NCBI GenBank assembly: GCA_963702845.1
Contig: OY969763.1
Span: 4,448,001 to 4,512,000, forward strand
Direction of reading: 5' to 3'
Origin: an uncultured Verrucomicrobiae bacterium
Lineage (GTDB): Bacteria > Verrucomicrobiota > Verrucomicrobiia > Limisphaerales > Palsa-1400
Length of the DNA: 64,000 nt
The notes under the pieces are model-generated. The model was not told the DNA's origin and searched no databases. It worked only from the letters and a program-made list of their open reading frames with translations. Shown here in pieces: positions 1-64,000 of this stretch. Within the stretch, counting starts at the first letter, position 1. Each line of letters begins with the position of its first letter. The translations under genes and the position numbers were made by a program.

Positions 1-103
1 CTTCGAAGGATTGTTCGGCAGCAGACGCGGATAGAGCTACTAACACGCAACCGACCGCCAGTCGGCGATACAGCAGATTAACAATCTGCGTTGCCGTTCT
101 CAT
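1..103 (-). CDS. 5' part of a probable secreted protein (runs off window edge)
   Basis: ATG at 103 overlaps the stop of the ABC ATPase (ATGA); translates [34 protein letters not shown], signal-peptide-like. Confidence 0.55.
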   Translation of the reverse strand, partial: MRTATQIVNLLYRRLAVGCVLVALSASAAEQSFE

Positions 104-789
104 TCGGGCATGGAGTTCGTCAACTGCCCTTTGTTCAGGTAGAGCGTGCGGCTGGCACGATGGGAGGCATGCGGGTCGTGCGTGACCATGATGATCGTTT
201 TCCCCTGCTCGCGGTTGAGCGCTTGCAGCAGGGACAAAATTTCGTCGCCGGATTTGCGGTCGAGGTCACCGGTCGGTTCATCGCACAGGAGAATCGTTGG
301 GTCGGCTGCGATGGCGCGAGCGATTCCGACGCGCTGCTGTTCACCGCCGGAAAGCTGTCGCGGAAAATGTTTCATGCGATGACCGAGGCCGACGATACTC
401 AACGCAATCTCAACGTGGCGCTTGCGTTCGGCTTTGTTGAGCGGCGTTAGCAGAAGCGGGATTTCAACATTGCGCTCGGCGGTCAACGCGGGAAGCAGGT
501 TGTAGAGCTGGAACACGAAACCGATATGGCGCGAGCGCCAGGCGGCCAATTGACGATCATTCAAATCCGCAATTGTCTCTCCGCCGATGACCACTTCGCC
601 TTTGCTTGGCCGATCGAGACCGCCGATTAAATTGAGGAGAGTGCTTTTTCCCGAACCGGATGGACCCATCAACGCGAGGAATTCGCCCTGAGGAACTTCG
701 AGGTTCAGATTTTGCAGAACGTGGATGTCCTCCGAGCCGCGTCGGAACACTTTGTCGACATTCGTAATTTGTAGGAGCGGTTGGCTCAT
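100..789 (-). CDS. ABC transporter ATP-binding protein (LolD/MacB-type)
   Basis: Walker [10 protein letters not shown], signature LSGGEQQRV, Walker B LLCDEPT, H-loop VTHD. Confidence 0.95.
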
Positions 790-791
790 GG

Positions 792-2012
792 TCAGAGCTT
801 GGTTTCTTTGACGCGGTCGTTGTCTTTGAGGTTCTCTGGTCCTTCGACGACAACGTGCTCGCCACTCTTCACGTTTGAAAGCACGGTGATTTCGTCACCG
901 CGTGTCGCTCCGGTTTTGACGGCGCGACGCTCAACTTTGTTGTCAGCGACAATGAAGACGATGTCCTGCTCACCGTCCTTGCGTAATGCAGTTTTCGGAA
1001 CGGTGATGCCGCCAATTTGAGCGGCGGTATCGTTTGCATTGTGTTGGAAGGAAACTTTTACGCCCATGTCCGGCAGGATGCGCTTGTCGAGTTTATCGAA
1101 ACCAATCCGAACTTTGACAGTCGCTTTCTGGCGATCGGCTGTCGGAATGATAGCGATGACTTTGCACGGGATGTGCCAGTCCTGATAGGCGTCCAATACA
1201 GCGTCGACCGGTTGTCCGGCATCGACACGATTGATATAATTTTCGTTCACGTCGACTTCGATTTCGAGCGAAGCCATGTCGACAATGGTGCCGATACCCG
1301 TGCGGGTGAAGCCGCCGCCCGCCGACATCGGCGAAATAATTTCACCCGGTTGAGCGGATTTGGAAACGATGACGCCGGGGAACGGCGCGCGAATGATGGT
1401 GTCGTCGAGTTGTTGTTGCCAAGTCGCGAGGTCGCGTTCGGCCACGATAATTTCGACTTTCTGACGCGCGAGACGGGCCTTGAGGGTGTCGGCGTCGGAT
1501 TGGGCTTTGTCGAGATCGGCTTGGGTCGAAATTTTGTGCGCAAACAAATCAGACGTGCGTTTGAGATCGCGTTTGGCTTGTTCCAATTGCGTCGCGGTTT
1601 CTTCGATGGCGATTTTGGCGACCTCAAGCTGGGCTTTGGAATGGTTGAGACTGGTTTCGATGTTCGACGGATCGATGCGCGCGAGCACCTGGCCGATGAC
1701 AACGTGTTGACCTTCGTCGAATAGCACTTCGGTAACCTGGCCGGTCACTTTCGATGAAACGGTTGCCTGGCGGCGTGCAGTGACGTAGCCGGAGGCGTTC
1801 AACACAGTTTGCGATCCGCCGGCGCCCGTAGCCGGTTCTGCAACGGTAAAAGTTTTGACTTCGGGAGTCGCTTTGCGCGAAGCCCACGCGTAAGCGCCAA
1901 ATCCAAGAAGGGCAATAATGAGGATGACGAGAAAAACCCGCCCCCACGGAAATGGATCGCGCGCGCGACTGCGATCAATTTTTAGTTCATCGAGCTTTTT
2001 GATAGTTTCCAA
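792..2012 (-). CDS. Efflux RND/MacA-type periplasmic adaptor subunit
   Basis: N-terminal TM anchor, ASGYV...VSSKVTGQV, coiled-coil hairpin, IRAPFPG lipoyl-like motif; adjacent to ABC ATPase. Confidence 0.9.
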   Translation of the reverse strand: METIKKLDELKIDRSRARDPFPWGRVFLVILIIALLGFGAYAWASRKATPEVKTFTVAEPATGAGGSQTVLNASGYVTARRQATVSSKVTGQVTEVLFDEGQHVVIGQVLARIDPSNIETSLNHSKAQLEVAKIAIEETATQLEQAKRDLKRTSDLFAHKISTQADLDKAQSDADTLKARLARQKVEIIVAERDLATWQQQLDDTIIRAPFPGVIVSKSAQPGEIISPMSAGGGFTRTGIGTIVDMASLEIEVDVNENYINRVDAGQPVDAVLDAYQDWHIPCKVIAIIPTADRQKATVKVRIGFDKLDKRILPDMGVKVSFQHNANDTAAQIGGITVPKTALRKDGEQDIVFIVADNKVERRAVKTGATRGDEITVLSNVKSGEHVVVEGPENLKDNDRVKETKL

Positions 2013-2109
2013 GACGTAACAGCTTTCGATATAGCGTGGGAAAGGTCAAGATTAAGGAGGCTAACTTAACATCCCCGATCCAATTAGATTTGCTTTAGAA
2101 TGGGACAGT

Positions 2110-2135
2110 GGCGCGCGCGGAGCGACGCGCCCTAC
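2110..2135 (-). repeat. GTAG-type REP-like palindrome
   Basis: GTAGGGCGCGTCGCTCCGCGCGCGCC on minus strand; supplies the TAG stop of the upstream gene. Confidence 0.6.
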
Positions 2136-3073
2136 CTTTCGGCGGCAACGAAATCTGCAACCAACGGACGATGATCGGAGGCGAGGCCCCAATCAGGTGA
2201 ACTAAACACGTAGGTGTCTTCGTTCAACCATTCGTGAGACATGCCGCGGCTGACGAGGATGTAGTCGATGCGACTGAACACATCTTGTTTGGAGAAATGA
2301 TAAGTCCAGGTGACGGCGTGTTCGTCGCTCGAAATATGCGGCGGATGCGGACGTTCGGCGGGACGCAAATCGAAGAGTGGGTTCAGGCCGGTGCCAACGA
2401 TCTCCTTCATCGGTGCTGAGTCGCGGGTGTCGTTGAAGTCGCCGACAACAACAAGATTCAACTCGGGATTGGCCGCCAGGCGCATGTCGACGAGTTCGCG
2501 CAACCGCATCGCTTCCTGTAAACGTTCCTCGGCTTCATCCGCATTTCCCACGGCCAGACGGGATTTCAGATGGGCAGCAATCAATGTGAAGCGATATTTT
2601 GGAGTAATCTCGATATCCACTTCGGCGAAACCACGGCTGACAAAATGGCGATGTGAGCCGAGCAGGAACGCATCGTTCGTGTGTGGGAGGCGCGAGGTGA
2701 TGGGGAATCTGCTAAGGATTGCGAGGTGAATGTTGGTGTCGTGCCCGGTAATGTGTTCCCAAAATGGCAGATCCAAGCCACCGTTTTTGAGCGAGCTCTG
2801 CAGTTCCATCAAGGCATTGGTCGTGCCCATTTCTTCGATCGAAATGACGTCTGGTTTGATGGCAAGAATGTTTTCGCAAACCTTTGCCTTTGCTTCAGCA
2901 GGCTTTGCTTTGCGACGGGCGGAGGGATGGTCGAGATAACTTTCCACATTGTAAGTGGCGACGCGAAACGTTTGCTCGCCCGCGTTGCTGAGCTGCGCCG
3001 ATATCAAAAGCAACAAGCCAATTGCTCGTCCAAACATGGCGCGCAGCTTATTGGCTAACGCGGTTTGCGTCAC
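2132..3073 (-). CDS. Endonuclease/exonuclease/phosphatase family protein (secreted; start may be 3037)
   Basis: ATYNVE, GDFND, IDYIL and SDHRP motifs of the EEP fold; signal peptide. Confidence 0.9.
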   Translation of the reverse strand: MTQTALANKLRAMFGRAIGLLLLISAQLSNAGEQTFRVATYNVESYLDHPSARRKAKPAEAKAKVCENILAIKPDVISIEEMGTTNALMELQSSLKNGGLDLPFWEHITGHDTNIHLAILSRFPITSRLPHTNDAFLLGSHRHFVSRGFAEVDIEITPKYRFTLIAAHLKSRLAVGNADEAEERLQEAMRLRELVDMRLAANPELNLVVVGDFNDTRDSAPMKEIVGTGLNPLFDLRPAERPHPPHISSDEHAVTWTYHFSKQDVFSRIDYILVSRGMSHEWLNEDTYVFSSPDWGLASDHRPLVADFVAAER

Positions 3074-3116
3074 GTAACATTTGCGCTGACACCTGCGTCT
3101 CTGCTATCTCAAACAT

Positions 3117-4010
3117 ATGAACCGCCGCCAATTTCTTCGCACTTCTCTCGGAGCCACTGTTGCTTTCGCTGGATTGAGCACGTTCAACCGCACCGCCGAA
3201 GCAATCGAACCTTTCAAACGTTCTGGCTCACCGCGGTTCAAACTGAGCATGTGCGCGTACTCGTGGCGCGACGCGTTGAAGGTGCACAAGATGGACATGT
3301 TCCAGTTCGTCGATTACTGCGCCGACCACGGTTGCGATGGCGCGGAATTGACTTCGTATTATTTTCCGAAGGACATGGACGATGCGTGGTTGGCAAAATT
3401 CAAACGGCACATGCATTTGCGGCGACTTTCGGCGAGTGGCACGTCGGTTGGTAACGATTTCACTTTGCCCAGTGACAAACTGCCGGCCCAAATTGAGCTC
3501 ACGAAAAAATGGATCGATCACGCCGAATTTCTCGGAGCGCCTTACGTGCGGGTCTTTGCCGGCATGTCGAAGCAAAGTGATCCGGCCCAGGCAACCGAGC
3601 GTTGCATCGCATCTTTGAAAGAGTGCTGCGAATACTCCGGCAAAAAAGGAATTTTCCTAGGACTCGAGAACCATCACGGCATCGTTGCTGAGCCGGAACA
3701 AATTATTCATATCGTGAATGCGGTGGACAGCGAGTGGCTCGGCATCAACTGCGACACGGCAAATTTTCAAACTGCCGATCCATACGCGAGCCTGGAAAAA
3801 ATTGCGCCCTACGCGATCAACGTACACTTCAAAGGTGAAATCCATCCGAAGGGCCGCGAGAAGGAGAAAGTGCCTGCCGATTTGCCGCGCCTGATGAAAA
3901 TTTTGCGCGACGTGAATTATCAGGGCTACCTCGCGCTGGAATACGAATCTGCCGAAGCACCCGCGACCGGCATTCCCAAACTGCTCACGCGCATGCGCGA
4001 GCTGATGTAA
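3117..4010 (+). CDS. Sugar phosphate isomerase/epimerase family TIM-barrel protein with Tat signal
   Basis: NRRQFL twin-arginine signal; LENH, DTAN, VHFK, LEYE metal motifs. Confidence 0.88.
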   Translation: MNRRQFLRTSLGATVAFAGLSTFNRTAEAIEPFKRSGSPRFKLSMCAYSWRDALKVHKMDMFQFVDYCADHGCDGAELTSYYFPKDMDDAWLAKFKRHMHLRRLSASGTSVGNDFTLPSDKLPAQIELTKKWIDHAEFLGAPYVRVFAGMSKQSDPAQATERCIASLKECCEYSGKKGIFLGLENHHGIVAEPEQIIHIVNAVDSEWLGINCDTANFQTADPYASLEKIAPYAINVHFKGEIHPKGREKEKVPADLPRLMKILRDVNYQGYLALEYESAEAPATGIPKLLTRMRELM

Positions 4011-4030
4011 TCTCTGTTTTCTGCAGCGCC

Positions 4031-5131
4031 TTAGTTTCGCGGGAGCACATCAACGATCGGAGCGCCAGCTTTAGGATTTTCGGTTTGAAAATTTTCGCCA
4101 AGCAACGCTGCGATCGTTGCGGCGATTTGACTGTGGGTGATCGGTTGGCAACTAGTCCGTTCCCCGAGCGGGGCGGTGTCGGGACCAAGGACTGCAAGCC
4201 ACGTATATTCGGCGCCAGGAATGGAAACGCCGTGGTGTTTCCAATTTTCAGGACCGCTGCCGCGACCATGATCGCAGGTGATGATGAAAGTCGTTTTGTT
4301 TTTGTATTGCGGAATCGACTGCACAGTTTTCCACAGGCGCGCGATGAAGTCGTCGGCGTGCTCAGCCGCTGAGAGGTAAAGATCATAGCGACCGTTGTGA
4401 GCCCACTCATCAGTTTCGCCGAAACCAATGAAAACTGCTCGAGGCTTTTTCTCTTTCACGTAGTCGGATGCGCCCTGAAACAGGAACGAGTCAAAGGTAA
4501 TACCCGAGCCCATCGCTTCGGTCGTGTCCTGAAATAGTTTTTCTAAAACCGGCGCGGTATGGATTTCGTTCTTCACAAATTTCTTCTCCCAAACCGGCCA
4601 AATTGGCAAGGCACTGCGCTCGTCATTAAAAATGTAGGCAAACACGTCCCAGTTTCCAAAAACGGCAACGCGGTTTTTGAAAGGTCGCTGACCCGTGAGC
4701 CATTCGAAAACGTTGGTGTTCGGATTTGGCACCTTGTCATTGCTGTTGATGCGGTTGTCCGGCGCGCCGGTCAAAACCTCGTTGTAGCCGGGGTAAGAAA
4801 ACTTTTTCCCATTCGTGACCGTTGCGATGCTGCCCTTGTTGGTGTTGCCGAAGAGTTGACCGTGCTTTGCGATTTCGTTCCAAAAAAACGGCATGAGCGC
4901 TTCGCGCCGTTGCTCAGGTGTTTCGCGCCATAATTGCTTACGAGTAGCATCAACGTTCAAAACACCACCATTCGTTTTGTTCAGCAACTGCCCTTCCGCT
5001 CCACCAAAGACTTCTTGCCACCGCAACCCATCGCTCATGATTAAGAAAACGTTTTCCGTTTTCCGCTTTTCTGCATGAGCAGAAAAAATGATCGCGAAAA
5101 TAACTATGAGTTGAATCAGGTTCCGTTTCAC
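4031..5131 (-). CDS. Alkaline phosphatase/phosphoglyceromutase superfamily protein
   Basis: DGLRWQE, SYPGYNE, ETDEWAH, TCDHGRG motifs; signal peptide. Confidence 0.85.
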   Translation of the reverse strand: MKRNLIQLIVIFAIIFSAHAEKRKTENVFLIMSDGLRWQEVFGGAEGQLLNKTNGGVLNVDATRKQLWRETPEQRREALMPFFWNEIAKHGQLFGNTNKGSIATVTNGKKFSYPGYNEVLTGAPDNRINSNDKVPNPNTNVFEWLTGQRPFKNRVAVFGNWDVFAYIFNDERSALPIWPVWEKKFVKNEIHTAPVLEKLFQDTTEAMGSGITFDSFLFQGASDYVKEKKPRAVFIGFGETDEWAHNGRYDLYLSAAEHADDFIARLWKTVQSIPQYKNKTTFIITCDHGRGSGPENWKHHGVSIPGAEYTWLAVLGPDTAPLGERTSCQPITHSQIAATIAALLGENFQTENPKAGAPIVDVLPRN

Positions 5132-5225
5132 TGCTTTTGGATTCGAAACTGTAGAACTTTATTCGGAAAGAAAAAACGGATTACCCGATTTGTATTCAGG
5201 TAATCCGTCGCAATTCAAATTACAA

Positions 5226-5522
5226 TCAACTCTCGATGACGTTGATTTCGACCGGCTCGACTTTGATGCCCTGCTTTTCCAGCCAGGTAACGGCGGCTTT
5301 AACGTCGTCGCGTTTGCCGTCGAGCTCAAGGCAGACGATGCCGATTTCATCGGTCACGCTGGCTTGGCGCACGTTGGTGATGACCGGGAATTTGTGGCCC
5401 AACTCCCAAATGACGGGGCTGGTGATCTGTTTCGGGGGATACATCAGCCAGAAACGCGCCTGGCGCGGCTGACTGCCGTTCCCCTTAGCTGGTTTAGCTT
5501 TAGCTTTTGTTTTTGCGGCCAT
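5226..5522 (-). CDS. NIL-domain protein
   Basis: PVIWELGHKF-V-TNVRQASV...GIVCLELDG...GIKVEP pattern of stand-alone NIL proteins; last gene of the thrC-like operon. Confidence 0.8.
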   Translation of the reverse strand: MAAKTKAKAKPAKGNGSQPRQARFWLMYPPKQITSPVIWELGHKFPVITNVRQASVTDEIGIVCLELDGKRDDVKAAVTWLEKQGIKVEPVEINVIES

Positions 5523-5533
5523 GTGTCCTCCAA

Positions 5534-5809
5534 TTAACCACCAGCGATCGCGGGGATGATGCTGATTTCGTCACCATCTTTGAGCGCGGTCTGTTGATTT
5601 TGCAAAAAGCGAATGTCTTCTTCGTTGACGTAAACATTGACGAATTTGCGGACGTTGCCGGTGTCGTCGATAAGACGCTCTTTGATGCCGGGATAACGGT
5701 TTTGCAATTCAGTGAATGCACCGCCGACGGTGGTCGCGTCGATCTGGACCAGTTCTTCATCGTGCGTCAGCTTACGCAACGGGGTAGGAATTCGTACTTT
5801 TACTGCCAT
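5534..5809 (-). CDS. MoaD/ThiS/CysO-type ubiquitin-like sulfur carrier protein
   Basis: MAVKVRIPTPLR...FVNVYVNEEDIRFL...IPAIAGG with C-terminal Gly-Gly; true start at 5809. Confidence 0.93.
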   Translation of the reverse strand: MAVKVRIPTPLRKLTHDEELVQIDATTVGGAFTELQNRYPGIKERLIDDTGNVRKFVNVYVNEEDIRFLQNQQTALKDGDEISIIPAIAGG

Positions 5810-5822
5810 AAAAAATTTTCGG

Positions 5823-7082
5823 TTAAGCGTTAACGGTGCGGTTCTCCGCTTCCAACAAGCCTTCAAACTCGCGCAAGCTCGGGCGGATTTCGCGCGTTTC
5901 ACCAACGTGACCGACGACTGCATCGAGGGTCTTGAGACCATTGCCGGTGACGCACAAGACCGCGGAATCATTGGCCGGAATCTTGCCACTGGCAATGAGT
6001 TTCTTGGCGACCGCAACAGTGACACCACCAGCGGTTTCGCAGAAAATGCCTTCGCATTCCGCGAGATCTTTGATGCCTTCGCGAATCTGATCGTCGGTGA
6101 CGTCGTCGGCGTGGCCGTCGGTTTCTTTCATCACTTTCAATGCGTAGAAACCATCCGCAGGCGTGCCGATAGCGAGCGACTTCGCAATGGTGTTCGGCTT
6201 GACCGGTTTGAAGAAATCGAGCCCGGCTTTTTGCGCGACGGAAATCGGCGAACAACCGGTCGGTTGCGCGCCGTGAATGTGATATTTCGCTTCCGAAACG
6301 AGACCGAGCTTGATGGCTTCCTGATATGATTTGTGAATTTTCGTGAGCAACGAACCAGATGCCATCGGGATGACGGTGTGCTTGGGCACTTTCCAACCCG
6401 ATTGTTCCAAAATTTCGAACCCCATGCTCTTGGAGCCTTCGGCGTAATACGGCCTCATGTTGACGTTCACAAACGCCCATTGATATTTGCCGGCAATTTC
6501 CGCGCAGAGACGATTCACTTCGTCGTAATGGCCTTTGATGGCAACCACCGTCGCGCCATAAACAAGCGAGTTCACAATTTTGCCTTGTTCGAGATCGGAC
6601 GGAATAAAAACATAAGCTTTCAGCCCAGCGGAAGCCGCGTTCGCGGCGACTGAATTCGCAAGGTTACCTGTCGAAGCGCAAGCAACGGTCGTAAAACCAA
6701 GTTCACGCGCGCGGCTCAGGGCAACACTGACAACGCGATCTTTGAACGAGAGCGTCGGGTAATTGACGGTGTCATTCTTGATCCAGAGTTCACGAATTCC
6801 ATAACGGCCGCGCCAAACGATCAGCCTTGATCAGCGGCGTAAACCCGACTTCGCGACCGACAGTCGGTTCGTGCGCGATGGGCAGCAATTCGCGATAGCG
6901 CCACATGCTCTTCGCCGGGACTGGATGACTTCGCGCGTCAGAGCGGCTTTGATGCGGTCATAGTCATAGACCACTTCGAGCGGTCCGAAATCGAACTCGC
7001 AAACGTGGTTGGCAGTCAGCGGATATTCGCGTCCGCACTCGCGGCACTTGAGCGCCTTCATGAAGCCAGTAGCTTTTTCCAT
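5823..7082 (-). CDS. thrC: Threonine synthase-like PLP enzyme; frame disrupted by two compensating indels (~6914 and ~6808)
   Basis: N-terminal CRECG zinc knuckle, MWRYRELLP and GFTPL in the shifted frame, PTLSFKDR PLP-lysine motif, ASTGN, VTGNGLK; total span 1260 nt is in frame. Confidence 0.85.
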
Positions 7083-7128
7083 AAAACTTTCACATGCGAC
7101 TCACGCGTCGCGTTGTTTGCGTCGGGGT

Positions 7129-7161
7129 AATAAAAAACCCCTTCTCATCGAGGAGAAGAGG
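7129..7161 (-). terminator. Intrinsic terminator of the SAM riboswitch expression platform
   Basis: Minus strand CCTCTTCTC-CTCGAT-GAGAAGGGG followed by TTTTTTA. Confidence 0.8.
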
Positions 7162-7179
7162 CTAAAGCATCTGTGTCTC

Positions 7180-7313
7180 TTCTCATCTTTTCCTGAGCAA
7201 CGTCGCGCACTCGCGGACGTTCAAGCTGGATTTGGCACCTGTCATAACGAACGCCTTCGTTACCGGTTGCCGTGGTTTCATAGGGCCAGTCCCTCCACCA
7301 CTCTGAATGAGAT
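7180..7313 (-). ncRNA. SAM-I (S-box) riboswitch
   Basis: Minus strand TCTCATTCAGAGTGGTGGAGGGACTGGCCCTATGAAACCACGGCAACC...GGTGCCAAATCC...AAAGATGAGA matches the S-box consensus; P1 is TCTCAT/ATGAGA. Confidence 0.93.
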
Positions 7314-7394
7314 TCGTTATATCAACGAATACGGATAGATTGATTTATTGGTTGGGATCTGTCAACAGGTTTTTTACGAACCCGTAATCGCGAA

Positions 7395-8675
7395 CTACTT
7401 CGCAATTACCGCAACGTAGTTGCGTTTACCCTTACGCAACAGGATGTATTTGCCGAATAGCAAGTCGCTCGAGGTTGCGTGCCGCTGGAAATTGGCTTCG
7501 CGGATGTTGTTGATGTAAACGCCGCCACCTTCGACATCTTTTCGTGCCTGACCTTTGGACGTGGCCAGACCCGCGACAACCAGAAGTTCGACAAGCGGAA
7601 TCCCAGCCCCTTCCAGTTTTGCTTTTTCCATCTCCTTCGTCGGCGCTTCGCCGATGATGTCGTTGAAAGTGCTTTCCGAAATTCCTTCCAGGCCGCCCCC
7701 GAAAAGAATTTCGCTGGCACGCACGGCTTCAACAGTCGCGCCTTCGCCATGAATCAGATCAGTGACAGCTTTCGCTAACGCCTTATGCGCCGCGCGAGCT
7801 TCCGGCTGCTTCTCGTGTAGGGCCGCAAGTGCATCGATTTCTTCGCGAGTGAGGAACGTGAAATATTTCAGGTAACGAACGACGTCGCGATCATCGACGC
7901 GAATCCAAAATTGATAGAAACGATACGGACTGGTTTTCTTCGGATCCAGCCAGATGGCGCCCGCAACCGTTTTGCCAAATTTACTTCCATCCGCATTGGT
8001 GATGAGCGGCAGCGTCAGGCCATAAACACCAGCGCTGATTTTTTTGCGCGTAAGCTCGATGCCCGCGGTGATGTTGCCCCATTGATCCGTGCCGCCGATC
8101 TGCAGCTCGCAATTCATCGAGTTGCGCAGGTGATAAAAGTCGAAAGCCTGCAGCAGCATGTAACTGAATTCGGTGTAGCTGATGCCGGTTTCGCGATCTT
8201 CCATGCGCGCGCGAACACTTTCCTTCGCGATCATCTGATTCACCGAAAAGTGCTTTCCGATATCGCGCAGAAAATCCAGGAAGCTGACACCCGTGGTCCA
8301 ATCAGCGTTGTCCACCAACCGTGCCGGATTTGTTTTCGTTTCGAAATCCAACATCCGCGCAAGTTGCTTTTTCATTGCCGCGATGTTTGCGTCAAGGATG
8401 TCGCGCGTGAGAAGCTGTCGTTCAGCGGATTTGCCGCTTGGATCACCGACCATTCCGGTCGCGCCGCCTGCTACGGCAATGGCATGATGCCCAAGAAGCT
8501 GGAACCGTCGCAGCGCCAGCAACGGCACGAGACTGCCGACGTGAAGGCTGTCAGCTGTGGGATCAAATCCCGCGTAGAGCGTGATCGGCGCTTGCGCCAG
8601 GCGCGGACGCAGTTGCTCGCGATCGGTGCAATCAGCAACCAGACCGCGCCATTCCAATTCTTCGAAAATGTTCAT
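7395..8675 (-). CDS. tyrS: Tyrosine--tRNA ligase
   Basis: GFDPTADSLHVGS (HIGH), QIGGTDQWGNI, KFGKT (KMSKS), C-terminal S4 domain; start MNIFEELEWRG at 8675. Confidence 0.97.
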   Translation of the reverse strand: MNIFEELEWRGLVADCTDREQLRPRLAQAPITLYAGFDPTADSLHVGSLVPLLALRRFQLLGHHAIAVAGGATGMVGDPSGKSAERQLLTRDILDANIAAMKKQLARMLDFETKTNPARLVDNADWTTGVSFLDFLRDIGKHFSVNQMIAKESVRARMEDRETGISYTEFSYMLLQAFDFYHLRNSMNCELQIGGTDQWGNITAGIELTRKKISAGVYGLTLPLITNADGSKFGKTVAGAIWLDPKKTSPYRFYQFWIRVDDRDVVRYLKYFTFLTREEIDALAALHEKQPEARAAHKALAKAVTDLIHGEGATVEAVRASEILFGGGLEGISESTFNDIIGEAPTKEMEKAKLEGAGIPLVELLVVAGLATSKGQARKDVEGGGVYINNIREANFQRHATSSDLLFGKYILLRKGKRNYVAVIAK

Positions 8676-8787
8676 TTCAGCGGCCGAAATATTGAACCAC
8701 AGAGAACACAAAGAACGCAGAGATACAAATCTATGCGTTCTTTGCGGTGACTAAATTCTGCGCTGCACCACATGGTGCGGGCCGGGT

Positions 8788-8943
8788 TTATTGGTCGGCT
8801 TTGGTCTTGCGCAAACCCGTGACGCGATCGCCTTGTTTCCATTGGCCGCGCTTCTTTAGCACTTCGACTCGTTCAAAGCGCTTCATAACGTTGCCCTTTT
8901 TTCCAGATGTGCTCGCGGCACGCAGACTTCGATGTTGTGACAT
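8788..8943 (-). CDS. PVC-superphylum small basic protein (51 aa, below the ORF-track cutoff)
   Basis: Translated by hand: MSQHRSLRAASTSGKKGNVMKRFERVEVLKKRGQWKQGDRVTGLRKTKADQ. Confidence 0.88.
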   Translation of the reverse strand: MSQHRSLRAASTSGKKGNVMKRFERVEVLKKRGQWKQGDRVTGLRKTKADQ

Positions 8944-9064
8944 AAATTAAGCGGCAGATTCTATAGCACCGACTGAGCGGATTGCAAATGGCATCTTTCG
9001 AAAAAATGGTTGCCGAAAAGGTTCGGTATGGTATCGCTGTCAACCACAACTAATAAAACTAACC

Positions 9065-9547
9065 ATGATGGCGCGAATTCTCTCCTGTGTTTTAGGCATG
9101 GCCCTGGCAATTTCGGCAACCGCAGCCGATACGAAGCAGACTACTGCGAAAGTGTCTGCCGGCCCCGCGACGGCCACCAAAGCGCCAAAGCGTTATCCAT
9201 ATCACGCAAACGTTGCCGCCATCGATCCGAGCGCCAAAACCATCACGCTTGATGGCAAAAAGAAACAGCGTTTATTAAACATCACTCCGACGACACGCAT
9301 CCTCAAAGATAAAAAACCGGTCGCGCTTGAAACAATCAAGGTTGGTGAATACATCACCGGTTCACTCGTGGACACCGATGGCCGGCTTGAACCCACCACC
9401 GTCAACGTCGGCGGCACAGGCACGAAGCAACTTGCTCAAGCTCCAGCTTCAGCTACAACGCCGACCCAGAGCGCGAGCGAACCTCAGCAGAAATCAGCTG
9501 TGGGATCAGTAAAGACAAACCCCGCGATACCTCGGAAAAACCAATAG
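9065..9547 (+). CDS. Hypothetical secreted protein (small OB-fold-like)
   Basis: Signal peptide; AIDPSAKTITL...ITPTTRILKD...IKVGEYITG pattern. Confidence 0.7.
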   Translation: MMARILSCVLGMALAISATAADTKQTTAKVSAGPATATKAPKRYPYHANVAAIDPSAKTITLDGKKKQRLLNITPTTRILKDKKPVALETIKVGEYITGSLVDTDGRLEPTTVNVGGTGTKQLAQAPASATTPTQSASEPQQKSAVGSVKTNPAIPRKNQ

Positions 9548-9576
9548 CGACTGCGCGGCTGCAATCGCAGTTTCAG

Positions 9577-10572
9577 TTATCGCCGCCACCAGCTTTTCGT
9601 CTGCTTATTGGATTCGCGGACTTGTTGCACCAGCAACATGCTGCGCGCTTGTTCCAGCGCCATTGCCAATTCGTCATAACTTTGAAAGCGATCGCCAGGG
9701 TTTTTGGCCATTGCGCGCACGAGCGCATCACTCGTCACCTGAGAAACTGTCGGCACAACGAAATTCGGCGGGGTTAATGGCGTATGCACATGTGCCGAAA
9801 CCAGGTCTTCCACCGTGGGCGCTTCAAACGGCACGTGGCCGGTTAAGGCATGATAAAGTGTTCCGCCAAGGCTGTACATGTCGGACAAAAACGTCTCCGG
9901 CTGACGATTGATCTTTTCTGGCGCAACATAATATGGCGTGCCCCAAATCGCGGCCTCATACGTATCGGCGGTCTCAGCAGCGCGCGCCAATCCGAAGTCG
10001 ACCAACTTGGGCTCGCCCTCAGCGTTGAACAAAATATTTCCCGGCTTGATGTCGCGGTGCAGTAAATTGTGTTTCAGCGCCATCGCAAGTGCCGACGCGA
10101 CTTTAATTCCGACATCCAGCACCAACAATTCTGAGCAGCGCCCTTCCTGTTCGATCTTGCTGTCGACACTGCCCTGGTCAGCCAACTCCATCACCAAATA
10201 TGGCTGGCCCTGAAATTCATCGAACACATAAATGTGAATGATGTTTGTGTGATTCAGGGAAGCACCGGCGCGAGCTTCGCGATAAAACGCGGATAGAACC
10301 TCCTGGTCTTCGGCCATTTCGCGCTTCATCATTTTGAGCGCCACGTCGCGTTCCAGCTTGGTGTCAAACGACCGATATACCGTTCCCATTCCACCCGACG
10401 CGATAATGCTGCGCAGTTCAAAATTATGCAGCATCACCGGCAACATCACCGGGTGGCCGCACTTGGTGCATTCGGAGGTTGCGAATGGCGGCAAATCTCC
10501 GGGGATGAACGTCTTCACCCCACATTTGCCGCATGTCACCATTTTTAAAGACTTGGATTCGCCGCCGTTCAT
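9577..10572 (-). CDS. Ser/Thr protein kinase with N-terminal zinc ribbon
   Basis: GGMGTVY, VALK, HRDIKPGN, DFGLA, GTPYYVAPE; two N-terminal CxxC pairs. Confidence 0.93.
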   Translation of the reverse strand: MNGGESKSLKMVTCGKCGVKTFIPGDLPPFATSECTKCGHPVMLPVMLHNFELRSIIASGGMGTVYRSFDTKLERDVALKMMKREMAEDQEVLSAFYREARAGASLNHTNIIHIYVFDEFQGQPYLVMELADQGSVDSKIEQEGRCSELLVLDVGIKVASALAMALKHNLLHRDIKPGNILFNAEGEPKLVDFGLARAAETADTYEAAIWGTPYYVAPEKINRQPETFLSDMYSLGGTLYHALTGHVPFEAPTVEDLVSAHVHTPLTPPNFVVPTVSQVTSDALVRAMAKNPGDRFQSYDELAMALEQARSMLLVQQVRESNKQTKSWWRR

Positions 10573-10699
10573 CGCTTTTGCAGATTACCACGGGCGAACC
10601 GCGCCACAAGTCCACAGAAACCACCTCACAACCGCCAGCCAACAATTGACAAAAAAGAGCACGGAAATTCCAGCCGGCGCTGTAAGTTTGAATACAGGT

Positions 10700-10912
10700 A
10701 TGAGTGCATCGACAGACATGACCACACTGGCGCGTCGGGAAGCCGAACTGGACGCAGCGCGCGAACTACGTTGGGTCGTAATGTATAGCGAATTGACCGG
10801 CGCGTCGGAATCGCAAGCTCGTGGCTGCTGGATGTATCTTTCAAGTCCGTCCGAGACCGAGCTTCAACTGGTTCCACTTCCCCTTGACGCTCCTTTGCCA
10901 AGTCTCGCATGA
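10700..10912 (+). CDS. Small hypothetical protein
   Basis: 70-aa ORF filling the gap before the amidase-like gene; TTGACA at 10646. Confidence 0.45.
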   Translation: MSASTDMTTLARREAELDAARELRWVVMYSELTGASESQARGCWMYLSSPSETELQLVPLPLDAPLPSLA

Positions 10913-10921
10913 TGTCCCTCT

Positions 10922-11842
10922 ATGAACTCTCGCTCGATCCGTCGTCGTGAATTTTTCCGTTACGCCGCCATCGGCACATTCAGCCTGCTCAGCTACTCTG
11001 CCCTCGCCGCTACGATTGCCGGCGTGCCGGCAAACCGCCGTAAGTTCGACGGCGAAGACATTTTCCAACGCATCGTTGCCAAAGCTCGCGCGAACAATTG
11101 GACCAAACTGCCGATCGGCGAACTGATGGGCAAAATCGCCCGCGAACTTGAAGGCACGCCATACGTCGGTTTTACCCTGGAGACGTCTAAGGACCAGGAG
11201 AGCTGCGTTGTCAATTTAGCGGGCCTCGATTGCGTGACGTTTTTTGAAGACACTCTTTGCATTGCGCGCATGCTCAAACGCGGGAAAAGCAAACCCGAAG
11301 ACTTGCTCGCAGAACTTCAATACACCCGTTATCGCGGCGGCAAGATGGGCGACTTCACCACGCGCCTGCACTACACCACGGATTGGTTTGTCGATAACGA
11401 AAAGAAAGGCGTGGTCAAAATTCTCGCGCCAACATTGCCCGGCGCCGAACCGTTCACTCAGAAAGTCGGCATCATGTCACAAAGGCCGGCTAATTACCGC
11501 CAACTGGCCGCACATCCGGACCTCGTTCCAACGATCCAAAAACTCGAAGAACAAATCAACGCGCGCCCACTCATGTTCGTGCCGCTCGATAAACTCGCCG
11601 AAGCCGAATCCCATCTCCAGACCGGCGACATCGTCGGCGTCGCGACGATGGAGCCGGGAATCGATATTGCGCACACGGGACTTTGCATCAAGGACGAGCA
11701 AGGGGTGGTGCACTTCATGGACGCCTCTTCATCGAAGGCGCACTACCGCGTCACATTCGAAGAGGGCCCTATCAGCAAAGCGTTCCATTGGTCGAAGAAA
11801 TTGACCGGCGCGATGTTCGCGCGACCGCTCGAAGTCAGTTAA
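10922..11842 (+). CDS. N-acetylmuramoyl-L-alanine amidase-like (DUF1460, NlpC/P60-related) protein with Tat signal
   Basis: RRREFF signal; GTPY..TLE, LDCVTF, RLHY..DW, HTG, ASS motifs. Confidence 0.87.
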   Translation: MNSRSIRRREFFRYAAIGTFSLLSYSALAATIAGVPANRRKFDGEDIFQRIVAKARANNWTKLPIGELMGKIARELEGTPYVGFTLETSKDQESCVVNLAGLDCVTFFEDTLCIARMLKRGKSKPEDLLAELQYTRYRGGKMGDFTTRLHYTTDWFVDNEKKGVVKILAPTLPGAEPFTQKVGIMSQRPANYRQLAAHPDLVPTIQKLEEQINARPLMFVPLDKLAEAESHLQTGDIVGVATMEPGIDIAHTGLCIKDEQGVVHFMDASSSKAHYRVTFEEGPISKAFHWSKKLTGAMFARPLEVS

Positions 11843-12755
11843 GAATCCGGGCCGTCAGTTCGCCGGTCTTCCAGAAGTGTCGGTCATTTCCGGCAGCAGC
11901 GGATTTGATTCGCCGCACGTGCTCGTGCCATTCGCCTTGGATTTTTTCGACCGATCCGATTAGTTCTTCGAAGCTCTTCAGGTCTCCACCTCGTGAGGCG
12001 AGTTCGACGGCGTGTTTGCCGTAGACCGGATGTTCGAAAATGAAATGCGTGAGACTCCACCAGTGGAGATAGTAGAGATTGAATTCTTTGTCCAAATCGG
12101 GTCCACTGTCGCCTGTGATAACCGCATGCAGCGGGATGACGTTGCCATTGGCGATGTTCGTTTGCAGGTTCGGTGTTTTGGCGATTTCGTCGCGCCACCA
12201 GACGGGATACGTGTTGAGATCGATTGTGCCGACGGCGAGTTTATTTGTGCCGATTCGGCTGCACGAAAAATATTCGGCCATTCCTTCATCCAACCACTTT
12301 TCCAGATCAAAGTTCGCAACCTCGCGATTCAACTGGTGCACACCTTCGTGGAGCATCCATTGGTACGGATTTGCGTCCTTATCCGAACAATAGGCGTGGC
12401 AAAGACCTCTTGAATAGAATGCTTCCGCCCAGCCAACGTTCGGATTTACCCGGCGAAATTCATCGCGGCTTTTGTAGAGACGGACGTGCAACTTTGGATG
12501 CGCGCGCCGAAAGGTTGAGACATTCGATAATTTATTCGAGTAGGCGGTGTAGAGCAGTTCCAATGTTTTACCGACGCGTTCAACCTGGTCACTCGTAGCG
12601 GTCGAGGCGATTTCGTAGTGTTCCGTTTGCGTGGTAATGGTGGGGCTCCAATGCTTAGGAGCAAATTTCCAATAACCGACTGCGGCGACGATCGCCAAGA
12701 GCCCGAGGAAACGGATTTCCCGTCCAGTGAGTCGACGCAGTTTGAAGCTCATCAT
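11835..12755 (-). CDS. DUF1570-like zinc metallopeptidase domain protein
   Basis: HEGVHQ (HExxH) followed by WLDEGMAEYF. Confidence 0.75.
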   Translation of the reverse strand: MMSFKLRRLTGREIRFLGLLAIVAAVGYWKFAPKHWSPTITTQTEHYEIASTATSDQVERVGKTLELLYTAYSNKLSNVSTFRRAHPKLHVRLYKSRDEFRRVNPNVGWAEAFYSRGLCHAYCSDKDANPYQWMLHEGVHQLNREVANFDLEKWLDEGMAEYFSCSRIGTNKLAVGTIDLNTYPVWWRDEIAKTPNLQTNIANGNVIPLHAVITGDSGPDLDKEFNLYYLHWWSLTHFIFEHPVYGKHAVELASRGGDLKSFEELIGSVEKIQGEWHEHVRRIKSAAAGNDRHFWKTGELTARILN

Positions 12756-12759
12756 GTGG

Positions 12760-14277
12760 TCACCACGAATAGTGCACGGTGTAGGTGACAGTTTGCTCTT
12801 CGTCTGGTTTCACAGGCACATTGAATTCGATAGTTTGATCGTCGGTCTTTTTATAGTCGGTGGATTTTTCCGTGATTTCCCAACTCGGCCAGCGATAGAG
12901 ATGTTCCACGACGCGCACTCCCACTGGTGTTTTCTTGTGGTTGCGCAATTTGATTTCGAATGACTCGTCCACACCGTGCCCCTTCGTGTCCATTTTGTGA
13001 TTGGTGCGCTTGCGTTCGCCGACGATGTCGAAGGCGCTGCCGGTTGCGACGCGGATCATTTCGTCCGTGGGCGTATGATCGATAGTGTTTTCGCCGATAA
13101 ATTCCATTTGCTTGTCGGCGTCGCGACGATAGAAGCGCAGTCGACCTTTCGGAAGCGGCATGCCGAGGCGGTTCTCTTTCGAGTTTTTGAACTCGCGCAT
13201 AACCCAGACTTTCTTGTTGGACTCAGTTCCGTATTCGCGGTTGTCACGAATGGTTGCGGGGTCCCATCCATAGTAGCGATCGAGCTTGGCGCCGTCATAG
13301 ACGTAGATCGGCGAGGATTTGATGCCGTCGGCGCTGACGAATTCGACTTGTTTTGTTTCGCGGTCGAGCAGGGTCGTGGGGCGCTGCAAGATGTAGAGGT
13401 GGTATTCGTCGAAGGCTTTTTCCGTTACGACGGGAGCGGCACCGGCTGCTTCCGTTCTCGCCATGCCGAGGAGATGCCTCCGATCTTCGGGCTGGCTGAT
13501 CTTACTGACGTCGCCGGCCATTAATTTGATTTTTGCGTTATCGAAGCCTTTGCCGCTTTGGTTATCCATCGTAACCCAACCAACAAGATCAATCGTGTCG
13601 CCGTTTTCAGGCATTACGAGGTTATAGTCGGCGTGCCAACTCATGCCGCCAGTGACATAGCTTAATTCGGCGTCCACCGCACCGGCGGCGTCGCTTTGGA
13701 GCTGCCAGGTAAGCGTGGGTTTGAGAATGGTGTTATCAGTAAGCGCCGGGAAAAGCGGTGTGCCGGGAAGCTGGAACATCAACTTGCCGTCGACTTCGAT
13801 AATCGGTTGGCCGCTGCCGGCGCCGGGCGACGAAGCTTGCGCTTGTGCCGCGGCGTATTCAGGACCGTAGCGGTCGAAAGCCGGTTGATGCGGCACATAG
13901 CCGCTGCGCACGATTTTGCCTTTAACGATCTCGGTTTTGCCTTCGTTGCCAGGGAGTTGTTTTTCGAACTCGATTGTTTTGCCTTCGTAAAGGTTGAGCA
14001 ATAAGGATTCGGAGATTGGATCGGCGCGGAAATTTTGTTCGAGGATTTGCAGGTTACGCTGCCCCGTTGGATCCCGCAGCACAACCGAGTCCGGCTCGAG
14101 ATGCATCGTCGCCCCGTTATAGCTGATGTCGTTCACGCCCGACTCGAGACTGAGATGAATCGTGTCGCGGACCACAGCAAATTGTTGGTTGTAAATCGTG
14201 AGTGCCGGGGTGTCAGCGAATGCGACGTATGCGGATAAAGCTAAACCGGCAACCAGCGGGAGTTGTTTTCGCGTCAT
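12760..14277 (-). CDS. DUF4139-domain secreted protein
   Basis: LTIYNQQFAVVRD, LSYVTGGMSWHADY, LGMPLPKG, GENTIDHTP motifs. Confidence 0.85.
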   Translation of the reverse strand: MTRKQLPLVAGLALSAYVAFADTPALTIYNQQFAVVRDTIHLSLESGVNDISYNGATMHLEPDSVVLRDPTGQRNLQILEQNFRADPISESLLLNLYEGKTIEFEKQLPGNEGKTEIVKGKIVRSGYVPHQPAFDRYGPEYAAAQAQASSPGAGSGQPIIEVDGKLMFQLPGTPLFPALTDNTILKPTLTWQLQSDAAGAVDAELSYVTGGMSWHADYNLVMPENGDTIDLVGWVTMDNQSGKGFDNAKIKLMAGDVSKISQPEDRRHLLGMARTEAAGAAPVVTEKAFDEYHLYILQRPTTLLDRETKQVEFVSADGIKSSPIYVYDGAKLDRYYGWDPATIRDNREYGTESNKKVWVMREFKNSKENRLGMPLPKGRLRFYRRDADKQMEFIGENTIDHTPTDEMIRVATGSAFDIVGERKRTNHKMDTKGHGVDESFEIKLRNHKKTPVGVRVVEHLYRWPSWEITEKSTDYKKTDDQTIEFNVPVKPDEEQTVTYTVHYSW

Positions 14278-14368
14278 AATTTTCCTCGTGTAGAATCCAT
14301 CGTTCCTCGTTCCCTCCATTAGACGGACGTTGAAGCAAAATTACTCCCATAAAACCGCCTGTCACCTA

Positions 14369-14460
14369 CGGGACGCTGTGACCCGTCCCATGGGACGGGT
14401 CAAACGTGCAAAAACATCAATGTTTACGGCCCTTGGGACGGTGGTACGGGTCTAGAGGGG
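14369..14460 (+). repeat. Dispersed ~90-bp element, copy A, with perfect 24-bp palindrome
   Basis: TGACCCGTCCCATGGGACGGGTCA (14379-14402) then AATGTTTAC..CCTTGGGACGG; homologous to 52195, 53459 and 57003. Confidence 0.9.
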
Positions 14461-14583
14461 GTAGGTGGGGGGGCCGCCCGTCACCCACTTGGCGCTCGAC
14501 TCTGCGACACCAAAGTAGACCAACCGGGAGCAGCCGGCACATATCTCTGTATCTCGCCAGCCGGACGCGGCCTCGGCACTAAC

Positions 14584-16548
14584 TCACCAATCTTTAAGCT
14601 TTTTACTCCCCTGCTGCTTCGGCTTGTTCTCCGGCGAAAACACCAAAGCCTTTTCCTGGTCGCGATCCGCATCCAAAATCTGCCGCGCCTGCTGCGGACT
14701 CATCTTGCCGTAATAAGCCTGCGCTTCATCCGCCGACTCGGGCGCCTTGTCACGCTTGTCTTCACTCGCGGCCTGCGCGTTTTGCTTGTCTTTCTTTTCG
14801 TCCTTCTTGCCCTGTGCTTGCTGCTGTTTTTGCTCTTCTTTCTTCTTCTCCTCGTCTTGCTTGGCCTGCTGATCCTGCTTTTGTTGATCCTGTTTACCCT
14901 GTTGCTGGTCTTTGCCCTTTTGGTCCTTCTGATCCTTCTGATCCTGCTTCGCTTGTTGGTCTTGCTGTTGCTGCTGCTGGTTCTGTTCGTTCTGTTTATC
15001 GTCTTTGTTTTTGTCGTTCTTCTGCTGCTGTTGTTGTTGCTGCTGTTGCTTCAGTTGTTCCAAGCGTTTCTTGACGAAGTCCAGGTTGTTCTTTGCGTCG
15101 GGGTCCTGCGCGTTCAGTTTCAAGGCGTGGTCATAGCTTTCGACCGAGTGTTCCCACATCTCCTTTTGCTTTTGCTGGTCGGTCATGGGCATGCCCATTT
15201 CGTAAAGGGTGTTGCCGAGATTGTACCACGCCTGTTGCTGCGCCTTAGGGTCGGAAATCATCTCCGGCGCATCGAGAGCTTTGCTGAAATGTTCGACGGC
15301 TGATTTGAAGTCCTTCGCCCGATAGGCGGCGGTGCCGGCGTCGTAGTGCAGGCGATAATCGTTGGTCTTTTGGTCGGAGAGGCGGTTGTATTCTTTGAAG
15401 GCTTCGTCGAACTTGCCTTTATTGTATTCGCGGTAAGCGCTCGACGGCGACGCACTGGCCATCATCGGAAAAAGCAGCAAACAAATCACCGCGGCAATCG
15501 CAGCCGGCTCCGGCACCGTTGCTTTCGCGACAGGCATACGACCGACGCGTTTCCGTTCCGGCAGGAAAACTTCGACAATCAGCAACACAATCGCCACCGC
15601 CAAAGGCCAATGATATCGCTCCTGATAAACTTTGTTCAGCTTGGTCACATTGTCTGACTTCGGCAACGGCGCGAGCGCCTGCTGATATAGAACTTCCATC
15701 GGGTTCGCGCCGCGCAACGGCAAATACGCGCCACCGGTGACAGTTGCAATTTGCCGGAGCAGATTTTCGTTCAGGTGCGACTTAACCGCGTCGCCATTCT
15801 CGTCCTTCACAAAATTCATCTGGCCTTGCTCGTCTTTAACGCGCAACAACTCGCCTTCTGGAGTGCCGACCCCAATCGTGAAAATCTTCATCCCCGCTTT
15901 TGCCGCCGCTTTCGCAGCATCCATCGTTTCCGTATCGGTATCGTGATCTTCGCCGTCCGTAAACAGCACCATCACCTTGTAATTGTCGTTCCCTTGTTCA
16001 AATGCCGTCAGGCCGGTGCGAATTGCTTCCGAAAAGGATGTGCCTCCTTGCGGAATAATCCCGACATCCAGCGCTTCGACGCTTTGCCGGAACGCCTGTT
16101 CGTCCAGCGTGAGCGGTGCTTGCAAAAATGCGGTTCCGGCGAACGCGACGACGCCCATACGATCGGTTTTCGCAAGCCGCATCAAATCCATCGCTGCGAG
16201 TTTGGAACGCGTCAATCGATTCGGTGAGACGTCCTCCGCCAACATGCTGCGCGACGTGTCGATCGCGACAACGATGTCGAGACCCTGTTGCTTCGCTTCT
16301 TCCCAGACGAAGCCCCACTGCGGGCGCGCCAACGCCAGGAACACAAACACAACCGACGCGACCAGCAAGACGAGTCGCAAAATTTGCCGGCTATGCGACA
16401 CACCAACCGTGAGGTTTGCAAGCAAACGCGATCGGACGAATTGCGACACCAGCTTCTGCTTCACGCGCCATGTCCAATAGAAGAACGCACTCAACGCCAG
16501 CGCCGCCAGCAGCATGATCCAAAGGAAATTCGGCTGGGCAAACCTCAT
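14584..16548 (-). CDS. BatB/BatC-like fusion: VWA domain, TPR repeats and Gln/Lys-rich tail
   Basis: LARPQWG, DTSRSM MIDAS, TDGE, TPR YNLGN, poly-Q, C-terminal KDW. Confidence 0.88.
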   Translation of the reverse strand: MRFAQPNFLWIMLLAALALSAFFYWTWRVKQKLVSQFVRSRLLANLTVGVSHSRQILRLVLLVASVVFVFLALARPQWGFVWEEAKQQGLDIVVAIDTSRSMLAEDVSPNRLTRSKLAAMDLMRLAKTDRMGVVAFAGTAFLQAPLTLDEQAFRQSVEALDVGIIPQGGTSFSEAIRTGLTAFEQGNDNYKVMVLFTDGEDHDTDTETMDAAKAAAKAGMKIFTIGVGTPEGELLRVKDEQGQMNFVKDENGDAVKSHLNENLLRQIATVTGGAYLPLRGANPMEVLYQQALAPLPKSDNVTKLNKVYQERYHWPLAVAIVLLIVEVFLPERKRVGRMPVAKATVPEPAAIAAVICLLLFPMMASASPSSAYREYNKGKFDEAFKEYNRLSDQKTNDYRLHYDAGTAAYRAKDFKSAVEHFSKALDAPEMISDPKAQQQAWYNLGNTLYEMGMPMTDQQKQKEMWEHSVESYDHALKLNAQDPDAKNNLDFVKKRLEQLKQQQQQQQQQKNDKNKDDKQNEQNQQQQQQDQQAKQDQKDQKDQKGKDQQQGKQDQQKQDQQAKQDEEKKKEEQKQQQAQGKKDEKKDKQNAQAASEDKRDKAPESADEAQAYYGKMSPQQARQILDADRDQEKALVFSPENKPKQQGSKKLKDW

Positions 16549-17540
16549 GGCAATTTCCTCCACACCGTGTGACCGAGAATCATTTCCAATACGAGCACAG
16601 CCAGGCCGGCCAGCACAACTTGCCCGAACAACTCGTCGAAATGCTGAAACTTTTTGATCTTCGCATCCGATTTTTCCAGGCGATCAATCTCGCCATAGAT
16701 GCGATGCAACGTCTCGGTGCTGTCGGCTCGAAAATAGTGGCCACCGGTTTTATCCGAGATTTTCGTCAACGTATCTTCGTCAATATCGACATCAATCGGC
16801 TGATAAACTTTACGGCCAAACGGATCCATGACAGGGAACGGCGCCTTACCGCGAATACCAACGCCAACCGTATAAACCTTCACCGACATCGCCTGCGCCG
16901 CGTCAGCCGCCACCAAGGGCGGAATTTTCCCGGCGTTGTTCTGACCGTCGGTCATAAGAATAACGATTCGGCTTTTCGATTTCAGATCACGCAACCGATT
17001 CACCGACGTCGCGAGAGCCGAGCCAATGGCCGTTCGATCTTCAATCAATCCAAGATGCAGACGCTCGAGGTTCTTGCGAAGATAATCGTGGTCCAGCGTA
17101 ACAGGACACGCGGTATATGCGCGGCCTGCAAACGCAACCAATCCGATGCGGTCGTTCGGACGTTTATCGATGAATTCTGCGAGCACCTGCTTGGCAAGGT
17201 CGATGCGGTTAATGCGTTCGCCGTTCACCATGAAATCTTCAGACGCCATGCTGCCCGACAAGTCCAACGCGACCACGATATCAATACCGCTGGCTTTGAG
17301 TTCCGTTTCGCCTTTGATCAACCGCGGTTGCGCCAGCGCGATGATGAATGCCGCTAACGCCAGCCAGCGCAGGCTCAATAAAATACTTCCCGCACGCGAA
17401 CGGCTCAGGCCTGAAATGGGCCGCACCAAATCCACCGACGAATACAAAAACGCCGAGCCCTGTCCGTGTCGCCCCTTAAGCCACGCCAGGAGCGGCAAGA
17501 CCAGTAGCAGCAACAATAAAAATGGATGCGCAAACGTCAT
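16545..17540 (-). CDS. BatA-like VWA domain protein
   Basis: DLSGSM MIDAS, TAIGSAL, TDGQNNAG, KVYTVGVG. Confidence 0.9.
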   Translation of the reverse strand: MTFAHPFLLLLLLVLPLLAWLKGRHGQGSAFLYSSVDLVRPISGLSRSRAGSILLSLRWLALAAFIIALAQPRLIKGETELKASGIDIVVALDLSGSMASEDFMVNGERINRIDLAKQVLAEFIDKRPNDRIGLVAFAGRAYTACPVTLDHDYLRKNLERLHLGLIEDRTAIGSALATSVNRLRDLKSKSRIVILMTDGQNNAGKIPPLVAADAAQAMSVKVYTVGVGIRGKAPFPVMDPFGRKVYQPIDVDIDEDTLTKISDKTGGHYFRADSTETLHRIYGEIDRLEKSDAKIKKFQHFDELFGQVVLAGLAVLVLEMILGHTVWRKLP

Positions 17541-18151
17541 GCGGCTTCGTTCGTTGTTCCAGCTGCAGCGGGTTGGGCTTCAGTTCCACCAGAATTGATC
17601 ATCTCACGCGGTTCTGTTTCGTTCACCAACCGCATCGCTGCACCGTGCAGAGTTCGTAGCTCCGTCTCCGTCGGTTCGTATTTGGCAAATTTCACCAAGT
17701 CGCATTGCGACAGGAACTCAGCCAGGCTGGCCTTCTGATCCGACGTGAGAAGGTTGGTGCTTTGCAGTTCGTAGAGAAATTCTTCAGTCGTGCGTTCGGG
17801 TGCGCGAAACGTGAAACGTTCTTCAAGATAAGTTCGCAACGTGTCGGATACTACTGTCGTGAACGGCTTGGGTTCGCTGATCAATGACAGTGCCTTTTCC
17901 AGAGCGCGACGGGCGCGCACGTGCGCAGGAATGACAGGAACCAACGGCGGCATTGCAGCCTTCGTCCGATAATATTTCCAAATGAAATAAGCGATCGCCA
18001 CCAGCGCAATGGCTCCAAGCGCCGACCAGACCCACAGCCAACCATTCGAGATCTCGATCAGCGGCTTCGCCGATTCGTGGTACGTCAATTGTGTCGCGGC
18101 GTTCGATGTCGCGGACGGCGGTGGGACGATTAATGGAGCGTTGTTGGTCAT
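17537..18151 (-). CDS. Bat-cluster membrane-anchored protein (DUF4381-like)
   Basis: Single TM, LRTYLEERF, ERTTEEF, DLVKFAK; position between DUF58 and batA. Confidence 0.78.
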   Translation of the reverse strand: MTNNAPLIVPPPSATSNAATQLTYHESAKPLIEISNGWLWVWSALGAIALVAIAYFIWKYYRTKAAMPPLVPVIPAHVRARRALEKALSLISEPKPFTTVVSDTLRTYLEERFTFRAPERTTEEFLYELQSTNLLTSDQKASLAEFLSQCDLVKFAKYEPTETELRTLHGAAMRLVNETEPREMINSGGTEAQPAAAGTTNEAA

Positions 18152-19101
18152 CCTCGGCGCAAACGTTTCTCGCGTGTTTCGAAAAATTTCCCAAGCGCGT
18201 TCGAATACGGCTGGTCGGTGCGAATCTGAATCGCGTCAATGTTGTTGGAGCGGAACATGCGCATCAACTCCGCCTGATGTCGCTCGCGTCGTTCGAAGAA
18301 CGATGCGCGACGGCGTGGATCGTGCGTGTTCACCTCGATGACTTCGCCGGTTTCCGCATCTTTTAAGACCAATCGCCCCAAAGGCGGCAGTTCTAGTTCA
18401 TAGCGATCGACAACTTGAATCGCGATCAAGTCATGACGTCGGTTCGTTTGGCGCAATGCAGGCAAAGAGCGAGGGCCAACAGTGGGCGAACCGACGAACG
18501 TCGTGGGCCGATGTTCCTGTTCCGATTCATCGCTGGTATTCTCGAAAAGAAAATCCGATATCAGCACGACAATCGCGTGCCGACGTGCGACGCGATTCAA
18601 AGTGTTCAAAGCCTCATTGAAATTTGTGCCGCGCTTCTTCGGCTGAAAGAAAAGGATTTCGCGAATGACGCGCAGCACATGGCGGCGGCCCTTCTTCGGC
18701 GGAATATATTTCTCCACTTCGTCAGTGAAAAGAATCAGTCCAACCTTGTCGTTATTGCGAATCGCCGAAAACGCGAGCACCGAAGCAATCTCCGCCGCAA
18801 TTTCACGCTTCGATTGATCCCCCGATCCAAACAATCCCGAACCGCTCAAATCCACCAACAACATCAAAGTCAGTTCGCGTTCTTCGACGAATTTTTTCAC
18901 GAACGGATGATTCATTCGCGCCGTCACGTTCCAGTCGATTGCGCGCACCTCATCACCGGGCTGATATTCGCGAACCTCCTCGAAATTCATCCCCTGCCCT
19001 TTGAAGACGCTGTGGTATTGGCCTCCAAGGGTCTCGGTCACGAGCCGGTTAGTCCGCAGCTCGATCTGCCGAATTTTTTTTAAGATTTCGCGCGGGATCA
19101 T
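18148..19101 (-). CDS. DUF58 domain protein
   Basis: FKGQGMNFEEVREYQPGDEVRAIDWNVTAR. Confidence 0.93.
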   Translation of the reverse strand: MIPREILKKIRQIELRTNRLVTETLGGQYHSVFKGQGMNFEEVREYQPGDEVRAIDWNVTARMNHPFVKKFVEERELTLMLLVDLSGSGLFGSGDQSKREIAAEIASVLAFSAIRNNDKVGLILFTDEVEKYIPPKKGRRHVLRVIREILFFQPKKRGTNFNEALNTLNRVARRHAIVVLISDFLFENTSDESEQEHRPTTFVGSPTVGPRSLPALRQTNRRHDLIAIQVVDRYELELPPLGRLVLKDAETGEVIEVNTHDPRRRASFFERRERHQAELMRMFRSNNIDAIQIRTDQPYSNALGKFFETREKRLRRG

Positions 19102-19118
19102 TTGCGACTCCGAACGAT

Positions 19119-20111
19119 TTAGGGTACCGGAAGCTCGTTGAAAATTTTCTGGACGATATTCTCGGTCGTCTTTTCTTCAGCCTCGGCTTCGTAGGTTACG
19201 GTCACGCGATGGCGAAGGACATCCATGCCAATACTCTTCACGTCCTGCGGCGTGACATAACCGCGTCCTTTCAAAAATGCGTAAGCCTTGGCGGCCAACG
19301 TCAGACCAATCGTCGCGCGCGGCGACGCGCCGAGCTGGATCAGGCCAGCGAGACCTTTGATTTTGTAAGCGTCGGGATCACGCGTGCAGCAAACGATGTC
19401 GACGATGTAGTCACGGACTTTTTCGTCGATGTAAATGTCGTTGATGACCTGGCGCGCGTGAAGAATTTCTTTCGCGGTAACGACGGAAGCAGCAACCGGC
19501 GCGGCGCTGGTGCGCGCCATCAAATCCAGAATCTGCCGTTCCTCTTCGCGCGTCGGGTAGACGATTTTCAACTTCAACATGAAGCGGTCGACCTGCGCTT
19601 CGGGTAGTGGATAGGTACCTTCCTGTTCGATGGGATTTTGCGTCGCCAACACGAGAAACGGCTCTTCCAGCTTGAACGTCTGTTCGCCGATGGTGACCTG
19701 CTTTTCCTGCATCGCTTCCAGCAACGCGCTCTGCACCTTAGCCGGGGCGCGGTTGATTTCGTCCGCGAGCACGACATTGGCAAAGAGAGGGCCGCGGCGT
19801 GTCGTGAACGCGCCGCTTTGCGGATTGTAAATTTGCGTGCCGATCAAGTCAGCCGGCAACAAATCGGGCGTGAATTGGAGGCGCGAGAACTTAACGTTCA
19901 AACAGTTCGCGAGCGTTTTCACGGCCAACGTTTTAGCCAGGCCGGGCACACCTTCCAGCAGCACGTGACCGTTCGCCAAAAGTCCGATCGTCAGCCGTTC
20001 GACGAGATAATTCTGGCCGATGATAACCTTACCGATTTCAGCGAAAAGCGGCCGCACAAAACCGCTGGCGCGCTGCACTTCCTCGTTAATCGCACTAATG
20101 CCTGTATTCAT
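19119..20111 (-). CDS. moxR: MoxR family AAA+ ATPase
   Basis: EGVPGLAKT, QFTPDLLPAD, DEINRAPAKVQSALLE, TQNPIEQEGTYPLPEAQVDRF. Confidence 0.95.
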   Translation of the reverse strand: MNTGISAINEEVQRASGFVRPLFAEIGKVIIGQNYLVERLTIGLLANGHVLLEGVPGLAKTLAVKTLANCLNVKFSRLQFTPDLLPADLIGTQIYNPQSGAFTTRRGPLFANVVLADEINRAPAKVQSALLEAMQEKQVTIGEQTFKLEEPFLVLATQNPIEQEGTYPLPEAQVDRFMLKLKIVYPTREEERQILDLMARTSAAPVAASVVTAKEILHARQVINDIYIDEKVRDYIVDIVCCTRDPDAYKIKGLAGLIQLGASPRATIGLTLAAKAYAFLKGRGYVTPQDVKSIGMDVLRHRVTVTYEAEAEEKTTENIVQKIFNELPVP

Positions 20112-20220
20112 GTGTTTTCGAAAGAATGACTACCCCCAATGGACAAGCCAAGAGCATAACTGTTCAATGGAAATGCCCCTAAAATTGTTAAAAATCTTCG
20201 TCTTGGGACATCGCTCTAAA

Positions 20221-21153
20221 TCAGCGAATTACAAGGCTTGCCGCACAGCCTCTACATCCTTCGTGATCTCGGTCGTGCAGCGCTGTTGCTGATGGAAACT
20301 TCTGCTCATCGCGAATTTTTTTTACGAACGTCAGTTCCATCGTTTCCCCATAAATATCTCCACTGAAATCAAGTAAGTGTGCCTCCACCTGGAGCTTCGG
20401 CGTCGGCGAATTCAACGTGGGCCGATATCCGATGTTAACAGCTGCACGCTGATTTTTTTTGGCAACTTCCGCAAGCGCGGCGTAAACGCCAGTCGGCGGA
20501 AGAACCAGCCCTGCGACATCCATGTTGGCAGTAGCAAACCCAATTTTGCGCCCGATGCCGTCGCCTTTAACAATTGTGCCACAAAGCGAATACGGCCGGC
20601 CGAGCATCTGATTGGCCAAATCAAGGTTACCCATGCGAATCACTTCGCGGACCCGTGTACTGCTGACCGGCAGGCCATCCAACGCGACACTCGCCAATCC
20701 GTGCACTTGAAAATTCAGTTCCGTACCAAGCGTGCGCAAGAGGTCAACGTTCCCACCCCGCTTGTGGCCGAAGGTAAAATTGCTGCCCACACAAATGCTT
20801 TGGATGTTTTTAAAATCGCGCACGAGGTCTCGAACGAATTGTTCCGCCGGAATCGTGCTGAACTCTTTGGTGAACTCGATGAGATAAGTCGCGTTAACAC
20901 CAAGCGATTCAATGACACTCAGTTTCTTCGCCAATGGATAAATCAACTGGGGCACTCGCTCGGGTGCGACGACCGCATTCGGATGTCGATCGAATGTGAC
21001 GACAACCGACAGCGCTTGATTTTGCACTGCGTCCGCCATCGTTTGTCGAATCACCTGCTGATGCCCAAGATGCACGCCGTCAAAAACGCCAATTGCCACG
21101 CAAACTTTGCGCGTCCCAGGATTCAAGTCTGAAGCGTGACGAATCAGGTTCAT
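20221..21153 (-). CDS. ribF: Bifunctional riboflavin kinase/FAD synthetase (probable indel near the 3' end)
   Basis: GVFDGVHLGHQ, VSSTRVR, GRKIGFATAN, NIGYRPT, EAHLLDF; the expected C-terminal helix EITKDVEAVRQAL* is in another frame. Confidence 0.95.
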   Translation of the reverse strand: MNLIRHASDLNPGTRKVCVAIGVFDGVHLGHQQVIRQTMADAVQNQALSVVVTFDRHPNAVVAPERVPQLIYPLAKKLSVIESLGVNATYLIEFTKEFSTIPAEQFVRDLVRDFKNIQSICVGSNFTFGHKRGGNVDLLRTLGTELNFQVHGLASVALDGLPVSSTRVREVIRMGNLDLANQMLGRPYSLCGTIVKGDGIGRKIGFATANMDVAGLVLPPTGVYAALAEVAKKNQRAAVNIGYRPTLNSPTPKLQVEAHLLDFSGDIYGETMELTFVKKIRDEQKFPSATALHDRDHEGCRGCAASLVIR

Positions 21154-21881
21154 TCGCCGGGAGAATTCGCCATCGCCAAAAGTTTCAGGAACGGAATCAC
21201 GCGCTTTTCCAACTCGCTCTTCGGCAAATTGCAGGCGTCCTCCATCGGAATCGCGTCTGCGACATCAAATTTTCCCGAAACAAGCCGGCGCAAGCTCGAC
21301 AAATGTGCGCCGCAGCCGATTTTCTGCCCGAGATCATGCGCGAGGCTGCGGACGTATGTCCCCTTCGTGCACGCCACCCGAAACGCTCCGATCGGTTCCG
21401 TGTAGCTGCTAAATTTGTAAGTGTAGATATGGATCAAGCGCGCCTTGCGCTCCACTTCCACCCCTTTGCGCGCCAGCTTGTAAAGCGGCACACCATCGAT
21501 CTTCACCGCCGACACCATCGGCGGAGTTTGAAGATGATCGCCCACGAATGTTTTCGACAATTCGTTGAGTTGCTCCACGGTCAGCGGCGGCACTGGCGCA
21601 GTGGCGGTCACGTCACCATCGGCGTCATAGCTCGACGTCGTCGCGCCGAATTTCATCGTGCCTTCATAAACCTTATCGTCCGCCATCAACTTTTCCGAAA
21701 GCTTCGTCGCTTTTCCGAGCACGATGATGAGCAAGCCCGTTGCGGCCGGATCGAGCGTGCCACAATGACCGACCTTCTTAATGCCGAAGTTGCGGCGAAT
21801 AATATCCACCACATCGTGCGAAGTCGGACCGGCGGGCTTATCTATAAGCAACGCGCCATCCAATGAATCAAACTCGGTCAT
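21150..21881 (-). CDS. truB: tRNA pseudouridine(55) synthase
   Basis: KVGHCGTLDP, PPMVSAVK..G.PLYKLAR, KGTYVRSLAHDLG. Confidence 0.96.
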   Translation of the reverse strand: MTEFDSLDGALLIDKPAGPTSHDVVDIIRRNFGIKKVGHCGTLDPAATGLLIIVLGKATKLSEKLMADDKVYEGTMKFGATTSSYDADGDVTATAPVPPLTVEQLNELSKTFVGDHLQTPPMVSAVKIDGVPLYKLARKGVEVERKARLIHIYTYKFSSYTEPIGAFRVACTKGTYVRSLAHDLGQKIGCGAHLSSLRRLVSGKFDVADAIPMEDACNLPKSELEKRVIPFLKLLAMANSPGE

Positions 21882-21923
21882 GAGAAAAGTATCAACCAGC
21901 GGTTAGTGTTTCACAACGCTGCG

Positions 21924-23627
21924 TCAAACCTGCGTTGCCACCGGCTGTTGCGCCGATGTTGTTGTGCGACTGAAGTAGCGATCAATCGTTTGCCGTGAAG
22001 GCGGACGGGTAAGCAGCGAGAACAGCACCATGAAAAACGCCGAACCAACAACCATGGGAACGACGGTCATGTAGTTATTCATAAACCGCACATCACCGTT
22101 AGGCGCGCGCGAAAGAATTTTAACGGCATCCGCCCCTTCACCAATTTTCCAAATGATATCTTCCTTCGGCTTGGCAGGAGGCGTCGCCTTAACCGGAGCA
22201 GAAGCTTCCGGAGTGTTTGGCGTGGACTTCACTTGAGCCGCAACGTCCGGCTTTGCCGGCGGCGTGGGTGGAGGCGGAGACTTTTGCAAAAAGGCAAAAC
22301 CAATCAAAGTCGCCGCCACAAACAAGGTCGCCGCGAGCGCACCCCACTTTGTGCTGCGCTTCCAGAAAAGCGCCGCAATCATCACCGGCGCCATCGCTGC
22401 AAAACCCGAAAAGGCAAAGCGAATGGCGATCTCGAAAATCCCCTGCTTCGATTTCAACGCCAGCGCAACGAAATAGGCAATCACCGTGACCACTAGAATA
22501 AACGCGCGCGCAAAGTAAACCGAACCGCGTTCGCCGTACTTTTTCTTTCCACCGTAATGCGCGAACACGTCCTTTGTGAACATCGTGCTCATCGCCAACA
22601 CCTGATGCGCGTCGGAGCCCATCACCGCCGAAATAATTCCCGCGCCAAGCAGACCCGCGAGCCAGACCGGTGCGTAAGTATCAAGCATCCGCAACAACAC
22701 ACCATCCGGGTCGATCTTGCCGGTGAGCGTCACCGTGCCGAGCACGCCGAGAAAAACGCACGGCAACCAAATCGCCATAATCGCGAGCGGATACAGCACG
22801 ACCGTCCGTTTGAACGCGGTGACCTTCTTCGCCGAAAAGCACATAATCGCCATGTGCGGAAACATGATCGAGGAAAGCGGAATCAACGTATAGCTCCAGA
22901 AAAATTGCGGCGGCATTTTCTCGCGCGTCAGCAGCGTATGAGCCTTCGGGTCATCCATGATCTTCTTGATGTATTCGCCAAACCCGCCTGGCAACGCATG
23001 ACTGATCACCGCCACCGCCACTGCGCCGAAGCACAGGAACAAAATCGTCTGGAAAATATTCACCCAAACCGTGCCGCGCATTCCGCCGAAGAACACATTC
23101 ACCGTCACAACAGCCGCGACAATCGCGCACCCTGCCGCATACGGAATCAGCGGCTGATGCGTTGCGCCTGAAGTCGAGATATCTGCCAACACCGTGCCAC
23201 CGCCCATGATGCTGATGATCATATAGGGAACGAGCATCGCAGCGCTCAGCGCAAAAATAACAGTGCCGATGTGATTACATTCCCAGCGATCACGAAAGTA
23301 TGAGACCTGAGTCTGGTGCCCGAACCGTTTTCCAAGCGCCCAAAGCCGCGTGCCGATGAAGAAGATCGTCATCGGAATCACGAAACACGAAGACGATGCC
23401 ATCAATCCATAAATACCAATTCCCTGCCGATACGCCTGTCCCGAACTGCCGAGAATCGCAAACGCCGTCATGTTCGTCGCGAAGATCGACAAAAAGAAAA
23501 CAAGTGAACCAATCGAACGATTTGCTAGAAAGAAATCCTCCGTGTTCGTCTTACTGCGCCGAAACGCGATGCTGCCGATGAACGCGATGATCGCGAGATA
23601 AACGAAAATGACGACGACAGGAATCAT
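21924..23627 (-). CDS. Sodium:solute symporter family protein
   Basis: About 13 TM helices; DFFLANRSIG, GGMRGTVW, AGIISAVMGS. Confidence 0.9.
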   Translation of the reverse strand: MIPVVVIFVYLAIIAFIGSIAFRRSKTNTEDFFLANRSIGSLVFFLSIFATNMTAFAILGSSGQAYRQGIGIYGLMASSSCFVIPMTIFFIGTRLWALGKRFGHQTQVSYFRDRWECNHIGTVIFALSAAMLVPYMIISIMGGGTVLADISTSGATHQPLIPYAAGCAIVAAVVTVNVFFGGMRGTVWVNIFQTILFLCFGAVAVAVISHALPGGFGEYIKKIMDDPKAHTLLTREKMPPQFFWSYTLIPLSSIMFPHMAIMCFSAKKVTAFKRTVVLYPLAIMAIWLPCVFLGVLGTVTLTGKIDPDGVLLRMLDTYAPVWLAGLLGAGIISAVMGSDAHQVLAMSTMFTKDVFAHYGGKKKYGERGSVYFARAFILVVTVIAYFVALALKSKQGIFEIAIRFAFSGFAAMAPVMIAALFWKRSTKWGALAATLFVAATLIGFAFLQKSPPPPTPPAKPDVAAQVKSTPNTPEASAPVKATPPAKPKEDIIWKIGEGADAVKILSRAPNGDVRFMNNYMTVVPMVVGSAFFMVLFSLLTRPPSRQTIDRYFSRTTTSAQQPVATQV

Positions 23628-23869
23628 TTCGCGCCCTCGCTTTTGCTAGCGTTCTGCGGGTCCGCCTCCTCGACTTCGAGGTGTGTCGGCCAAACCGTCT
23701 TCACCAGCACCCCCATCGTGATCGCGCACAAAATCGAATACCCCGCGTGATACGCGAGGCCAATCGGCAAAAAACCGAACACCAGTGGCTCGGTCTTATT
23801 CCAATTCCAGAAATCCTGATGTACCACGTAAACCGCGACGACCAATAAGAGCAGCAAAAACTTTTTCAT
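23624..23869 (-). CDS. Small membrane protein (DUF3311-like) accompanying the symporter
   Basis: HQDFWNW...PLVFGFLPIGLAYH; ATGA-coupled to the SSS gene. Confidence 0.8.
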   Translation of the reverse strand: MKKFLLLLLVVAVYVVHQDFWNWNKTEPLVFGFLPIGLAYHAGYSILCAITMGVLVKTVWPTHLEVEEADPQNASKSEGAK

Positions 23870-23875
23870 CAGTTC

Positions 23876-25531
23876 TTAATTTTTCTGCAGGTCGATTTTA
23901 GCCGGCGCGTCCGTCACGGGCTGTTTGCGATTAGGATCAGTGAACGCAAATAAATGCGTGTTGGAATGCACGTATAAAACACCGTTCGCCACGATTGGCG
24001 TGGAGTAAACCGGCGCACCGAGATTCGTAACACTGAGGAGTTTTTTCTCCTTGGTCGCAGCAAACACATAAAAATCACCGTCTTCGTTGCCGATATAAAC
24101 TTTGCCGTCAGCCACCAGAGTCGAGCCCCAAACGTGCGCCTTCAAGTCATGCACCCAATAAACCTTGCCGGTCTCCGCATCCAGGCAATGAAGGAATCCA
24201 GAAAAGTCCCCTACGAACAGCAAGCCGTCTGGTGTGATCGACACACTCGACAAGCTGCGATGAATTTTATCGTAGGTCCAAACTTTCGCCGATTTCGTCA
24301 CATCGCCAGTCTTGGTCGCGTCGATACACGTCAAAATACCAACGCCTTCGCCGTGCTCAGGATCCTGGCCGACTGCTACATAAACGCGGTTTTTCCAAAA
24401 CACTGGCGTCGCATTAATTTCACTCGGGCCGTCCGGCGCGGGATATTTGTGCGCGGTATCTTTGACGCGGCGTTCCGGCGGGTTCGCATCGCACCACCAA
24501 ACCTTCTTCAAATAATCCGTGTCCTTGTCCTCTTCGCGCTCGACCGGCGCACCGGGAATAACCGGCTCCATCTTCGCCCCTGTTCCTTTTTGCGGTTTTG
24601 CGTCGAACGCATAACAAACTCCATCACCACCGCCGAAGAAAACCAGCTTGCGTCCATTCACAACACCGATTGAGGGAGAACTCCATTGTCCGTGGAAAAT
24701 GCGCGGACCAATTGCGGCATTATCTTCCGCGCGTAATTTGCCAGTATTTTTGTCGATTGCGACAAAGCTCGGCGAATTCGGCGAAGGAATATTCACGTGC
24801 GTCCAGTCCTGGCCGTTCGACGTGCACGCATAAACCAAATCATCATCGACCAGCAGCGAGCAGTTCGACGCGTTGTGCGGGAATACGCCCAGCTCATCCA
24901 TCATGTCATAGCGCCAAATAATATCCGCGTCCTTCGGGCCGATTTTCGACGGCGGCTTGCCGGGACCGGAGACATACTGCGCTTCGTCTTTGAAAGGACC
25001 ATCGTTGCCATTCGCCTGACCTTCAGTATCGAGGCACAGCACTTCGCAACGGCTGCTCACGACATAGAGTCGATTATTCTGCACGCACGGCGAAGACAGG
25101 AGGCCGAGACTTTCCCAGTCATTCACTTTGCCCGAAGCGAGTTTGGGCACCACTAATTGCCACAACAAATCACCACTCTTCGCATCGAGCGCCAAAAGAA
25201 TACTCCGGTCGCCCTGATGCTGCGGGTCGCGCGGATTTTCGTTGTTCGTGCCGATGAACAATTTTCCGCCGGACTCCACCACGTTGCCATAACTTTGCGA
25301 CCCGAGTTTCGCCACCCACTTCGCGCCCGGTAAATTCTTCGGGTCCACCTCTTCCGTCCCGGTCTTCATCTCAACGCGCTGGCCTTTTTCCTTCGTGAAA
25401 TGATCGGGCAACCCGGTCTCCGGCGAATACATATTGCGCCCCGGATCGTTACCACCCCAACGCGGCCAATCAGCGGCGAATGTTGCCGTTGCGAACGACA
25501 GCGCGATGCAAAGAGAGAATTTCGTTTTCAT
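23876..25531 (-). CDS. PQQ-binding-like beta-propeller repeat protein
   Basis: ADWPRWGG start, repeated LxCLDAxTGxxxW, STPIVANG. Confidence 0.88.
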   Translation of the reverse strand: MKTKFSLCIALSFATATFAADWPRWGGNDPGRNMYSPETGLPDHFTKEKGQRVEMKTGTEEVDPKNLPGAKWVAKLGSQSYGNVVESGGKLFIGTNNENPRDPQHQGDRSILLALDAKSGDLLWQLVVPKLASGKVNDWESLGLLSSPCVQNNRLYVVSSRCEVLCLDTEGQANGNDGPFKDEAQYVSGPGKPPSKIGPKDADIIWRYDMMDELGVFPHNASNCSLLVDDDLVYACTSNGQDWTHVNIPSPNSPSFVAIDKNTGKLRAEDNAAIGPRIFHGQWSSPSIGVVNGRKLVFFGGGDGVCYAFDAKPQKGTGAKMEPVIPGAPVEREEDKDTDYLKKVWWCDANPPERRVKDTAHKYPAPDGPSEINATPVFWKNRVYVAVGQDPEHGEGVGILTCIDATKTGDVTKSAKVWTYDKIHRSLSSVSITPDGLLFVGDFSGFLHCLDAETGKVYWVHDLKAHVWGSTLVADGKVYIGNEDGDFYVFAATKEKKLLSVTNLGAPVYSTPIVANGVLYVHSNTHLFAFTDPNRKQPVTDAPAKIDLQKN

Positions 25532-25539
25532 GTGAAAAA

Positions 25540-27840
25540 TTAGTTCGCGGTGACAGAAATATTATCAATGTAAACCCGCATGTCCTGCGGCGAGAAACCG
25601 GACAAGCCCGGGGAACCGTTCTGGTTGGCGATCTTCACCGGCGCCTCGTTCGTCCACTTGTCGGGTTCAGCATCGCCCCGTTTCCAAGCTTTCGCACGGA
25701 CGACTCCGGACCCGTCGGCGGCCACGTCCACGCGCGCTTTCAAATGATACCACGTGTTCGGCACCCACTTAAACGACACGCGCGAACTCAACAATTCCTG
25801 GTTCGAAGTGATCTCCAAGGCCTGCTCGTTGCCTTTCAAGCGAATCAAATAACGTTGGTTGATTACACCAACGTCAGACATCTTGCGCTTATTACCCTCA
25901 CTCATCACGTCTGCTTCGATCGTATAATTCTTCAACGCCGGCGAACCCATGAACACCATCGCGCGACGAAAGAACGAATTATCCACCGTCTTCACCAGGC
26001 ATTTCGATCCATCTTTGTCGCGCACTTCGAATTTAAAGCGCGCGCCAATCCATGGCAGGGGCGGGTAAGCATATTTCGTCGGAGGTTCGACCGAGTTTGT
26101 CGTCGTTTCGCTCAATGTGAATGACTCAAAATCCTGTTTGATCGGTAACCCCGGCAAAACGCGGCCGCGAGTGTATCCTTTCAAACCATCCGACTGCGCT
26201 TCGAACGCGCCAGCCGACGGCACCTTGTCCGGTGCCGCTGTAAATTTTCCTTCAGCATCAAACGAACCTTTCACCATCGCTCGCACCTTGGCCGTAGGCG
26301 GAATGAACGGCTCCCACTTCACCGCATTCGCCGCGATGTCCTTTACCGGCAAGCCGTTTTTATCCAACGAACGCACATGGAATGTCTGCGATTCATCAGG
26401 GTGCAGTAAAAGCTCGTTCGGAATCACTTGCAACTGCGCCGCAGGTCCAGGCGCTGGCCAGGCTGGTTCCGCTGTGGACGAAATGTCCGTCGCCTGTCCG
26501 GCTTTGCCGAAGCAATAAATCTTCTTAGCCGTTTGAATATATATCTTTCCATTCCAAGCCGTCGGCGTGCCGTAACAACGCCCGTCCAACGTCACTTTCG
26601 AAATGACTTTTCCCTCGGTATCGCCCGATTGAACGACATACAAAGCACCGTGCCCGCCGGCAACCTCATCACCACCTTCATTCACCGCCGGGTCATTCAA
26701 AATTGGTGCAAAAATTTTACCATCAGCAAAAAGCGGCGACGAATTGCGCTGCTCCGTCCCGAGCTTTAAATTCCACATGACCCGCCCCGTGTTCGCATCT
26801 ACACAAACGAGATACCCGACTTCGCTCGTCACATAGACGCGGTCGCCGACAAGAATCGGCGAACTCGCCGACGTGCGGATTTCATTACTCCAAAGTTCGA
26901 CCTTCGAGCGCGGCACCACCACTGGCTCTGCCGCGTTCGTCGGCGTCACCGACGGAATCTTCAACGCCACCATCTGTCCGGGTTCATACGGTGTCCCGTA
27001 AATCGCAATGATCGAATTGCCATGCAACAACAGCGACGAATTGATACCGGCCTTGAACAGCGGCACGCGAAAAATCGGTTCGCCTGTGCGCGCATTCACA
27101 CAAACCACGCTGCCGTCACCCGTCGCGGAATAAAACACGCGCTTGCCATCGAGCCACGCCAACACCGGATGAGAATACGAATTGTCTTTGGGCCGATCGC
27201 CAGGGTTCGACGCCCAAACCGGCTCGCCCGTCTTTTTGTCAAAAGCGTAAAAGCGATCCGCGCCCGGCCCTTGCGCGCCCCAATTCGCCGTGATGCCGCG
27301 CGTAATCACCAAATCTTTGTCAACCACCGGCGAAGCAGTCCGTCCGTTCGGGAACGTCAACCGGCCGAACTCCTCCATCAACGAATGTTCCCACAACGTT
27401 TTCCCATCGGCCGTGAATCCAGCAAAAATCCCCTGAGTGTCTTGAATGTAAACATTGCCCGTCTCTGGATCGACGGTCGGCGATGATGTCGCATACCGCA
27501 GATAAATCGTGTCGCTTAGAAAATCAGGATAGACCTTTTGCCAAAGCAGCTTGCCAGTCTCTGCGTCAAAACACGCGACGCCTTCCTGCAACTCCGCGCC
27601 CTCACCCACATAACCCATGATATATAATTTGCCGTCGGCGATGACGGGCGTGGACATGCCGGGGAAATCCGCCGTCCAAAGCGCCTGCTTCACGTCGAGC
27701 GTGCTCGGCAAATTCTTCTCTGGCGAGCTCCCGTTTTGATTCGGGCCGCGCCAATTGAGCCAGCCGCTCACGGCAGCAGACGACGATGTCGAAATGGTAA
27801 AACCAAGGAGGAGCGACAAAAGCGGACGTAAAGTTTTCAT
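25540..27840 (-). CDS. PQQ-binding-like beta-propeller protein with C-terminal beta-sandwich (lectin-like) domain
   Basis: WLNWRGP, repeated DAxTGxxxW blades; C-terminal WYHLKARV domain. Confidence 0.85.
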   Translation of the reverse strand: MKTLRPLLSLLLGFTISTSSSAAVSGWLNWRGPNQNGSSPEKNLPSTLDVKQALWTADFPGMSTPVIADGKLYIMGYVGEGAELQEGVACFDAETGKLLWQKVYPDFLSDTIYLRYATSSPTVDPETGNVYIQDTQGIFAGFTADGKTLWEHSLMEEFGRLTFPNGRTASPVVDKDLVITRGITANWGAQGPGADRFYAFDKKTGEPVWASNPGDRPKDNSYSHPVLAWLDGKRVFYSATGDGSVVCVNARTGEPIFRVPLFKAGINSSLLLHGNSIIAIYGTPYEPGQMVALKIPSVTPTNAAEPVVVPRSKVELWSNEIRTSASSPILVGDRVYVTSEVGYLVCVDANTGRVMWNLKLGTEQRNSSPLFADGKIFAPILNDPAVNEGGDEVAGGHGALYVVQSGDTEGKVISKVTLDGRCYGTPTAWNGKIYIQTAKKIYCFGKAGQATDISSTAEPAWPAPGPAAQLQVIPNELLLHPDESQTFHVRSLDKNGLPVKDIAANAVKWEPFIPPTAKVRAMVKGSFDAEGKFTAAPDKVPSAGAFEAQSDGLKGYTRGRVLPGLPIKQDFESFTLSETTTNSVEPPTKYAYPPLPWIGARFKFEVRDKDGSKCLVKTVDNSFFRRAMVFMGSPALKNYTIEADVMSEGNKRKMSDVGVINQRYLIRLKGNEQALEITSNQELLSSRVSFKWVPNTWYHLKARVDVAADGSGVVRAKAWKRGDAEPDKWTNEAPVKIANQNGSPGLSGFSPQDMRVYIDNISVTAN

Positions 27841-27986
27841 AATGGTGTCTTGTCTTCCTGAAGTTCCGATTATTTCCAGTCCCTCGCAGCCATGCAACTG
27901 AAATAATACTTACACGTATCATCAGGAACCCTGCCGATCTTGTCGGGTTTTGGCTTAACGCGGCGTAAACACCGCATTCCAATAAG

Positions 27987-29069
27987 TTATCCGGCGCGAA
28001 GCTGTTCCAACACGTGCGCGACAGTGGCGGTGCGGTTCTGCGTTCCGAAATGGGCAAGGATACGTTCGACGTGTTTGCGCGTCGTTCCTTCGCGAGTGCC
28101 GAGCAACAGGGCAATTTCCGCATTCGTCTTGCCGTGGACCAGCCAGTAAAGGACTTCGGTTTCGCGAGGGGTCAGACCGAAACGTTTGAAGACTTCGACC
28201 GAAATCGTTGCGGTGCTTTCGGTGAGGACGAGCATCGCCGGATTAATCGGGTGCAAAACCAGGCGGATGGTCAATTGTTGTTCGGCGCAACTGACTTTGA
28301 GCGGCTGAACGGGCGATCCAACCAGCAGCCGCTCGGCGATTTTCTTCAACTGCTCGCGCATCCAGCGCGACACGTTTTCGGGTAGCGACGCACGATTGCG
28401 CCAACCGCCACAATACTTTGCCAATTGTTTGGCGGCCAATGGGCTCATCCCTTTCAGCCGATGGTCGCGAGTCAAAAACACAATGCCTTGGCCAGCGACT
28501 TCGCTCGCGTGATTCAATGAAACATTTTCGCCGGACACCTCGGCGAAGGCGCGGACGTTTTTAATCGCGGCAGAATAGTGCTGGCTCAGATGGCGTAAAA
28601 CCTCTTCATCGCGAACGGTGAAATCGCCCGCGTGGCGATGCACCACAAATCCGATGTGCGACGCGTTCGAATCTGGAACAATCCCGGCAAACTGGTAACG
28701 CAATCCGAGCGGGCGGTGAAAAGCGTTGAATAGGTCGGTCCGTTCGAATCGGCGCTGGCTCATTCGCGAAGTCAATGGGCCGAACAGGCTACCTTCGGTG
28801 TATCCAGGAACAAATTCAGGAATTCTCCCAGATAGTTCGAGGAACATAGGCGCGAGTTTCACCACGTCAGTCCGGTACGGAAAAACGATTGGGCGGGTGA
28901 CCTCGAATTTCTGCGTATCGAGTTCCCCGGTCATGAGCAGGTCCGCGGAAATCAAATCCTTGGCGACCTTCATCCACGCCCAGGCGAGGTCGAAAATCGT
29001 GCGTTGAGAGTAGATAGCGGGTAACGCTGAGGAGATCCCAGCCCAGTCGGTATGTGATAAACGTTTCAT
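27987..29069 (-). CDS. LuxR-family HTH transcriptional regulator with N-terminal sensor (GAF-like)
   Basis: GLTPRETEVLYWLVHGKTNAEIALLLG...TTRKHVERI. Confidence 0.88.
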   Translation of the reverse strand: MKRLSHTDWAGISSALPAIYSQRTIFDLAWAWMKVAKDLISADLLMTGELDTQKFEVTRPIVFPYRTDVVKLAPMFLELSGRIPEFVPGYTEGSLFGPLTSRMSQRRFERTDLFNAFHRPLGLRYQFAGIVPDSNASHIGFVVHRHAGDFTVRDEEVLRHLSQHYSAAIKNVRAFAEVSGENVSLNHASEVAGQGIVFLTRDHRLKGMSPLAAKQLAKYCGGWRNRASLPENVSRWMREQLKKIAERLLVGSPVQPLKVSCAEQQLTIRLVLHPINPAMLVLTESTATISVEVFKRFGLTPRETEVLYWLVHGKTNAEIALLLGTREGTTRKHVERILAHFGTQNRTATVAHVLEQLRAG

Positions 29070-29553
29070 CGCGTAATTACGACCTAACAGTTCACGGTTG
29101 TTCCCAAGTCACACCGGTTCTGGGCAAAAACGGCATGACTTACTTCTAAAGGAAACGACGTTGGAGTTTTTATCAGAGCGGCGGCGCGTACGCAACTCTG
29201 CGTACAGACAGAATCTAGCATGACAACATAACATCCGTGCGTTGGTTGTCTTCCGTCTGGTAAGTTGAGTGCGTTCGCGTCTGTAACCCGGTGCTGTCGT
29301 TTGGTGCGTTTCTGCCAGTGCCGCGGTTTGTTTAGCGCGCTCAAATCGGGTGGGATTGCAGAACCGGAAGCAACTGACTTTCCAGCAGAGCTGGGGCGCT
29401 CTGCTGGTTTTTTCGTCACGACGTTCCATGGATCACTTCTTATCATCTTCTTCGCTTTTACCTTGTCCTGTGCCGCTCATATGGTTTAGACGACGTGTAT
29501 GTTTTCCAAACGCGTGACGTTTCAACTGCTGCACTTCGCAGTAAACAAAAATC

Positions 29554-30024
29554 GTGGTTAAGAAAAATCAGCTTCCAATCGATGCCCCCAGCCGGAGGCG
29601 AATGCCGATCCTGCTCCGTCACGCATGGTATGGTTTGAACCAAGCCTTTCGCCGTCGCATCGCATCCATTGGCGTCACACCCGATCAATTCACCGTTCTG
29701 CGCACAATGCTGGAACACGAAAAGGCTGGCCTGACACAAAGCGAACTCACCCGCGAAATCGCCAGCGATCCCAACACTATTGCCTCGCTTGTGCTACGCA
29801 TGGAACGCGCTGGATGGATCCATCGCGCCCGCCATGAACGCGATCGCCGTGCTTACCATTTAAAAATTACCGCTATCGGCCGCACGAAATATAAACATGC
29901 GCGCAAAATCGCCGTTGGCTTGCAGGAAGAACTCCTATCCGATTGGCCTGAAAAGAAGCGCGAAGAATTCCTCACCAACCTCGCCCAAATCGCCGACCGC
30001 TGCCGCGCCGTCGCGAAACGCTAG
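29554..30024 (+). CDS. MarR-family transcriptional regulator
   Basis: GVTPDQFTVL, LTQSEL, RMERAGWIHR..DRRAY.LKIT..G. Confidence 0.9.
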   Translation: MVKKNQLPIDAPSRRRMPILLRHAWYGLNQAFRRRIASIGVTPDQFTVLRTMLEHEKAGLTQSELTREIASDPNTIASLVLRMERAGWIHRARHERDRRAYHLKITAIGRTKYKHARKIAVGLQEELLSDWPEKKREEFLTNLAQIADRCRAVAKR

Positions 30025-30099
30025 GAAAGTCCTTTCACCTTGACAGACTCGTCCGGTGGCGTTGGTATAGCTGCTTCAGCCACAAATACCTTGCGCATT

Positions 30100-32790
30100 A
30101 TGAAAACGGGCTTGGCCTTTCGGTTCCACCTTTTGAGCTCAACAGTTCTGATTGTGGCCTTACTTTTCGTCGGCGAGCCAGTGGCCGTGAACGCTCAAAC
30201 TCGGCTTTACGACACTAACCTTATCGTCGTCCGCGTCGGCAACGGAGTCCAAACGCTCAGCACCGGCGGCAACCCAGTTTTTCTCGATCAATTCACCCCC
30301 TCAGGCTCCTACGTCAGCAGCGTTGCGATTCCGGACACCGGGCCTTCAGCCGTCGTGCTTTCCGGCAACACCTTTGTGGATGGTTTCCTGAGCCGCTCCG
30401 CCGATCGCCGCCTCCTCACGCTCGCTGTTTACGCCACAAACTCCCAAAGTGGAGTTAACATCACAAGCAACACCAACGTCCCCCGCTCGGTCATCAGCAT
30501 CGATGCCTTGGGCAACATCATCCACCCGGCTCTCATTAGCACCGACTTCACGGCCACCTGGCGCTCCGCCGTCACCGACGGCAACAACAATTACTGGGGC
30601 ACCGGTTCCTCTGGCGGTGTTGTCTACATGGGAAACGCTTTACCGCACGCCATCATTGAAAACTCCAAACCCAATTGCCGTGTTCTCGAAATCTTCAACG
30701 GCAGTTTATATATGGGCACCGGCTCGACCAATGCCGACGGCAACACTGGCATTTATAAGTTCAACGGACTGCCTACCAGCAGCACCGGATTGCCCGCCCC
30801 CGCCGTGTTCACCAACACCTTCGATCTGCCCAACGTCAGGGGCATCCTGGATTTTGCCGTCAACCCGTTCAACACCATCATTTACTTCGCCGATAACCGC
30901 ACTTACACGTCGCTCGGAGGCGGCATCCAAAGATGGGACTACGACAACGTGCACAGCATTTGGATCAATACCTACCACCTCACCAACGGTCTTGCCGTCG
31001 ACGCACCGCAAAACATCGCCGTCGACTGGAGCGGCCCCGCGCCAGTCATTTTCGCGACCACCATTGGCAACACCGCCAGCGACCAAACCAGCCTTATCAA
31101 AGTCACCGATAACGGCCCCGCATCTCCGTTCACCATTCTTGCGACAAGCGGCACGAGCCAAGTTTTTCGTGGGGTGAAGTTCGGTCCGACGTTGTCGTCG
31201 CCGCTGATAATCGATCAGCCGGTAAATCAATTCAGCGCCGTCGGAGGAAATCCCACGTTTACCGTCAATGTCGCGGGCGCAACTCCGCTCACGTACCAGT
31301 GGCGATTCAACGGCACTAATCTCGGTTTCGCCACCAATAGTTCGCTCATAGTAACGAATGCCCAGCTAACAAATGCAGGCAGTTATCAAGTTATCATCAC
31401 CAACGCTTCCGGCTCTGCCACCAGCCAGACCGCAACACTCACGATCGTCACAAACGCTCCAATAATCACGAGCCTCACCAGCAACGTATTGGCCGAAACC
31501 GGAACCACCGCTGTTCTTTCCGTCATCGTCTCCTCCAGCGGCTCGACTACTTACCAGTGGCAGTTCGGCAACGCTCCGATCAGCGGCGCGACAAATTCGG
31601 CACTGAACATTGCTAACGCGCAATTCGGAAACGCCGGAACCTACTTCGTTCAAGTAGTAAATCAATATGGACTGACATTGAGCCCGCCGGCCACACTCAC
31701 TATGTTCACCGCGCCAACCGACACGAACGTGTTCGTCGGAAGCAACGTCACGTTTTCAATTCAAGTAGTCGGCCCGGCCTCGCCAACGTTTCAATGGCGT
31801 TTTGATGGCCAGGATATTCCGCAGGCAACCGATACTTCCGTTACGATCGTCAACCCGCAAACCACAAACGCCGGTTACTATTCGGTGGTGTGTTCCGTGC
31901 CGGGAATGACCACGCTCAGTTCGGGTGGATTTCTTTCCGTCACCGCCAATCCCACGTCGAATCCGACCGGAGCCATCCCCGCACCATTCGGCTTAATTAA
32001 CTGGTGGCCGTTCGATGGCAATCTGAAGGATGTCTACGGATCGAACGACGCTAGTCCAGTCGCCGGCGTTGTCATCGTAAACGGCGAAGTTGGTTCGGGC
32101 TGTTATTTTGATGCGGCGACGAACACACATTTAAACGTTGATGGCACGCCGGTACAGCCGCCCTGGACCGCGTCGTGCTGGATTTATCACCAGAATACTC
32201 CATGGGTTTCCTCGGCTGTCATCGGTGACAAACTCACTTCGCTGAAACTGGAACAAAACAGGAACACGAGCAAAGTCGGCTTCACGAAGTTCGGCACGGC
32301 CGACTACAGCTTTAACTACATCTCCCCCATCAACACCTGGGTTCATCTCGTTTGGGTCAGCACCACCACCAACACCAGCCTCTACGTCGATGGCGTTTTC
32401 CAGGATGCAGTCGCGAACACCATCAACCTTCCACGCGGTCAGATCGGCGCTGATTTCGGCGGGAACATCGACCACACCCTCGGCGTGATTGACGAACTGA
32501 TGCTGTTTAACCGTGCCTTGAGCGCGTCTGAAATCGTCGCCATCTACAACGCCGGTTCAGCCGGGGTTTTCCGCGTGCCAGAATTTGTTGGTTCATCCGC
32601 CGGAGCCGTCAACCAATTCACCTCCACCATCCGCGGGCTCACGGGCAAAACGCTCTCGGTTTACAACTCGACCAATCTTATCGACTGGCTGCTCATTACC
32701 AACACGCCTAATACAACTGGTTTGTTCCAGTTCAGCGATTCGTTCACACCTGGGGCCAATCTGAAATTCTACAAAGCCACCCAGCAATAA
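30100..32790 (+). CDS. Secreted protein: N-terminal propeller-like domain, three Ig-like domains, LamG domain, C-terminal tail domain
   Basis: Signal peptide; three YQW/FQW...NAGxY Ig repeats; WWPFDGN...IDELMLFNRALS LamG. Confidence 0.85.
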   Translation: MKTGLAFRFHLLSSTVLIVALLFVGEPVAVNAQTRLYDTNLIVVRVGNGVQTLSTGGNPVFLDQFTPSGSYVSSVAIPDTGPSAVVLSGNTFVDGFLSRSADRRLLTLAVYATNSQSGVNITSNTNVPRSVISIDALGNIIHPALISTDFTATWRSAVTDGNNNYWGTGSSGGVVYMGNALPHAIIENSKPNCRVLEIFNGSLYMGTGSTNADGNTGIYKFNGLPTSSTGLPAPAVFTNTFDLPNVRGILDFAVNPFNTIIYFADNRTYTSLGGGIQRWDYDNVHSIWINTYHLTNGLAVDAPQNIAVDWSGPAPVIFATTIGNTASDQTSLIKVTDNGPASPFTILATSGTSQVFRGVKFGPTLSSPLIIDQPVNQFSAVGGNPTFTVNVAGATPLTYQWRFNGTNLGFATNSSLIVTNAQLTNAGSYQVIITNASGSATSQTATLTIVTNAPIITSLTSNVLAETGTTAVLSVIVSSSGSTTYQWQFGNAPISGATNSALNIANAQFGNAGTYFVQVVNQYGLTLSPPATLTMFTAPTDTNVFVGSNVTFSIQVVGPASPTFQWRFDGQDIPQATDTSVTIVNPQTTNAGYYSVVCSVPGMTTLSSGGFLSVTANPTSNPTGAIPAPFGLINWWPFDGNLKDVYGSNDASPVAGVVIVNGEVGSGCYFDAATNTHLNVDGTPVQPPWTASCWIYHQNTPWVSSAVIGDKLTSLKLEQNRNTSKVGFTKFGTADYSFNYISPINTWVHLVWVSTTTNTSLYVDGVFQDAVANTINLPRGQIGADFGGNIDHTLGVIDELMLFNRALSASEIVAIYNAGSAGVFRVPEFVGSSAGAVNQFTSTIRGLTGKTLSVYNSTNLIDWLLITNTPNTTGLFQFSDSFTPGANLKFYKATQQ

Positions 32791-32907
32791 CTTGCCTGCA
32801 CTTTAGCGGGCGACCTTAAGGATCTTCAGCGACTTGCCCCCTCATGTTTCGGGTTCTCCCCTTTGACAGGACCAGTCCCATCGACGACAATCTCAGTATA
32901 TTCACGT

Positions 32908-34380
32908 ATGGCAACGCCAGCCGTTTCCATCAAAGCAAAACTGCGGTCGATGATTGTCCTAAGCAGCGCTGCCGCGTTGCTGCTTACTTCGGTTTCCTTT
33001 GTTTGCTACGAGATCATTAGCTTCAAACGGTCGCTCGTCCGCAACACTTCGACCTTGGCCCAAATCATCGCCGACAACAGCGCCGCCGCCGTAGCTTTCC
33101 AACGCGATGATGAGGCCACGCAGATGTTGGCCGCTTTACGGGCCGACCCATACATTCTCGAAGCCGTTATTTACGACCAGCACAACAAGCCTTTTGCTCG
33201 TTATCAAATTCCGAAAATCACACCAGCCCTCCCCTCGTCGCCCGCATTTACTTCCGGTTATCGTTTCGATGACGGATCACTTATTTACAGCGAACCGGTT
33301 ACCCAAAAAAAAGAGGTTCTCGGCACGCTCGTCCTACGCTGCAGCCTGGTCGCATTGTATCGCCGGCTCGGTCTTTATACGGGCATTGTCGTCACCGTAA
33401 TGGCGGGCTCTCTGCTCATTGCCTATTTCATTTCGCGCTCCATGCAACGACGCATCGCAGATCCCATTCTGGCGCTCGCCGATACAGCCAAGACCGTTTC
33501 CACCCGCAACGATTACACGCTGCGCGCCCAGAAATTGAGCTCCGATGAAGTCGGGCAACTCACCGAATCGTTCAATCAAATGCTGCAACAGATTCAGCAG
33601 AACCGGGAACAACTTCGCTCCGCGCACGCCCAAATCCAGGAGCACGCCCGCGATCTCGAAAAAACCGTCGCCGACCGCACTGCTAAACTTCAGGACACCA
33701 TTGGCGAACTGGAGGCGTTTTCCTACAGCGTCTCCCACGACATGCGCGCCCCGCTCCGAGCCATGAGCCGTTACGCCGAAGTCCTCCTTATCGACGCCGG
33801 CAAAAAACTAGATGGCTGCGAACAACAATATTTGGAACGGATCGTCACCAATGCCAAGCGTCTCGACGCCCTCATCCAAGACGCACTCACTTACAGCCGC
33901 GTTTGCCAGATCGAATTGGAATTGAAACCCGTCGATCTTGCTCCTTTGATCAACAGCATCATTGAGCAATATCCGGCTCTCCATCCCGACAAGGCCGACA
34001 TTATCTGCAAGACTCCCCTGCTCCACGTGCTTGCCCACGATGCTTCGTTGACCCAATGTCTTTCCAATTTATTAGCCAACGCCGTTAAATTCGTCGAACC
34101 AGGTACGCGCCCACACAGCACCATCTGGACCGAGTCCATCGATTCACAAGTGCGCATTTACGTTCGTGATAATGGCATCGGCATTGCCGCCGAAAACCAG
34201 CAACGCATCTTTGGAATGTTCGCGCGCATTAATAGCGACAAGCTTTTCGAGGGAACGGGTATCGGCCTTGCGATTGTGCGCAAAGCCGCCGAACGCATGG
34301 GTGGGGCTGTCGGGATCAAATCACAGCTTGGACAAGGCAGCACCTTCTGGATACAACTGAATGCAGCGACCGCACTATGA
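32908..34380 (+). CDS. Sensor histidine kinase (periplasmic CHASE-like sensor, HAMP, HisKA, HATPase)
   Basis: 2 TM, DEVGQL HAMP, SHDMRAPLR H-box, NAVKF, DNGIG, GTGIGL. Confidence 0.95.
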   Translation: MATPAVSIKAKLRSMIVLSSAAALLLTSVSFVCYEIISFKRSLVRNTSTLAQIIADNSAAAVAFQRDDEATQMLAALRADPYILEAVIYDQHNKPFARYQIPKITPALPSSPAFTSGYRFDDGSLIYSEPVTQKKEVLGTLVLRCSLVALYRRLGLYTGIVVTVMAGSLLIAYFISRSMQRRIADPILALADTAKTVSTRNDYTLRAQKLSSDEVGQLTESFNQMLQQIQQNREQLRSAHAQIQEHARDLEKTVADRTAKLQDTIGELEAFSYSVSHDMRAPLRAMSRYAEVLLIDAGKKLDGCEQQYLERIVTNAKRLDALIQDALTYSRVCQIELELKPVDLAPLINSIIEQYPALHPDKADIICKTPLLHVLAHDASLTQCLSNLLANAVKFVEPGTRPHSTIWTESIDSQVRIYVRDNGIGIAAENQQRIFGMFARINSDKLFEGTGIGLAIVRKAAERMGGAVGIKSQLGQGSTFWIQLNAATAL

Positions 34381-34871
34381 TGCACCAAAGTGTTTTATTA
34401 GTCGAAGACGACGAGAACGACGTGTTCTTCATGCAACGCGCTTTTCGCGAAGCCGCCATCATCACCCCTCTGTATGTCGCCTCCGACGGCCGCGAAGCGA
34501 TCGATTACCTCAGCGGCAAAGGCAAATTCAGCGACCGACGGCAATGGCCTCTCCCCTGTTTGGTCCTGATGGATTTGAAATTGCCCTATGTTCTCGGACT
34601 CGACGTTATCAAATGGCTGCGGTCGCAACCGCAGTTCAAGAGCACCATTGTCGTTGTGCTCACCTCCTCAAAACAGGACGCCGACATCGAGAAGGCTTAC
34701 GCCCTGGGCGCAAATTCCTACCTCGTGAAACCACCCGACGTTCACCAGCTCGTCGCGATGGTCAAACGGATAAAAGAATACTGGATCGAAATGAATCAGA
34801 TCGGCCCGCCGTGCGTTGAGTTTGCGTGCGACAAATCTCCCAGCAAGCCCAGCAGTCCGGGGACGAAATAG
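34377..34871 (+). CDS. Single-domain response regulator (Rcp1-like)
   Basis: LLVEDD, LMDLKLP, LTSS, GANSYLVKP. Confidence 0.93.
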   Translation: MMHQSVLLVEDDENDVFFMQRAFREAAIITPLYVASDGREAIDYLSGKGKFSDRRQWPLPCLVLMDLKLPYVLGLDVIKWLRSQPQFKSTIVVVLTSSKQDADIEKAYALGANSYLVKPPDVHQLVAMVKRIKEYWIEMNQIGPPCVEFACDKSPSKPSSPGTK

Positions 34872-34895
34872 TCCTGCCCGCACGCGGACGCTCGG

Positions 34896-35426
34896 TCACT
34901 TAATGTAACCCGCCAGCTTTTGCAGAGCGGCGCGGCGGCAGGATTCCGTTTCTCCGCGAAACGCCTGCGTCACCGCATCGAACACCAACTTTCTGCCTCG
35001 CACCGGATCGCAAGGAGCCAGCACGATTTTGGCTGGATACCGATATTCCTTTCCGAAAAGCCTCCGCTCAAGCCAAGTCGGTTCGTATCCGGGTTTGTAA
35101 ATAAGAATCGACTCGCGGCTATGCACCGCGCCCTCTGCATAGTTCCACGTCCGAACACCTTGATCGACGAAGCGAACATTCCGCAAGTCGTCAAAATCAA
35201 CGACGATCAGCTTCGGGCTCTTCGGTTCCGTGGTCCCATCCGGCCCCTCCACGCTGCGGCGATACGCGACCAGGATTGCTTTCGCACTCGAGACCATCAT
35301 GTTGGTGGCCCGCGCATCGACAAGGATCGTGTTCACATCCTTGAACGGACGATACACCCGAACCTGCGGCACACAGGCAACCGCCATACCGATCAGTGCA
35401 ATAAATCCGCAACTCCGTAGCGTCAT
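34896..35426 (-). CDS. Hypothetical lipoprotein
   Basis: MTLRSCGFIALIGMAVAC lipobox-like start; IYKPGYEP motif. Confidence 0.55.
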   Translation of the reverse strand: MTLRSCGFIALIGMAVACVPQVRVYRPFKDVNTILVDARATNMMVSSAKAILVAYRRSVEGPDGTTEPKSPKLIVVDFDDLRNVRFVDQGVRTWNYAEGAVHSRESILIYKPGYEPTWLERRLFGKEYRYPAKIVLAPCDPVRGRKLVFDAVTQAFRGETESCRRAALQKLAGYIK

Positions 35427-35486
35427 TCGGCAACGGTGAACTAATCGCCGTTGCCTTGTCAACACGTCGACAATTTCCGTGCACAG

Positions 35487-35523
35487 AAAAACAAAAAGCC
35501 CTGACGCTTGCACGTCAGGGCTT
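35487..35523 (-). terminator. Intrinsic terminator after rplI
   Basis: AAGCCCTGACG/CGTCAGGGCTT 11-bp stem followed by T-rich tract on the minus strand. Confidence 0.85.
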
Positions 35524-35542
35524 GGCTCAAAAATGTTTTAAA

Positions 35543-36196
35543 TTACTCAGCCTTTTTGGCTTTAGCAGGCTTGGCTTTCTTTGCCGGCTTTTCAGCGGAG
35601 GCTTCGGCGGCAGCGGGAGCTTCAGCGGTTGTCGCTTCGGTCTCGCGGGTCTTACGATGACCACGTGATTCACTGCGACGCGCTTCGGCCTTTTCCTTCG
35701 CTTCGGCAGCTTCTTTTTCAGCTTCCGATTGCACGAGCGGCGTCAAGCTTTCCACGCGCACTTTCAAGGTCGCGTGAACTTCAGGATGCAGGCGCAGGTC
35801 AACGTCGTAGTCACCGAGCGCTTTGATCGGGTGTTCAAGGTGGATCTTGCGTTTGTCGAGCGCGATGTCGAATTGCGTCTTCAACTGGTCGGCGATCATA
35901 CCGGCCGTGACCGTCCCGAACATCTTGCCGTCATCACCAGTCTTGACCTGCAAGACAGTGAGCAGCTTCGAAATGCTCTTGGACAATTCCGACATCGTGT
36001 TGAATTCATGCGCTTCGCGTTCCGCACGGCGTTTCTGCAACGCTTCGATGCGGCGCTTATTCGCACCGCTCATCGGAATGGCCAGACCTTGTGGAAAAAG
36101 ATAATTACGCGCGTAACCCGCGGCAACTTTGACCTGATCCGATTCGCCGCCCAGGCCAACGATGTTATGAGTGAGAATGACTTCTGTTTTTGCCAT
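35543..36196 (-). CDS. rplI: 50S ribosomal protein L9
   Basis: VKVAAGYARNYLFPQGLA, KMFGTVT, PIKALG. Confidence 0.96.
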   Translation of the reverse strand: MAKTEVILTHNIVGLGGESDQVKVAAGYARNYLFPQGLAIPMSGANKRRIEALQKRRAEREAHEFNTMSELSKSISKLLTVLQVKTGDDGKMFGTVTAGMIADQLKTQFDIALDKRKIHLEHPIKALGDYDVDLRLHPEVHATLKVRVESLTPLVQSEAEKEAAEAKEKAEARRSESRGHRKTRETEATTAEAPAAAEASAEKPAKKAKPAKAKKAE

Positions 36197-36220
36197 AAAA
36201 AATTTTAGATAAATGTTTGC

Positions 36221-36682
36221 TTAAAACGGCACGTCGTCCGGCTCCTGCGGCGGCATATCCGGTTCCGAAGGTTCAGGCGCAGCAACTGGAGCAGAACTCG
36301 CCACCGGGCGCATTCCACCACCGCCACCGCCGCCGCCTTCACGATTACCACCACCGCCAATGAACGAAAATGTTTCGAGCACGACCTTCAACTTGCTCAC
36401 CTTCTGCTTCGTGTTCTTGTCTTCCCAACTGTCGAGCTTAAGTCGTCCTTCGACAAGCAGTTCGCGGCCCTTCTTCATGTACTGCGCGATAATTTCCGCC
36501 TGTCGGCCCCACGCCTCAATATCAATAAAAGTGACTTCTTCCTTCTGCTCGCCCGATTCGGTCTTCCACTGCCGATTAACAGCCAATCCGATCTTTGCAA
36601 CCGCAGTGCCCTTCGGCGTATAACGCAACTCAGGATCGCGCGTCAAATTTCCTGCGATTATTACTCTGTTAAAACTGGCCAT
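36221..36682 (-). CDS. ssb: Single-stranded DNA-binding protein
   Basis: FNRVIIAGNLTRDPELRYTP, Gly-rich linker, acidic DDVPF tail. Confidence 0.97.
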   Translation of the reverse strand: MASFNRVIIAGNLTRDPELRYTPKGTAVAKIGLAVNRQWKTESGEQKEEVTFIDIEAWGRQAEIIAQYMKKGRELLVEGRLKLDSWEDKNTKQKVSKLKVVLETFSFIGGGGNREGGGGGGGGMRPVASSAPVAAPEPSEPDMPPQEPDDVPF

Positions 36683-36723
36683 ACTTCGGTTCCTCTCTGC
36701 GGACACGGACGTCCGCATTCGGA

Positions 36724-37041
36724 TTACTTCGCTGCGATGACAGCTTCTTTTACCTCAGGCGCGTGGGTGAACATGACGCGGAACACTTCGTCGTTATTGA
36801 CGAAACGGCCACGCAATTGGTTCAGTCCCTCGGGCGTGCTCTCGAACACGATGTTGACGTAAAAACCAGCGGTAAATTTTTTATCGGCGATGCGCGAGAA
36901 AGACTTCTTGTCCATCTTTTGCACCGTCTCGACTTTGCCGCCGGCATTGGTGATTTCGGTCGAGATCTTGTCGATCGTGTCCTTAATCGTTTCTTCTTTG
37001 CCTGCGGTGTTCAAAATGAACAAGCCTTCGTAACGTTTCAT
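36724..37041 (-). CDS. rpsF: 30S ribosomal protein S6
   Basis: MKRYEGLFIL, GFYV; position before ssb. Confidence 0.93.
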   Translation of the reverse strand: MKRYEGLFILNTAGKEETIKDTIDKISTEITNAGGKVETVQKMDKKSFSRIADKKFTAGFYVNIVFESTPEGLNQLRGRFVNNDEVFRVMFTHAPEVKEAVIAAK

Positions 37042-37048
37042 TCTTTTC

Positions 37049-37651
37049 CTATTTTTGAGCGTCTGTTTGGATCGCTCCGTTAAATTTATTCATTGCTTCC
37101 TGCACCCCGGCGCTCAACCAGCATTCTACCTGCTGACTCGCGCGTCCCAGCACTTCTTCAACAACTTTTTTGTCGCTCCCCGCAAATCGGCCCAGCACAA
37201 AACCACTGATCTGCCGGCCATCTTCGGCGCGACGCCCAATCCCGATCTTCAATCGCGCATACGCGCGCGTCCCAAGATGCTGCTCAATGGACTCAAGCCC
37301 ATGATGACCGCCACTGCTACCGTCCGGTCTCAACCGAATCGTGCCCAGAGGCAAATCCGCATCATCCGCCAAAATCAAAATCTGCTTCGCCGGCAACTTA
37401 TAATACTCACTCACCGCCTGCACAGCCTCGCCGCTCGAGTTCATGTACGTCTGCGGTTCGCACAACACAATCCGGCGACCATCCCGGTCAACCTGCGCCA
37501 AACGCGAGTTGAACTTCTTCTTCAACTCCCAATTCGCGCGCCAACTGTTGGCCAACCGTTCCACCAACGCAAAACCCACATTGTGCCGCGTCCCATCGTA
37601 TTCCCTGCCCGGATTCCCCAAGCCGACGATTAAATATAAATTGTCGCTCAT
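37049..37651 (-). CDS. pth: Peptidyl-tRNA hydrolase
   Basis: LIVGLGNPG, TRHNVGF, PQTYMNSSG, GGHHGL. Confidence 0.96.
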   Translation of the reverse strand: MSDNLYLIVGLGNPGREYDGTRHNVGFALVERLANSWRANWELKKKFNSRLAQVDRDGRRIVLCEPQTYMNSSGEAVQAVSEYYKLPAKQILILADDADLPLGTIRLRPDGSSGGHHGLESIEQHLGTRAYARLKIGIGRRAEDGRQISGFVLGRFAGSDKKVVEEVLGRASQQVECWLSAGVQEAMNKFNGAIQTDAQK

Positions 37652-37656
37652 TCGAG

Positions 37657-37706
37657 GTAGGGACGGCGCGCTGCGCCATCCGAACGCCGCATCGCAGCGT
37701 GCCTAC
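37657..37706. repeat. GTAG-type REP/REPIN-like inverted pair
   Basis: GTAGGGACGGCGCGCTGCG...CGCAGCGTGCCTAC between rplY and pth. Confidence 0.65.
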
Positions 37707-37716
37707 CTTTGTAAAA

Positions 37717-38484
37717 TTACTTTTTCTTCTCAGCCTTTGCAGGAGCTGCGGCAGCGGGGGCTTTTTCACCAGCTTTGGCAGCGGGCGCTTTTTCAGCACC
37801 CTTCGCCGCACCGGCAGCAGGAGCAGCACCTTCCGCTCCTTCTTCCTTCTTCTCCTTCGTCATTTCGACTTCGCCCGCAGTAGCAGCAGCGCCTTCCAGC
37901 ACTGCAGCTTCCGCTGCTTCACTGACAGGAGCAGCAACTGAGAACACAGAAATCTTTTTGTCACCAACGAGTTCAAGGCCAGCTTGTGCCTTGATGTCGC
38001 CGATGTGGATCGATTGGCCGATTTCCAGGTGCGACACATCCACCAGGAGCACTTCCGGCAAATCCTTGGCCAAACCGCGCGCCTTCACCTTGAACAACAC
38101 GTGTTCCAACGTGCCGCCGCCGGTCTTCACGCCGGCTGCAATGCCAGTCGGTTCCACCGGAATATTCACCGTGACCTTTTCGTTTTCGGCCACTTCATGC
38201 AAATCAACGTGCAACACCTGGCCCGTCAAAACGTGCTGCTGGATTTCCTTGAGCAGCGCGAGGCGGCTCTTCTTGTCGCCTTCGACCGTGAGGTCGAACA
38301 ACATGATTTCGGAATGCGCTTTATTGACGACGTCTCGAAACGCCTTGCTATCCAATTCGACGCTTTGCGGTTTGTTTTGGCTACCGTAGATGACAGCCGG
38401 AATACGGCCGCTCGAGCGGAGCTTTTTCGCGCCAGCGCGGCGCCCTAATGTGCGAGGAAACGCATTTAATCCAACAGACTTCAT
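37717..38484 (-). CDS. rplY: 50S ribosomal protein L25/Ctc
   Basis: GRIPAVIYG, HVDL, GVKTGGG; Ala/Lys-rich tail. Confidence 0.95.
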   Translation of the reverse strand: MKSVGLNAFPRTLGRRAGAKKLRSSGRIPAVIYGSQNKPQSVELDSKAFRDVVNKAHSEIMLFDLTVEGDKKSRLALLKEIQQHVLTGQVLHVDLHEVAENEKVTVNIPVEPTGIAAGVKTGGGTLEHVLFKVKARGLAKDLPEVLLVDVSHLEIGQSIHIGDIKAQAGLELVGDKKISVFSVAAPVSEAAEAAVLEGAAATAGEVEMTKEKKEEGAEGAAPAAGAAKGAEKAPAAKAGEKAPAAAAPAKAEKKK

Positions 38485-38573
38485 AAATTTTAAAATTTCT
38501 TTAGTCGAACCGATTTTGCGGTTCGCAATTTAATACTACTTCAAATTTTCACCAACTGCCTCGATCACGTCTT

Positions 38574-38612
38574 CAATTCGCAATTCGCAATTCGCAATCC
38601 AAAATCCGCAAT
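38574..38612 (+). repeat. Heptamer tandem repeat (CAATTCG)n, degenerate
   Basis: caattcgcaattcgcaattcgcaatccaaaatccgcaatc in the prs-rplY spacer. Confidence 0.7.
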
Positions 38613-38615
38613 CGT

Positions 38616-39560
38616 CTAGCTCGTCCTTCCGCCCTTGAATTCAAACAGCGAGGTAATCGACGAATTACAATTAATTCGTTTGATTGCCTCGCCCAACAAA
38701 CTGGCCACAGACAAAGTGGTGATATTTACCCCCTCTATACGGGGGCGTAGGACGGTATCAGTCGTAATCAATTCGTCAATATTAGATTTTCGCAATCTTT
38801 CGATTCCCAAATCATTCAAAATCGCATGCGACACACACGCCAGTATCTTCTTGGCCCCCTTCTTCTTCAAAAGCGCCGCCGCATTCACCAACGTCCCCGC
38901 TGTCTCCGTTAAATCATCCACCATCAACACATTACGACCGCGGATCTCCCCGATCACCGCCATTGCCTCCGTCTCCGTCGCCGACTTGCGCCGCTTCGCC
39001 ACAATCGCCAAACCCGCCTCCAACACCTGCGAATACGCATGCGCCATCTTCAAACCACCCACATCCGGGCTGACCACCACCAGATCCGCCAACTTCTTCT
39101 TCTTCAAATAATCATACATAACCGGCGCCGCATAAAGATGATCCACCGGGATATCGAAAAACCCCTGGATCTGTTGCGCGTGCAAATCCATCGTCAAAAT
39201 CCGATTTGCACCTGCTGCCACCAAAAGATTCGCCACCAACTTCGCCGTAATCGGCACCCGCGGCTGATCCTTACGATCCTGGCGCGCATATCCATAAAAC
39301 GGCAACACACACGTGATCCGCATCGCACTCGCCCGCCGGAGCGCGTCCATCATAATGAACATCTCCATCAGGTTATGATTCGTCGGCGGCGACGACGACT
39401 GCACCACGAACACATCCTCCCCGCGCACATTCTCCTCAATCTTGACAAACGTCTCCCCATCCGGAAACGAAGTCACGACCGACTTGCCGAGTTCGATACC
39501 TATCGACTCAGCAATCGACTTCGCCAAAGGCGGGTTCGAAGTACCAGCAAAAATTTTCAT
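38616..39560 (-). CDS. prs: Ribose-phosphate pyrophosphokinase
   Basis: FPDGE, YGYARQDRK, DLHA.QIQGFF, SPDVGG, VDDLTETAGT. Confidence 0.97.
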   Translation of the reverse strand: MKIFAGTSNPPLAKSIAESIGIELGKSVVTSFPDGETFVKIEENVRGEDVFVVQSSSPPTNHNLMEMFIMMDALRRASAMRITCVLPFYGYARQDRKDQPRVPITAKLVANLLVAAGANRILTMDLHAQQIQGFFDIPVDHLYAAPVMYDYLKKKKLADLVVVSPDVGGLKMAHAYSQVLEAGLAIVAKRRKSATETEAMAVIGEIRGRNVLMVDDLTETAGTLVNAAALLKKKGAKKILACVSHAILNDLGIERLRKSNIDELITTDTVLRPRIEGVNITTLSVASLLGEAIKRINCNSSITSLFEFKGGRTS

Positions 39561-39567
39561 ATTGATA

Positions 39568-39635
39568 GTTGGGACGTCGCGCGCTTCGCGGGAGCGAACA
39601 ACAAAATAATTTGTTCAAATCTCACGTCGTCCGTC
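39568..39635 (+). repeat. ~68-bp dispersed repeat, copy 1 (copy 2 at 48693-48760)
   Basis: GGGACG(A)TCGCGCG.TTCGCGG.AGCGAACA.CAAAATAATTTGTTC.AATCTC..GTCGTCCG shared between the two loci. Confidence 0.85.
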
Positions 39636-39650
39636 AAAATTTCATCAGTC

Positions 39651-39698
39651 GTAGCGCAGGTTTCCAAACCTGCTGTATCGCAAGTTTCCAAACTTGCC
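39651..39698 (+). repeat. Double-hairpin REP-like element (GTAGCGCAG...CTGCTGTATCGC...)
   Basis: GCAGGTTT-CC-AAACCTGC and GCAAGTTT-CC-AAACTTGC hairpins; related copy at about 50-92 on the minus strand. Confidence 0.65.
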
Positions 39699-39878
39699 GC
39701 CGCCCGAAACTCAGGCAAATGCAAATCACATCATTCGTGTGAATTCGTGAAACTTCCTGTCTCGGAAAAAAATAAAACCACCAAAAGGTGGTTCGGACGC
39801 AAAACAGTAACAACGAGATTTCGAGACGCAAGCTTGGAGTTTTAGACTATGAAATTTGAAATGTGAAATGTGTAAATG

Positions 39879-42383
39879 CTATGGATTCACCACCACCCGA
39901 TAATAGCTCACCCCCGCCACCGCATTCGTATCCAACAACACCATCGGCGCGCCCGTCACGCCACCTTGCGAGCCGCCAACATTTGAAAATCCCACTGCCA
40001 CCGGCGTCGCCGACCGTTGCAATTGAAAAACATGTCCCGAATAACCCGGCATCGTCACCGTCACTAAACTATTTGTGCGCACCACCGATCCGATTTGTAT
40101 CGAGCTCGCCGTCAACACCCGTCCATTCACCCCATTCACAAAACCCGCCGGCAACGTCGCGCTGCCGTTAATCAAATCCAAAATCCCATTATTCACGAAC
40201 GCCGTCGCCAGATGCGCATCCAACGTCCCGCTCCCGATAAATCGCATCGTGCCATTATTCGTGACCGCCCCCTTCAACACCATCGCGCCCGCCGTGCTCT
40301 TCGTGACCAAACCACCGGCATTCACCGTCAACGCGCCATTCAGCGTTCCACTTCCATCATACGTCCCGCTGTCCAACACCGGCCCCGCAATCGTCCCGCC
40401 ATTCAGCAACGTCGCGCCTGCACCGATCGTGACGACCGTATTCGCCAGCGACCCAGCCGCCGCAATCGACAACGTCCCGCCAAGCACCAACGTCGGCCCC
40501 GTATAAAGTTCCCCGCTCGCCAACGTTTCCGTGCCGGCGCCGACTTTTGTAAAACACAACTTTCCCGCACCATCAAACATCGCACCCGAAAAACTGCCGC
40601 TCCCGTCCCCTGAGCCGACCGTCAAAGTTGACGTCCCGCTCGAGCTATAAACCAAATTGCCGCCTGATCCATTGAACGCACCCACCGTCACCGACGCCGA
40701 ATTCAACGTCAAATACCCAACGCCACCAACCAGCAACGGCCCGTTCGGATCACCCAACGTTCCCGTGCTCGCGACCTGCAACACACCATTACTCACAATC
40801 GTCCCGCCCGTGTAAGAATTCGCGCCCGCCAGCGTCAACGTTCCCGAGCCGTTCTTCACAATCGCTGCCGGCGATCCACTCCAACCACCGATCGTTCCAT
40901 TAATCGTTTGATTCGCGGTAATATTAAAACTCGTGGTACCGCCCAGAAGAAACATATCCGTGCCACTCGTCGAACCGCCCTGCGTTGAAATCTGCGTATT
41001 CGGCCCACCGACACCCGCCGTCAAAGTCCCTTCGCTCACAAACGTGCAATCAAAAGTCGACAGCGACGCGCCATTATCCGCGCGCACAAAAATCGCTCCG
41101 CCCAGCGCCGCACCACCGCCGCCATTGCCATAATTAACATTCCCATAACCTTGCCCGGCAAAAGGTCCACCCGCAGCTCCTCCCCCACCGCCGCCGCCAC
41201 CAAACCCACCAACACCACCGCCAGCGTCACTCCCGCCACCGCCACCGCCGAACCCGCCATGTCCTCCCGATCCATAATAAAATCCAGAATACGGTGGAGC
41301 GCTTAAAACATAGATCGACCCTGAGCCGCCACCGCCAAAATCCCCGCCGTTACCGCCGGTGCGACCGCCGCCACCTCCGCCATAACGACCACCATTACCA
41401 CCCGCGCCTGACAAATTCGTATAAGTCCCGCCACCACCTCCACCGCCGCCGTAAATCGAACCGCCCACTCCATTCTTCGTAACCGCGCCGCCATTGCCAC
41501 CCGCCTTCGTTCCCGATGCATCATTGCCGCCGGGTCCGCCAGTGCTGATAAAACTCGGATTCGATCCATTCCCCCCTCCCGTGTAAGCCCCACCTCCACC
41601 ACCAGCCTCAACGGCTCCAGCGCCGCCACCGCCAAAAATTCCACCACCACCACCGCCGCAATCATCCTCTCCCGATCCACCCGCGCCGAACCAACCGCCA
41701 CCGCCGCCGCATGGTCCATGCCCGCCCGGCCCATTCAACCCACCGCCACCACCACCCACAAAATTCCCTTGCCCCGCCAGCACCACCCCGCCGCCATTGC
41801 CACCGACCGCCGAACAATTTTGAAACGACACATGATCCAATACTACCGTCCCGGCGTTCACAAAAATTCCGCCACCGAGACCAGCCCCACCGCCACCGCC
41901 ATAACTATCCACCCCACCCGCGCCGCCGATAGCTTTGCCATTCGCAATCTTCCAATACGAAATCGTCACCGCCTGGCCCGGAGCATCAATGAAGAACACA
42001 CGATTGTTCCCCTGCGCATCAATCAAACTGTCCGCTTGCGGGCTTCCCTGGAAAACCTCAATCGTCATATTCGTCGTGATCGGCGGCAACGGATACGTCA
42101 GCTTGAAACTACTCGCCCCTCCGACAAACGTATCCGAAACAATCACCGAACCGCCGTGCGCATTCGCCTGGACAATACACCACCGCAAATCCCCCGCCGC
42201 CGAACTCAACGACTGCCCAACCCCAACCGCCCCGTTATCCGTCTGCAACGCCACATTATAAACAGTCGTGGCACGCACCCTCACCGTTGCCAGTAAAACG
42301 AAAGCGAAGATCAAAAAAACTCGGAGAGACAAATTACAAGAGTCCCAAAACCAAACCAGCATGCGCGGCAGAGTAGTATTCAT
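39879..42383 (-). CDS. Glycine-rich secreted protein with autotransporter-associated beta-strand repeats
   Basis: GDLRWCIVQAN, GGGGAGLGGGIFV, long Gly-rich tract, KNGSGTLTLAGANSYTGGTIV and KVGAGTETL repeats; no C-terminal beta-barrel. Confidence 0.85.
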   Translation of the reverse strand: MNTTLPRMLVWFWDSCNLSLRVFLIFAFVLLATVRVRATTVYNVALQTDNGAVGVGQSLSSAAGDLRWCIVQANAHGGSVIVSDTFVGGASSFKLTYPLPPITTNMTIEVFQGSPQADSLIDAQGNNRVFFIDAPGQAVTISYWKIANGKAIGGAGGVDSYGGGGGAGLGGGIFVNAGTVVLDHVSFQNCSAVGGNGGGVVLAGQGNFVGGGGGGLNGPGGHGPCGGGGGWFGAGGSGEDDCGGGGGGIFGGGGAGAVEAGGGGGAYTGGGNGSNPSFISTGGPGGNDASGTKAGGNGGAVTKNGVGGSIYGGGGGGGGTYTNLSGAGGNGGRYGGGGGGRTGGNGGDFGGGGSGSIYVLSAPPYSGFYYGSGGHGGFGGGGGGSDAGGGVGGFGGGGGGGGAAGGPFAGQGYGNVNYGNGGGGAALGGAIFVRADNGASLSTFDCTFVSEGTLTAGVGGPNTQISTQGGSTSGTDMFLLGGTTSFNITANQTINGTIGGWSGSPAAIVKNGSGTLTLAGANSYTGGTIVSNGVLQVASTGTLGDPNGPLLVGGVGYLTLNSASVTVGAFNGSGGNLVYSSSGTSTLTVGSGDGSGSFSGAMFDGAGKLCFTKVGAGTETLASGELYTGPTLVLGGTLSIAAAGSLANTVVTIGAGATLLNGGTIAGPVLDSGTYDGSGTLNGALTVNAGGLVTKSTAGAMVLKGAVTNNGTMRFIGSGTLDAHLATAFVNNGILDLINGSATLPAGFVNGVNGRVLTASSIQIGSVVRTNSLVTVTMPGYSGHVFQLQRSATPVAVGFSNVGGSQGGVTGAPMVLLDTNAVAGVSYYRVVVNP

Positions 42384-42466
42384 AAACGCCGCTGTGGCGG
42401 GTAAATCGTAGAAGCGGCTGCTCCCCATCCTGTCAAACAACCCGCAGGAACACAATCTATTACAAG

Positions 42467-42733
42467 TCAGGTAGGAACGGTCGCGAGGGGCCGTCCGTCA
42501 GGCCCCATCCCGCCGTGCCACGAAAAATAAGGATCAGCCACCCCATTCGTCGTCCTCGAATGACACTTCAGACAATTCGAAACCGGAAGAAATCGATAAT
42601 CATGCTCCTTCGGCTGCGACCCCGGCAAAATGATTTCAGCGCGAGAAGCACCACCAAAGAAAAACATACCAACGCAAAACAAAACCATCCGCGTGAAGAC
42701 CAGAGATTTTTTGAAAAAGGAAAAGTTATTCAC
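42467..42733 (-). pseudogene. Truncated c-type cytochrome N-terminal fragment
   Basis: Signal peptide, PGSQP, CLKCH heme motif, SWHGGM; the ORF then runs into a GTAG REP (42471-42497) and stops. Confidence 0.6.
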
Positions 42734-42960
42734 GACTCAACTAGCACCCGATTTTGGTAACCACCTCAACAAGTAGCGAGCTTTTATCAGCCCCGATTAG
42801 CCGCCCCTTTGAAATGAAATTTGAGATCCCCGCTGAATTGAAAGATTGCACTCCGCTACGCTTGTCGTATAAAAACCACCATTAGCCACAATCTGCAATA
42901 TTTTGCATGTTCGCATTTGACGGCAAATCTGCTGGTTTGCATTGCGGTTCGCACGTCCTT

Positions 42961-43557
42961 ATGAATTCCATCGACCCGGGAGCATCGAGTCGAGGAAACC
43001 ATTCTGGTACCGTGGTCGTTCTGGCTAGTGGAGGGATCGATTCAACGGCATGCATCTGGTTTTACCTCTCCCGGGGCTCCAGCGTGGAAGCGCTGTTTAT
43101 CGACTATGGGCAGCGGTCTGCCAAGAAGGAGGAAGAGGCGGTCCGCAATGTGGCCGCGCATTTTCAAATCAAACTTCGAGTTTTTCGATGTCAGCTCGGC
43201 GAATTCGGTCCAGGATTGGTTCTTGGCCGGAACGGCTTTTTCCTGAACTTAGCCTTGGTCGCGATGGGAACGAGTTTCGCAATTATTGCGATAGGTGTTC
43301 ACGCAGGGACCTCTTACTTCGATTGTTCTCAGACCTTCGTTCGAGAGATGCAGAAGCTTTTCGATTTACAAACTGATGGTTTGGTGCAAATCGGAACGCC
43401 TTTCATAGATTGGGAAAAGCCTGCAATTTTGCACTATTGCTTAGTCAATGGGCTACCTGTTGATCTGACGTACAGTTGCGAAAATGGGCAAATTCAGCCG
43501 TGCGATTGTTGCTTGTCCTGTAACGATCTCAAAAACTTTTATGCAATGGCTAGGTAG
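42961..43557 (+). CDS. cap9: QueC-like (7-cyano-7-deazaguanine synthase family) protein; type IV CBASS Cap9
   Basis: PP-loop VLASGGIDST, FIDYGQ, GRN, DCS, Zn site TYSC..PCDCCLSC; operonic with TGT-like and CD-NTase genes. Confidence 0.85.
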   Translation: MNSIDPGASSRGNHSGTVVVLASGGIDSTACIWFYLSRGSSVEALFIDYGQRSAKKEEEAVRNVAAHFQIKLRVFRCQLGEFGPGLVLGRNGFFLNLALVAMGTSFAIIAIGVHAGTSYFDCSQTFVREMQKLFDLQTDGLVQIGTPFIDWEKPAILHYCLVNGLPVDLTYSCENGQIQPCDCCLSCNDLKNFYAMAR

Positions 43558-44581
43558 ATCTACAACAATTGTTCACCCTTTGGGCGGCAAATGTAAAACG
43601 CCGTTGCTAGTTCCGTCTTTCTCTAGCAGAGGCTTTGCGATGAAGAAGGGGCTATATTCTGTTCGGCAATTAGTGGAACTCGCCGCACCAGAACTGCACG
43701 AGAGCGTCCTGATAAGCGCCTATGACATAGGAAAAAAGTATTTCCCACCGATGTCAAAGGTCCCGCTAAATGTCGAGCTTTCGTTCGTGGATAGCGGTGG
43801 CTACGAAACTGGGGGCGACACTGACCTTTCATCCGTTCGTAATGATCCAGTGTTAGACCGACAGTGGAACGCGGAAAAACTTAAGACCGTATACGACCAT
43901 TGGCCTGCAAAAAAACCAGCAGTTTTCGTAAACTTTGATCACGCGAGCAAACGGAAGCGCATCTCACAACAAATAAAATCTGCTCGCCTCCTTTTTGATA
44001 ATTATCCGAAACAATTACATTGTTTTCTCATAAAGCCGGAGACACGAAGCCAAATCTACCTCGGGCCAACTCTGCAACACGTCCGCAAAAATGTCGAAGA
44101 ACTGCAAGGCTTTGCGATTATCGGCATGACAGAAAAAGAACTTGGTGATTCATTTCTTGAACGGATGAAAAACATCTCTGAACTGAGGCTCGCAATGGAT
44201 GCCAAGCAAGTGACCGCTCCTATTCATGTCTTCGGTTCGCTAGATCCTCTGTCTTCAAGCCTGTATTTCTTGGCGGGAGCCGAGATATTCGATGGATTGA
44301 CCTGGTTGCGCTATGCTTACAGTCAAGGCGCTTGTGTGTATCGCCATAATTATTCTGCGATGGTGCACGATTTAGAATTAAAGGATGCAGCATTCATCGG
44401 AAAGCTCCTCGGGCACAATTTATCCGAACTCAGAAAGCTTCAGGGTGCAATGCGGCTTTCAGCACTCGAAAAGAATTTTGATGGCTTTTTGATGAAGGGG
44501 GAATCCTGGACTGCGTCATTTGCCGCTAAACTCACTGATGCCTATAATTCACTTCGCGGTGCATTGGAGGGGAGGATCTAA
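43541..44581 (+). CDS. cap10: TGT (tRNA-guanine transglycosylase)-like TIM-barrel protein; type IV CBASS Cap10
   Basis: TPLLVPSFSS, FVDSGGYE (TGT DSGG motif), PIHVFG, GAEIFDG; overlaps Cap9 stop and CD-NTase start. Confidence 0.8.
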   Translation: MQWLGRSTTIVHPLGGKCKTPLLVPSFSSRGFAMKKGLYSVRQLVELAAPELHESVLISAYDIGKKYFPPMSKVPLNVELSFVDSGGYETGGDTDLSSVRNDPVLDRQWNAEKLKTVYDHWPAKKPAVFVNFDHASKRKRISQQIKSARLLFDNYPKQLHCFLIKPETRSQIYLGPTLQHVRKNVEELQGFAIIGMTEKELGDSFLERMKNISELRLAMDAKQVTAPIHVFGSLDPLSSSLYFLAGAEIFDGLTWLRYAYSQGACVYRHNYSAMVHDLELKDAAFIGKLLGHNLSELRKLQGAMRLSALEKNFDGFLMKGESWTASFAAKLTDAYNSLRGALEGRI

Positions 44582-45519
44582 TGGGTGGCTCAAGTTCAGG
44601 TTCGTCGTCTTCGTACAATTTCAACTCCGCAGCTGCGCGGAAAGACATGCGCCAAGAGCTGGGGAAGCTTCAAGACGACTTGGAGCGTCAGAAGTTTGAT
44701 GTGGAAGTCGCTGAGGTCATATCCGAATCGCTCAGCGAAATGAACTCCCGAGATGTAGAAGCCAACAACCGCACGTTAAACGCGATAAAAGCGGCACTAG
44801 AAAAAGAAATTGATGGATCAATAGATTTGATGTTCGGCGGTTCGGTTAAAAAGCACACTTATGTGGATGGCCTGAGCGACATCGATACGTTGGTAATACT
44901 GAATAAATCGGACCTTGCGCAAAAGACGCCAGATGAAGTGCGGGCTTACTTTGCCGAACGGCTTACCGAACGCTTTCCTGACGCTACCGTGCTCACCGGA
45001 CGATTGGCGGTTACTGTTAGATTTAACAACACTGAAATTCAATTGTTGCCCGCACTGAAACATGACAATGCGCTGAAGATTCCAAAAGCTGATGGTGATG
45101 GCTGGTCTAGAATAAAGCCAAAGGAGTTCACCGCCGCCCTTACGGCGGTGAACCAAGCATTGGGTGGCAAATTGGTTCCAACTATAAAATTGGCGAAATC
45201 AGTCATTGCTGACTTACCAAAAGAGCAGCGATTGAGCGGCTATCACATTGAGGCGCTTGCGATTCAGATTTTCCGTGGCTATAGCGGAACTCGCACGACC
45301 AAGAATCTCATAACAGAATTTTTTGCAAAGGCATCGGAACATCTAAGACAGCCAATCGCAGATCGAACGGGCCAATCCACATACGTCGACGAATACCTTG
45401 GCCGTGCAGACAGTAACAAACGGCAACAGTTCGGCCAGTTGATGGATCGTATAGCCGTAAGGATGGCCAACGCAGATCGAGACAAATCCCTAAGCCAATG
45501 GACCGACATTCTGAAATGA
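44581..45519 (+). CDS. cGAS/DncV-like nucleotidyltransferase (CD-NTase, SMODS)
   Basis: FGGSVKKHTYVDGLSDIDTLVIL (hGS...DhD), AVTVRF, LVPTIKLAK, LSGYHIE, IADRTG; GGAGG RBS and TAATG coupling. Confidence 0.88.
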   Translation: MGGSSSGSSSSYNFNSAAARKDMRQELGKLQDDLERQKFDVEVAEVISESLSEMNSRDVEANNRTLNAIKAALEKEIDGSIDLMFGGSVKKHTYVDGLSDIDTLVILNKSDLAQKTPDEVRAYFAERLTERFPDATVLTGRLAVTVRFNNTEIQLLPALKHDNALKIPKADGDGWSRIKPKEFTAALTAVNQALGGKLVPTIKLAKSVIADLPKEQRLSGYHIEALAIQIFRGYSGTRTTKNLITEFFAKASEHLRQPIADRTGQSTYVDEYLGRADSNKRQQFGQLMDRIAVRMANADRDKSLSQWTDILK

Positions 45520-45538
45520 TTTTCGCTTGCACTGCTCT

Positions 45539-46252
45539 ATGAAGAAATCTTTATGGGCAGATTTCTGCTTCCGCTCAAAACTCGCATGCGCATATACAGT
45601 TGCGAAAAGACATGTTTTGCACGCGGGATTTCATGATGAAATCGAATGGCAAGCCAAAAGAGATTTGTCAGACGTTTCCGAAGAGAGTTTTTTGCGAGAA
45701 GCAGCGTGGGTAATCTTCTCGAGCGGCATGAGGGAGTCTGTGATTAGAAGACACTTTGCCGACATTGGTGAGGCATATTTTAAGTTCCGCTCAGCCTCGT
45801 TAATTGAATCTAATCGCAAACGATGCAGGCTTCGAGCTTTGGAGTGCTTCAATCATCGCGGGAAGGTGAATGCTGTTTTGGATGTGGCAAGGCACGTGGC
45901 AGATGTGGGTTTTACACAAGTAGTAGATCGGTTAAAACGTGAGCCTATTGAATACTTATCTCAATTCTCATACTTGGGGCCGGCAACCGCTCGTCATCTC
46001 GCCAAGAATTTAGGCATGAAGATTGCAAAGCCTGATCGCCACCTTCAGCGCGTTTCCTCGCTTTTCGGCTACACGTCACCCGATCAGATGTGTTCGGCGA
46101 TAGCCTCTATCGTACGCGAGGATGTTTCAGTTATCGACCTAGTGATTTGGAGGTTCGCAACACTCGATAAGAATTATCTCGATTTTTTTGGACTGGTGTT
46201 CTCGAACACGAGGATATCAGAACTTTCGAAGTCCCGCACATATGAAACTTAG
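45539..46252 (+). CDS. cap11: HhH N-glycosylase/DNA lyase (OGG-like); type IV CBASS Cap11
   Basis: FLREAAWVIFSSG, HhH FSYLGPATARHLAKNLG, KPDRHL, DLVIWR. Confidence 0.75.
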   Translation: MKKSLWADFCFRSKLACAYTVAKRHVLHAGFHDEIEWQAKRDLSDVSEESFLREAAWVIFSSGMRESVIRRHFADIGEAYFKFRSASLIESNRKRCRLRALECFNHRGKVNAVLDVARHVADVGFTQVVDRLKREPIEYLSQFSYLGPATARHLAKNLGMKIAKPDRHLQRVSSLFGYTSPDQMCSAIASIVREDVSVIDLVIWRFATLDKNYLDFFGLVFSNTRISELSKSRTYET

Positions 46253-47408
46253 TGGGCGCAGAATCCATATTGCAGGCAGTGCAGATGTTGAGGCAGATCC
46301 GACTAAACTGCGATACGTGCATTCTTTGATCGCGCAGTTGACGATGAGTTTGGCAAAAGAGGGCGCAACTTTTGTAATTTCATTTACGAAGGAACCGTAT
46401 CTCAAGGATCGTAACGAGGGGCCGTCGATTTTATACGATTGGACAGTAGCGGAAAAACTCCACGAGATGTTGATGGAAGGTACGGTTAATCCATCTGGAC
46501 CAAATGGTCGTCTAATTTTCACTCTTGCGACCATAAAGACGGATGCCAACATCCCACCCCATCGTCGAGTTTTGTACGATCAGCTTCGCGACAAATCCGC
46601 GGTCCATATGGAACTCCTGAACCCCGGTTGGACGGCAGGAGCAATTCAAAGGCAGCGGCAGGCCCAACTAGGCGATATTTTTATTGGAATCAGCGGAGGC
46701 CAAGGGGTTGAGCAGTTGGCGCTTGAATATTCGACAAAAGGCAAGCCGGTTATTCCCCTTGATATCCAAGTCGGTTCGTCTCAGAGGGATGGGTCTGGAG
46801 GAGCTGGTCGGCTTTTTGATCGTGCACTGGCAAATCCGTCCGACTTCTTACGGGTTAAAGATGGCGCATCTCCTGCTGAATTACTTGATCGGACCAGGAC
46901 ACGAGATGGTGAAACACCTATAGAAAAGGTTGTTTCGTCAACGATGAACCTTTTGCACAATTTGGCAGATCCTCGGGTCTTTTATGTGAGACTGCTCAAT
47001 GATTCTGTTTCTGAGTATGCGTCAGTAGAGGTGTTCTTCCGGCAGACGGTTGACAAGCTAGTCACCGAATTGGGATATGAATACCTCCAGATGGGAATCG
47101 GAAAAAACGAATTTGCATGGATGAATGAAGCTATTTTCGATTCTTTGCACCATAGCTCTGTGGCGCTTGTCGATCTTACCGCCCTCCGCCCCAATTGCTT
47201 TATGGAGTTAGGCTATGCTTTGGGCAACATGCAACGCGTTATCGTCACCGCACGCGCAGACACGCGCATTTCGTTCGACGCTTTTGCTCTTGAAGCGTTC
47301 CAGTGGACCGAAAATGAGGATCCAATGACGCAATTGGATCGACTGCGAAGTCATTGGATACGCAACATCAACATGCCGCGGCTGGTGCGGCCAAAGGAAG
47401 CGAAATGA
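46242..47408 (+). CDS. Putative CBASS effector: SLOG-like (Cap17-N/TPALS-like) domain fused to a nucleoside 2-deoxyribosyltransferase/TIR-like domain
   Basis: N-terminal RRIHIAGSA, R.RQAQLGDIFIGISGGQGVE, GKPVIPLD (SLOG/LOG-like); C-terminal VDLTALRPNCFMELGYALG..RVIV. Confidence 0.7.
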   Translation: MKLSGRRIHIAGSADVEADPTKLRYVHSLIAQLTMSLAKEGATFVISFTKEPYLKDRNEGPSILYDWTVAEKLHEMLMEGTVNPSGPNGRLIFTLATIKTDANIPPHRRVLYDQLRDKSAVHMELLNPGWTAGAIQRQRQAQLGDIFIGISGGQGVEQLALEYSTKGKPVIPLDIQVGSSQRDGSGGAGRLFDRALANPSDFLRVKDGASPAELLDRTRTRDGETPIEKVVSSTMNLLHNLADPRVFYVRLLNDSVSEYASVEVFFRQTVDKLVTELGYEYLQMGIGKNEFAWMNEAIFDSLHHSSVALVDLTALRPNCFMELGYALGNMQRVIVTARADTRISFDAFALEAFQWTENEDPMTQLDRLRSHWIRNINMPRLVRPKEAK

Positions 47409-47950
47409 AGAGCGAAGCATATTTTTCTGTGGATGTCGAATCGGCAGGCCCAATTCCGGGAATGTACAGCATGCTATCGCTCGGTGCCTGCCTTGTTGAA
47501 GATTATGGGCAAACTTTTTACGTAGAGTTTAAGCCAATTACAAAGAGCTTTATTCCAGCCGCGCTGGACGTATCAGGCTTAGATTTGGACACCTTAGAAC
47601 GTACGGGGGTACCGCCCGATGTTGCCATGAAAAACTTTGGCGAATGGATTCTAAAATCAGCTGGCGAACGCACTCCAGTCTTCGTCGGCTTTAACGGCTG
47701 TTACGATTGGCAGTTTGTTAACTGGTACTTCCATTCATTTACAAACCACAATCCCTTCGGTTTTGGAGGGATTGACATAAAATCTTACTTTATGGGTTTG
47801 AGCGGGCGGGAATGGTCGCAAACCACATCGAGCCAGTTGCCCGAACAATTTCATCCCGATGTTGCTCAGACCCATAACGCACTCGATGATGCGCGAGCTC
47901 AGGCATCGATTTTCCGAAAGATGCTGAAAGAGCACAGCGGGCGCCCTTGA
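47405..47950 (+). CDS. DEDDh 3'-5' exonuclease, Cap18-like
   Basis: ExoI SVDVESAGPIPG.YSMLSLGAC, ExoII FNGCYDW, ExoIII HNALDDA; ATGA-coupled to the effector. Confidence 0.85.
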   Translation: MKSEAYFSVDVESAGPIPGMYSMLSLGACLVEDYGQTFYVEFKPITKSFIPAALDVSGLDLDTLERTGVPPDVAMKNFGEWILKSAGERTPVFVGFNGCYDWQFVNWYFHSFTNHNPFGFGGIDIKSYFMGLSGREWSQTTSSQLPEQFHPDVAQTHNALDDARAQASIFRKMLKEHSGRP

Positions 47951-48017
47951 AACTTTTAGTCGTAAGTAGAAAAGTCAGCTCACAGTTGTCGGCTCATCAG
48001 AAAGCTCTCTTCGCCGC

Positions 48018-48152
48018 CTATAAAACCAAATCAGCAGCAGCATTGTCTTCAACATGAGCAGGGTTCTTACAGCCTGGAATGACTGCGGACACGGTCTGAT
48101 TCTTTAGGCACCAAGCCAAAGCCCATTGACTCAATTTGACACCTTCGGGAAT
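48018..48152 (-). pseudogene. Orphan duplicate of the 3' end of the aldo/keto reductase gene
   Basis: Encodes IPEGVKLSQWALAWCLKNQTVSAVIPGCKNPAHVEDNAAADLVL*, nearly identical to the C-terminus encoded at about 57700-57837. Confidence 0.9.
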
Positions 48153-48688
48153 GCGAAGCCTTCGTGGCAACGCATGCAAATGCGATCGCCACCGCCCAAC
48201 CCGAGATCCCCAACCAACTCAACGACCGCGCCGCCGACATCTGGGAACCGCTTCTCGTCCTGGCCGACATCGCTGGCGGCGACTGGCCACAAAAAGCGCG
48301 CACCGCCGCCATCGCCCTCAGCACTCGCGGCAATGAATCCAACCCCATCGGCGCACTCTTCCTGGACATCCTCCTTTGTTATACTGCAAACAACACCGAC
48401 CGCCTCCACACCCGCGACATCCTTGATTATCTTCAGCACAGAGGCATGCGACCATGGAACGAAACGTTAAAAAAACCGATCAACGACCTCTGGCTCGCCC
48501 AACAACTCCGACCGTACGGCATCCGTCCGCGCAGCACCCGCATCGCCGGCGTTCAGGCCAAGGGTTACTACGAGAGCGACATGCTCGACGCGTTCCGCCG
48601 CTACGTTCCAGAAAGCGAAATCAACCGCGTCCAGGAAGAAATCGCAAACAATGAAGAAGAGCCCGAAAATAAATCCGCCGCTGCTTAA
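48153..48688 (+). pseudogene. DUF3631-domain fragment (C-terminal part of a phage/plasmid replication protein)
   Basis: LNDRAADIWEPLL.LADIAGGDWP..AR.AA, LAQQLRPYGIRP, AKGY, DAFRRY; no convincing N-terminus. Confidence 0.75.
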
Positions 48689-48692
48689 AACG

Positions 48693-48811
48693 GTAGGGAC
48701 GATCGCGCGGTTCGCGGAAGCGAACATCAAAATAATTTGTTCGAATCTCCGTCGTCCGCTGACCTTTCAAATCTCAAATCGGCAGGTAGGGATCGCGCGC
48801 CGCGCGGTCCG
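48693..48811 (+). repeat. ~68-bp repeat copy 2 followed by a GTAG REP
   Basis: 48693-48760 matches 39568-39635; GTAGGGATCGCGCGCCGCGCGGTCC at 48786. Confidence 0.8.
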
Positions 48812-49078
48812 ACAACCCCGAAGTGGGTTGAAGCATCCAGCCCAGGCCCACGCGCCCGCGTCCCCAAAATAATTTGTTCTGATGTGGTTAGGGCAACAGG
48901 GACCTACCCTGGGTAAAAACCCAAAAAGCGAATCTTCACGACAGCGCGACGAAGGAGTTAATGGAATTTTAGTCGTCTTGCAGACGTCGAACTGGTTCAG
49001 CGAACCCGCTCCAACGTTCTTGTCCTTCATCCTATGCTTGTCACGTACGGGCAGGCGCTCTTAGTATTTGTGCAAACC

Positions 49079-50179
49079 ATGGGACACACAGCTACGTTTA
49101 GAGCTCTTCAAGCTGCTGAACGAAGGCAGCAACGCGAGGAGCAAAGCCTGCGACGAGAATATGAACGGCAGGCGAAAGAACGCGAGAAACTATCCGCTAT
49201 TGAGCAGGCTCGGCTCGAGGTTCGGCTTTACGAAAATCAGCTGAATCTCCTGCTATCGATGCACAAGGAATACCGACCAGCATGGGACTGGGCGGCAGTA
49301 GCTTCTGCATTGCCGCCGCTGCCACCCAAAAGAAATCCAGCGAACGAATTCAAAGCCATGTTGCAGTTGGCGCTGACGGAGATAGAGCAAAAGGCGACCG
49401 GCGAGTCATTTCTTGAACAGGCAAGGGCGACGGACGACTGTGATTTCGAAGCCGCGAAGCTGTCGTATTGTGGTGACCTGATTAAGTGGGAGAAACTTCG
49501 TAAGTTGGCGCAACGAATTCTGATCGGTGAGCATAAGGCATATACTCAAGCACTACTGGACTTAAACCCTTTCGCTGAACTGTCGTATCTAGGCTCTTCA
49601 ATCAATTTGACTGTCCACAACTCGCGCTTTGTCGAATGCTCCCTGAAGGTCAATGGCAAACAAGCGATACCTAGTGAAACAAAAAGCTTAACGGCCACGG
49701 AAAAGCTCTCGACTAAGCCGATGTCCAAAGCTCGATTCCACGAGGTATACACCGAATACATCTGCTCGTGTGTTTTGCGCGTTGCGCTAGAAGTTATTGC
49801 GCTGTTGCCAACCGACGATTTGATTGTCACCGCGATCGCCGACGTAACGGAGCAACAATCAGGACGGTCTATCGAAAAACCGGTTCTTTCGATTTTGATT
49901 TCGCGGATTCATGTAGAAGCCACGAACTTCAATGACCTGAACGCGTACGATGCCATTGAAGCTCTCACTCACCGAGGCGATCTCCGTGGCACTCGCAAAT
50001 TGGAGTTCCGCGAAATCAGTCCACTGAAGCCTGAAGATTTGTCCCATGTCGCACACGAACATTTAGAGTTGTCCGCGCTGATTTCTAAAGGCCGAAAGCA
50101 ATGTGAAGAAATGCGACTGGCGGCCTCTGAATACAAGCGGCGCGCGGATGCCGCGACTGCAGAAACAACACCAGTATGA
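49079..50179 (+). CDS. Hypothetical protein (N-terminal coiled coil, conserved alpha/beta C-terminal region) coupled to the DUF4041 nuclease gene
   Basis: IP..TKSLT..KLSTK.M..RF.E.Y..YICSCVLRVA.E..ALLP; ATGA overlap with next gene. Confidence 0.75.
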   Translation: MGHTATFRALQAAERRQQREEQSLRREYERQAKEREKLSAIEQARLEVRLYENQLNLLLSMHKEYRPAWDWAAVASALPPLPPKRNPANEFKAMLQLALTEIEQKATGESFLEQARATDDCDFEAAKLSYCGDLIKWEKLRKLAQRILIGEHKAYTQALLDLNPFAELSYLGSSINLTVHNSRFVECSLKVNGKQAIPSETKSLTATEKLSTKPMSKARFHEVYTEYICSCVLRVALEVIALLPTDDLIVTAIADVTEQQSGRSIEKPVLSILISRIHVEATNFNDLNAYDAIEALTHRGDLRGTRKLEFREISPLKPEDLSHVAHEHLELSALISKGRKQCEEMRLAASEYKRRADAATAETTPV

Positions 50180-51967
50180 CGATCACGTTTGCAATCTTGT
50201 TCGCTGTTAGCCTGGCTTTATTAATTTTTCTCGCGCTCAAAAACCAGCGACTGGAGGCAGAACTGAATCGCGTAAACACCGAAACGCAGCAGGCAATCGC
50301 GGCTGCCGAAAAAGCCGGCGAAGATCGGGTGTCGCTTGTTCGACAGCAGGCGGAAGCAGCCGTTTCACAGGCTCAGAGAATTGTTGATCAACAGTTCACT
50401 CAATTCCAGCAGGATGCTGATCGGGTGCGTGAGTATTACGAAGTCGAGGCCCGCAAGGTTCAAGCTGAAGCAAGCGCTCAAGCCGCAGAAATCATTGCCG
50501 AGCTGGAGCCCTTACGGCGCTACCAGCACCTTCGTGACGCCGAGCAGCAAGCACACCAAGCGCTTTCCATCGCGATGAACGAAGCGAGCGTATTGCGAAC
50601 CGAAGCTCAATCGCTGCTTGAACAAGCGCGTAACGCTGCACGCGCGGAGCGGACGCAAGCTCTGCAACGAGCGAAATCCCTGCGCGAGCAAGCAGACGCT
50701 CTGCTGAATCAAGCCACCAAAGATGCCGGACGCATAATTGCCGAATCGGAAAAGCGCGCGGAGGAAATCGGAGGCGATGCTTACCGTGCGTTGAGAGAAA
50801 AAGACACGCTGGGACAAGCGGTAGAAGCGTTGAGGAATGTGGTTGAAGGCTACGGAAACAAATACCTAGTGCCGACGCACAGCTTATTGGACGACCTTGC
50901 AGCGGAGTTCGGTTACGCTGCTGCAGGCGAGTCATTAAGGTCTGCCCGTGATCTATCGAGGCGGATGGTCGAACAAGGAGACGCGGCTGCGTGTGACTAT
51001 GTTGAAGCAGTGCGTAAGAACACCGCAGTTCAATTCGTTGTCCATGCATTCAATGGCCGCGTTGATGCAATCTTATCACGAGTGAGGTACGACAATTATG
51101 GGATTTTAGATCAACAGATACGCGATGCGTTTAGCCTTTAGCCTTGTGAACAAAGATGGGCAGGCCTTCAGGAACGCACGCATACTTTCCACTTATCTAG
51201 ATGCCAGACTCGCGGAATTGAAATGGGCCGTCATTGTTCAAGATCTAGCGCGCCAACGTCAGGAAGAGCAGCGGGCCATTCGTGAGGAAATTCGCGACCG
51301 CGAACTTGCGGAAAAAGAGCGCAAACAGAAAGAACAGCGAGCTGCGGAAGAAGAAGAATTGAAGCGCAAGGCAGTTGCCGAAGCAGAAGCTCGGTTTGCC
51401 AAGGCAGCAGCGGATGAAAAAGACCAAATGCAGAGGCAACTGGACGAGGCACGCAAGCAATTGGAGGAGGCGACCGCTCAGAAGCTTCAAATCTCGCAAC
51501 AGACGAAGGTCGGACACGTATATGTCCTATCGAACATTGGTTCGTTTGGAGACGGCGATCCGAACGGACGCCGCATGTACAAAATCGGCGAAACGCAACG
51601 GGAACCTGAGGTTCGGGTAAAAGAGCTAGGCGGAGCCAGCGTTCCATTTGAGTTTGACATACATGCGGTAATCGAGACCGAAAATTCGCGGGCGCTTGAA
51701 CATAAACTCCACAAGATTTTTGCCAGCACACGAGTCAACAAGATGAATCTTAGGAAGGAATTTTTCCGAGTGACGCTATCTGAGATTCAGGCCGAACTTA
51801 AAAATCTCAAACAAGGCGTTGATTACATACGTTTGACTTGGACAGAGGAAGCTCGGGCCATGCAGTGGAAAGAAACTCGCGACATTGAAAGCGATGCGCA
51901 CAAGCTTCAAGAATGGGAACAGAATTCCGCCCGGCGCCGATTAGGCACTGATGATGAAATAGCGTAG
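50176..51967 (+). pseudogene. TM-coiled coil-DUF4041-GIY-YIG (T5orf172/MUG113) nuclease, PD-lambda-1/SNIPE-like, split by a 7-bp duplication
   Basis: N-terminal TM; AFNGRVDAIL...YLDARLAEL (DUF4041); GHVYVLSNIGSFG, YKIG, ELGGASVPFEFDIH, RKEFF; TTAGCCT doubled at 51131-51144. Confidence 0.85.
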
Positions 51968-51986
51968 CGTCTCACATCCGTAATGT

Positions 51987-52262
51987 GCTCAGCGACGGTG
52001 ATTGCGTCGTCTTGATCAAAAATTTGAAATTGGGCGGTGCCAATCAGGTTCTCAAAGGCGGCTCCAAATCCATTCGTCTCGTGGACGGCATTTTCATCGC
52101 GCTGAAAGCCTGTTTCGTAAAGAAGGCGTGAAAATCGGACTTCAGGCAGGCAGGTATGAGATGCGCGCGAGGAGTGTGCTTCGAAATTTCGCCAGTGACG
52201 CCTGTGACCCGTCCCACATGACGGGTCAAAAGTGCAAAACAATGTTTACAGGCCTTGGGACG
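51987..52262 (+). repeat. Direct repeat copy 1: 3' half of a yjdM/phnA-like gene plus dispersed element copy B (52195-52262)
   Basis: Near-identical to 53221-53530; carries an internal deletion between GTGGACGGC microhomologies. Confidence 0.92.
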
Positions 52263-52676
52263 CTCACTTTTTAACCCTCAGGCTCTGCTCATATTTTTAC
52301 GACGACGAATACGAGTGGAAGCTGGATTTAAACCAATCGTCCAAACACATCGAAAAAGTCGCCGGCATCCCCGTTTTAGTTTTCGCGAAGAACGGTTACG
52401 GCGTGCTTCGATTTTCTCAGGCACCTATTTTTGCCGGAGGATATGTCACCCTTGCTCAGAAGGCCCCAGTCCTCGCTGCAGTAAAAACCGAACCGGCGTT
52501 GCGTCATAGAGGTAGCAACTTCTTGGTTTGACGAATGGCACAAGTGGTTTGAGGCTGTTTTTCAGGAGGAGGAACTATGGGTGGCTTACGGATGTTACTG
52601 TCGCTTTGTCGGCACCAACGCACCACGGCAATTACCGCTCCGCTCGAGCCAATCTATTTTTAAAGGAGGATCGTTT

Positions 52677-53012
52677 ATGAGAAACCACATACAGATTCTT
52701 TGTGTCGCTGCAATGTTGGCTACGCTTTCCATCGCGCATGCTTATAGCGGTCCGGCGCTTATGGATCCTTCTCCTACATCGCCCACCTCGCCAACGCCGC
52801 CTACGCCTAAACCACCCGCCCCAAAGCCACCTACACCGCCGCCGCCGTCGCCGCCGAAAGACATCACTTTTGATGCGTATTCCTTTGGCCGCGTGAGCGA
52901 AAGCGGATCGTTGGACGCGCGACGGGTGTGGTCGCTTCTTTGGACAAGGATCGATACTGGTGCCGCGCTGGAATCGCTGGTTCATGAAGTTGGACGGGAA
53001 GGTCGGAGATAA
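52677..53012 (+). CDS. Small proline-rich secreted hypothetical protein
   Basis: Strong AAGGAGG RBS, signal peptide ending AHA, PSPTSPTSPTPPTPKPPAPKPPTPPPP. Confidence 0.65.
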   Translation: MRNHIQILCVAAMLATLSIAHAYSGPALMDPSPTSPTSPTPPTPKPPAPKPPTPPPPSPPKDITFDAYSFGRVSESGSLDARRVWSLLWTRIDTGAALESLVHEVGREGRR

Positions 53013-53082
53013 TGCAGGACCGATGTAGAGCCGCCTGACACTTGATTGCTGTTTGGGCAACACCCGTTACCCTGCTCTCTTA

Positions 53083-53395
53083 ATGAGTAAACCTGTCTGC
53101 CCGATGTGTGAGATGACCGATGTTCTCGAATTTCCTCAAAAATGGGAATGCGTCACTTGCGGTCACGAATGGGAACGCGCGCCTGAACCGGAAGCAGCAG
53201 CCGGCCCGCGCGTCGTCTGCGCTCAGCGACGGCGATTGCGTCGTCTTGATCAAGGATTTGAAATTGGGCGGTGGCAATCAGGTTCTCAAAGGCGGCTCCA
53301 AATCCATTCGTCTCGTGGACGGCGATCACGAGATTGACTGCAAGGTGGACGGCATTTCCATCGCGCTGAAAGCCTGTTTCGTAAAGAAGGCGTGA
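53083..53395 (+). pseudogene. YjdM/PhnA zinc-ribbon protein, frameshifted near 53218
   Basis: [14 protein letters not shown] in one frame, [14 protein letters not shown]...[25 protein letters not shown] in another. Confidence 0.85.
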
Positions 53396-53458
53396 AAATC
53401 GGACTTCAGGCAGGCAGGTATGAGTATGCGCGCGAGGAGTGTGCTTCGAATTTCGCCC

Positions 53459-53531
53459 GTGACGCCTGTGCCCAGTCCCACATGACGGGTCAAAAGTGCA
53501 AAATTACCAATGTTTACAGGCCTTGGGACGG
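53459..53531 (+). repeat. Dispersed element copy C (degenerate palindrome)
   Basis: GTCCCACATGACGGGTCAAAAGTGCAAAATTACCAATGTTTACAGGCCTTGGGACGG. Confidence 0.85.
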
Positions 53532-53933
53532 CGCGACGCGGTTGGGAGCTGTCGTCTTGCCAAATGCCGGAACGATCCAGAAGTGGACGCACTGCGTTCA
53601 GCGGACAAATCAGAACGTTTTTGCGTGCTGATGCTTACGTTCTTTTTGATCTTTTTTGGTTTCCCTGCGCAGTTCCGCCTCTGCTTGAAACCAGTGGTCC
53701 TGGCCGCGACCCTCTGGCTTGCCTTCACGTTCCCAGATTTCGAACGCCCGTTTTGAAATATCTTCGAAAGTTATTTTCATAACCATCAAGTTATCGCTCG
53801 ACTCGTTTGTTTTCTATTAAGGTTATCGCTGAATTCCTGCGAGAGCATTGAACTTTGCGCGGAGCGTCTACTCCCACCCAACTGATCTTCTGGTTTAGTT
53901 TGCTCTTCAGCTTGGGGGGCGGCACCTGGTCAA

Positions 53934-55862
53934 TCAGCGATGTCGTTGCTCATCAAGAGACCGGGCCAGTTGCAGCACTGAGTCCGAAATGTCCACTTGA
54001 TGTTTTTTTGCCGGTCTCATCTGGCGCAATCCGGTGGGTAATTGTTCCAATTGGGTTCTGCAGTGTTCACGGATTTGTTGCAGCGAAACCGGTGGCGAAA
54101 CCCTTCGTCCTGCACGCATGACCGACTGGAGCAGCGGTTCACCTTGCTGAACATCACTGTCCAATGCGACCACGTCACGGATCATTTGCCCTTTATCGTC
54201 GCTGATTCGATAAACTTGTTTTCGACCCGGCCAAGTCGCCTTTCCTTCGGAGTGCTTGCGCGTGGCATGACCTGCGTATTCCTGAATCTTGTATGCACAA
54301 TCCAGGCAGGGCGCATCGGCGGACGTACATAACTCGCTGCCGATTCCAAAACCGTCAATCGGCGCGTTTGCCTCGAGCAGCCGTTGGATTTCATGTTCGT
54401 TCAGGTGACCACTGGCGAAGATGTGGACTTCGCGCAAACCCCCTTGGTCAAGTATATCTCTTACCGCGAACGCATGTGAGGCCAGGTCGCCGCTGTCGAG
54501 CCTGACGCCATGGATGGCCAAACCTTCTTTCTTCCAGCCCGGAGCCAATTCAACAACTTTGCGCGCTGCCGATTCGGTGTCGTAGGTATCCAACACCAGA
54601 ACGATCTCTTTGGGGTTCGCCCGTGCGAATCGTCGGAAAGCTTCGGCTTCATCCCTGCACGCCTGGACGAATGCGTGGGCCATCGTGCCCGAGAGTGGAA
54701 TGTCAAACATGCGTCCGGCAAGGACATTGGAGGTAGCGGTGAAGCCGGCGAGATAACTAGCGCGTGCGGCTAGGCACCCGGCCTCCGCCCCGTGCGCCCG
54801 GCGCAGACCGAAGTCCACCAAAACTTTTCCCGACGCCGCTAAAACGCAACGCGCAGCCTTGGACGCAACCAATGTTTGAAAATGCAGGAGATTCATGAGC
54901 CGTGTTTCAACAAGCTGCGCCTGCGGCAATGGGGCGGTGATGCGGATTACTGGTTCCTGACCAAAGAACGGTGTTCCTTCCGGCATGGCATCTACGTCGC
55001 CCGTAAAGTGCATCGTTCTCAAGGAATCAAGAAACCGTGGATCGAAACGTTGTGTGTTCGCAAGCCACGCAAGCTCATCCGAATCAAATCGGAGTTCTTC
55101 AAGAAAACGAAGCACCTGCTCCAGGCCGGCGGCGATCAGAAAATTTCGATTGGCCGGTAATTCACGAACGAAGAACTCGAAGACAGCCGTTTCCTCCATT
55201 TCATTGAGAAAATAGCCTTGAAGCATCGTGAGTTCGTAAAGGTCGGTGAGCAGCGCGCTGGTTTCAACGTTCGCTGGCGCAAGTTGATTCATTTGAAGCG
55301 GCACTGCCCCTGCGCGTTTCATTTCCTGTTCGGCCTTCTGTCCGTCGTCCGGTTGTGCGTTTACGGCGCGAATGGCGTCGCGCAGATAATAGACCTTGAA
55401 CCCTCTCTGCCGCGCGCCGAGGACAGTGTACAATACGCAATAATCCGTCGCCAATCCGCCGACGAACAGTCGTGAAATATTTCTTTCGCGCAGTGTGTTT
55501 TCAAATCCTGTGCCTTCGAATGGGGAATAGGTTTCCTCATCGCGGACGCTTGGCTTGGAGACAATCTCCGTTGAAGGCGACAGTTTCAATTGCGGCGAGA
55601 TTTGCGCGCCATGCGAACCCGCAATGCAGTGCTCCGGCCATGGGCCGCCACGGGAATGAAATGAACAGTGGTCTGCCGGATGCCAGTCGCGCGTCGCGAA
55701 AACGGGCAGGCGGCGGCGCGCAAACCGGTCGACATAGTGGTTTAAAGGCGAGATCACTTCGTCGCCCTGCGGGACCGCCAACGCGCCGCCGGGAAGGAAA
55801 TCGTTTTGCACATCCACGATGACGAGTGTGTCTCCATATCGAAGTGAAACGGTGGTGTTCAT
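53934..55862 (-). CDS. Nicotinamidase (PncA)-nicotinate phosphoribosyltransferase (PncB) fusion
   Basis: N-terminal VDVQNDF, DWHP, WPEHC, GLATDYCV; C-terminal LLTDLYELTM, DFGLRRAHG, GTMAH, DTYD, VRLDSGD. Confidence 0.93.
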   Translation of the reverse strand: MNTTVSLRYGDTLVIVDVQNDFLPGGALAVPQGDEVISPLNHYVDRFARRRLPVFATRDWHPADHCSFHSRGGPWPEHCIAGSHGAQISPQLKLSPSTEIVSKPSVRDEETYSPFEGTGFENTLRERNISRLFVGGLATDYCVLYTVLGARQRGFKVYYLRDAIRAVNAQPDDGQKAEQEMKRAGAVPLQMNQLAPANVETSALLTDLYELTMLQGYFLNEMEETAVFEFFVRELPANRNFLIAAGLEQVLRFLEELRFDSDELAWLANTQRFDPRFLDSLRTMHFTGDVDAMPEGTPFFGQEPVIRITAPLPQAQLVETRLMNLLHFQTLVASKAARCVLAASGKVLVDFGLRRAHGAEAGCLAARASYLAGFTATSNVLAGRMFDIPLSGTMAHAFVQACRDEAEAFRRFARANPKEIVLVLDTYDTESAARKVVELAPGWKKEGLAIHGVRLDSGDLASHAFAVRDILDQGGLREVHIFASGHLNEHEIQRLLEANAPIDGFGIGSELCTSADAPCLDCAYKIQEYAGHATRKHSEGKATWPGRKQVYRISDDKGQMIRDVVALDSDVQQGEPLLQSVMRAGRRVSPPVSLQQIREHCRTQLEQLPTGLRQMRPAKKHQVDISDSVLQLARSLDEQRHR

Positions 55863-56009
55863 ATGACCATTGCTCGAAGTTCATCCGTTCCCTGTATTAA
55901 ACCTCGGGGAGGTTGATTAGGGGTTCAAGGGGCGACATGTTTTTAGAAATCTGCCCGTTGCGCAGGACCAGAACACTCATAGGGTGAACTGAATAGGGAA
56001 AGGACGATC

Positions 56010-56909
56010 ATGAAACTGCAAGCGCGTGCACGGCCCTCAGCACTGGTCATGGAGCGGTCGCGCAGGGGAGCTAGAGTCAAAACGGACGCTGAGCGGGCCT
56101 TCGCCTTTTTGGAAATTAACCAACGCGAGGAAAAACCGCGCAAGGTCGGGTTGACGGAGATTCGCGGGCCGTATTACACGCCGATGGGCAGACGTTATCT
56201 TGAGGACGTGCTCGAAACCATGGGCACCTATGTGGACTCGCTGAAATTTGCCGGCGGGTCGTTTGCTTTGATGTCGCGCAAATGCGTGCGTGAACTGATT
56301 GAGACGTCGCACCGCTTTGAGGTGGAGGTTTCTACTGGCGGGTTCATTGAGCACGTGCTCACCAAAGGCGCAAAGCAGGTCGAGCGATACATCGCCGAAT
56401 GTGCGGAATTGGGTTTTGATACCATAGAGATTTCCTCGGGTTTCATCACCATTCCGATTAATGATTGGGTTCGCCTCATCGAAGATGTTCAGAAGGCGGG
56501 CCTGAAGCCGAAACCCGAGGTCGGCATTCAATTCGGCGCTGGTGGCGCAAGTGAGGTTTCGATCCTCGAACAACAGGGCACTTCTTCCCCGCAATTGGCG
56601 ATTGATCGCGCTAAACGATTTCTCGATGCGGGCGCATCCCTCATCATGATTGAGTCCGAGGGGATTACCGAAAGTGTGAAAACCTGGCGCACGGATGTCG
56701 CGACGCAATTTGCCACCGCACTCGGACTCGAACACCTCATGTTCGAGGCTGCCGATCCGTTGGTGTTTTCGTGGTATATCAAAAACTTCGGTGCTGAAGT
56801 TAATTTGTTTGTAGATCATAGCCAAATCGTCCAACTCGAGGCATTGCGCCGCGGAATTTGGGGAACCGCAGAATTGTGGGGCAAGGTGATTACCTTCAAG
56901 CGGGACTGA
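56010..56909 (+). CDS. comA: Phosphosulfolactate synthase (ComA/HSA32) family protein (start may be slightly downstream)
   Basis: KPR..GLTEIRGPYY, LKFAGGS, STGGFIE, IEISSG, KPEVG, MIESEG, FEA, NLFVD. Confidence 0.85.
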   Translation: MKLQARARPSALVMERSRRGARVKTDAERAFAFLEINQREEKPRKVGLTEIRGPYYTPMGRRYLEDVLETMGTYVDSLKFAGGSFALMSRKCVRELIETSHRFEVEVSTGGFIEHVLTKGAKQVERYIAECAELGFDTIEISSGFITIPINDWVRLIEDVQKAGLKPKPEVGIQFGAGGASEVSILEQQGTSSPQLAIDRAKRFLDAGASLIMIESEGITESVKTWRTDVATQFATALGLEHLMFEAADPLVFSWYIKNFGAEVNLFVDHSQIVQLEALRRGIWGTAELWGKVITFKRD

Positions 56910-57002
56910 GCCAAGGCAGCATTCGATTCCTCAACACGCAAAAATCACCATTCCCTCAAGGGCGGGACAGTCCTTGGGACCGAAAGCCATGCGGCTCGCC
57001 CA

Positions 57003-57096
57003 TGGGACGGCTGTGACCCGTCCCATGGGACGGGTCAAAACGCAAAAACAACCAATGTTTACAGGCCTTGGGACGGGGTGACGGGTCTAGAGGGGG
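57003..57096 (+). repeat. Dispersed element copy D with perfect 24-bp palindrome
   Basis: TGACCCGTCCCATGGGACGGGTCA at 57014-57037; continues like copy A to GGGTCTAGAGGGGG. Confidence 0.9.
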
Positions 57097-57440
57097 GGAA
57101 GGGGTATGCCTCGCGTCCTTCGCCCTTGTCGCGCGAAATCCACGTATTCAATTCTGGAAAACTTGTTTTCGGTCATCTTTGGTCACGTTCGGTCACGTTT
57201 GGTCATCTCCACTCTCATTTTCACTCTCACTTTGAAATTTCCTTGGGTTTCGGTGCTGAAAAGTGCGGAAAAGTGCCAATTAGTGCGGTTAAGTGCGCCC
57301 TTCAAAAAAGCAGTTTTTGGTAGCCTGAGGTAAGCGTTTAGATTCCCAAAGAAATATTTTCGCTGGCTTTAACTGGCCTTCACTTGCCTCCGCTGGCTTT
57401 TGCAAACCCGGATCACGTGAAAAAAACAAAACAGTAACAA

Positions 57441-57530
57441 AAGGTAATCGGAGGTAATCGGAGGTAATCGGAGGTAATCGGAGGTAATCGGAGGTAATCG
57501 GAGGTAATCGGAGGTAATCGGAAGTAATCG
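57441..57530 (+). repeat. Tandem repeat, 9 x 10 bp (GAGGTAATCG)
   Basis: Seven perfect units plus one single-mismatch unit at each end. Confidence 0.97.
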
Positions 57531-57699
57531 CATGATGCCGTCCTCGAAGAAAATTGCATCGTTTCTGCATCATTTTTGCATCATAAGCGCCATCGCTCCA
57601 CTCGCGCGAAATTCCTCACCGGTCAAATGCGGTAAAGAAACGGTAAACTTTTGCCCAACTTCCAATGGATATCGGGCAGGCGCTTCCTGGCAACATGCC

Positions 57700-58596
57700 T
57701 TACAAAACCAAATCAACCGCGGCGGCGTTGTCTTTGACGTGACTCGGATTCTTACAACCTGGAATCACTGCGGACACCGTCTGATTCTTTAGGCACCAAG
57801 CCAGTGCCCATTGACTCAATTTCACGCCTTCAGGAACCTCCGTGCGGCAGATTTCTGCAACCTCGCGCGTTTCGGTGGTCATTCGCTGTTTATCAAATTT
57901 GGCGACGCGCCAATCTTTTCCAGAAAAGACAGAGTCAGCAGTATACTTCCCGCTCAGCAATCCATGGGCTAAAGGCACGCGCGCTAACACCCCGATCTGC
58001 TCGCGTTCGGCATGCGGGAAATACAACTGTTCAGAGCGACGATCCAGTCGGTTATAGACAACTTGAAACACATCAATGCCCAACCGTCGCGCCTCACGCG
58101 CCTGGGCAACGAGTTCACCCTTTGACGAGATGGAAAGACCAAGACATTTAATTTTTCCGGCAACCTTCTGCTGCCCGAGCATCTCCCAAAGTGGTTCGTT
58201 AAAATATTCTGCGTCAGATCCAGAATGAAACTGATAGACATCGACGTAGTCCGTCTTCAGCGCACGAAGCGACGCCTCAAGCTGCTGACGAACCGCCGGG
58301 GCAGAGAATGCATCAAACTTTTTGGTGTGGTCATAACAATGACCGAACTTCGTCGCCACGATCCAATCCGATCTTTTCCGCCTCGAAAGATAATCACCAA
58401 TAAACCTCTCCGAAAGATGATCACCGTAACACTCCGCCGTATCGATCAAATTGATGCCACACTCATTCGCCTGGTCCAGAATCGCATCGACCTCCGCTTG
58501 CGTAAAATCATGCCCCCAATCGCCACCGAACTGCCACGTCCCCACCCCAACCGCCGACACCGATAAACCCGTTTTACCTAATGGCCGGTATTTCAT
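57700..58596 (-). CDS. Aldo/keto reductase
   Basis: MKYRPLGKTGLSVS.VG.GTWQ, DTAECYG, ATKFG, SLRALKTDYVD.YQFH, IPG. Confidence 0.93.
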   Translation of the reverse strand: MKYRPLGKTGLSVSAVGVGTWQFGGDWGHDFTQAEVDAILDQANECGINLIDTAECYGDHLSERFIGDYLSRRKRSDWIVATKFGHCYDHTKKFDAFSAPAVRQQLEASLRALKTDYVDVYQFHSGSDAEYFNEPLWEMLGQQKVAGKIKCLGLSISSKGELVAQAREARRLGIDVFQVVYNRLDRRSEQLYFPHAEREQIGVLARVPLAHGLLSGKYTADSVFSGKDWRVAKFDKQRMTTETREVAEICRTEVPEGVKLSQWALAWCLKNQTVSAVIPGCKNPSHVKDNAAAVDLVL

Positions 58597-59290
58597 AAAA
58601 GAGCCGATACCGTCGCCCGCGCAGCCTGTCAAGCCATTCAGGGCATGAGGCGTTAGCCGCTTTTTAACCATTCGACGTTGTAACCTTCTAACGTTTTAAC
58701 GCTGCAACTTTTCCACCCTCCCAACCTCTTTGCCGCCTCCGCATCCTTCGCACCCTTCGCAAGAAATCTTCACCCACCAAATTAACACCACCTTCGTTGC
58801 CTTAGTTTCCTTCTGTAGAATCTTTCGCCGACTTCGCGTTTTTCGCGGTTCCAATTCCTTCGCCTCCCACTTCGGGGAATCATTCCATCCCAAAGCTCGT
58901 GGATTTGAAGGGCCACTGTCATTTCCTTGTTATCCGACGCCTTTTGATCCGGAGTTACCATTGTTGCGTCCTTCGCTCCCTTCGAAGACTTCGCGCGCAA
59001 TCGGTTCAACTTGCAACCCTTGACACATGTCGCTACTTCATGTTAAACCTTGCAGCAGCCGCCGGTGCATGCCGGACGCCTGGGAAAGCGAATGTTCTTT
59101 GAAATCACAAAACTGCGCCAAAGTGGCGCTCGCTCCGTTATTGCATGACGCTTCATCGCGGCCTGTAACGGTTCATAACGCCTCATAACGCCAAAAAATT
59201 AAAATTTTTATTTTTGGTGCCAAAGGGTCAGCCCGATTACGCGGGTGCAAATCGGGGGTGCTACACGGGTGCTAAAGAATTCTGATTTTT

Positions 59291-59340
59291 CGCACCACTT
59301 AGCACTAAATCGCACCAGTTAGCACCACTTAGCAGTAGTT
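59291..59340 (+). repeat. Degenerate tandem repeat, 5 x 10 bp (consensus near AGCACCACTT)
   Basis: cgcaccactt agcactaaat cgcaccagtt agcaccactt agcagtagtt. Confidence 0.75.
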
Positions 59341-59780
59341 TTTTTTCGTCTTATTTGCGGCTCTCGGCTTTCGACCTTCGACTCTCGACCGCTCTTTTCC
59401 TGCTTGCCTTCTTGCTCCCGAGGACTAGTTTAACGCTGCCTGAATACCGCGTGTGCGGCTATTCGTACGCCCTGATTTTTTGGGGCTGAGGCTGAGAAAC
59501 AAAAGTTAACGCGCAACCTAACCTTCAACCTCTGTTGCCAGGCAACGCGGTCAGGTAAGGCAATGGAGCCCTCGAAGCTCCGCTCGGAAAGTATGAAGTC
59601 TACAAGGACTTCGAAATCTGTTCGGAACCTCCAAAAGCTCCCGCATTAAAGAGAAAGTAGTCGCAGTCACCGACTGTTGGTCGGCAATTTTCTTTCGGCG
59701 GGCAGAATGCCCCATGGGGACAGCCAATTTCGTGCTGTCCGACCAAACCGAATCAAGCCGGCAGCCGCAGTCAATTCATT

Positions 59781-61469
59781 ATGCTCACAATGGAAGAAGC
59801 CATGAAGCACAGCGCCATGCTGTTTGCTCCAGGCGAAATCGTCAAAGGTACCGTCATCGAAGTCAGACCCAAAGAAGTCCTCGTTGACATCGGATACAAA
59901 TCAGAAGGCACCGTCCCCGGGATCGAATTCGACGACATCAAAGCCGTCAAAGTCGGCGATGAAGTCGATGTCCTCATCGAAAAGCTCGAAGACAAAGACG
60001 GCATGGTCGTCCTGTCCAAGGAAAAAGCCGAGTTCAAGAAGAACTGGGATAAGATTTTAACAATTTGTAACGAAGGTGGCACCATCAACGGCCGCGTCAA
60101 AGCTGCTGTCAAAGGCGGGCTCCTCGTTAATATCGGTGTCGAAGCATTCCTCCCCGCTTCCCAAATCGACATCGTTCCGCCGAAGAACCTCGCTGGTTTC
60201 ATCGGCAACACCTACGAATTTAAGGTCGTTAAGATCAATCAAGAGCGCCAGAACATCGTTCTGTCCCGCCGCGAATTGATTGAGAACGAGCGCAATGAAA
60301 AGCGCAGCAAGTTGCTCACCGACATGACCCCTGGCGACATCCGCAAGGGCACGGTCAAGAACATCACCGATTTCGGTGCGTTCATCGACCTCAACGGTAT
60401 CGACGGTTTGCTCCATATCACCGATATGAGCTGGGGCCGCATCGGTCATCCTTCGGAAATCCTGAAGGTCGGCCAGGACATCGACGTTGTTGTTCTCGAC
60501 ATCAATCGCGAGAAGGAACGCGTCAGCCTCGGTTTGAAGCAGAAGCTCGCGAACCCTTGGGAAAACATCGAGAGCAAGTATCAGGTCGGCAACAAGGTCA
60601 AAGGCAAGGTCGTCAACCTCGTTCCTTACGGCGCATTCGTCGAACTGGAACCCGGTGTCGAAGGCCTCGTGCACGTCACCGAATTGTCCTGGACCAAGCG
60701 CATTGCCAAACCTTCCGACGTCCTCAAAGTGGACCAGGAATTGGAAGCAGTCGTGCTCGGCATCAACCGCGAAGAGCAGAAAATCTCGCTCGGCGTGCGC
60801 CAGCTCGAAACGAATCCTTGGGATAAGGCCATGGAGAAATACCCGGCCGGTACCCATGTCAAAGGCAAGATTCGCAACCTCACCAGCTACGGTGCATTCA
60901 TCGAGTTGGAAGAAGGCTTGGACGGCATGATTCACGTCTCGGACATTTCCTGGACACGCAAAATCAATCATCCGTCGGAAGTCTTCAAGAAGGGCGACGA
61001 CGTCGAAGCGATCGTGCTCGAAGTCGATAAGGCCAACCAACGCATTTCCGTTGGCGTCAAGCAGCTCAGCGAAGATCCGTGGAGCAACATTGATAAGTTT
61101 TACAAAGTCGGCGATCTCGTCAACGGCAAGGTCAGCAAGCTGGCCAGCTTCGGCGCGTTCGTTGGATTGGAACACGACATCGATGGCCTTGTGCACATCA
61201 GCCAGGTTAGCGAAGAGCGCATTGATAAGATCAAGAACGTGCTCAAAGTCGGCCAGGACGTGACCGCGCGCGTGATCAAGATTGATAAAGGCGAACGCCG
61301 TATCGGTCTGTCGATCAAGGCTGCGGAATACTCACCTGAGCAGTTGAAAGCTGAACAGGCGATCCTCGATTCGTTGAAGCCGGGCGAAGACCTTGTTGCG
61401 TTGCAACACGCCTTCGACGCCGCTGATGAATCGATCAAGAAAGACACTGAAAAAGACGACAAAGAATAG
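59781..61469 (+). CDS. rpsA: 30S ribosomal protein S1
   Basis: Six S1 repeats (VDIGYKSEG, AFLPASQ, FGAFIDL.GIDGLLHITDMSW and others). Confidence 0.97.
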   Translation: MLTMEEAMKHSAMLFAPGEIVKGTVIEVRPKEVLVDIGYKSEGTVPGIEFDDIKAVKVGDEVDVLIEKLEDKDGMVVLSKEKAEFKKNWDKILTICNEGGTINGRVKAAVKGGLLVNIGVEAFLPASQIDIVPPKNLAGFIGNTYEFKVVKINQERQNIVLSRRELIENERNEKRSKLLTDMTPGDIRKGTVKNITDFGAFIDLNGIDGLLHITDMSWGRIGHPSEILKVGQDIDVVVLDINREKERVSLGLKQKLANPWENIESKYQVGNKVKGKVVNLVPYGAFVELEPGVEGLVHVTELSWTKRIAKPSDVLKVDQELEAVVLGINREEQKISLGVRQLETNPWDKAMEKYPAGTHVKGKIRNLTSYGAFIELEEGLDGMIHVSDISWTRKINHPSEVFKKGDDVEAIVLEVDKANQRISVGVKQLSEDPWSNIDKFYKVGDLVNGKVSKLASFGAFVGLEHDIDGLVHISQVSEERIDKIKNVLKVGQDVTARVIKIDKGERRIGLSIKAAEYSPEQLKAEQAILDSLKPGEDLVALQHAFDAADESIKKDTEKDDKE

Positions 61470-61505
61470 CTTTGTCGCCGCCTGATTAAGGCGGACAAGT
61501 TTCAC

Positions 61506-61539
61506 ATCCCCCGGAGCGGAAACGTTCCGGGGGATTTTT
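61506..61539 (+). terminator. Intrinsic terminator after rpsA
   Basis: ATCCCCGGAGCG-GAAA-CGTTCCGGGGAT followed by TTTT. Confidence 0.88.
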
Positions 61540-61570
61540 GTCAGCCCGAGCAGAAGCAAGGTTACGGGAA

Positions 61571-61599
61571 TTGACGCTGTATTCGTCTGCTCGTAAACT
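61571..61599 (+). promoter_or_regulatory. Putative sigma70 promoter of the TA pair
   Basis: TTGACG-17 bp-TAAACT about 10 nt before the antitoxin ATG (near-leaderless). Confidence 0.55.
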
Positions 61600-61609
61600 G
61601 CATTCCGAA

Positions 61610-61822
61610 ATGAGCGCCGTTGAAAAACTTGAACGCGAAGTTCAGCTGTTGCCTCCGGGGCAATTCGCGGAATTTGCAGCGTGGTTCAATCGCCTGCAAA
61701 ACGAGCAGTGGGATCGAGAGATGGACGATGACGCCGCCTCAGGCAAGCTGTCTTTTCTTTTCGAAGAAGCCGAAGCTGAGAGTAAGCAAAAGCAATTGCG
61801 CGACTGGCCATCATCGAAATGA
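61610..61822 (+). CDS. Putative antitoxin
   Basis: 70-aa acidic protein, WDREMDDDAASGKL motif; ATGA-coupled to the toxin. Confidence 0.75.
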   Translation: MSAVEKLEREVQLLPPGQFAEFAAWFNRLQNEQWDREMDDDAASGKLSFLFEEAEAESKQKQLRDWPSSK

Positions 61823-62085
61823 AGTCCAAGGCAAGCCGCCGGTTTTGGAATTGTTACAACCAACTCCCATCGTCCGTTCAATCAGTGGCCCGCAAAAACT
61901 ACCAATTGTGGCTGAAGGACCACCGTCATCCATCGTTGCACTTTAAGAAACTGCACGGAAGTGATACTCGGTTTTCGGTTCGCGTCGGCGACCGTTATCG
62001 AGCTATCGGTGAAGAGAAAGCAGATTCGGTTGTTTGGGTTTGGATCGGCACACACGAAGATTACAACAAGCTGTTGAAGCGCTGA
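61819..62085 (+). CDS. RelE/ParE-like toxin
   Basis: FW.CY..LP..VQ..A.K.Y, HPSLHFKKL, SVRVG..YRA, WVWIGTHEDY. Confidence 0.85.
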   Translation: MKSKASRRFWNCYNQLPSSVQSVARKNYQLWLKDHRHPSLHFKKLHGSDTRFSVRVGDRYRAIGEEKADSVVWVWIGTHEDYNKLLKR

Positions 62086-62150
62086 TTTTTTCGTCCACCG
62101 TGAACGACGTAGAGACATTGACCTCCGGCGCTAACTGCATACCCTAAAGC

Positions 62151-63089
62151 ATGACGCCAACCAGGAGCGGGTCGGTTAAGTTCTTCAAATTGCTGGGGAT
62201 CACTGTGTTCATCCACTGGTCGTGGTTCATCATCGCGGTGTATGATCTCCAGGATAAGACGGGCAGATACACTTCGATGCAATGGAAGGTTTGGGAGTAT
62301 CTCGTTTTGTTTGGGTTGGTGACGGTTCACGAATTCGGTCACGCACTCGCATGTCGAAGCGTCGGAGGAAAAGCGGACACGATCGTGTTATGGCCGTTGG
62401 GCGGCGTGGCTTATGTCGATCCGCCGCAACGTCCGGGTGCGACGCTGTGGAGTATCGCCGCCGGGCCACTTGTGAACGTGTTGTTCTTCCCGATATTCAG
62501 CCTGATTTATCTCTGGGCTCGAAACACAGGTTTAATTGAAACCGAACCGAATGCTTACGCGTTCATCCGCGCAATCTGGTTCATCAACACCATGCTGCTC
62601 GTGTTTAACATGATGCCAATCTATCCGTTGGACGGTGGACAGATTTTGCGATCGGTGCTGTGGTTCATGATGGGTAAAGCGCGGAGTCTTTTCGTTGCCA
62701 CCATTATCGGCATGGGTGGCGTTGTTCTGCTGGTATTACTGGCGTTTGCTCTGCACTCGGTTTGGATCGGGATCATGTCCGCGTTCATTCTTATGAATTG
62801 CTGGTCGGGTTTGCGTTATGCGCGGGCGCTTTCGAAAATTGCCAAACTTCCCAAACACGCGGAGTACTCGTGCCCCTCGTGTCATACGTCACCACCGGCA
62901 GCGCCTCTCTGGGTTTGCCGGCCATGCGGCGTGGCGTTCGATACGTTTTCGACGAATGCAACGTGCCCGAAATGCGCGCAGGTATTCGCGACAGCGCGCT
63001 GTGTTGAATGTGGAGAGTCGGCGCCGATCGCTCAATGGGCGGTCCATCGCCCGAGTTCCGAAGTCATATCAGGCACGGTGGGCAGTTGA
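62151..63089 (+). CDS. Site-2 (M50) intramembrane metalloprotease with C-terminal zinc ribbons
   Basis: HEFGH, AGPLVN, FNMMPIYPLDGG; four C-terminal CxxC pairs. Confidence 0.92.
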   Translation: MTPTRSGSVKFFKLLGITVFIHWSWFIIAVYDLQDKTGRYTSMQWKVWEYLVLFGLVTVHEFGHALACRSVGGKADTIVLWPLGGVAYVDPPQRPGATLWSIAAGPLVNVLFFPIFSLIYLWARNTGLIETEPNAYAFIRAIWFINTMLLVFNMMPIYPLDGGQILRSVLWFMMGKARSLFVATIIGMGGVVLLVLLAFALHSVWIGIMSAFILMNCWSGLRYARALSKIAKLPKHAEYSCPSCHTSPPAAPLWVCRPCGVAFDTFSTNATCPKCAQVFATARCVECGESAPIAQWAVHRPSSEVISGTVGS

Positions 63090-63096
63090 GCCGATT

Positions 63097-64000
63097 CTAT
63101 CCGGAAGCGTGTGTGGAGGTTTTGTAGGCAAGGCCGATGGTGACAAACATCAGACCGATGCCGCCAATGCCCCAACCAGAGAAGAAGTAGATGACGCGCA
63201 TCCAGCCGTTCTCTTCTTCGACTTTATCCAAAGTCTTGCGTGACGTTTGAACGACGTCGGGTGGTTCGACGTATTGCGTTTCGCCGCTCGCGAGTTTTTT
63301 GTACTCAGGCAGGGTTCCATTTTTGAACGCGGCGATGTCGTCAGCAGTGACGGCTTGCGGATCGGGTTTTTGGCCGGGTTCTTCCACGCCCTCCGCGGCA
63401 AGGTAATCACGAATTTCCTTATCGCTCTCGTGAGGCATTGCTTCGAGTGCCGCCTTTGCTTCCGCCACGCGCTCGTCGAATCCCCAGCGCGCTAAAGTCT
63501 TGGGGTAATCGCGTTCACTGATTTTACCGTCAGCGAGTTCTTTGTATTGCGCGAGGTGGACGTCGCGGAATATGCGCACCTCGTGTGCTTTGATTGCGGC
63601 AGGTTTTATTTTGACGTCAGCATCTGATTCTTCTTTCGCGAGGAACGCGCGGATTTCATCGTCGGCTCCGGTCGGAACGGCTTTGACGGCGCGCTTGGCG
63701 TAATCAACTTGTTCTTTATAGAGGTTGCCGACGAATCCATCAGCAAATCCGTGAAGGCGATCTTTTCCGATGGTGTAAGCAGTGAATACAATTCCACAAA
63801 GGACGACGACACACGTGATCATGCCGAGTTGAGAACTGCCTTCGTCCTTACTCGCAATCCGCGCGCCGAATCCGCCGCCGGCGCCGGCAAGTAGAGCAAA
63901 GATGCGCCAGGATTTTCCGGTGAAATGGAAGATGAGATACCAGATGAGGCAACCAAGGGCCGTGCCGACCACAGCCCCGCCGACACCATAAAAGAATTTA
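63097..64000 (-). CDS. Hypothetical membrane protein, 3' part (starts beyond window edge)
   Basis: Open frame from the window end; several TM segments and an internally repeated soluble segment (D.EIR..LA.E...Y..LA.G). Confidence 0.7.
   Translation of the reverse strand, partial: KFFYGVGGAVVGTALGCLIWYLIFHFTGKSWRIFALLAGAGGGFGARIASKDEGSSQLGMITCVVVLCGIVFTAYTIGKDRLHGFADGFVGNLYKEQVDYAKRAVKAVPTGADDEIRAFLAKEESDADVKIKPAAIKAHEVRIFRDVHLAQYKELADGKISERDYPKTLARWGFDERVAEAKAALEAMPHESDKEIRDYLAAEGVEEPGQKPDPQAVTADDIAAFKNGTLPEYKKLASGETQYVEPPDVVQTSRKTLDKVEEENGWMRVIYFFSGWGIGGIGLMFVTIGLAYKTSTHASG

Follow-up and report, generated by a model that had tools for sequence, protein, structure and literature searches.

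The operon described here lies in the window, the whole 64,000-nucleotide stretch of DNA that was analysed. Six co-oriented genes on the + strand fill positions 42961–47950 (the ORFs occupy 42907/42961–47950), and the upstream region is presumed to hold their promoter:

42456..42960, no strand: upstream intergenic region between a divergent PATR-repeat gene and cap9; presumed operon promoter region
42961..43557, + strand: cap9, QueC-like ATP-dependent ligase; alternative start ATG 42907
43484..44581, + strand: cap10, TGT-like barrel; alternative start ATG 43541
44581..45519, + strand: cdnD, CD-NTase (cGAS/DncV-like cyclase) of the type IV clade
45527..46252, + strand: cap11, OGG-like helix-hairpin-helix glycosylase; alternative start ATG 45539
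46242..47408, + strand: effector, 388 aa, N-terminal TPALS/SLOG domain and C-terminal NDT/TIR-like domain
47405..47950, + strand: exonuclease, 181 aa, Cap18-type DEDDh

The original prediction described overlapping or abutting genes in AT-rich DNA, and both the ORF coordinates and the junction sequences bear this out. The overlap of cap9 with cap10, read from the sequence, is at most 74 nt and shrinks to 17 nt with ATG 43541 as the cap10 start. At 44581 a single base belongs to both the cap10 stop and the cdnD start (TAATG, with GGAGG ahead), cdnD and cap11 are separated by 7–19 nt, the effector ATG at 46242 overlaps the cap11 stop by 11 nt, and ATGA at 47405–47408 combines the effector stop with the exonuclease start. 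All junctions are translationally coupled. Two start sites were refined: the effector begins at ATG 46242 (388 aa), as in more than 100 homologues, rather than at TTG 46188 (406 aa), and the exonuclease begins at ATG 47405, giving 181 aa rather than 198 aa, based on the 7T2S alignment and on related loci of 180–184 aa. The G+C content of the operon is 0.481 (48.1%), compared with 0.549 in the 8.5 kb upstream and 0.540 (54.0%) in the window outside the island (42456–53899). Some other genes of the island have decayed: one is a DUF3631 fragment and another a PD-Lambda-1 homologue that is split. A scan for sigma-70-like promoters found none in 42456–42960 and three sites in 42300–48400, where 6.9 are expected by chance; the consensus may not fit promoters of this phylum. 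The six ORFs were searched against the CBASS-specific models of PADLOC and all matched (E 2e-65 to 7e-116). Because each ORF nearly spans its model, the six frames are intact, as had been proposed, and the agreement is far beyond chance. The family identities originally given to the six genes also stand, based on PADLOC, Pfam, NCBIfam and PDB sequence matches.

Cap9, Cap10, CdnD and Cap11 form a type IV CBASS core. Cap9 matches the PADLOC QueC model PDLC00911 (E 2.8e-65, 218 bits, model positions 5–186 of 190) and Pfam QueC PF06508 (E 5.7e-30). It scores 87.9 bits against the canonical QueC equivalog TIGR00364, well under the cut-off of 150.3, as expected for Cap9. The translation contains the PP-loop SGGIDS, which fits the SxGxDS pyrophosphate-binding motif, and a C-terminal cysteine cluster. 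Cap9 is predicted to conjugate 7-amido-7-deazaguanine (NDG) to the N-terminus of CdnD. Cap10 has no Pfam TGT match at E≤0.01; it matches the PADLOC TGT model PDLC00913 (E 4.2e-95, positions 15–311 of 326) and the Cap10 chain 9NTN_A (E 7.7e-50). In the 9NTN_A alignment, the nucleobase read-out residues D73, S74, D122 and K154 and the catalytic pair H226/D248 are conserved (numbering of 10.1101/2025.04.06.647259), and Cap10 is predicted to bind NDG-modified CdnD.

The protein encoded from 44581 might have grouped with nucleotidyltransferases outside the CD-NTases. It is instead a CD-NTase, scoring 276 bits against the NCBIfam model CBASS_cyclase_b (cut-off 200) and matching the PADLOC cyclase model PDLC00790 (E 7.1e-116, positions 3–307 of 310) and the CdnD structures 9NTN_G/9NTO (E 2e-71). 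G86-G87-S88 and D100/D102 are invariant in an alignment of 25 homologues. The N-terminus is a Gly/Ser-rich tail, MGGSSSGSSSS. Compared with the published type IV tail M(G/S)G(G/S)GG, its opening MGGSSS fits at Gly2 and over the first four positions, and carries Ser-Ser rather than Gly-Gly at positions 5–6; the tails of close relatives vary likewise (MGGSGSN, MGASSSR). The nearest CdnD relatives are 81–87% identical. Cap11 matches the PADLOC OGG model PDLC00910 (E 1.5e-78, positions 8–212 of 215), with no Pfam, NCBIfam or PDB sequence match. It is proposed to be a negative regulator.

The host could plausibly supply this core. It is a verrucomicrobium, as had been suspected: its Prs is 88–93% identical to proteins named Limisphaerales or Verrucomicrobiota. 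The genome encodes FolE (184.8 bits) and QueD (123.7 bits), along with a radical-SAM enzyme resembling QueE (262 bits, short of the curated cut-off of 300), which together would provide a route to the Cap9 substrate. A supply of CDG in the host is no more than plausible: the QueE-like gene misses its cut-off and is present in 30 of 31 relatives, although canonical QueC exceeds its cut-off in only 3 of the 31. The genome also carries a second CBASS with its own 2TM effector. We rejected the assignment of the window operon to type III CBASS: neither the six ORFs nor those flanking them gave a HORMA or TRIP13 match, and no CBASS-type TRIP13 was found genome-wide, where the best match is a generic AAA+ protein at 58 bits; genuine type III loci score about 375 bits. 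In a control, the TRIP13 model gave generic AAA+ matches in 14 of 14 genomes.

The fifth gene encodes a two-domain effector that matches the PADLOC ‘TIR’ effector model PDLC00733 along its length (E 5.1e-83, positions 3–382 of 388). Its AF2 model has a pLDDT of 92.7. The N-terminal domain (approximately residues 1–240) matches Pfam Cap17-like_N PF18178 over all of model positions 1–232 of 232 (E 2.3e-43, 148.6 bits), upholding the earlier description of a soluble effector with a Cap17-like N-terminus. It structurally resembles ShosA, DprA and the SLOG domain of ThsA, and is predicted to be the signal sensor. The C-terminal domain (approximately 241–388; model pLDDT 91.6) has no match to a Pfam TIR or NDT model. 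Its best Foldseek matches are NDT, MilB and DNPH1, with no TIR chain among the matches listed. VIA-align gives Z scores of 12.9 for MilB, 12.4 for NDT, 11.8 for TIR-1 and 11.7 for the SARM1 TIR; the NDT-like chains (12.1–12.9) and the TIR chains (10.5–11.8) are tied by VIA-align's own rule. Profile matches to Cap12, Rcl and PycTIR fall short of significance (E 0.16–0.75), and in these same non-significant alignments the motif lT.lRpNcf.ElGyalG, around a conserved glutamate, aligns to all three. The glutamate, E322 (codon 47205–47207), does not vary among 21 homologues, and in a set of 64 it is conserved at 90% or more. We predict that the C-terminal domain is an N-glycosidase with Glu322 as the candidate catalytic residue. 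The effector is not Cap17 itself: it has no PF01048 (PNP_UDP_1) match at E≤0.01, the modelled C-terminal fold appears NDT/TIR-like, and the PADLOC PN-superfamily effector model aligns to residues 20–255 only.

The last gene encodes a Cap18-type exonuclease, as predicted. It matches the PADLOC model ‘Exonuclease’ PDLC00753 (E 2e-73, positions 3–180 of 184), the 3'-5' exonuclease 7T2S_A (E 2e-49, residues 20–190, 171 residues) and the Pfam Rv2179c-like and RNase_T families. We take 7T2S to be Cap18 of E. coli upec-117; the basis is a citation of an upec-117 crystal structure in the preprint on CBASS-associated Exo (10.1101/2025.03.04.641389), not the name in the PDB record. The other half of the proposal, that the enzyme is a nuclease output, fares less well. 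Its DEDDh family, the filing of the model under ‘Effector’ in PADLOC and a 2023 review stating that Cap18 degrades ssDNA or ssRNA without cyclic oligonucleotide (PMC10419184) would fit an additional effector that the cyclase activates and that degrades nucleic acid, giving the operon two outputs. We consider this unlikely. The protein has no sensor domain, its 181 residues being exonuclease fold throughout. Exo homologues, including the upec-117 enzyme, are described as lacking DNA/RNA nuclease activity; three of them (SmExo, VcExo and EcExo) are reported to cleave 2'-5'-linked linear intermediates, and loss of Exo is reported to cause toxicity (10.1101/2025.03.04.641389). In E. coli upec-117, protection is reported to be unchanged with a catalytic-dead cap18 (10.1101/2022.01.04.474952). 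These reports point to a cyclase regulator that sets a threshold, and a brake on the cyclase is more likely than an effector. By analogy, the predicted role of the enzyme is to break down linear cyclase intermediates with 2'-5' linkages, which would impose an activation threshold. Its role here may be subtle, since the upec-117 mutant retained protection.

The effector and exonuclease form a cassette common to the type IV operon of the window and type III CBASS. Type III (HORMA/TRIP13) operons, with the order cyclase-HORMA-TRIP13-effector-Exo, house six of the seven closest effector homologues found in genomes. The window effector is 60–73% identical to the effectors of six type III operons and nests with them in a tree (SH-aLRT 100). 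Among 80 metagenomic type IV loci sampled, 61 have a 2TM effector, encoded by a 2TM/SLATT gene between cdnD and cap11, and five have the TPALS-NDT/TIR and exonuclease module. These counts support the earlier description of a hybrid, with a type IV core, a Cap17-N-like effector and a Cap18-like exonuclease. The accompanying statement that type IV CBASS occurs mainly in archaea and Firmicutes does not hold; it is found in diverse bacterial phyla and in archaea (10.1101/2025.04.06.647259).

The six genes could be two unrelated, uncoupled pieces: a type IV core that lost its 2TM effector, next to an orphan effector-exonuclease remnant of a decayed type III system. The mostly type III association of the effector clade (6/7 loci), the position of the window CdnD alone on a long branch (0.79) in a quick tree, and the decayed genes of the island are what such a history might leave. 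Against it, the effector start overlaps the cap11 stop and all six frames are intact. The six-gene content of the window recurs in L051, L057, L059, L064, L074 and L006, and the six-gene order, whose conservation elsewhere had been put forward as a check, is found in L101, a prophage-like contig. At least seven other loci have this gene content, in three arrangements and with separate effector clades, and in these loci Cap11 directly follows CdnD, with no 2TM gene. Because L101 keeps the order at only 34–49% identity, selection on the six-gene ensemble is argued for. Two uncoupled pieces are thus quite improbable. Less probable still is a Thoeris-like system in which the TIR-like protein, rather than CdnD, carries NDG or makes the signal: Thoeris operons with cap9, cap10 and cap11 are reported (10.64898/2025.12.03.692087, Fig. 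6G, S10) and the effector C-terminal domain has TIR-like structural neighbours, but the operon includes a bona fide CD-NTase with a Gly/Ser-rich tail, and the TIR-like protein begins MKLSGRRIHIAG, without a Gly-rich tail, is fused to a SLOG sensor in a receiver architecture and matches a CBASS effector model over its full length.

We therefore favor, with considerable confidence, an intact anti-phage operon of type IV CBASS that arrived by horizontal transfer and carries an exchanged output module. With ATP and 7-carboxy-7-deazaguanine as substrates, Cap9 would link NDG to CdnD at Gly2. Cap10 would hold NDG-CdnD inactive in a complex and, upon infection, probably transfer it to a target, turning the cyclase on; Cap11 would probably reverse the transfer. 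These events were shown for the Rhizobiales homologue (10.1101/2025.04.06.647259), and homology and conserved residues suggest that they apply here. Active CdnD would then make a cyclic oligonucleotide. Released linear 2'-5'-linked intermediates would be destroyed by the exonuclease, so that signal appears only on strong activation. The TPALS/SLOG domain of the effector would bind the signal, and the NDT/TIR-like domain would cut the N-glycosidic bond of an essential nucleotide (NAD+ or a nucleotide phosphate), starving the phage and arresting or killing the cell. For the CdnD product, effector sensing and cleavage, we infer these steps from domain identity.

The shared cassette suggests a broader reading, which we hold tentatively and with slightly more doubt than confidence: the TPALS-NDT/TIR effector and the Cap18-type exonuclease may be one portable output cassette that has passed repeatedly between two CBASS types: type III, where HORMA/TRIP13 provides the control, and type IV, where deazaguanylation does. 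The cyclase encoded beside the closest of these effectors (L001) hardly aligns with the window CdnD (22% over 98 aa, E 0.059). If the cassette is portable, the similarity of the effectors on either side of such divergent cyclases would mean that both cyclase clades make the same or cross-activating signals, and the constant 2'-5'-specific exonuclease partner would predict that the type IV signal forms via a 2'-5'-linked intermediate. In that case, the type IV signal and its activation trigger could be identified through the soluble enzymatic read-out that the window system provides, in which a single cyclase would be under two stacked brakes, Cap11 and Exo.

All parts belong to known families and are already covered by PADLOC CBASS models, and swapped effectors are nothing unusual in CBASS; the operon itself is uncharacterised. 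For annotation the lesson is an ordinary one: the effectors of CBASS are modules that can be interchanged, and the operon would be labelled CBASS by standard tools. Type IV CBASS has so far been dissected in one proteobacterial operon. The window locus and its relatives suggest that the deazaguanylation-controlled core can drive a predicted soluble nucleotide-cleaving enzyme in place of a membrane protein, an output that would lend itself to in vitro assays. Effectors of types III and IV are nearly identical, which turns signal identity between two very different cyclase clades into a testable prediction. The predicted intermediate-degrading exonuclease would extend a recently proposed threshold mechanism to the fourth CBASS type.

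Compared with the Rhizobiales type IV CBASS (9NTN, 9NTO; Wassarman et al., 10.1101/2025.04.06.647259), the window has the same four-protein regulatory core and keeps the Cap10 read-out and catalytic residues, CdnD Gly2, the DxD motif and the Cap9 PP-loop. Cap11 is optional in type IV, occurring in about a third of systems (10.1101/2025.04.06.647259). In contrast to the 61 of 80 sampled relatives with a 2TM gene, cap11 directly follows cdnD here, and the TPALS-NDT/TIR-like enzyme and the exonuclease come next. Type III CBASS with Cap17 and Cap18, as described for E. coli upec-117 and KTE188 (10.1101/2022.01.04.474952, 10.1101/2023.01.24.525353), shares the TPALS/PF18178 N-terminal domain and a close relative of the exonuclease, the solved 7T2S enzyme; the window differs in having no HORMA/TRIP13 and in its NDT/TIR-like C-terminal domain, which replaces the PNP ATP-nucleosidase domain reported for Cap17. 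By homology to 7T2S, the exonuclease belongs to the same DEDDh clade as SmExo, VcExo and EcExo and, like the Exo proteins described in that preprint, is small, stand-alone and operon-terminal. Roughly 4% of CBASS operons, most of them of types II and III, are reported to contain Exo (10.1101/2025.03.04.641389); here it joins a type IV core for which Cap11 is already proposed as a brake. The modelled C-terminal domain appears to share its fold with Cap12 (TIR-STING, 7UN8), PycTIR (8JSJ), DNPH1/Rcl and MilB (Z 10.7–12.9, and Foldseek), but its fusion partner is a TPALS/SLOG sensor, not a STING or cyclic-nucleotide-binding domain. The reported Thoeris operons place the same deazaguanylation trio beside a TIR-like protein (10.64898/2025.12.03.692087). 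There, the modified signal generator is a TIR in place of the cyclase; in the window, the CD-NTase carries the tail and the TIR-like domain is on the receiver.

Six open reading frames on the plus strand, overlapping or near-abutting, occupy positions 42907-47950 of the window. The Cap10 stop and the CdnD start have one base in common in the sequence TAATG, which is preceded by GGAGG. The Cap11 stop overlaps the effector ATG by 11 nt, and ATGA at 47405-47408 holds both the effector stop and the Exo start. The starts of the last two genes were fixed by their homologues, at ATG 46242 for the effector (388 aa) and ATG 47405 for the DEDDh exonuclease, Exo (181 aa). The CBASS-specific models of PADLOC are matched almost over their full length by all six products:

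Cap9: QueC, E 2.8e-65
Cap10: TGT, E 4.2e-95
CdnD: oligonucleotide cyclase PDLC00790, E 7.1e-116
Cap11: OGG, E 1.5e-78
Effector: 'TIR' PDLC00733, E 5.1e-83
Exo: 'Exonuclease' PDLC00753, E 2e-73

Where Pfam and NCBIfam models exist, they concur. Cap9 matches the QueC family at a score far under the canonical QueC equivalog cut-off, and Exo matches Rv2179c-like and RNase_T. CdnD, the protein at 44581, matches SMODS and CBASS_cyclase_b (276 bits against a cut-off of 200), in line with its original assignment as a CD-NTase. All six parts are thus known families of the PADLOC CBASS set. The open reading frames, their junctions and the six PADLOC matches bear out the predicted run of co-oriented, tightly packed genes. 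The expected AT-richness is also present, with a G+C content of 0.481 (42961-47950) compared with 0.549 for the preceding 8.5 kb and 0.540 for the rest of the window beyond the island. A promoter scan with a sigma-70-like consensus, which may misfit this phylum, returned three sites against 6.9 expected by chance, none of them upstream of cap9.

In type IV CBASS, Cap9 uses ATP and 7-carboxy-7-deazaguanine (CDG) to ligate 7-amido-7-deazaguanine onto Gly2 of CdnD. Cap10 keeps the modified CdnD tail bound within a 2:2 complex that is inactive, with transfer to an unknown target being proposed, and Cap11, a proposed negative regulator, is not needed for defence (10.1101/2025.04.06.647259). The window CdnD matches the solved CdnD (9NTN/9NTO) at E 2e-71 and keeps GGS and D100/D102, which are invariant across 25 homologues, out of roughly 2,056 CdnD homologues in all. 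Cap10 matches 9NTN_A at E 7.7e-50, and the alignment conserves all six Rhizobiales Cap10 residues considered (D73, S74, D122, K154, H226 and D248). The Cap9 translation contains an SGGIDS PP-loop. All type IV cyclases are described as starting with M(G/S)G(G/S)GG (Wassarman et al., 10.1101/2025.04.06.647259), whereas the window CdnD begins MGGSSSGSSSS, departing from the motif with Ser-Ser at positions 5-6; its closest relatives likewise depart at these positions. Judged by sequence, the core is type IV CBASS; the PADLOC and PDB sequence matches and the conserved residues uphold the QueC/TGT/CD-NTase/OGG core first proposed.

The effector belongs to a highly conserved family, with 862 matches in a word-indexed search and 415 clusters at 50% identity in an exhaustive search. 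Apart from the window's own protein, 119 homologues were listed, with identities of 62-74% and a length of 388 aa in almost every case. No solved structure related to the effector by sequence was found. In an AlphaFold2 model built from 64 sequences (pLDDT 92.7), the predicted fold of the N-terminal two-thirds resembles SLOG domains, namely those of ThsA bound to 3'cADPR, ShosA, DprA and TRPM2, consistent with the Pfam assignment to Cap17-like_N/TPALS (148.6 bits). TPALS is described as the presumed signal-binding domain of Cap17 by Rousset et al. (10.1101/2023.01.24.525353).

The C-terminal 148 residues, modelled alone, gave a pLDDT of 91.6. The Foldseek matches listed for this domain are mostly nucleoside 2-deoxyribosyltransferases (NDTs), the CMP N-glycosidases MilB/BcmB and DNPH1, with no TIR chain among them. 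A Foldseek-independent search, in which rows no more than one Z unit apart count as tied, returned MilB (Z 12.9), NDTs (12.1-12.4), TIR-1 (11.8), the SARM1 TIR (11.7), the SfSTING TIR (10.7) and ThsB (10.5). The family profile gave matches to Cap12 (E 0.16), Rcl (E 0.6) and PycTIR (E 0.75), all non-significant, which converge on the motif lT.lRpNcf.ElGyalG around the candidate catalytic glutamate E322. This residue does not vary among 21 homologues, and its conservation is at least 90% across 64. The domain is predicted to be an NDT/TIR-like N-glycosidase.

Exo is a close relative of the solved exonuclease 7T2S (E 2e-49), which we take to be Cap18 of E. coli upec-117 because a crystal structure for the upec-117 enzyme is cited in the Exo preprint. 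The names Cap17 and Cap18 come from the CapW paper, which assigned them in a type III operon where a catalytically dead cap18 leaves protection unchanged (10.1101/2022.01.04.474952). According to the Exo preprint, the clade has no DNA or RNA nuclease activity, selectively cuts 2'-5'-linked linear cyclase intermediates and sets an activation threshold, with toxicity upon Exo loss; it is found in about 4% of CBASS operons, chiefly of types II and III (10.1101/2025.03.04.641389). Given these published data, we read the window Exo as a likely brake on signalling and not as an output. That Exo serves as a second effector is unlikely in view of the same clade properties. Of the original prediction of a Cap18-like nuclease driven by the core, the family assignment stands and the output role is unlikely.

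We sampled the combination from both sides. A genome scan with the effector as single query returned seven loci, 60-73% identical. Six of these are type III, regulated by HORMA/TRIP13, with the genes arranged as cyclase PDLC00808, HORMA, TRIP13, effector and Exo; the remaining locus, on a Planctomycetota contig, carries the effector with Cap9 and Cap10 and ends at the contig edge. Starting from the cyclase, we classified 80 metagenomic loci whose type IV CdnD homologues show 41-53% identity; the metagenome scan comprised at least 595 stretches, and the window's closest CdnD relatives (81-87% identity) are not among them. The 80 loci divide as follows:

61 of 80: 2TM/SLATT effector (PDLC00681) between cdnD and cap11, immediately following cdnD (50 full ORFs, 11 by tblastn)
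6 of 80: diverged OGG-like gene after cdnD, five of these loci also having a PDC-M50A-like gene upstream of cap9
5 of 80: TPALS effector and/or Exo (L051, L057, L059, L064, L074)
8 of 80: contig end right after cdnD

In the window and in the five TPALS/Exo loci, cap11 lies directly 3' of cdnD. The effector and Exo pair, hereafter the cassette, lies upstream on the same strand in L057, L059 and L064, and downstream and convergent in L051 and L074. A scan of a viral collection yielded one locus, L101, with exactly the six-gene order of the window (3246-8191 of a 28,295-nt IMG/VR contig), its products being 41, 41, 42, 45, 34 and 49% identical to those of the window. On sequence comparison, the gene order is conserved at great divergence, and the search for it elsewhere was answered by L101. 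L101 adjoins a GH108 lysozyme with a peptidoglycan-binding domain (8996-9553, minus strand) and a 1100-aa phage-tail protein (10646-13948, minus strand), suggesting that this CBASS subtype also rides on (pro)phage. Type IV with TPALS/Exo accounts for five of the 72 judgeable loci; with L101, this makes the combination a recurrent minority subtype. Chance juxtaposition, in which two decayed systems would merely lie side by side, is argued against by the gene overlaps, the intact frames and the recurrence in at least seven other loci.

Two further observations concern type IV diversity. The six loci with the diverged OGG-like gene (L031, L046, L052, L056, L060 and L068) represent a third sub-architecture, in which CdnD is followed by a protein of about 243 aa with a faint Ogg-HhH match. 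The protein upstream of cap9 is 175-190 aa long with weak PDC-M50A similarity, and no 2TM or TPALS gene was seen in the six; together with L038 they form one well-supported CdnD clade. Separately, an effector homologue (P0007, 73%) and a type IV CdnD homologue (P0183, 48%) both have a longest contig of 15,162 nt and may lie on one contig, which would then hold an additional type IV locus whose effector resembles the window's.

Quick IQ-TREE trees were built with SH-aLRT as the only support measure. In the effector tree (12 rows of known context and 29 representatives of unknown context), the window's effector falls, at support 100, into an eight-member clade together with L006 and the effectors of the six type III loci. 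Elsewhere L051 pairs with L101 (support 95) and L057 with L064 (support 100). The type III/IV label requires three changes, each forced by well-supported branches. In the CdnD tree, which holds the window and 75 of the 80 loci, five whose CdnD ORF was missing or shorter than 270 aa being omitted, the TPALS label requires three changes, at least two of them forced; the branch to the window is long (0.79), and no partner is supported. The cyclase of L001, the locus with the closest effector (73% identical), aligns with the window CdnD at 22% over 98 residues (E 0.059). Exo identity tracks effector identity, at 59-66% to type III loci and 49-53% to type IV loci where complete (59% for the end fragment in L059). 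The cassette thus appears, from these sequence relationships, to pass as a whole between CBASS types under different regulation. Such movement, together with the six type III loci among seven, supports the proposed 'hybrid' of a type IV core and a type III-typical module. Two unrelated cyclase clades could share one signal, built via a 2'-5' intermediate, and the soluble effector could identify it.

The operon is preceded on the opposite strand by the housekeeping genes L9, SSB, Pth, L25 and Prs. Bordering the island, 39879-42455 (minus strand) encodes an 858-aa PATR-repeat protein resembling an autotransporter passenger, and this gene is rich in degenerate Pro/Gly-coding repeats (family D1). 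The following features lie downstream, along with a 381-aa ORF without an assigned family and a PncA-NAPRTase fusion gene:

48164-48688, plus strand, DUF3631 fragment of 174 aa, covering DUF3631 positions 35-182 only (131.7 bits)
50176-51141 and 51125-51967, plus strand, PD-Lambda-1 homologue (DUF4041 + T5orf172) in two overlapping ORFs
51984-52262 and 53218-53530, direct-repeat pair of about 280-310 nt (families D2-D4, D6, D8)

The DUF3631 fragment is probably a P4-like mobile-element remnant adjoining the operon. The PD-Lambda-1 ORFs match model positions of about 40-229 and 229-481 of 491; they are a second defence gene of the island, frameshifted or decayed. The two repeat copies match at 95-100% in gapless blocks of 23-106 nt. 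They are spaced about 1264 nt apart and enclose about 1 kb at the island's downstream edge. The downstream gene content places the operon within an island of about 11 kb of defence genes and mobile-element remnants. The repeat search found no direct repeats bounding the operon itself, and there is no tRNA within the 64-kb window. The host was correctly predicted to be a verrucomicrobium, as Prs is 88-93% identical to proteins labelled Limisphaerales, Verrucomicrobiota or Verrucomicrobiae. The effector model was not detected in 400 other sampled genomes of the phylum; this result and the low G+C suggest that the operon was acquired horizontally.

The host genome is a single contig of 6.03 Mb, G000:C1. 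That the effector serves another system of this genome is argued against by the lack of a CBASS-type TRIP13 and by the sole other cyclase, which belongs to a separate CBASS at a distance of 2.5 Mb that has CapP and a 2TM effector of its own. This second, unrelated CBASS (L110) is:

G000:C1:1950000-1962000, genes for CapP (190 bits), for a protein that is E1-E2-like in one stretch, for a cyclase of 434 aa (PDLC00796, 649 bits) and for the 2TM effector (PDLC00695, 274 bits)

The same genome encodes FolE (184.8 bits), QueD (123.7 bits), a QueE-like radical-SAM protein (262 bits, under the curated cut-off of 300) and a canonical TGT (511 bits), which as a set occupy G000:C1 3081999-3082343, 5326836-5327531, 2621501-2622562 and 982194-982733. 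Neither canonical QueC nor QueF was found in it, and the QueC family is represented there only by cap9 and a QatC-like gene. On this gene content, CDG supply in the host is plausible. Among 31 genomes of the order, the host's included, 30 have the QueE-like gene and only three have a canonical QueC that exceeds its cut-off; the pattern, a gap in the queuosine pathway, is therefore lineage-wide and not tied to the operon. We dropped the idea that QueD/QueE are retained in the host solely to supply defence systems, given the QueE-like gene in 30 of 31 relatives and an effector model that was not detected in the separate 400 genomes. The QatC-like gene (682 aa, G000:C1:4822649-4824697, plus strand, about 310 kb past the window's end) scores 211.7 bits against QatC, the QueC-like protein of the Qat anti-phage system (NF041925, cut-off 280); with cap9, it makes two QueC-family defence genes in a genome that lacks housekeeping QueC.

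A Thoeris-like reading, after the cap9-11 Thoeris operons described in 10.64898/2025.12.03.692087, fails since the Gly/Ser tail is on the CD-NTase and not on the TIR-like protein. A literature search that did not extend to supplementary tables or most subscription journals turned up no account of type IV CBASS combined with Exo or with a TPALS/TIR effector. The prediction of a Cap17-N-like effector holds on the Cap17-like_N match and the SLOG-like model. Cap17 carries a PNP domain at its C-terminus, whereas the window effector has an NDT/TIR-like domain instead, and the protein is therefore Cap17-N-like and not Cap17. Modular effector exchange is reportedly, after Millman 2020, the usual mode of CBASS variation.
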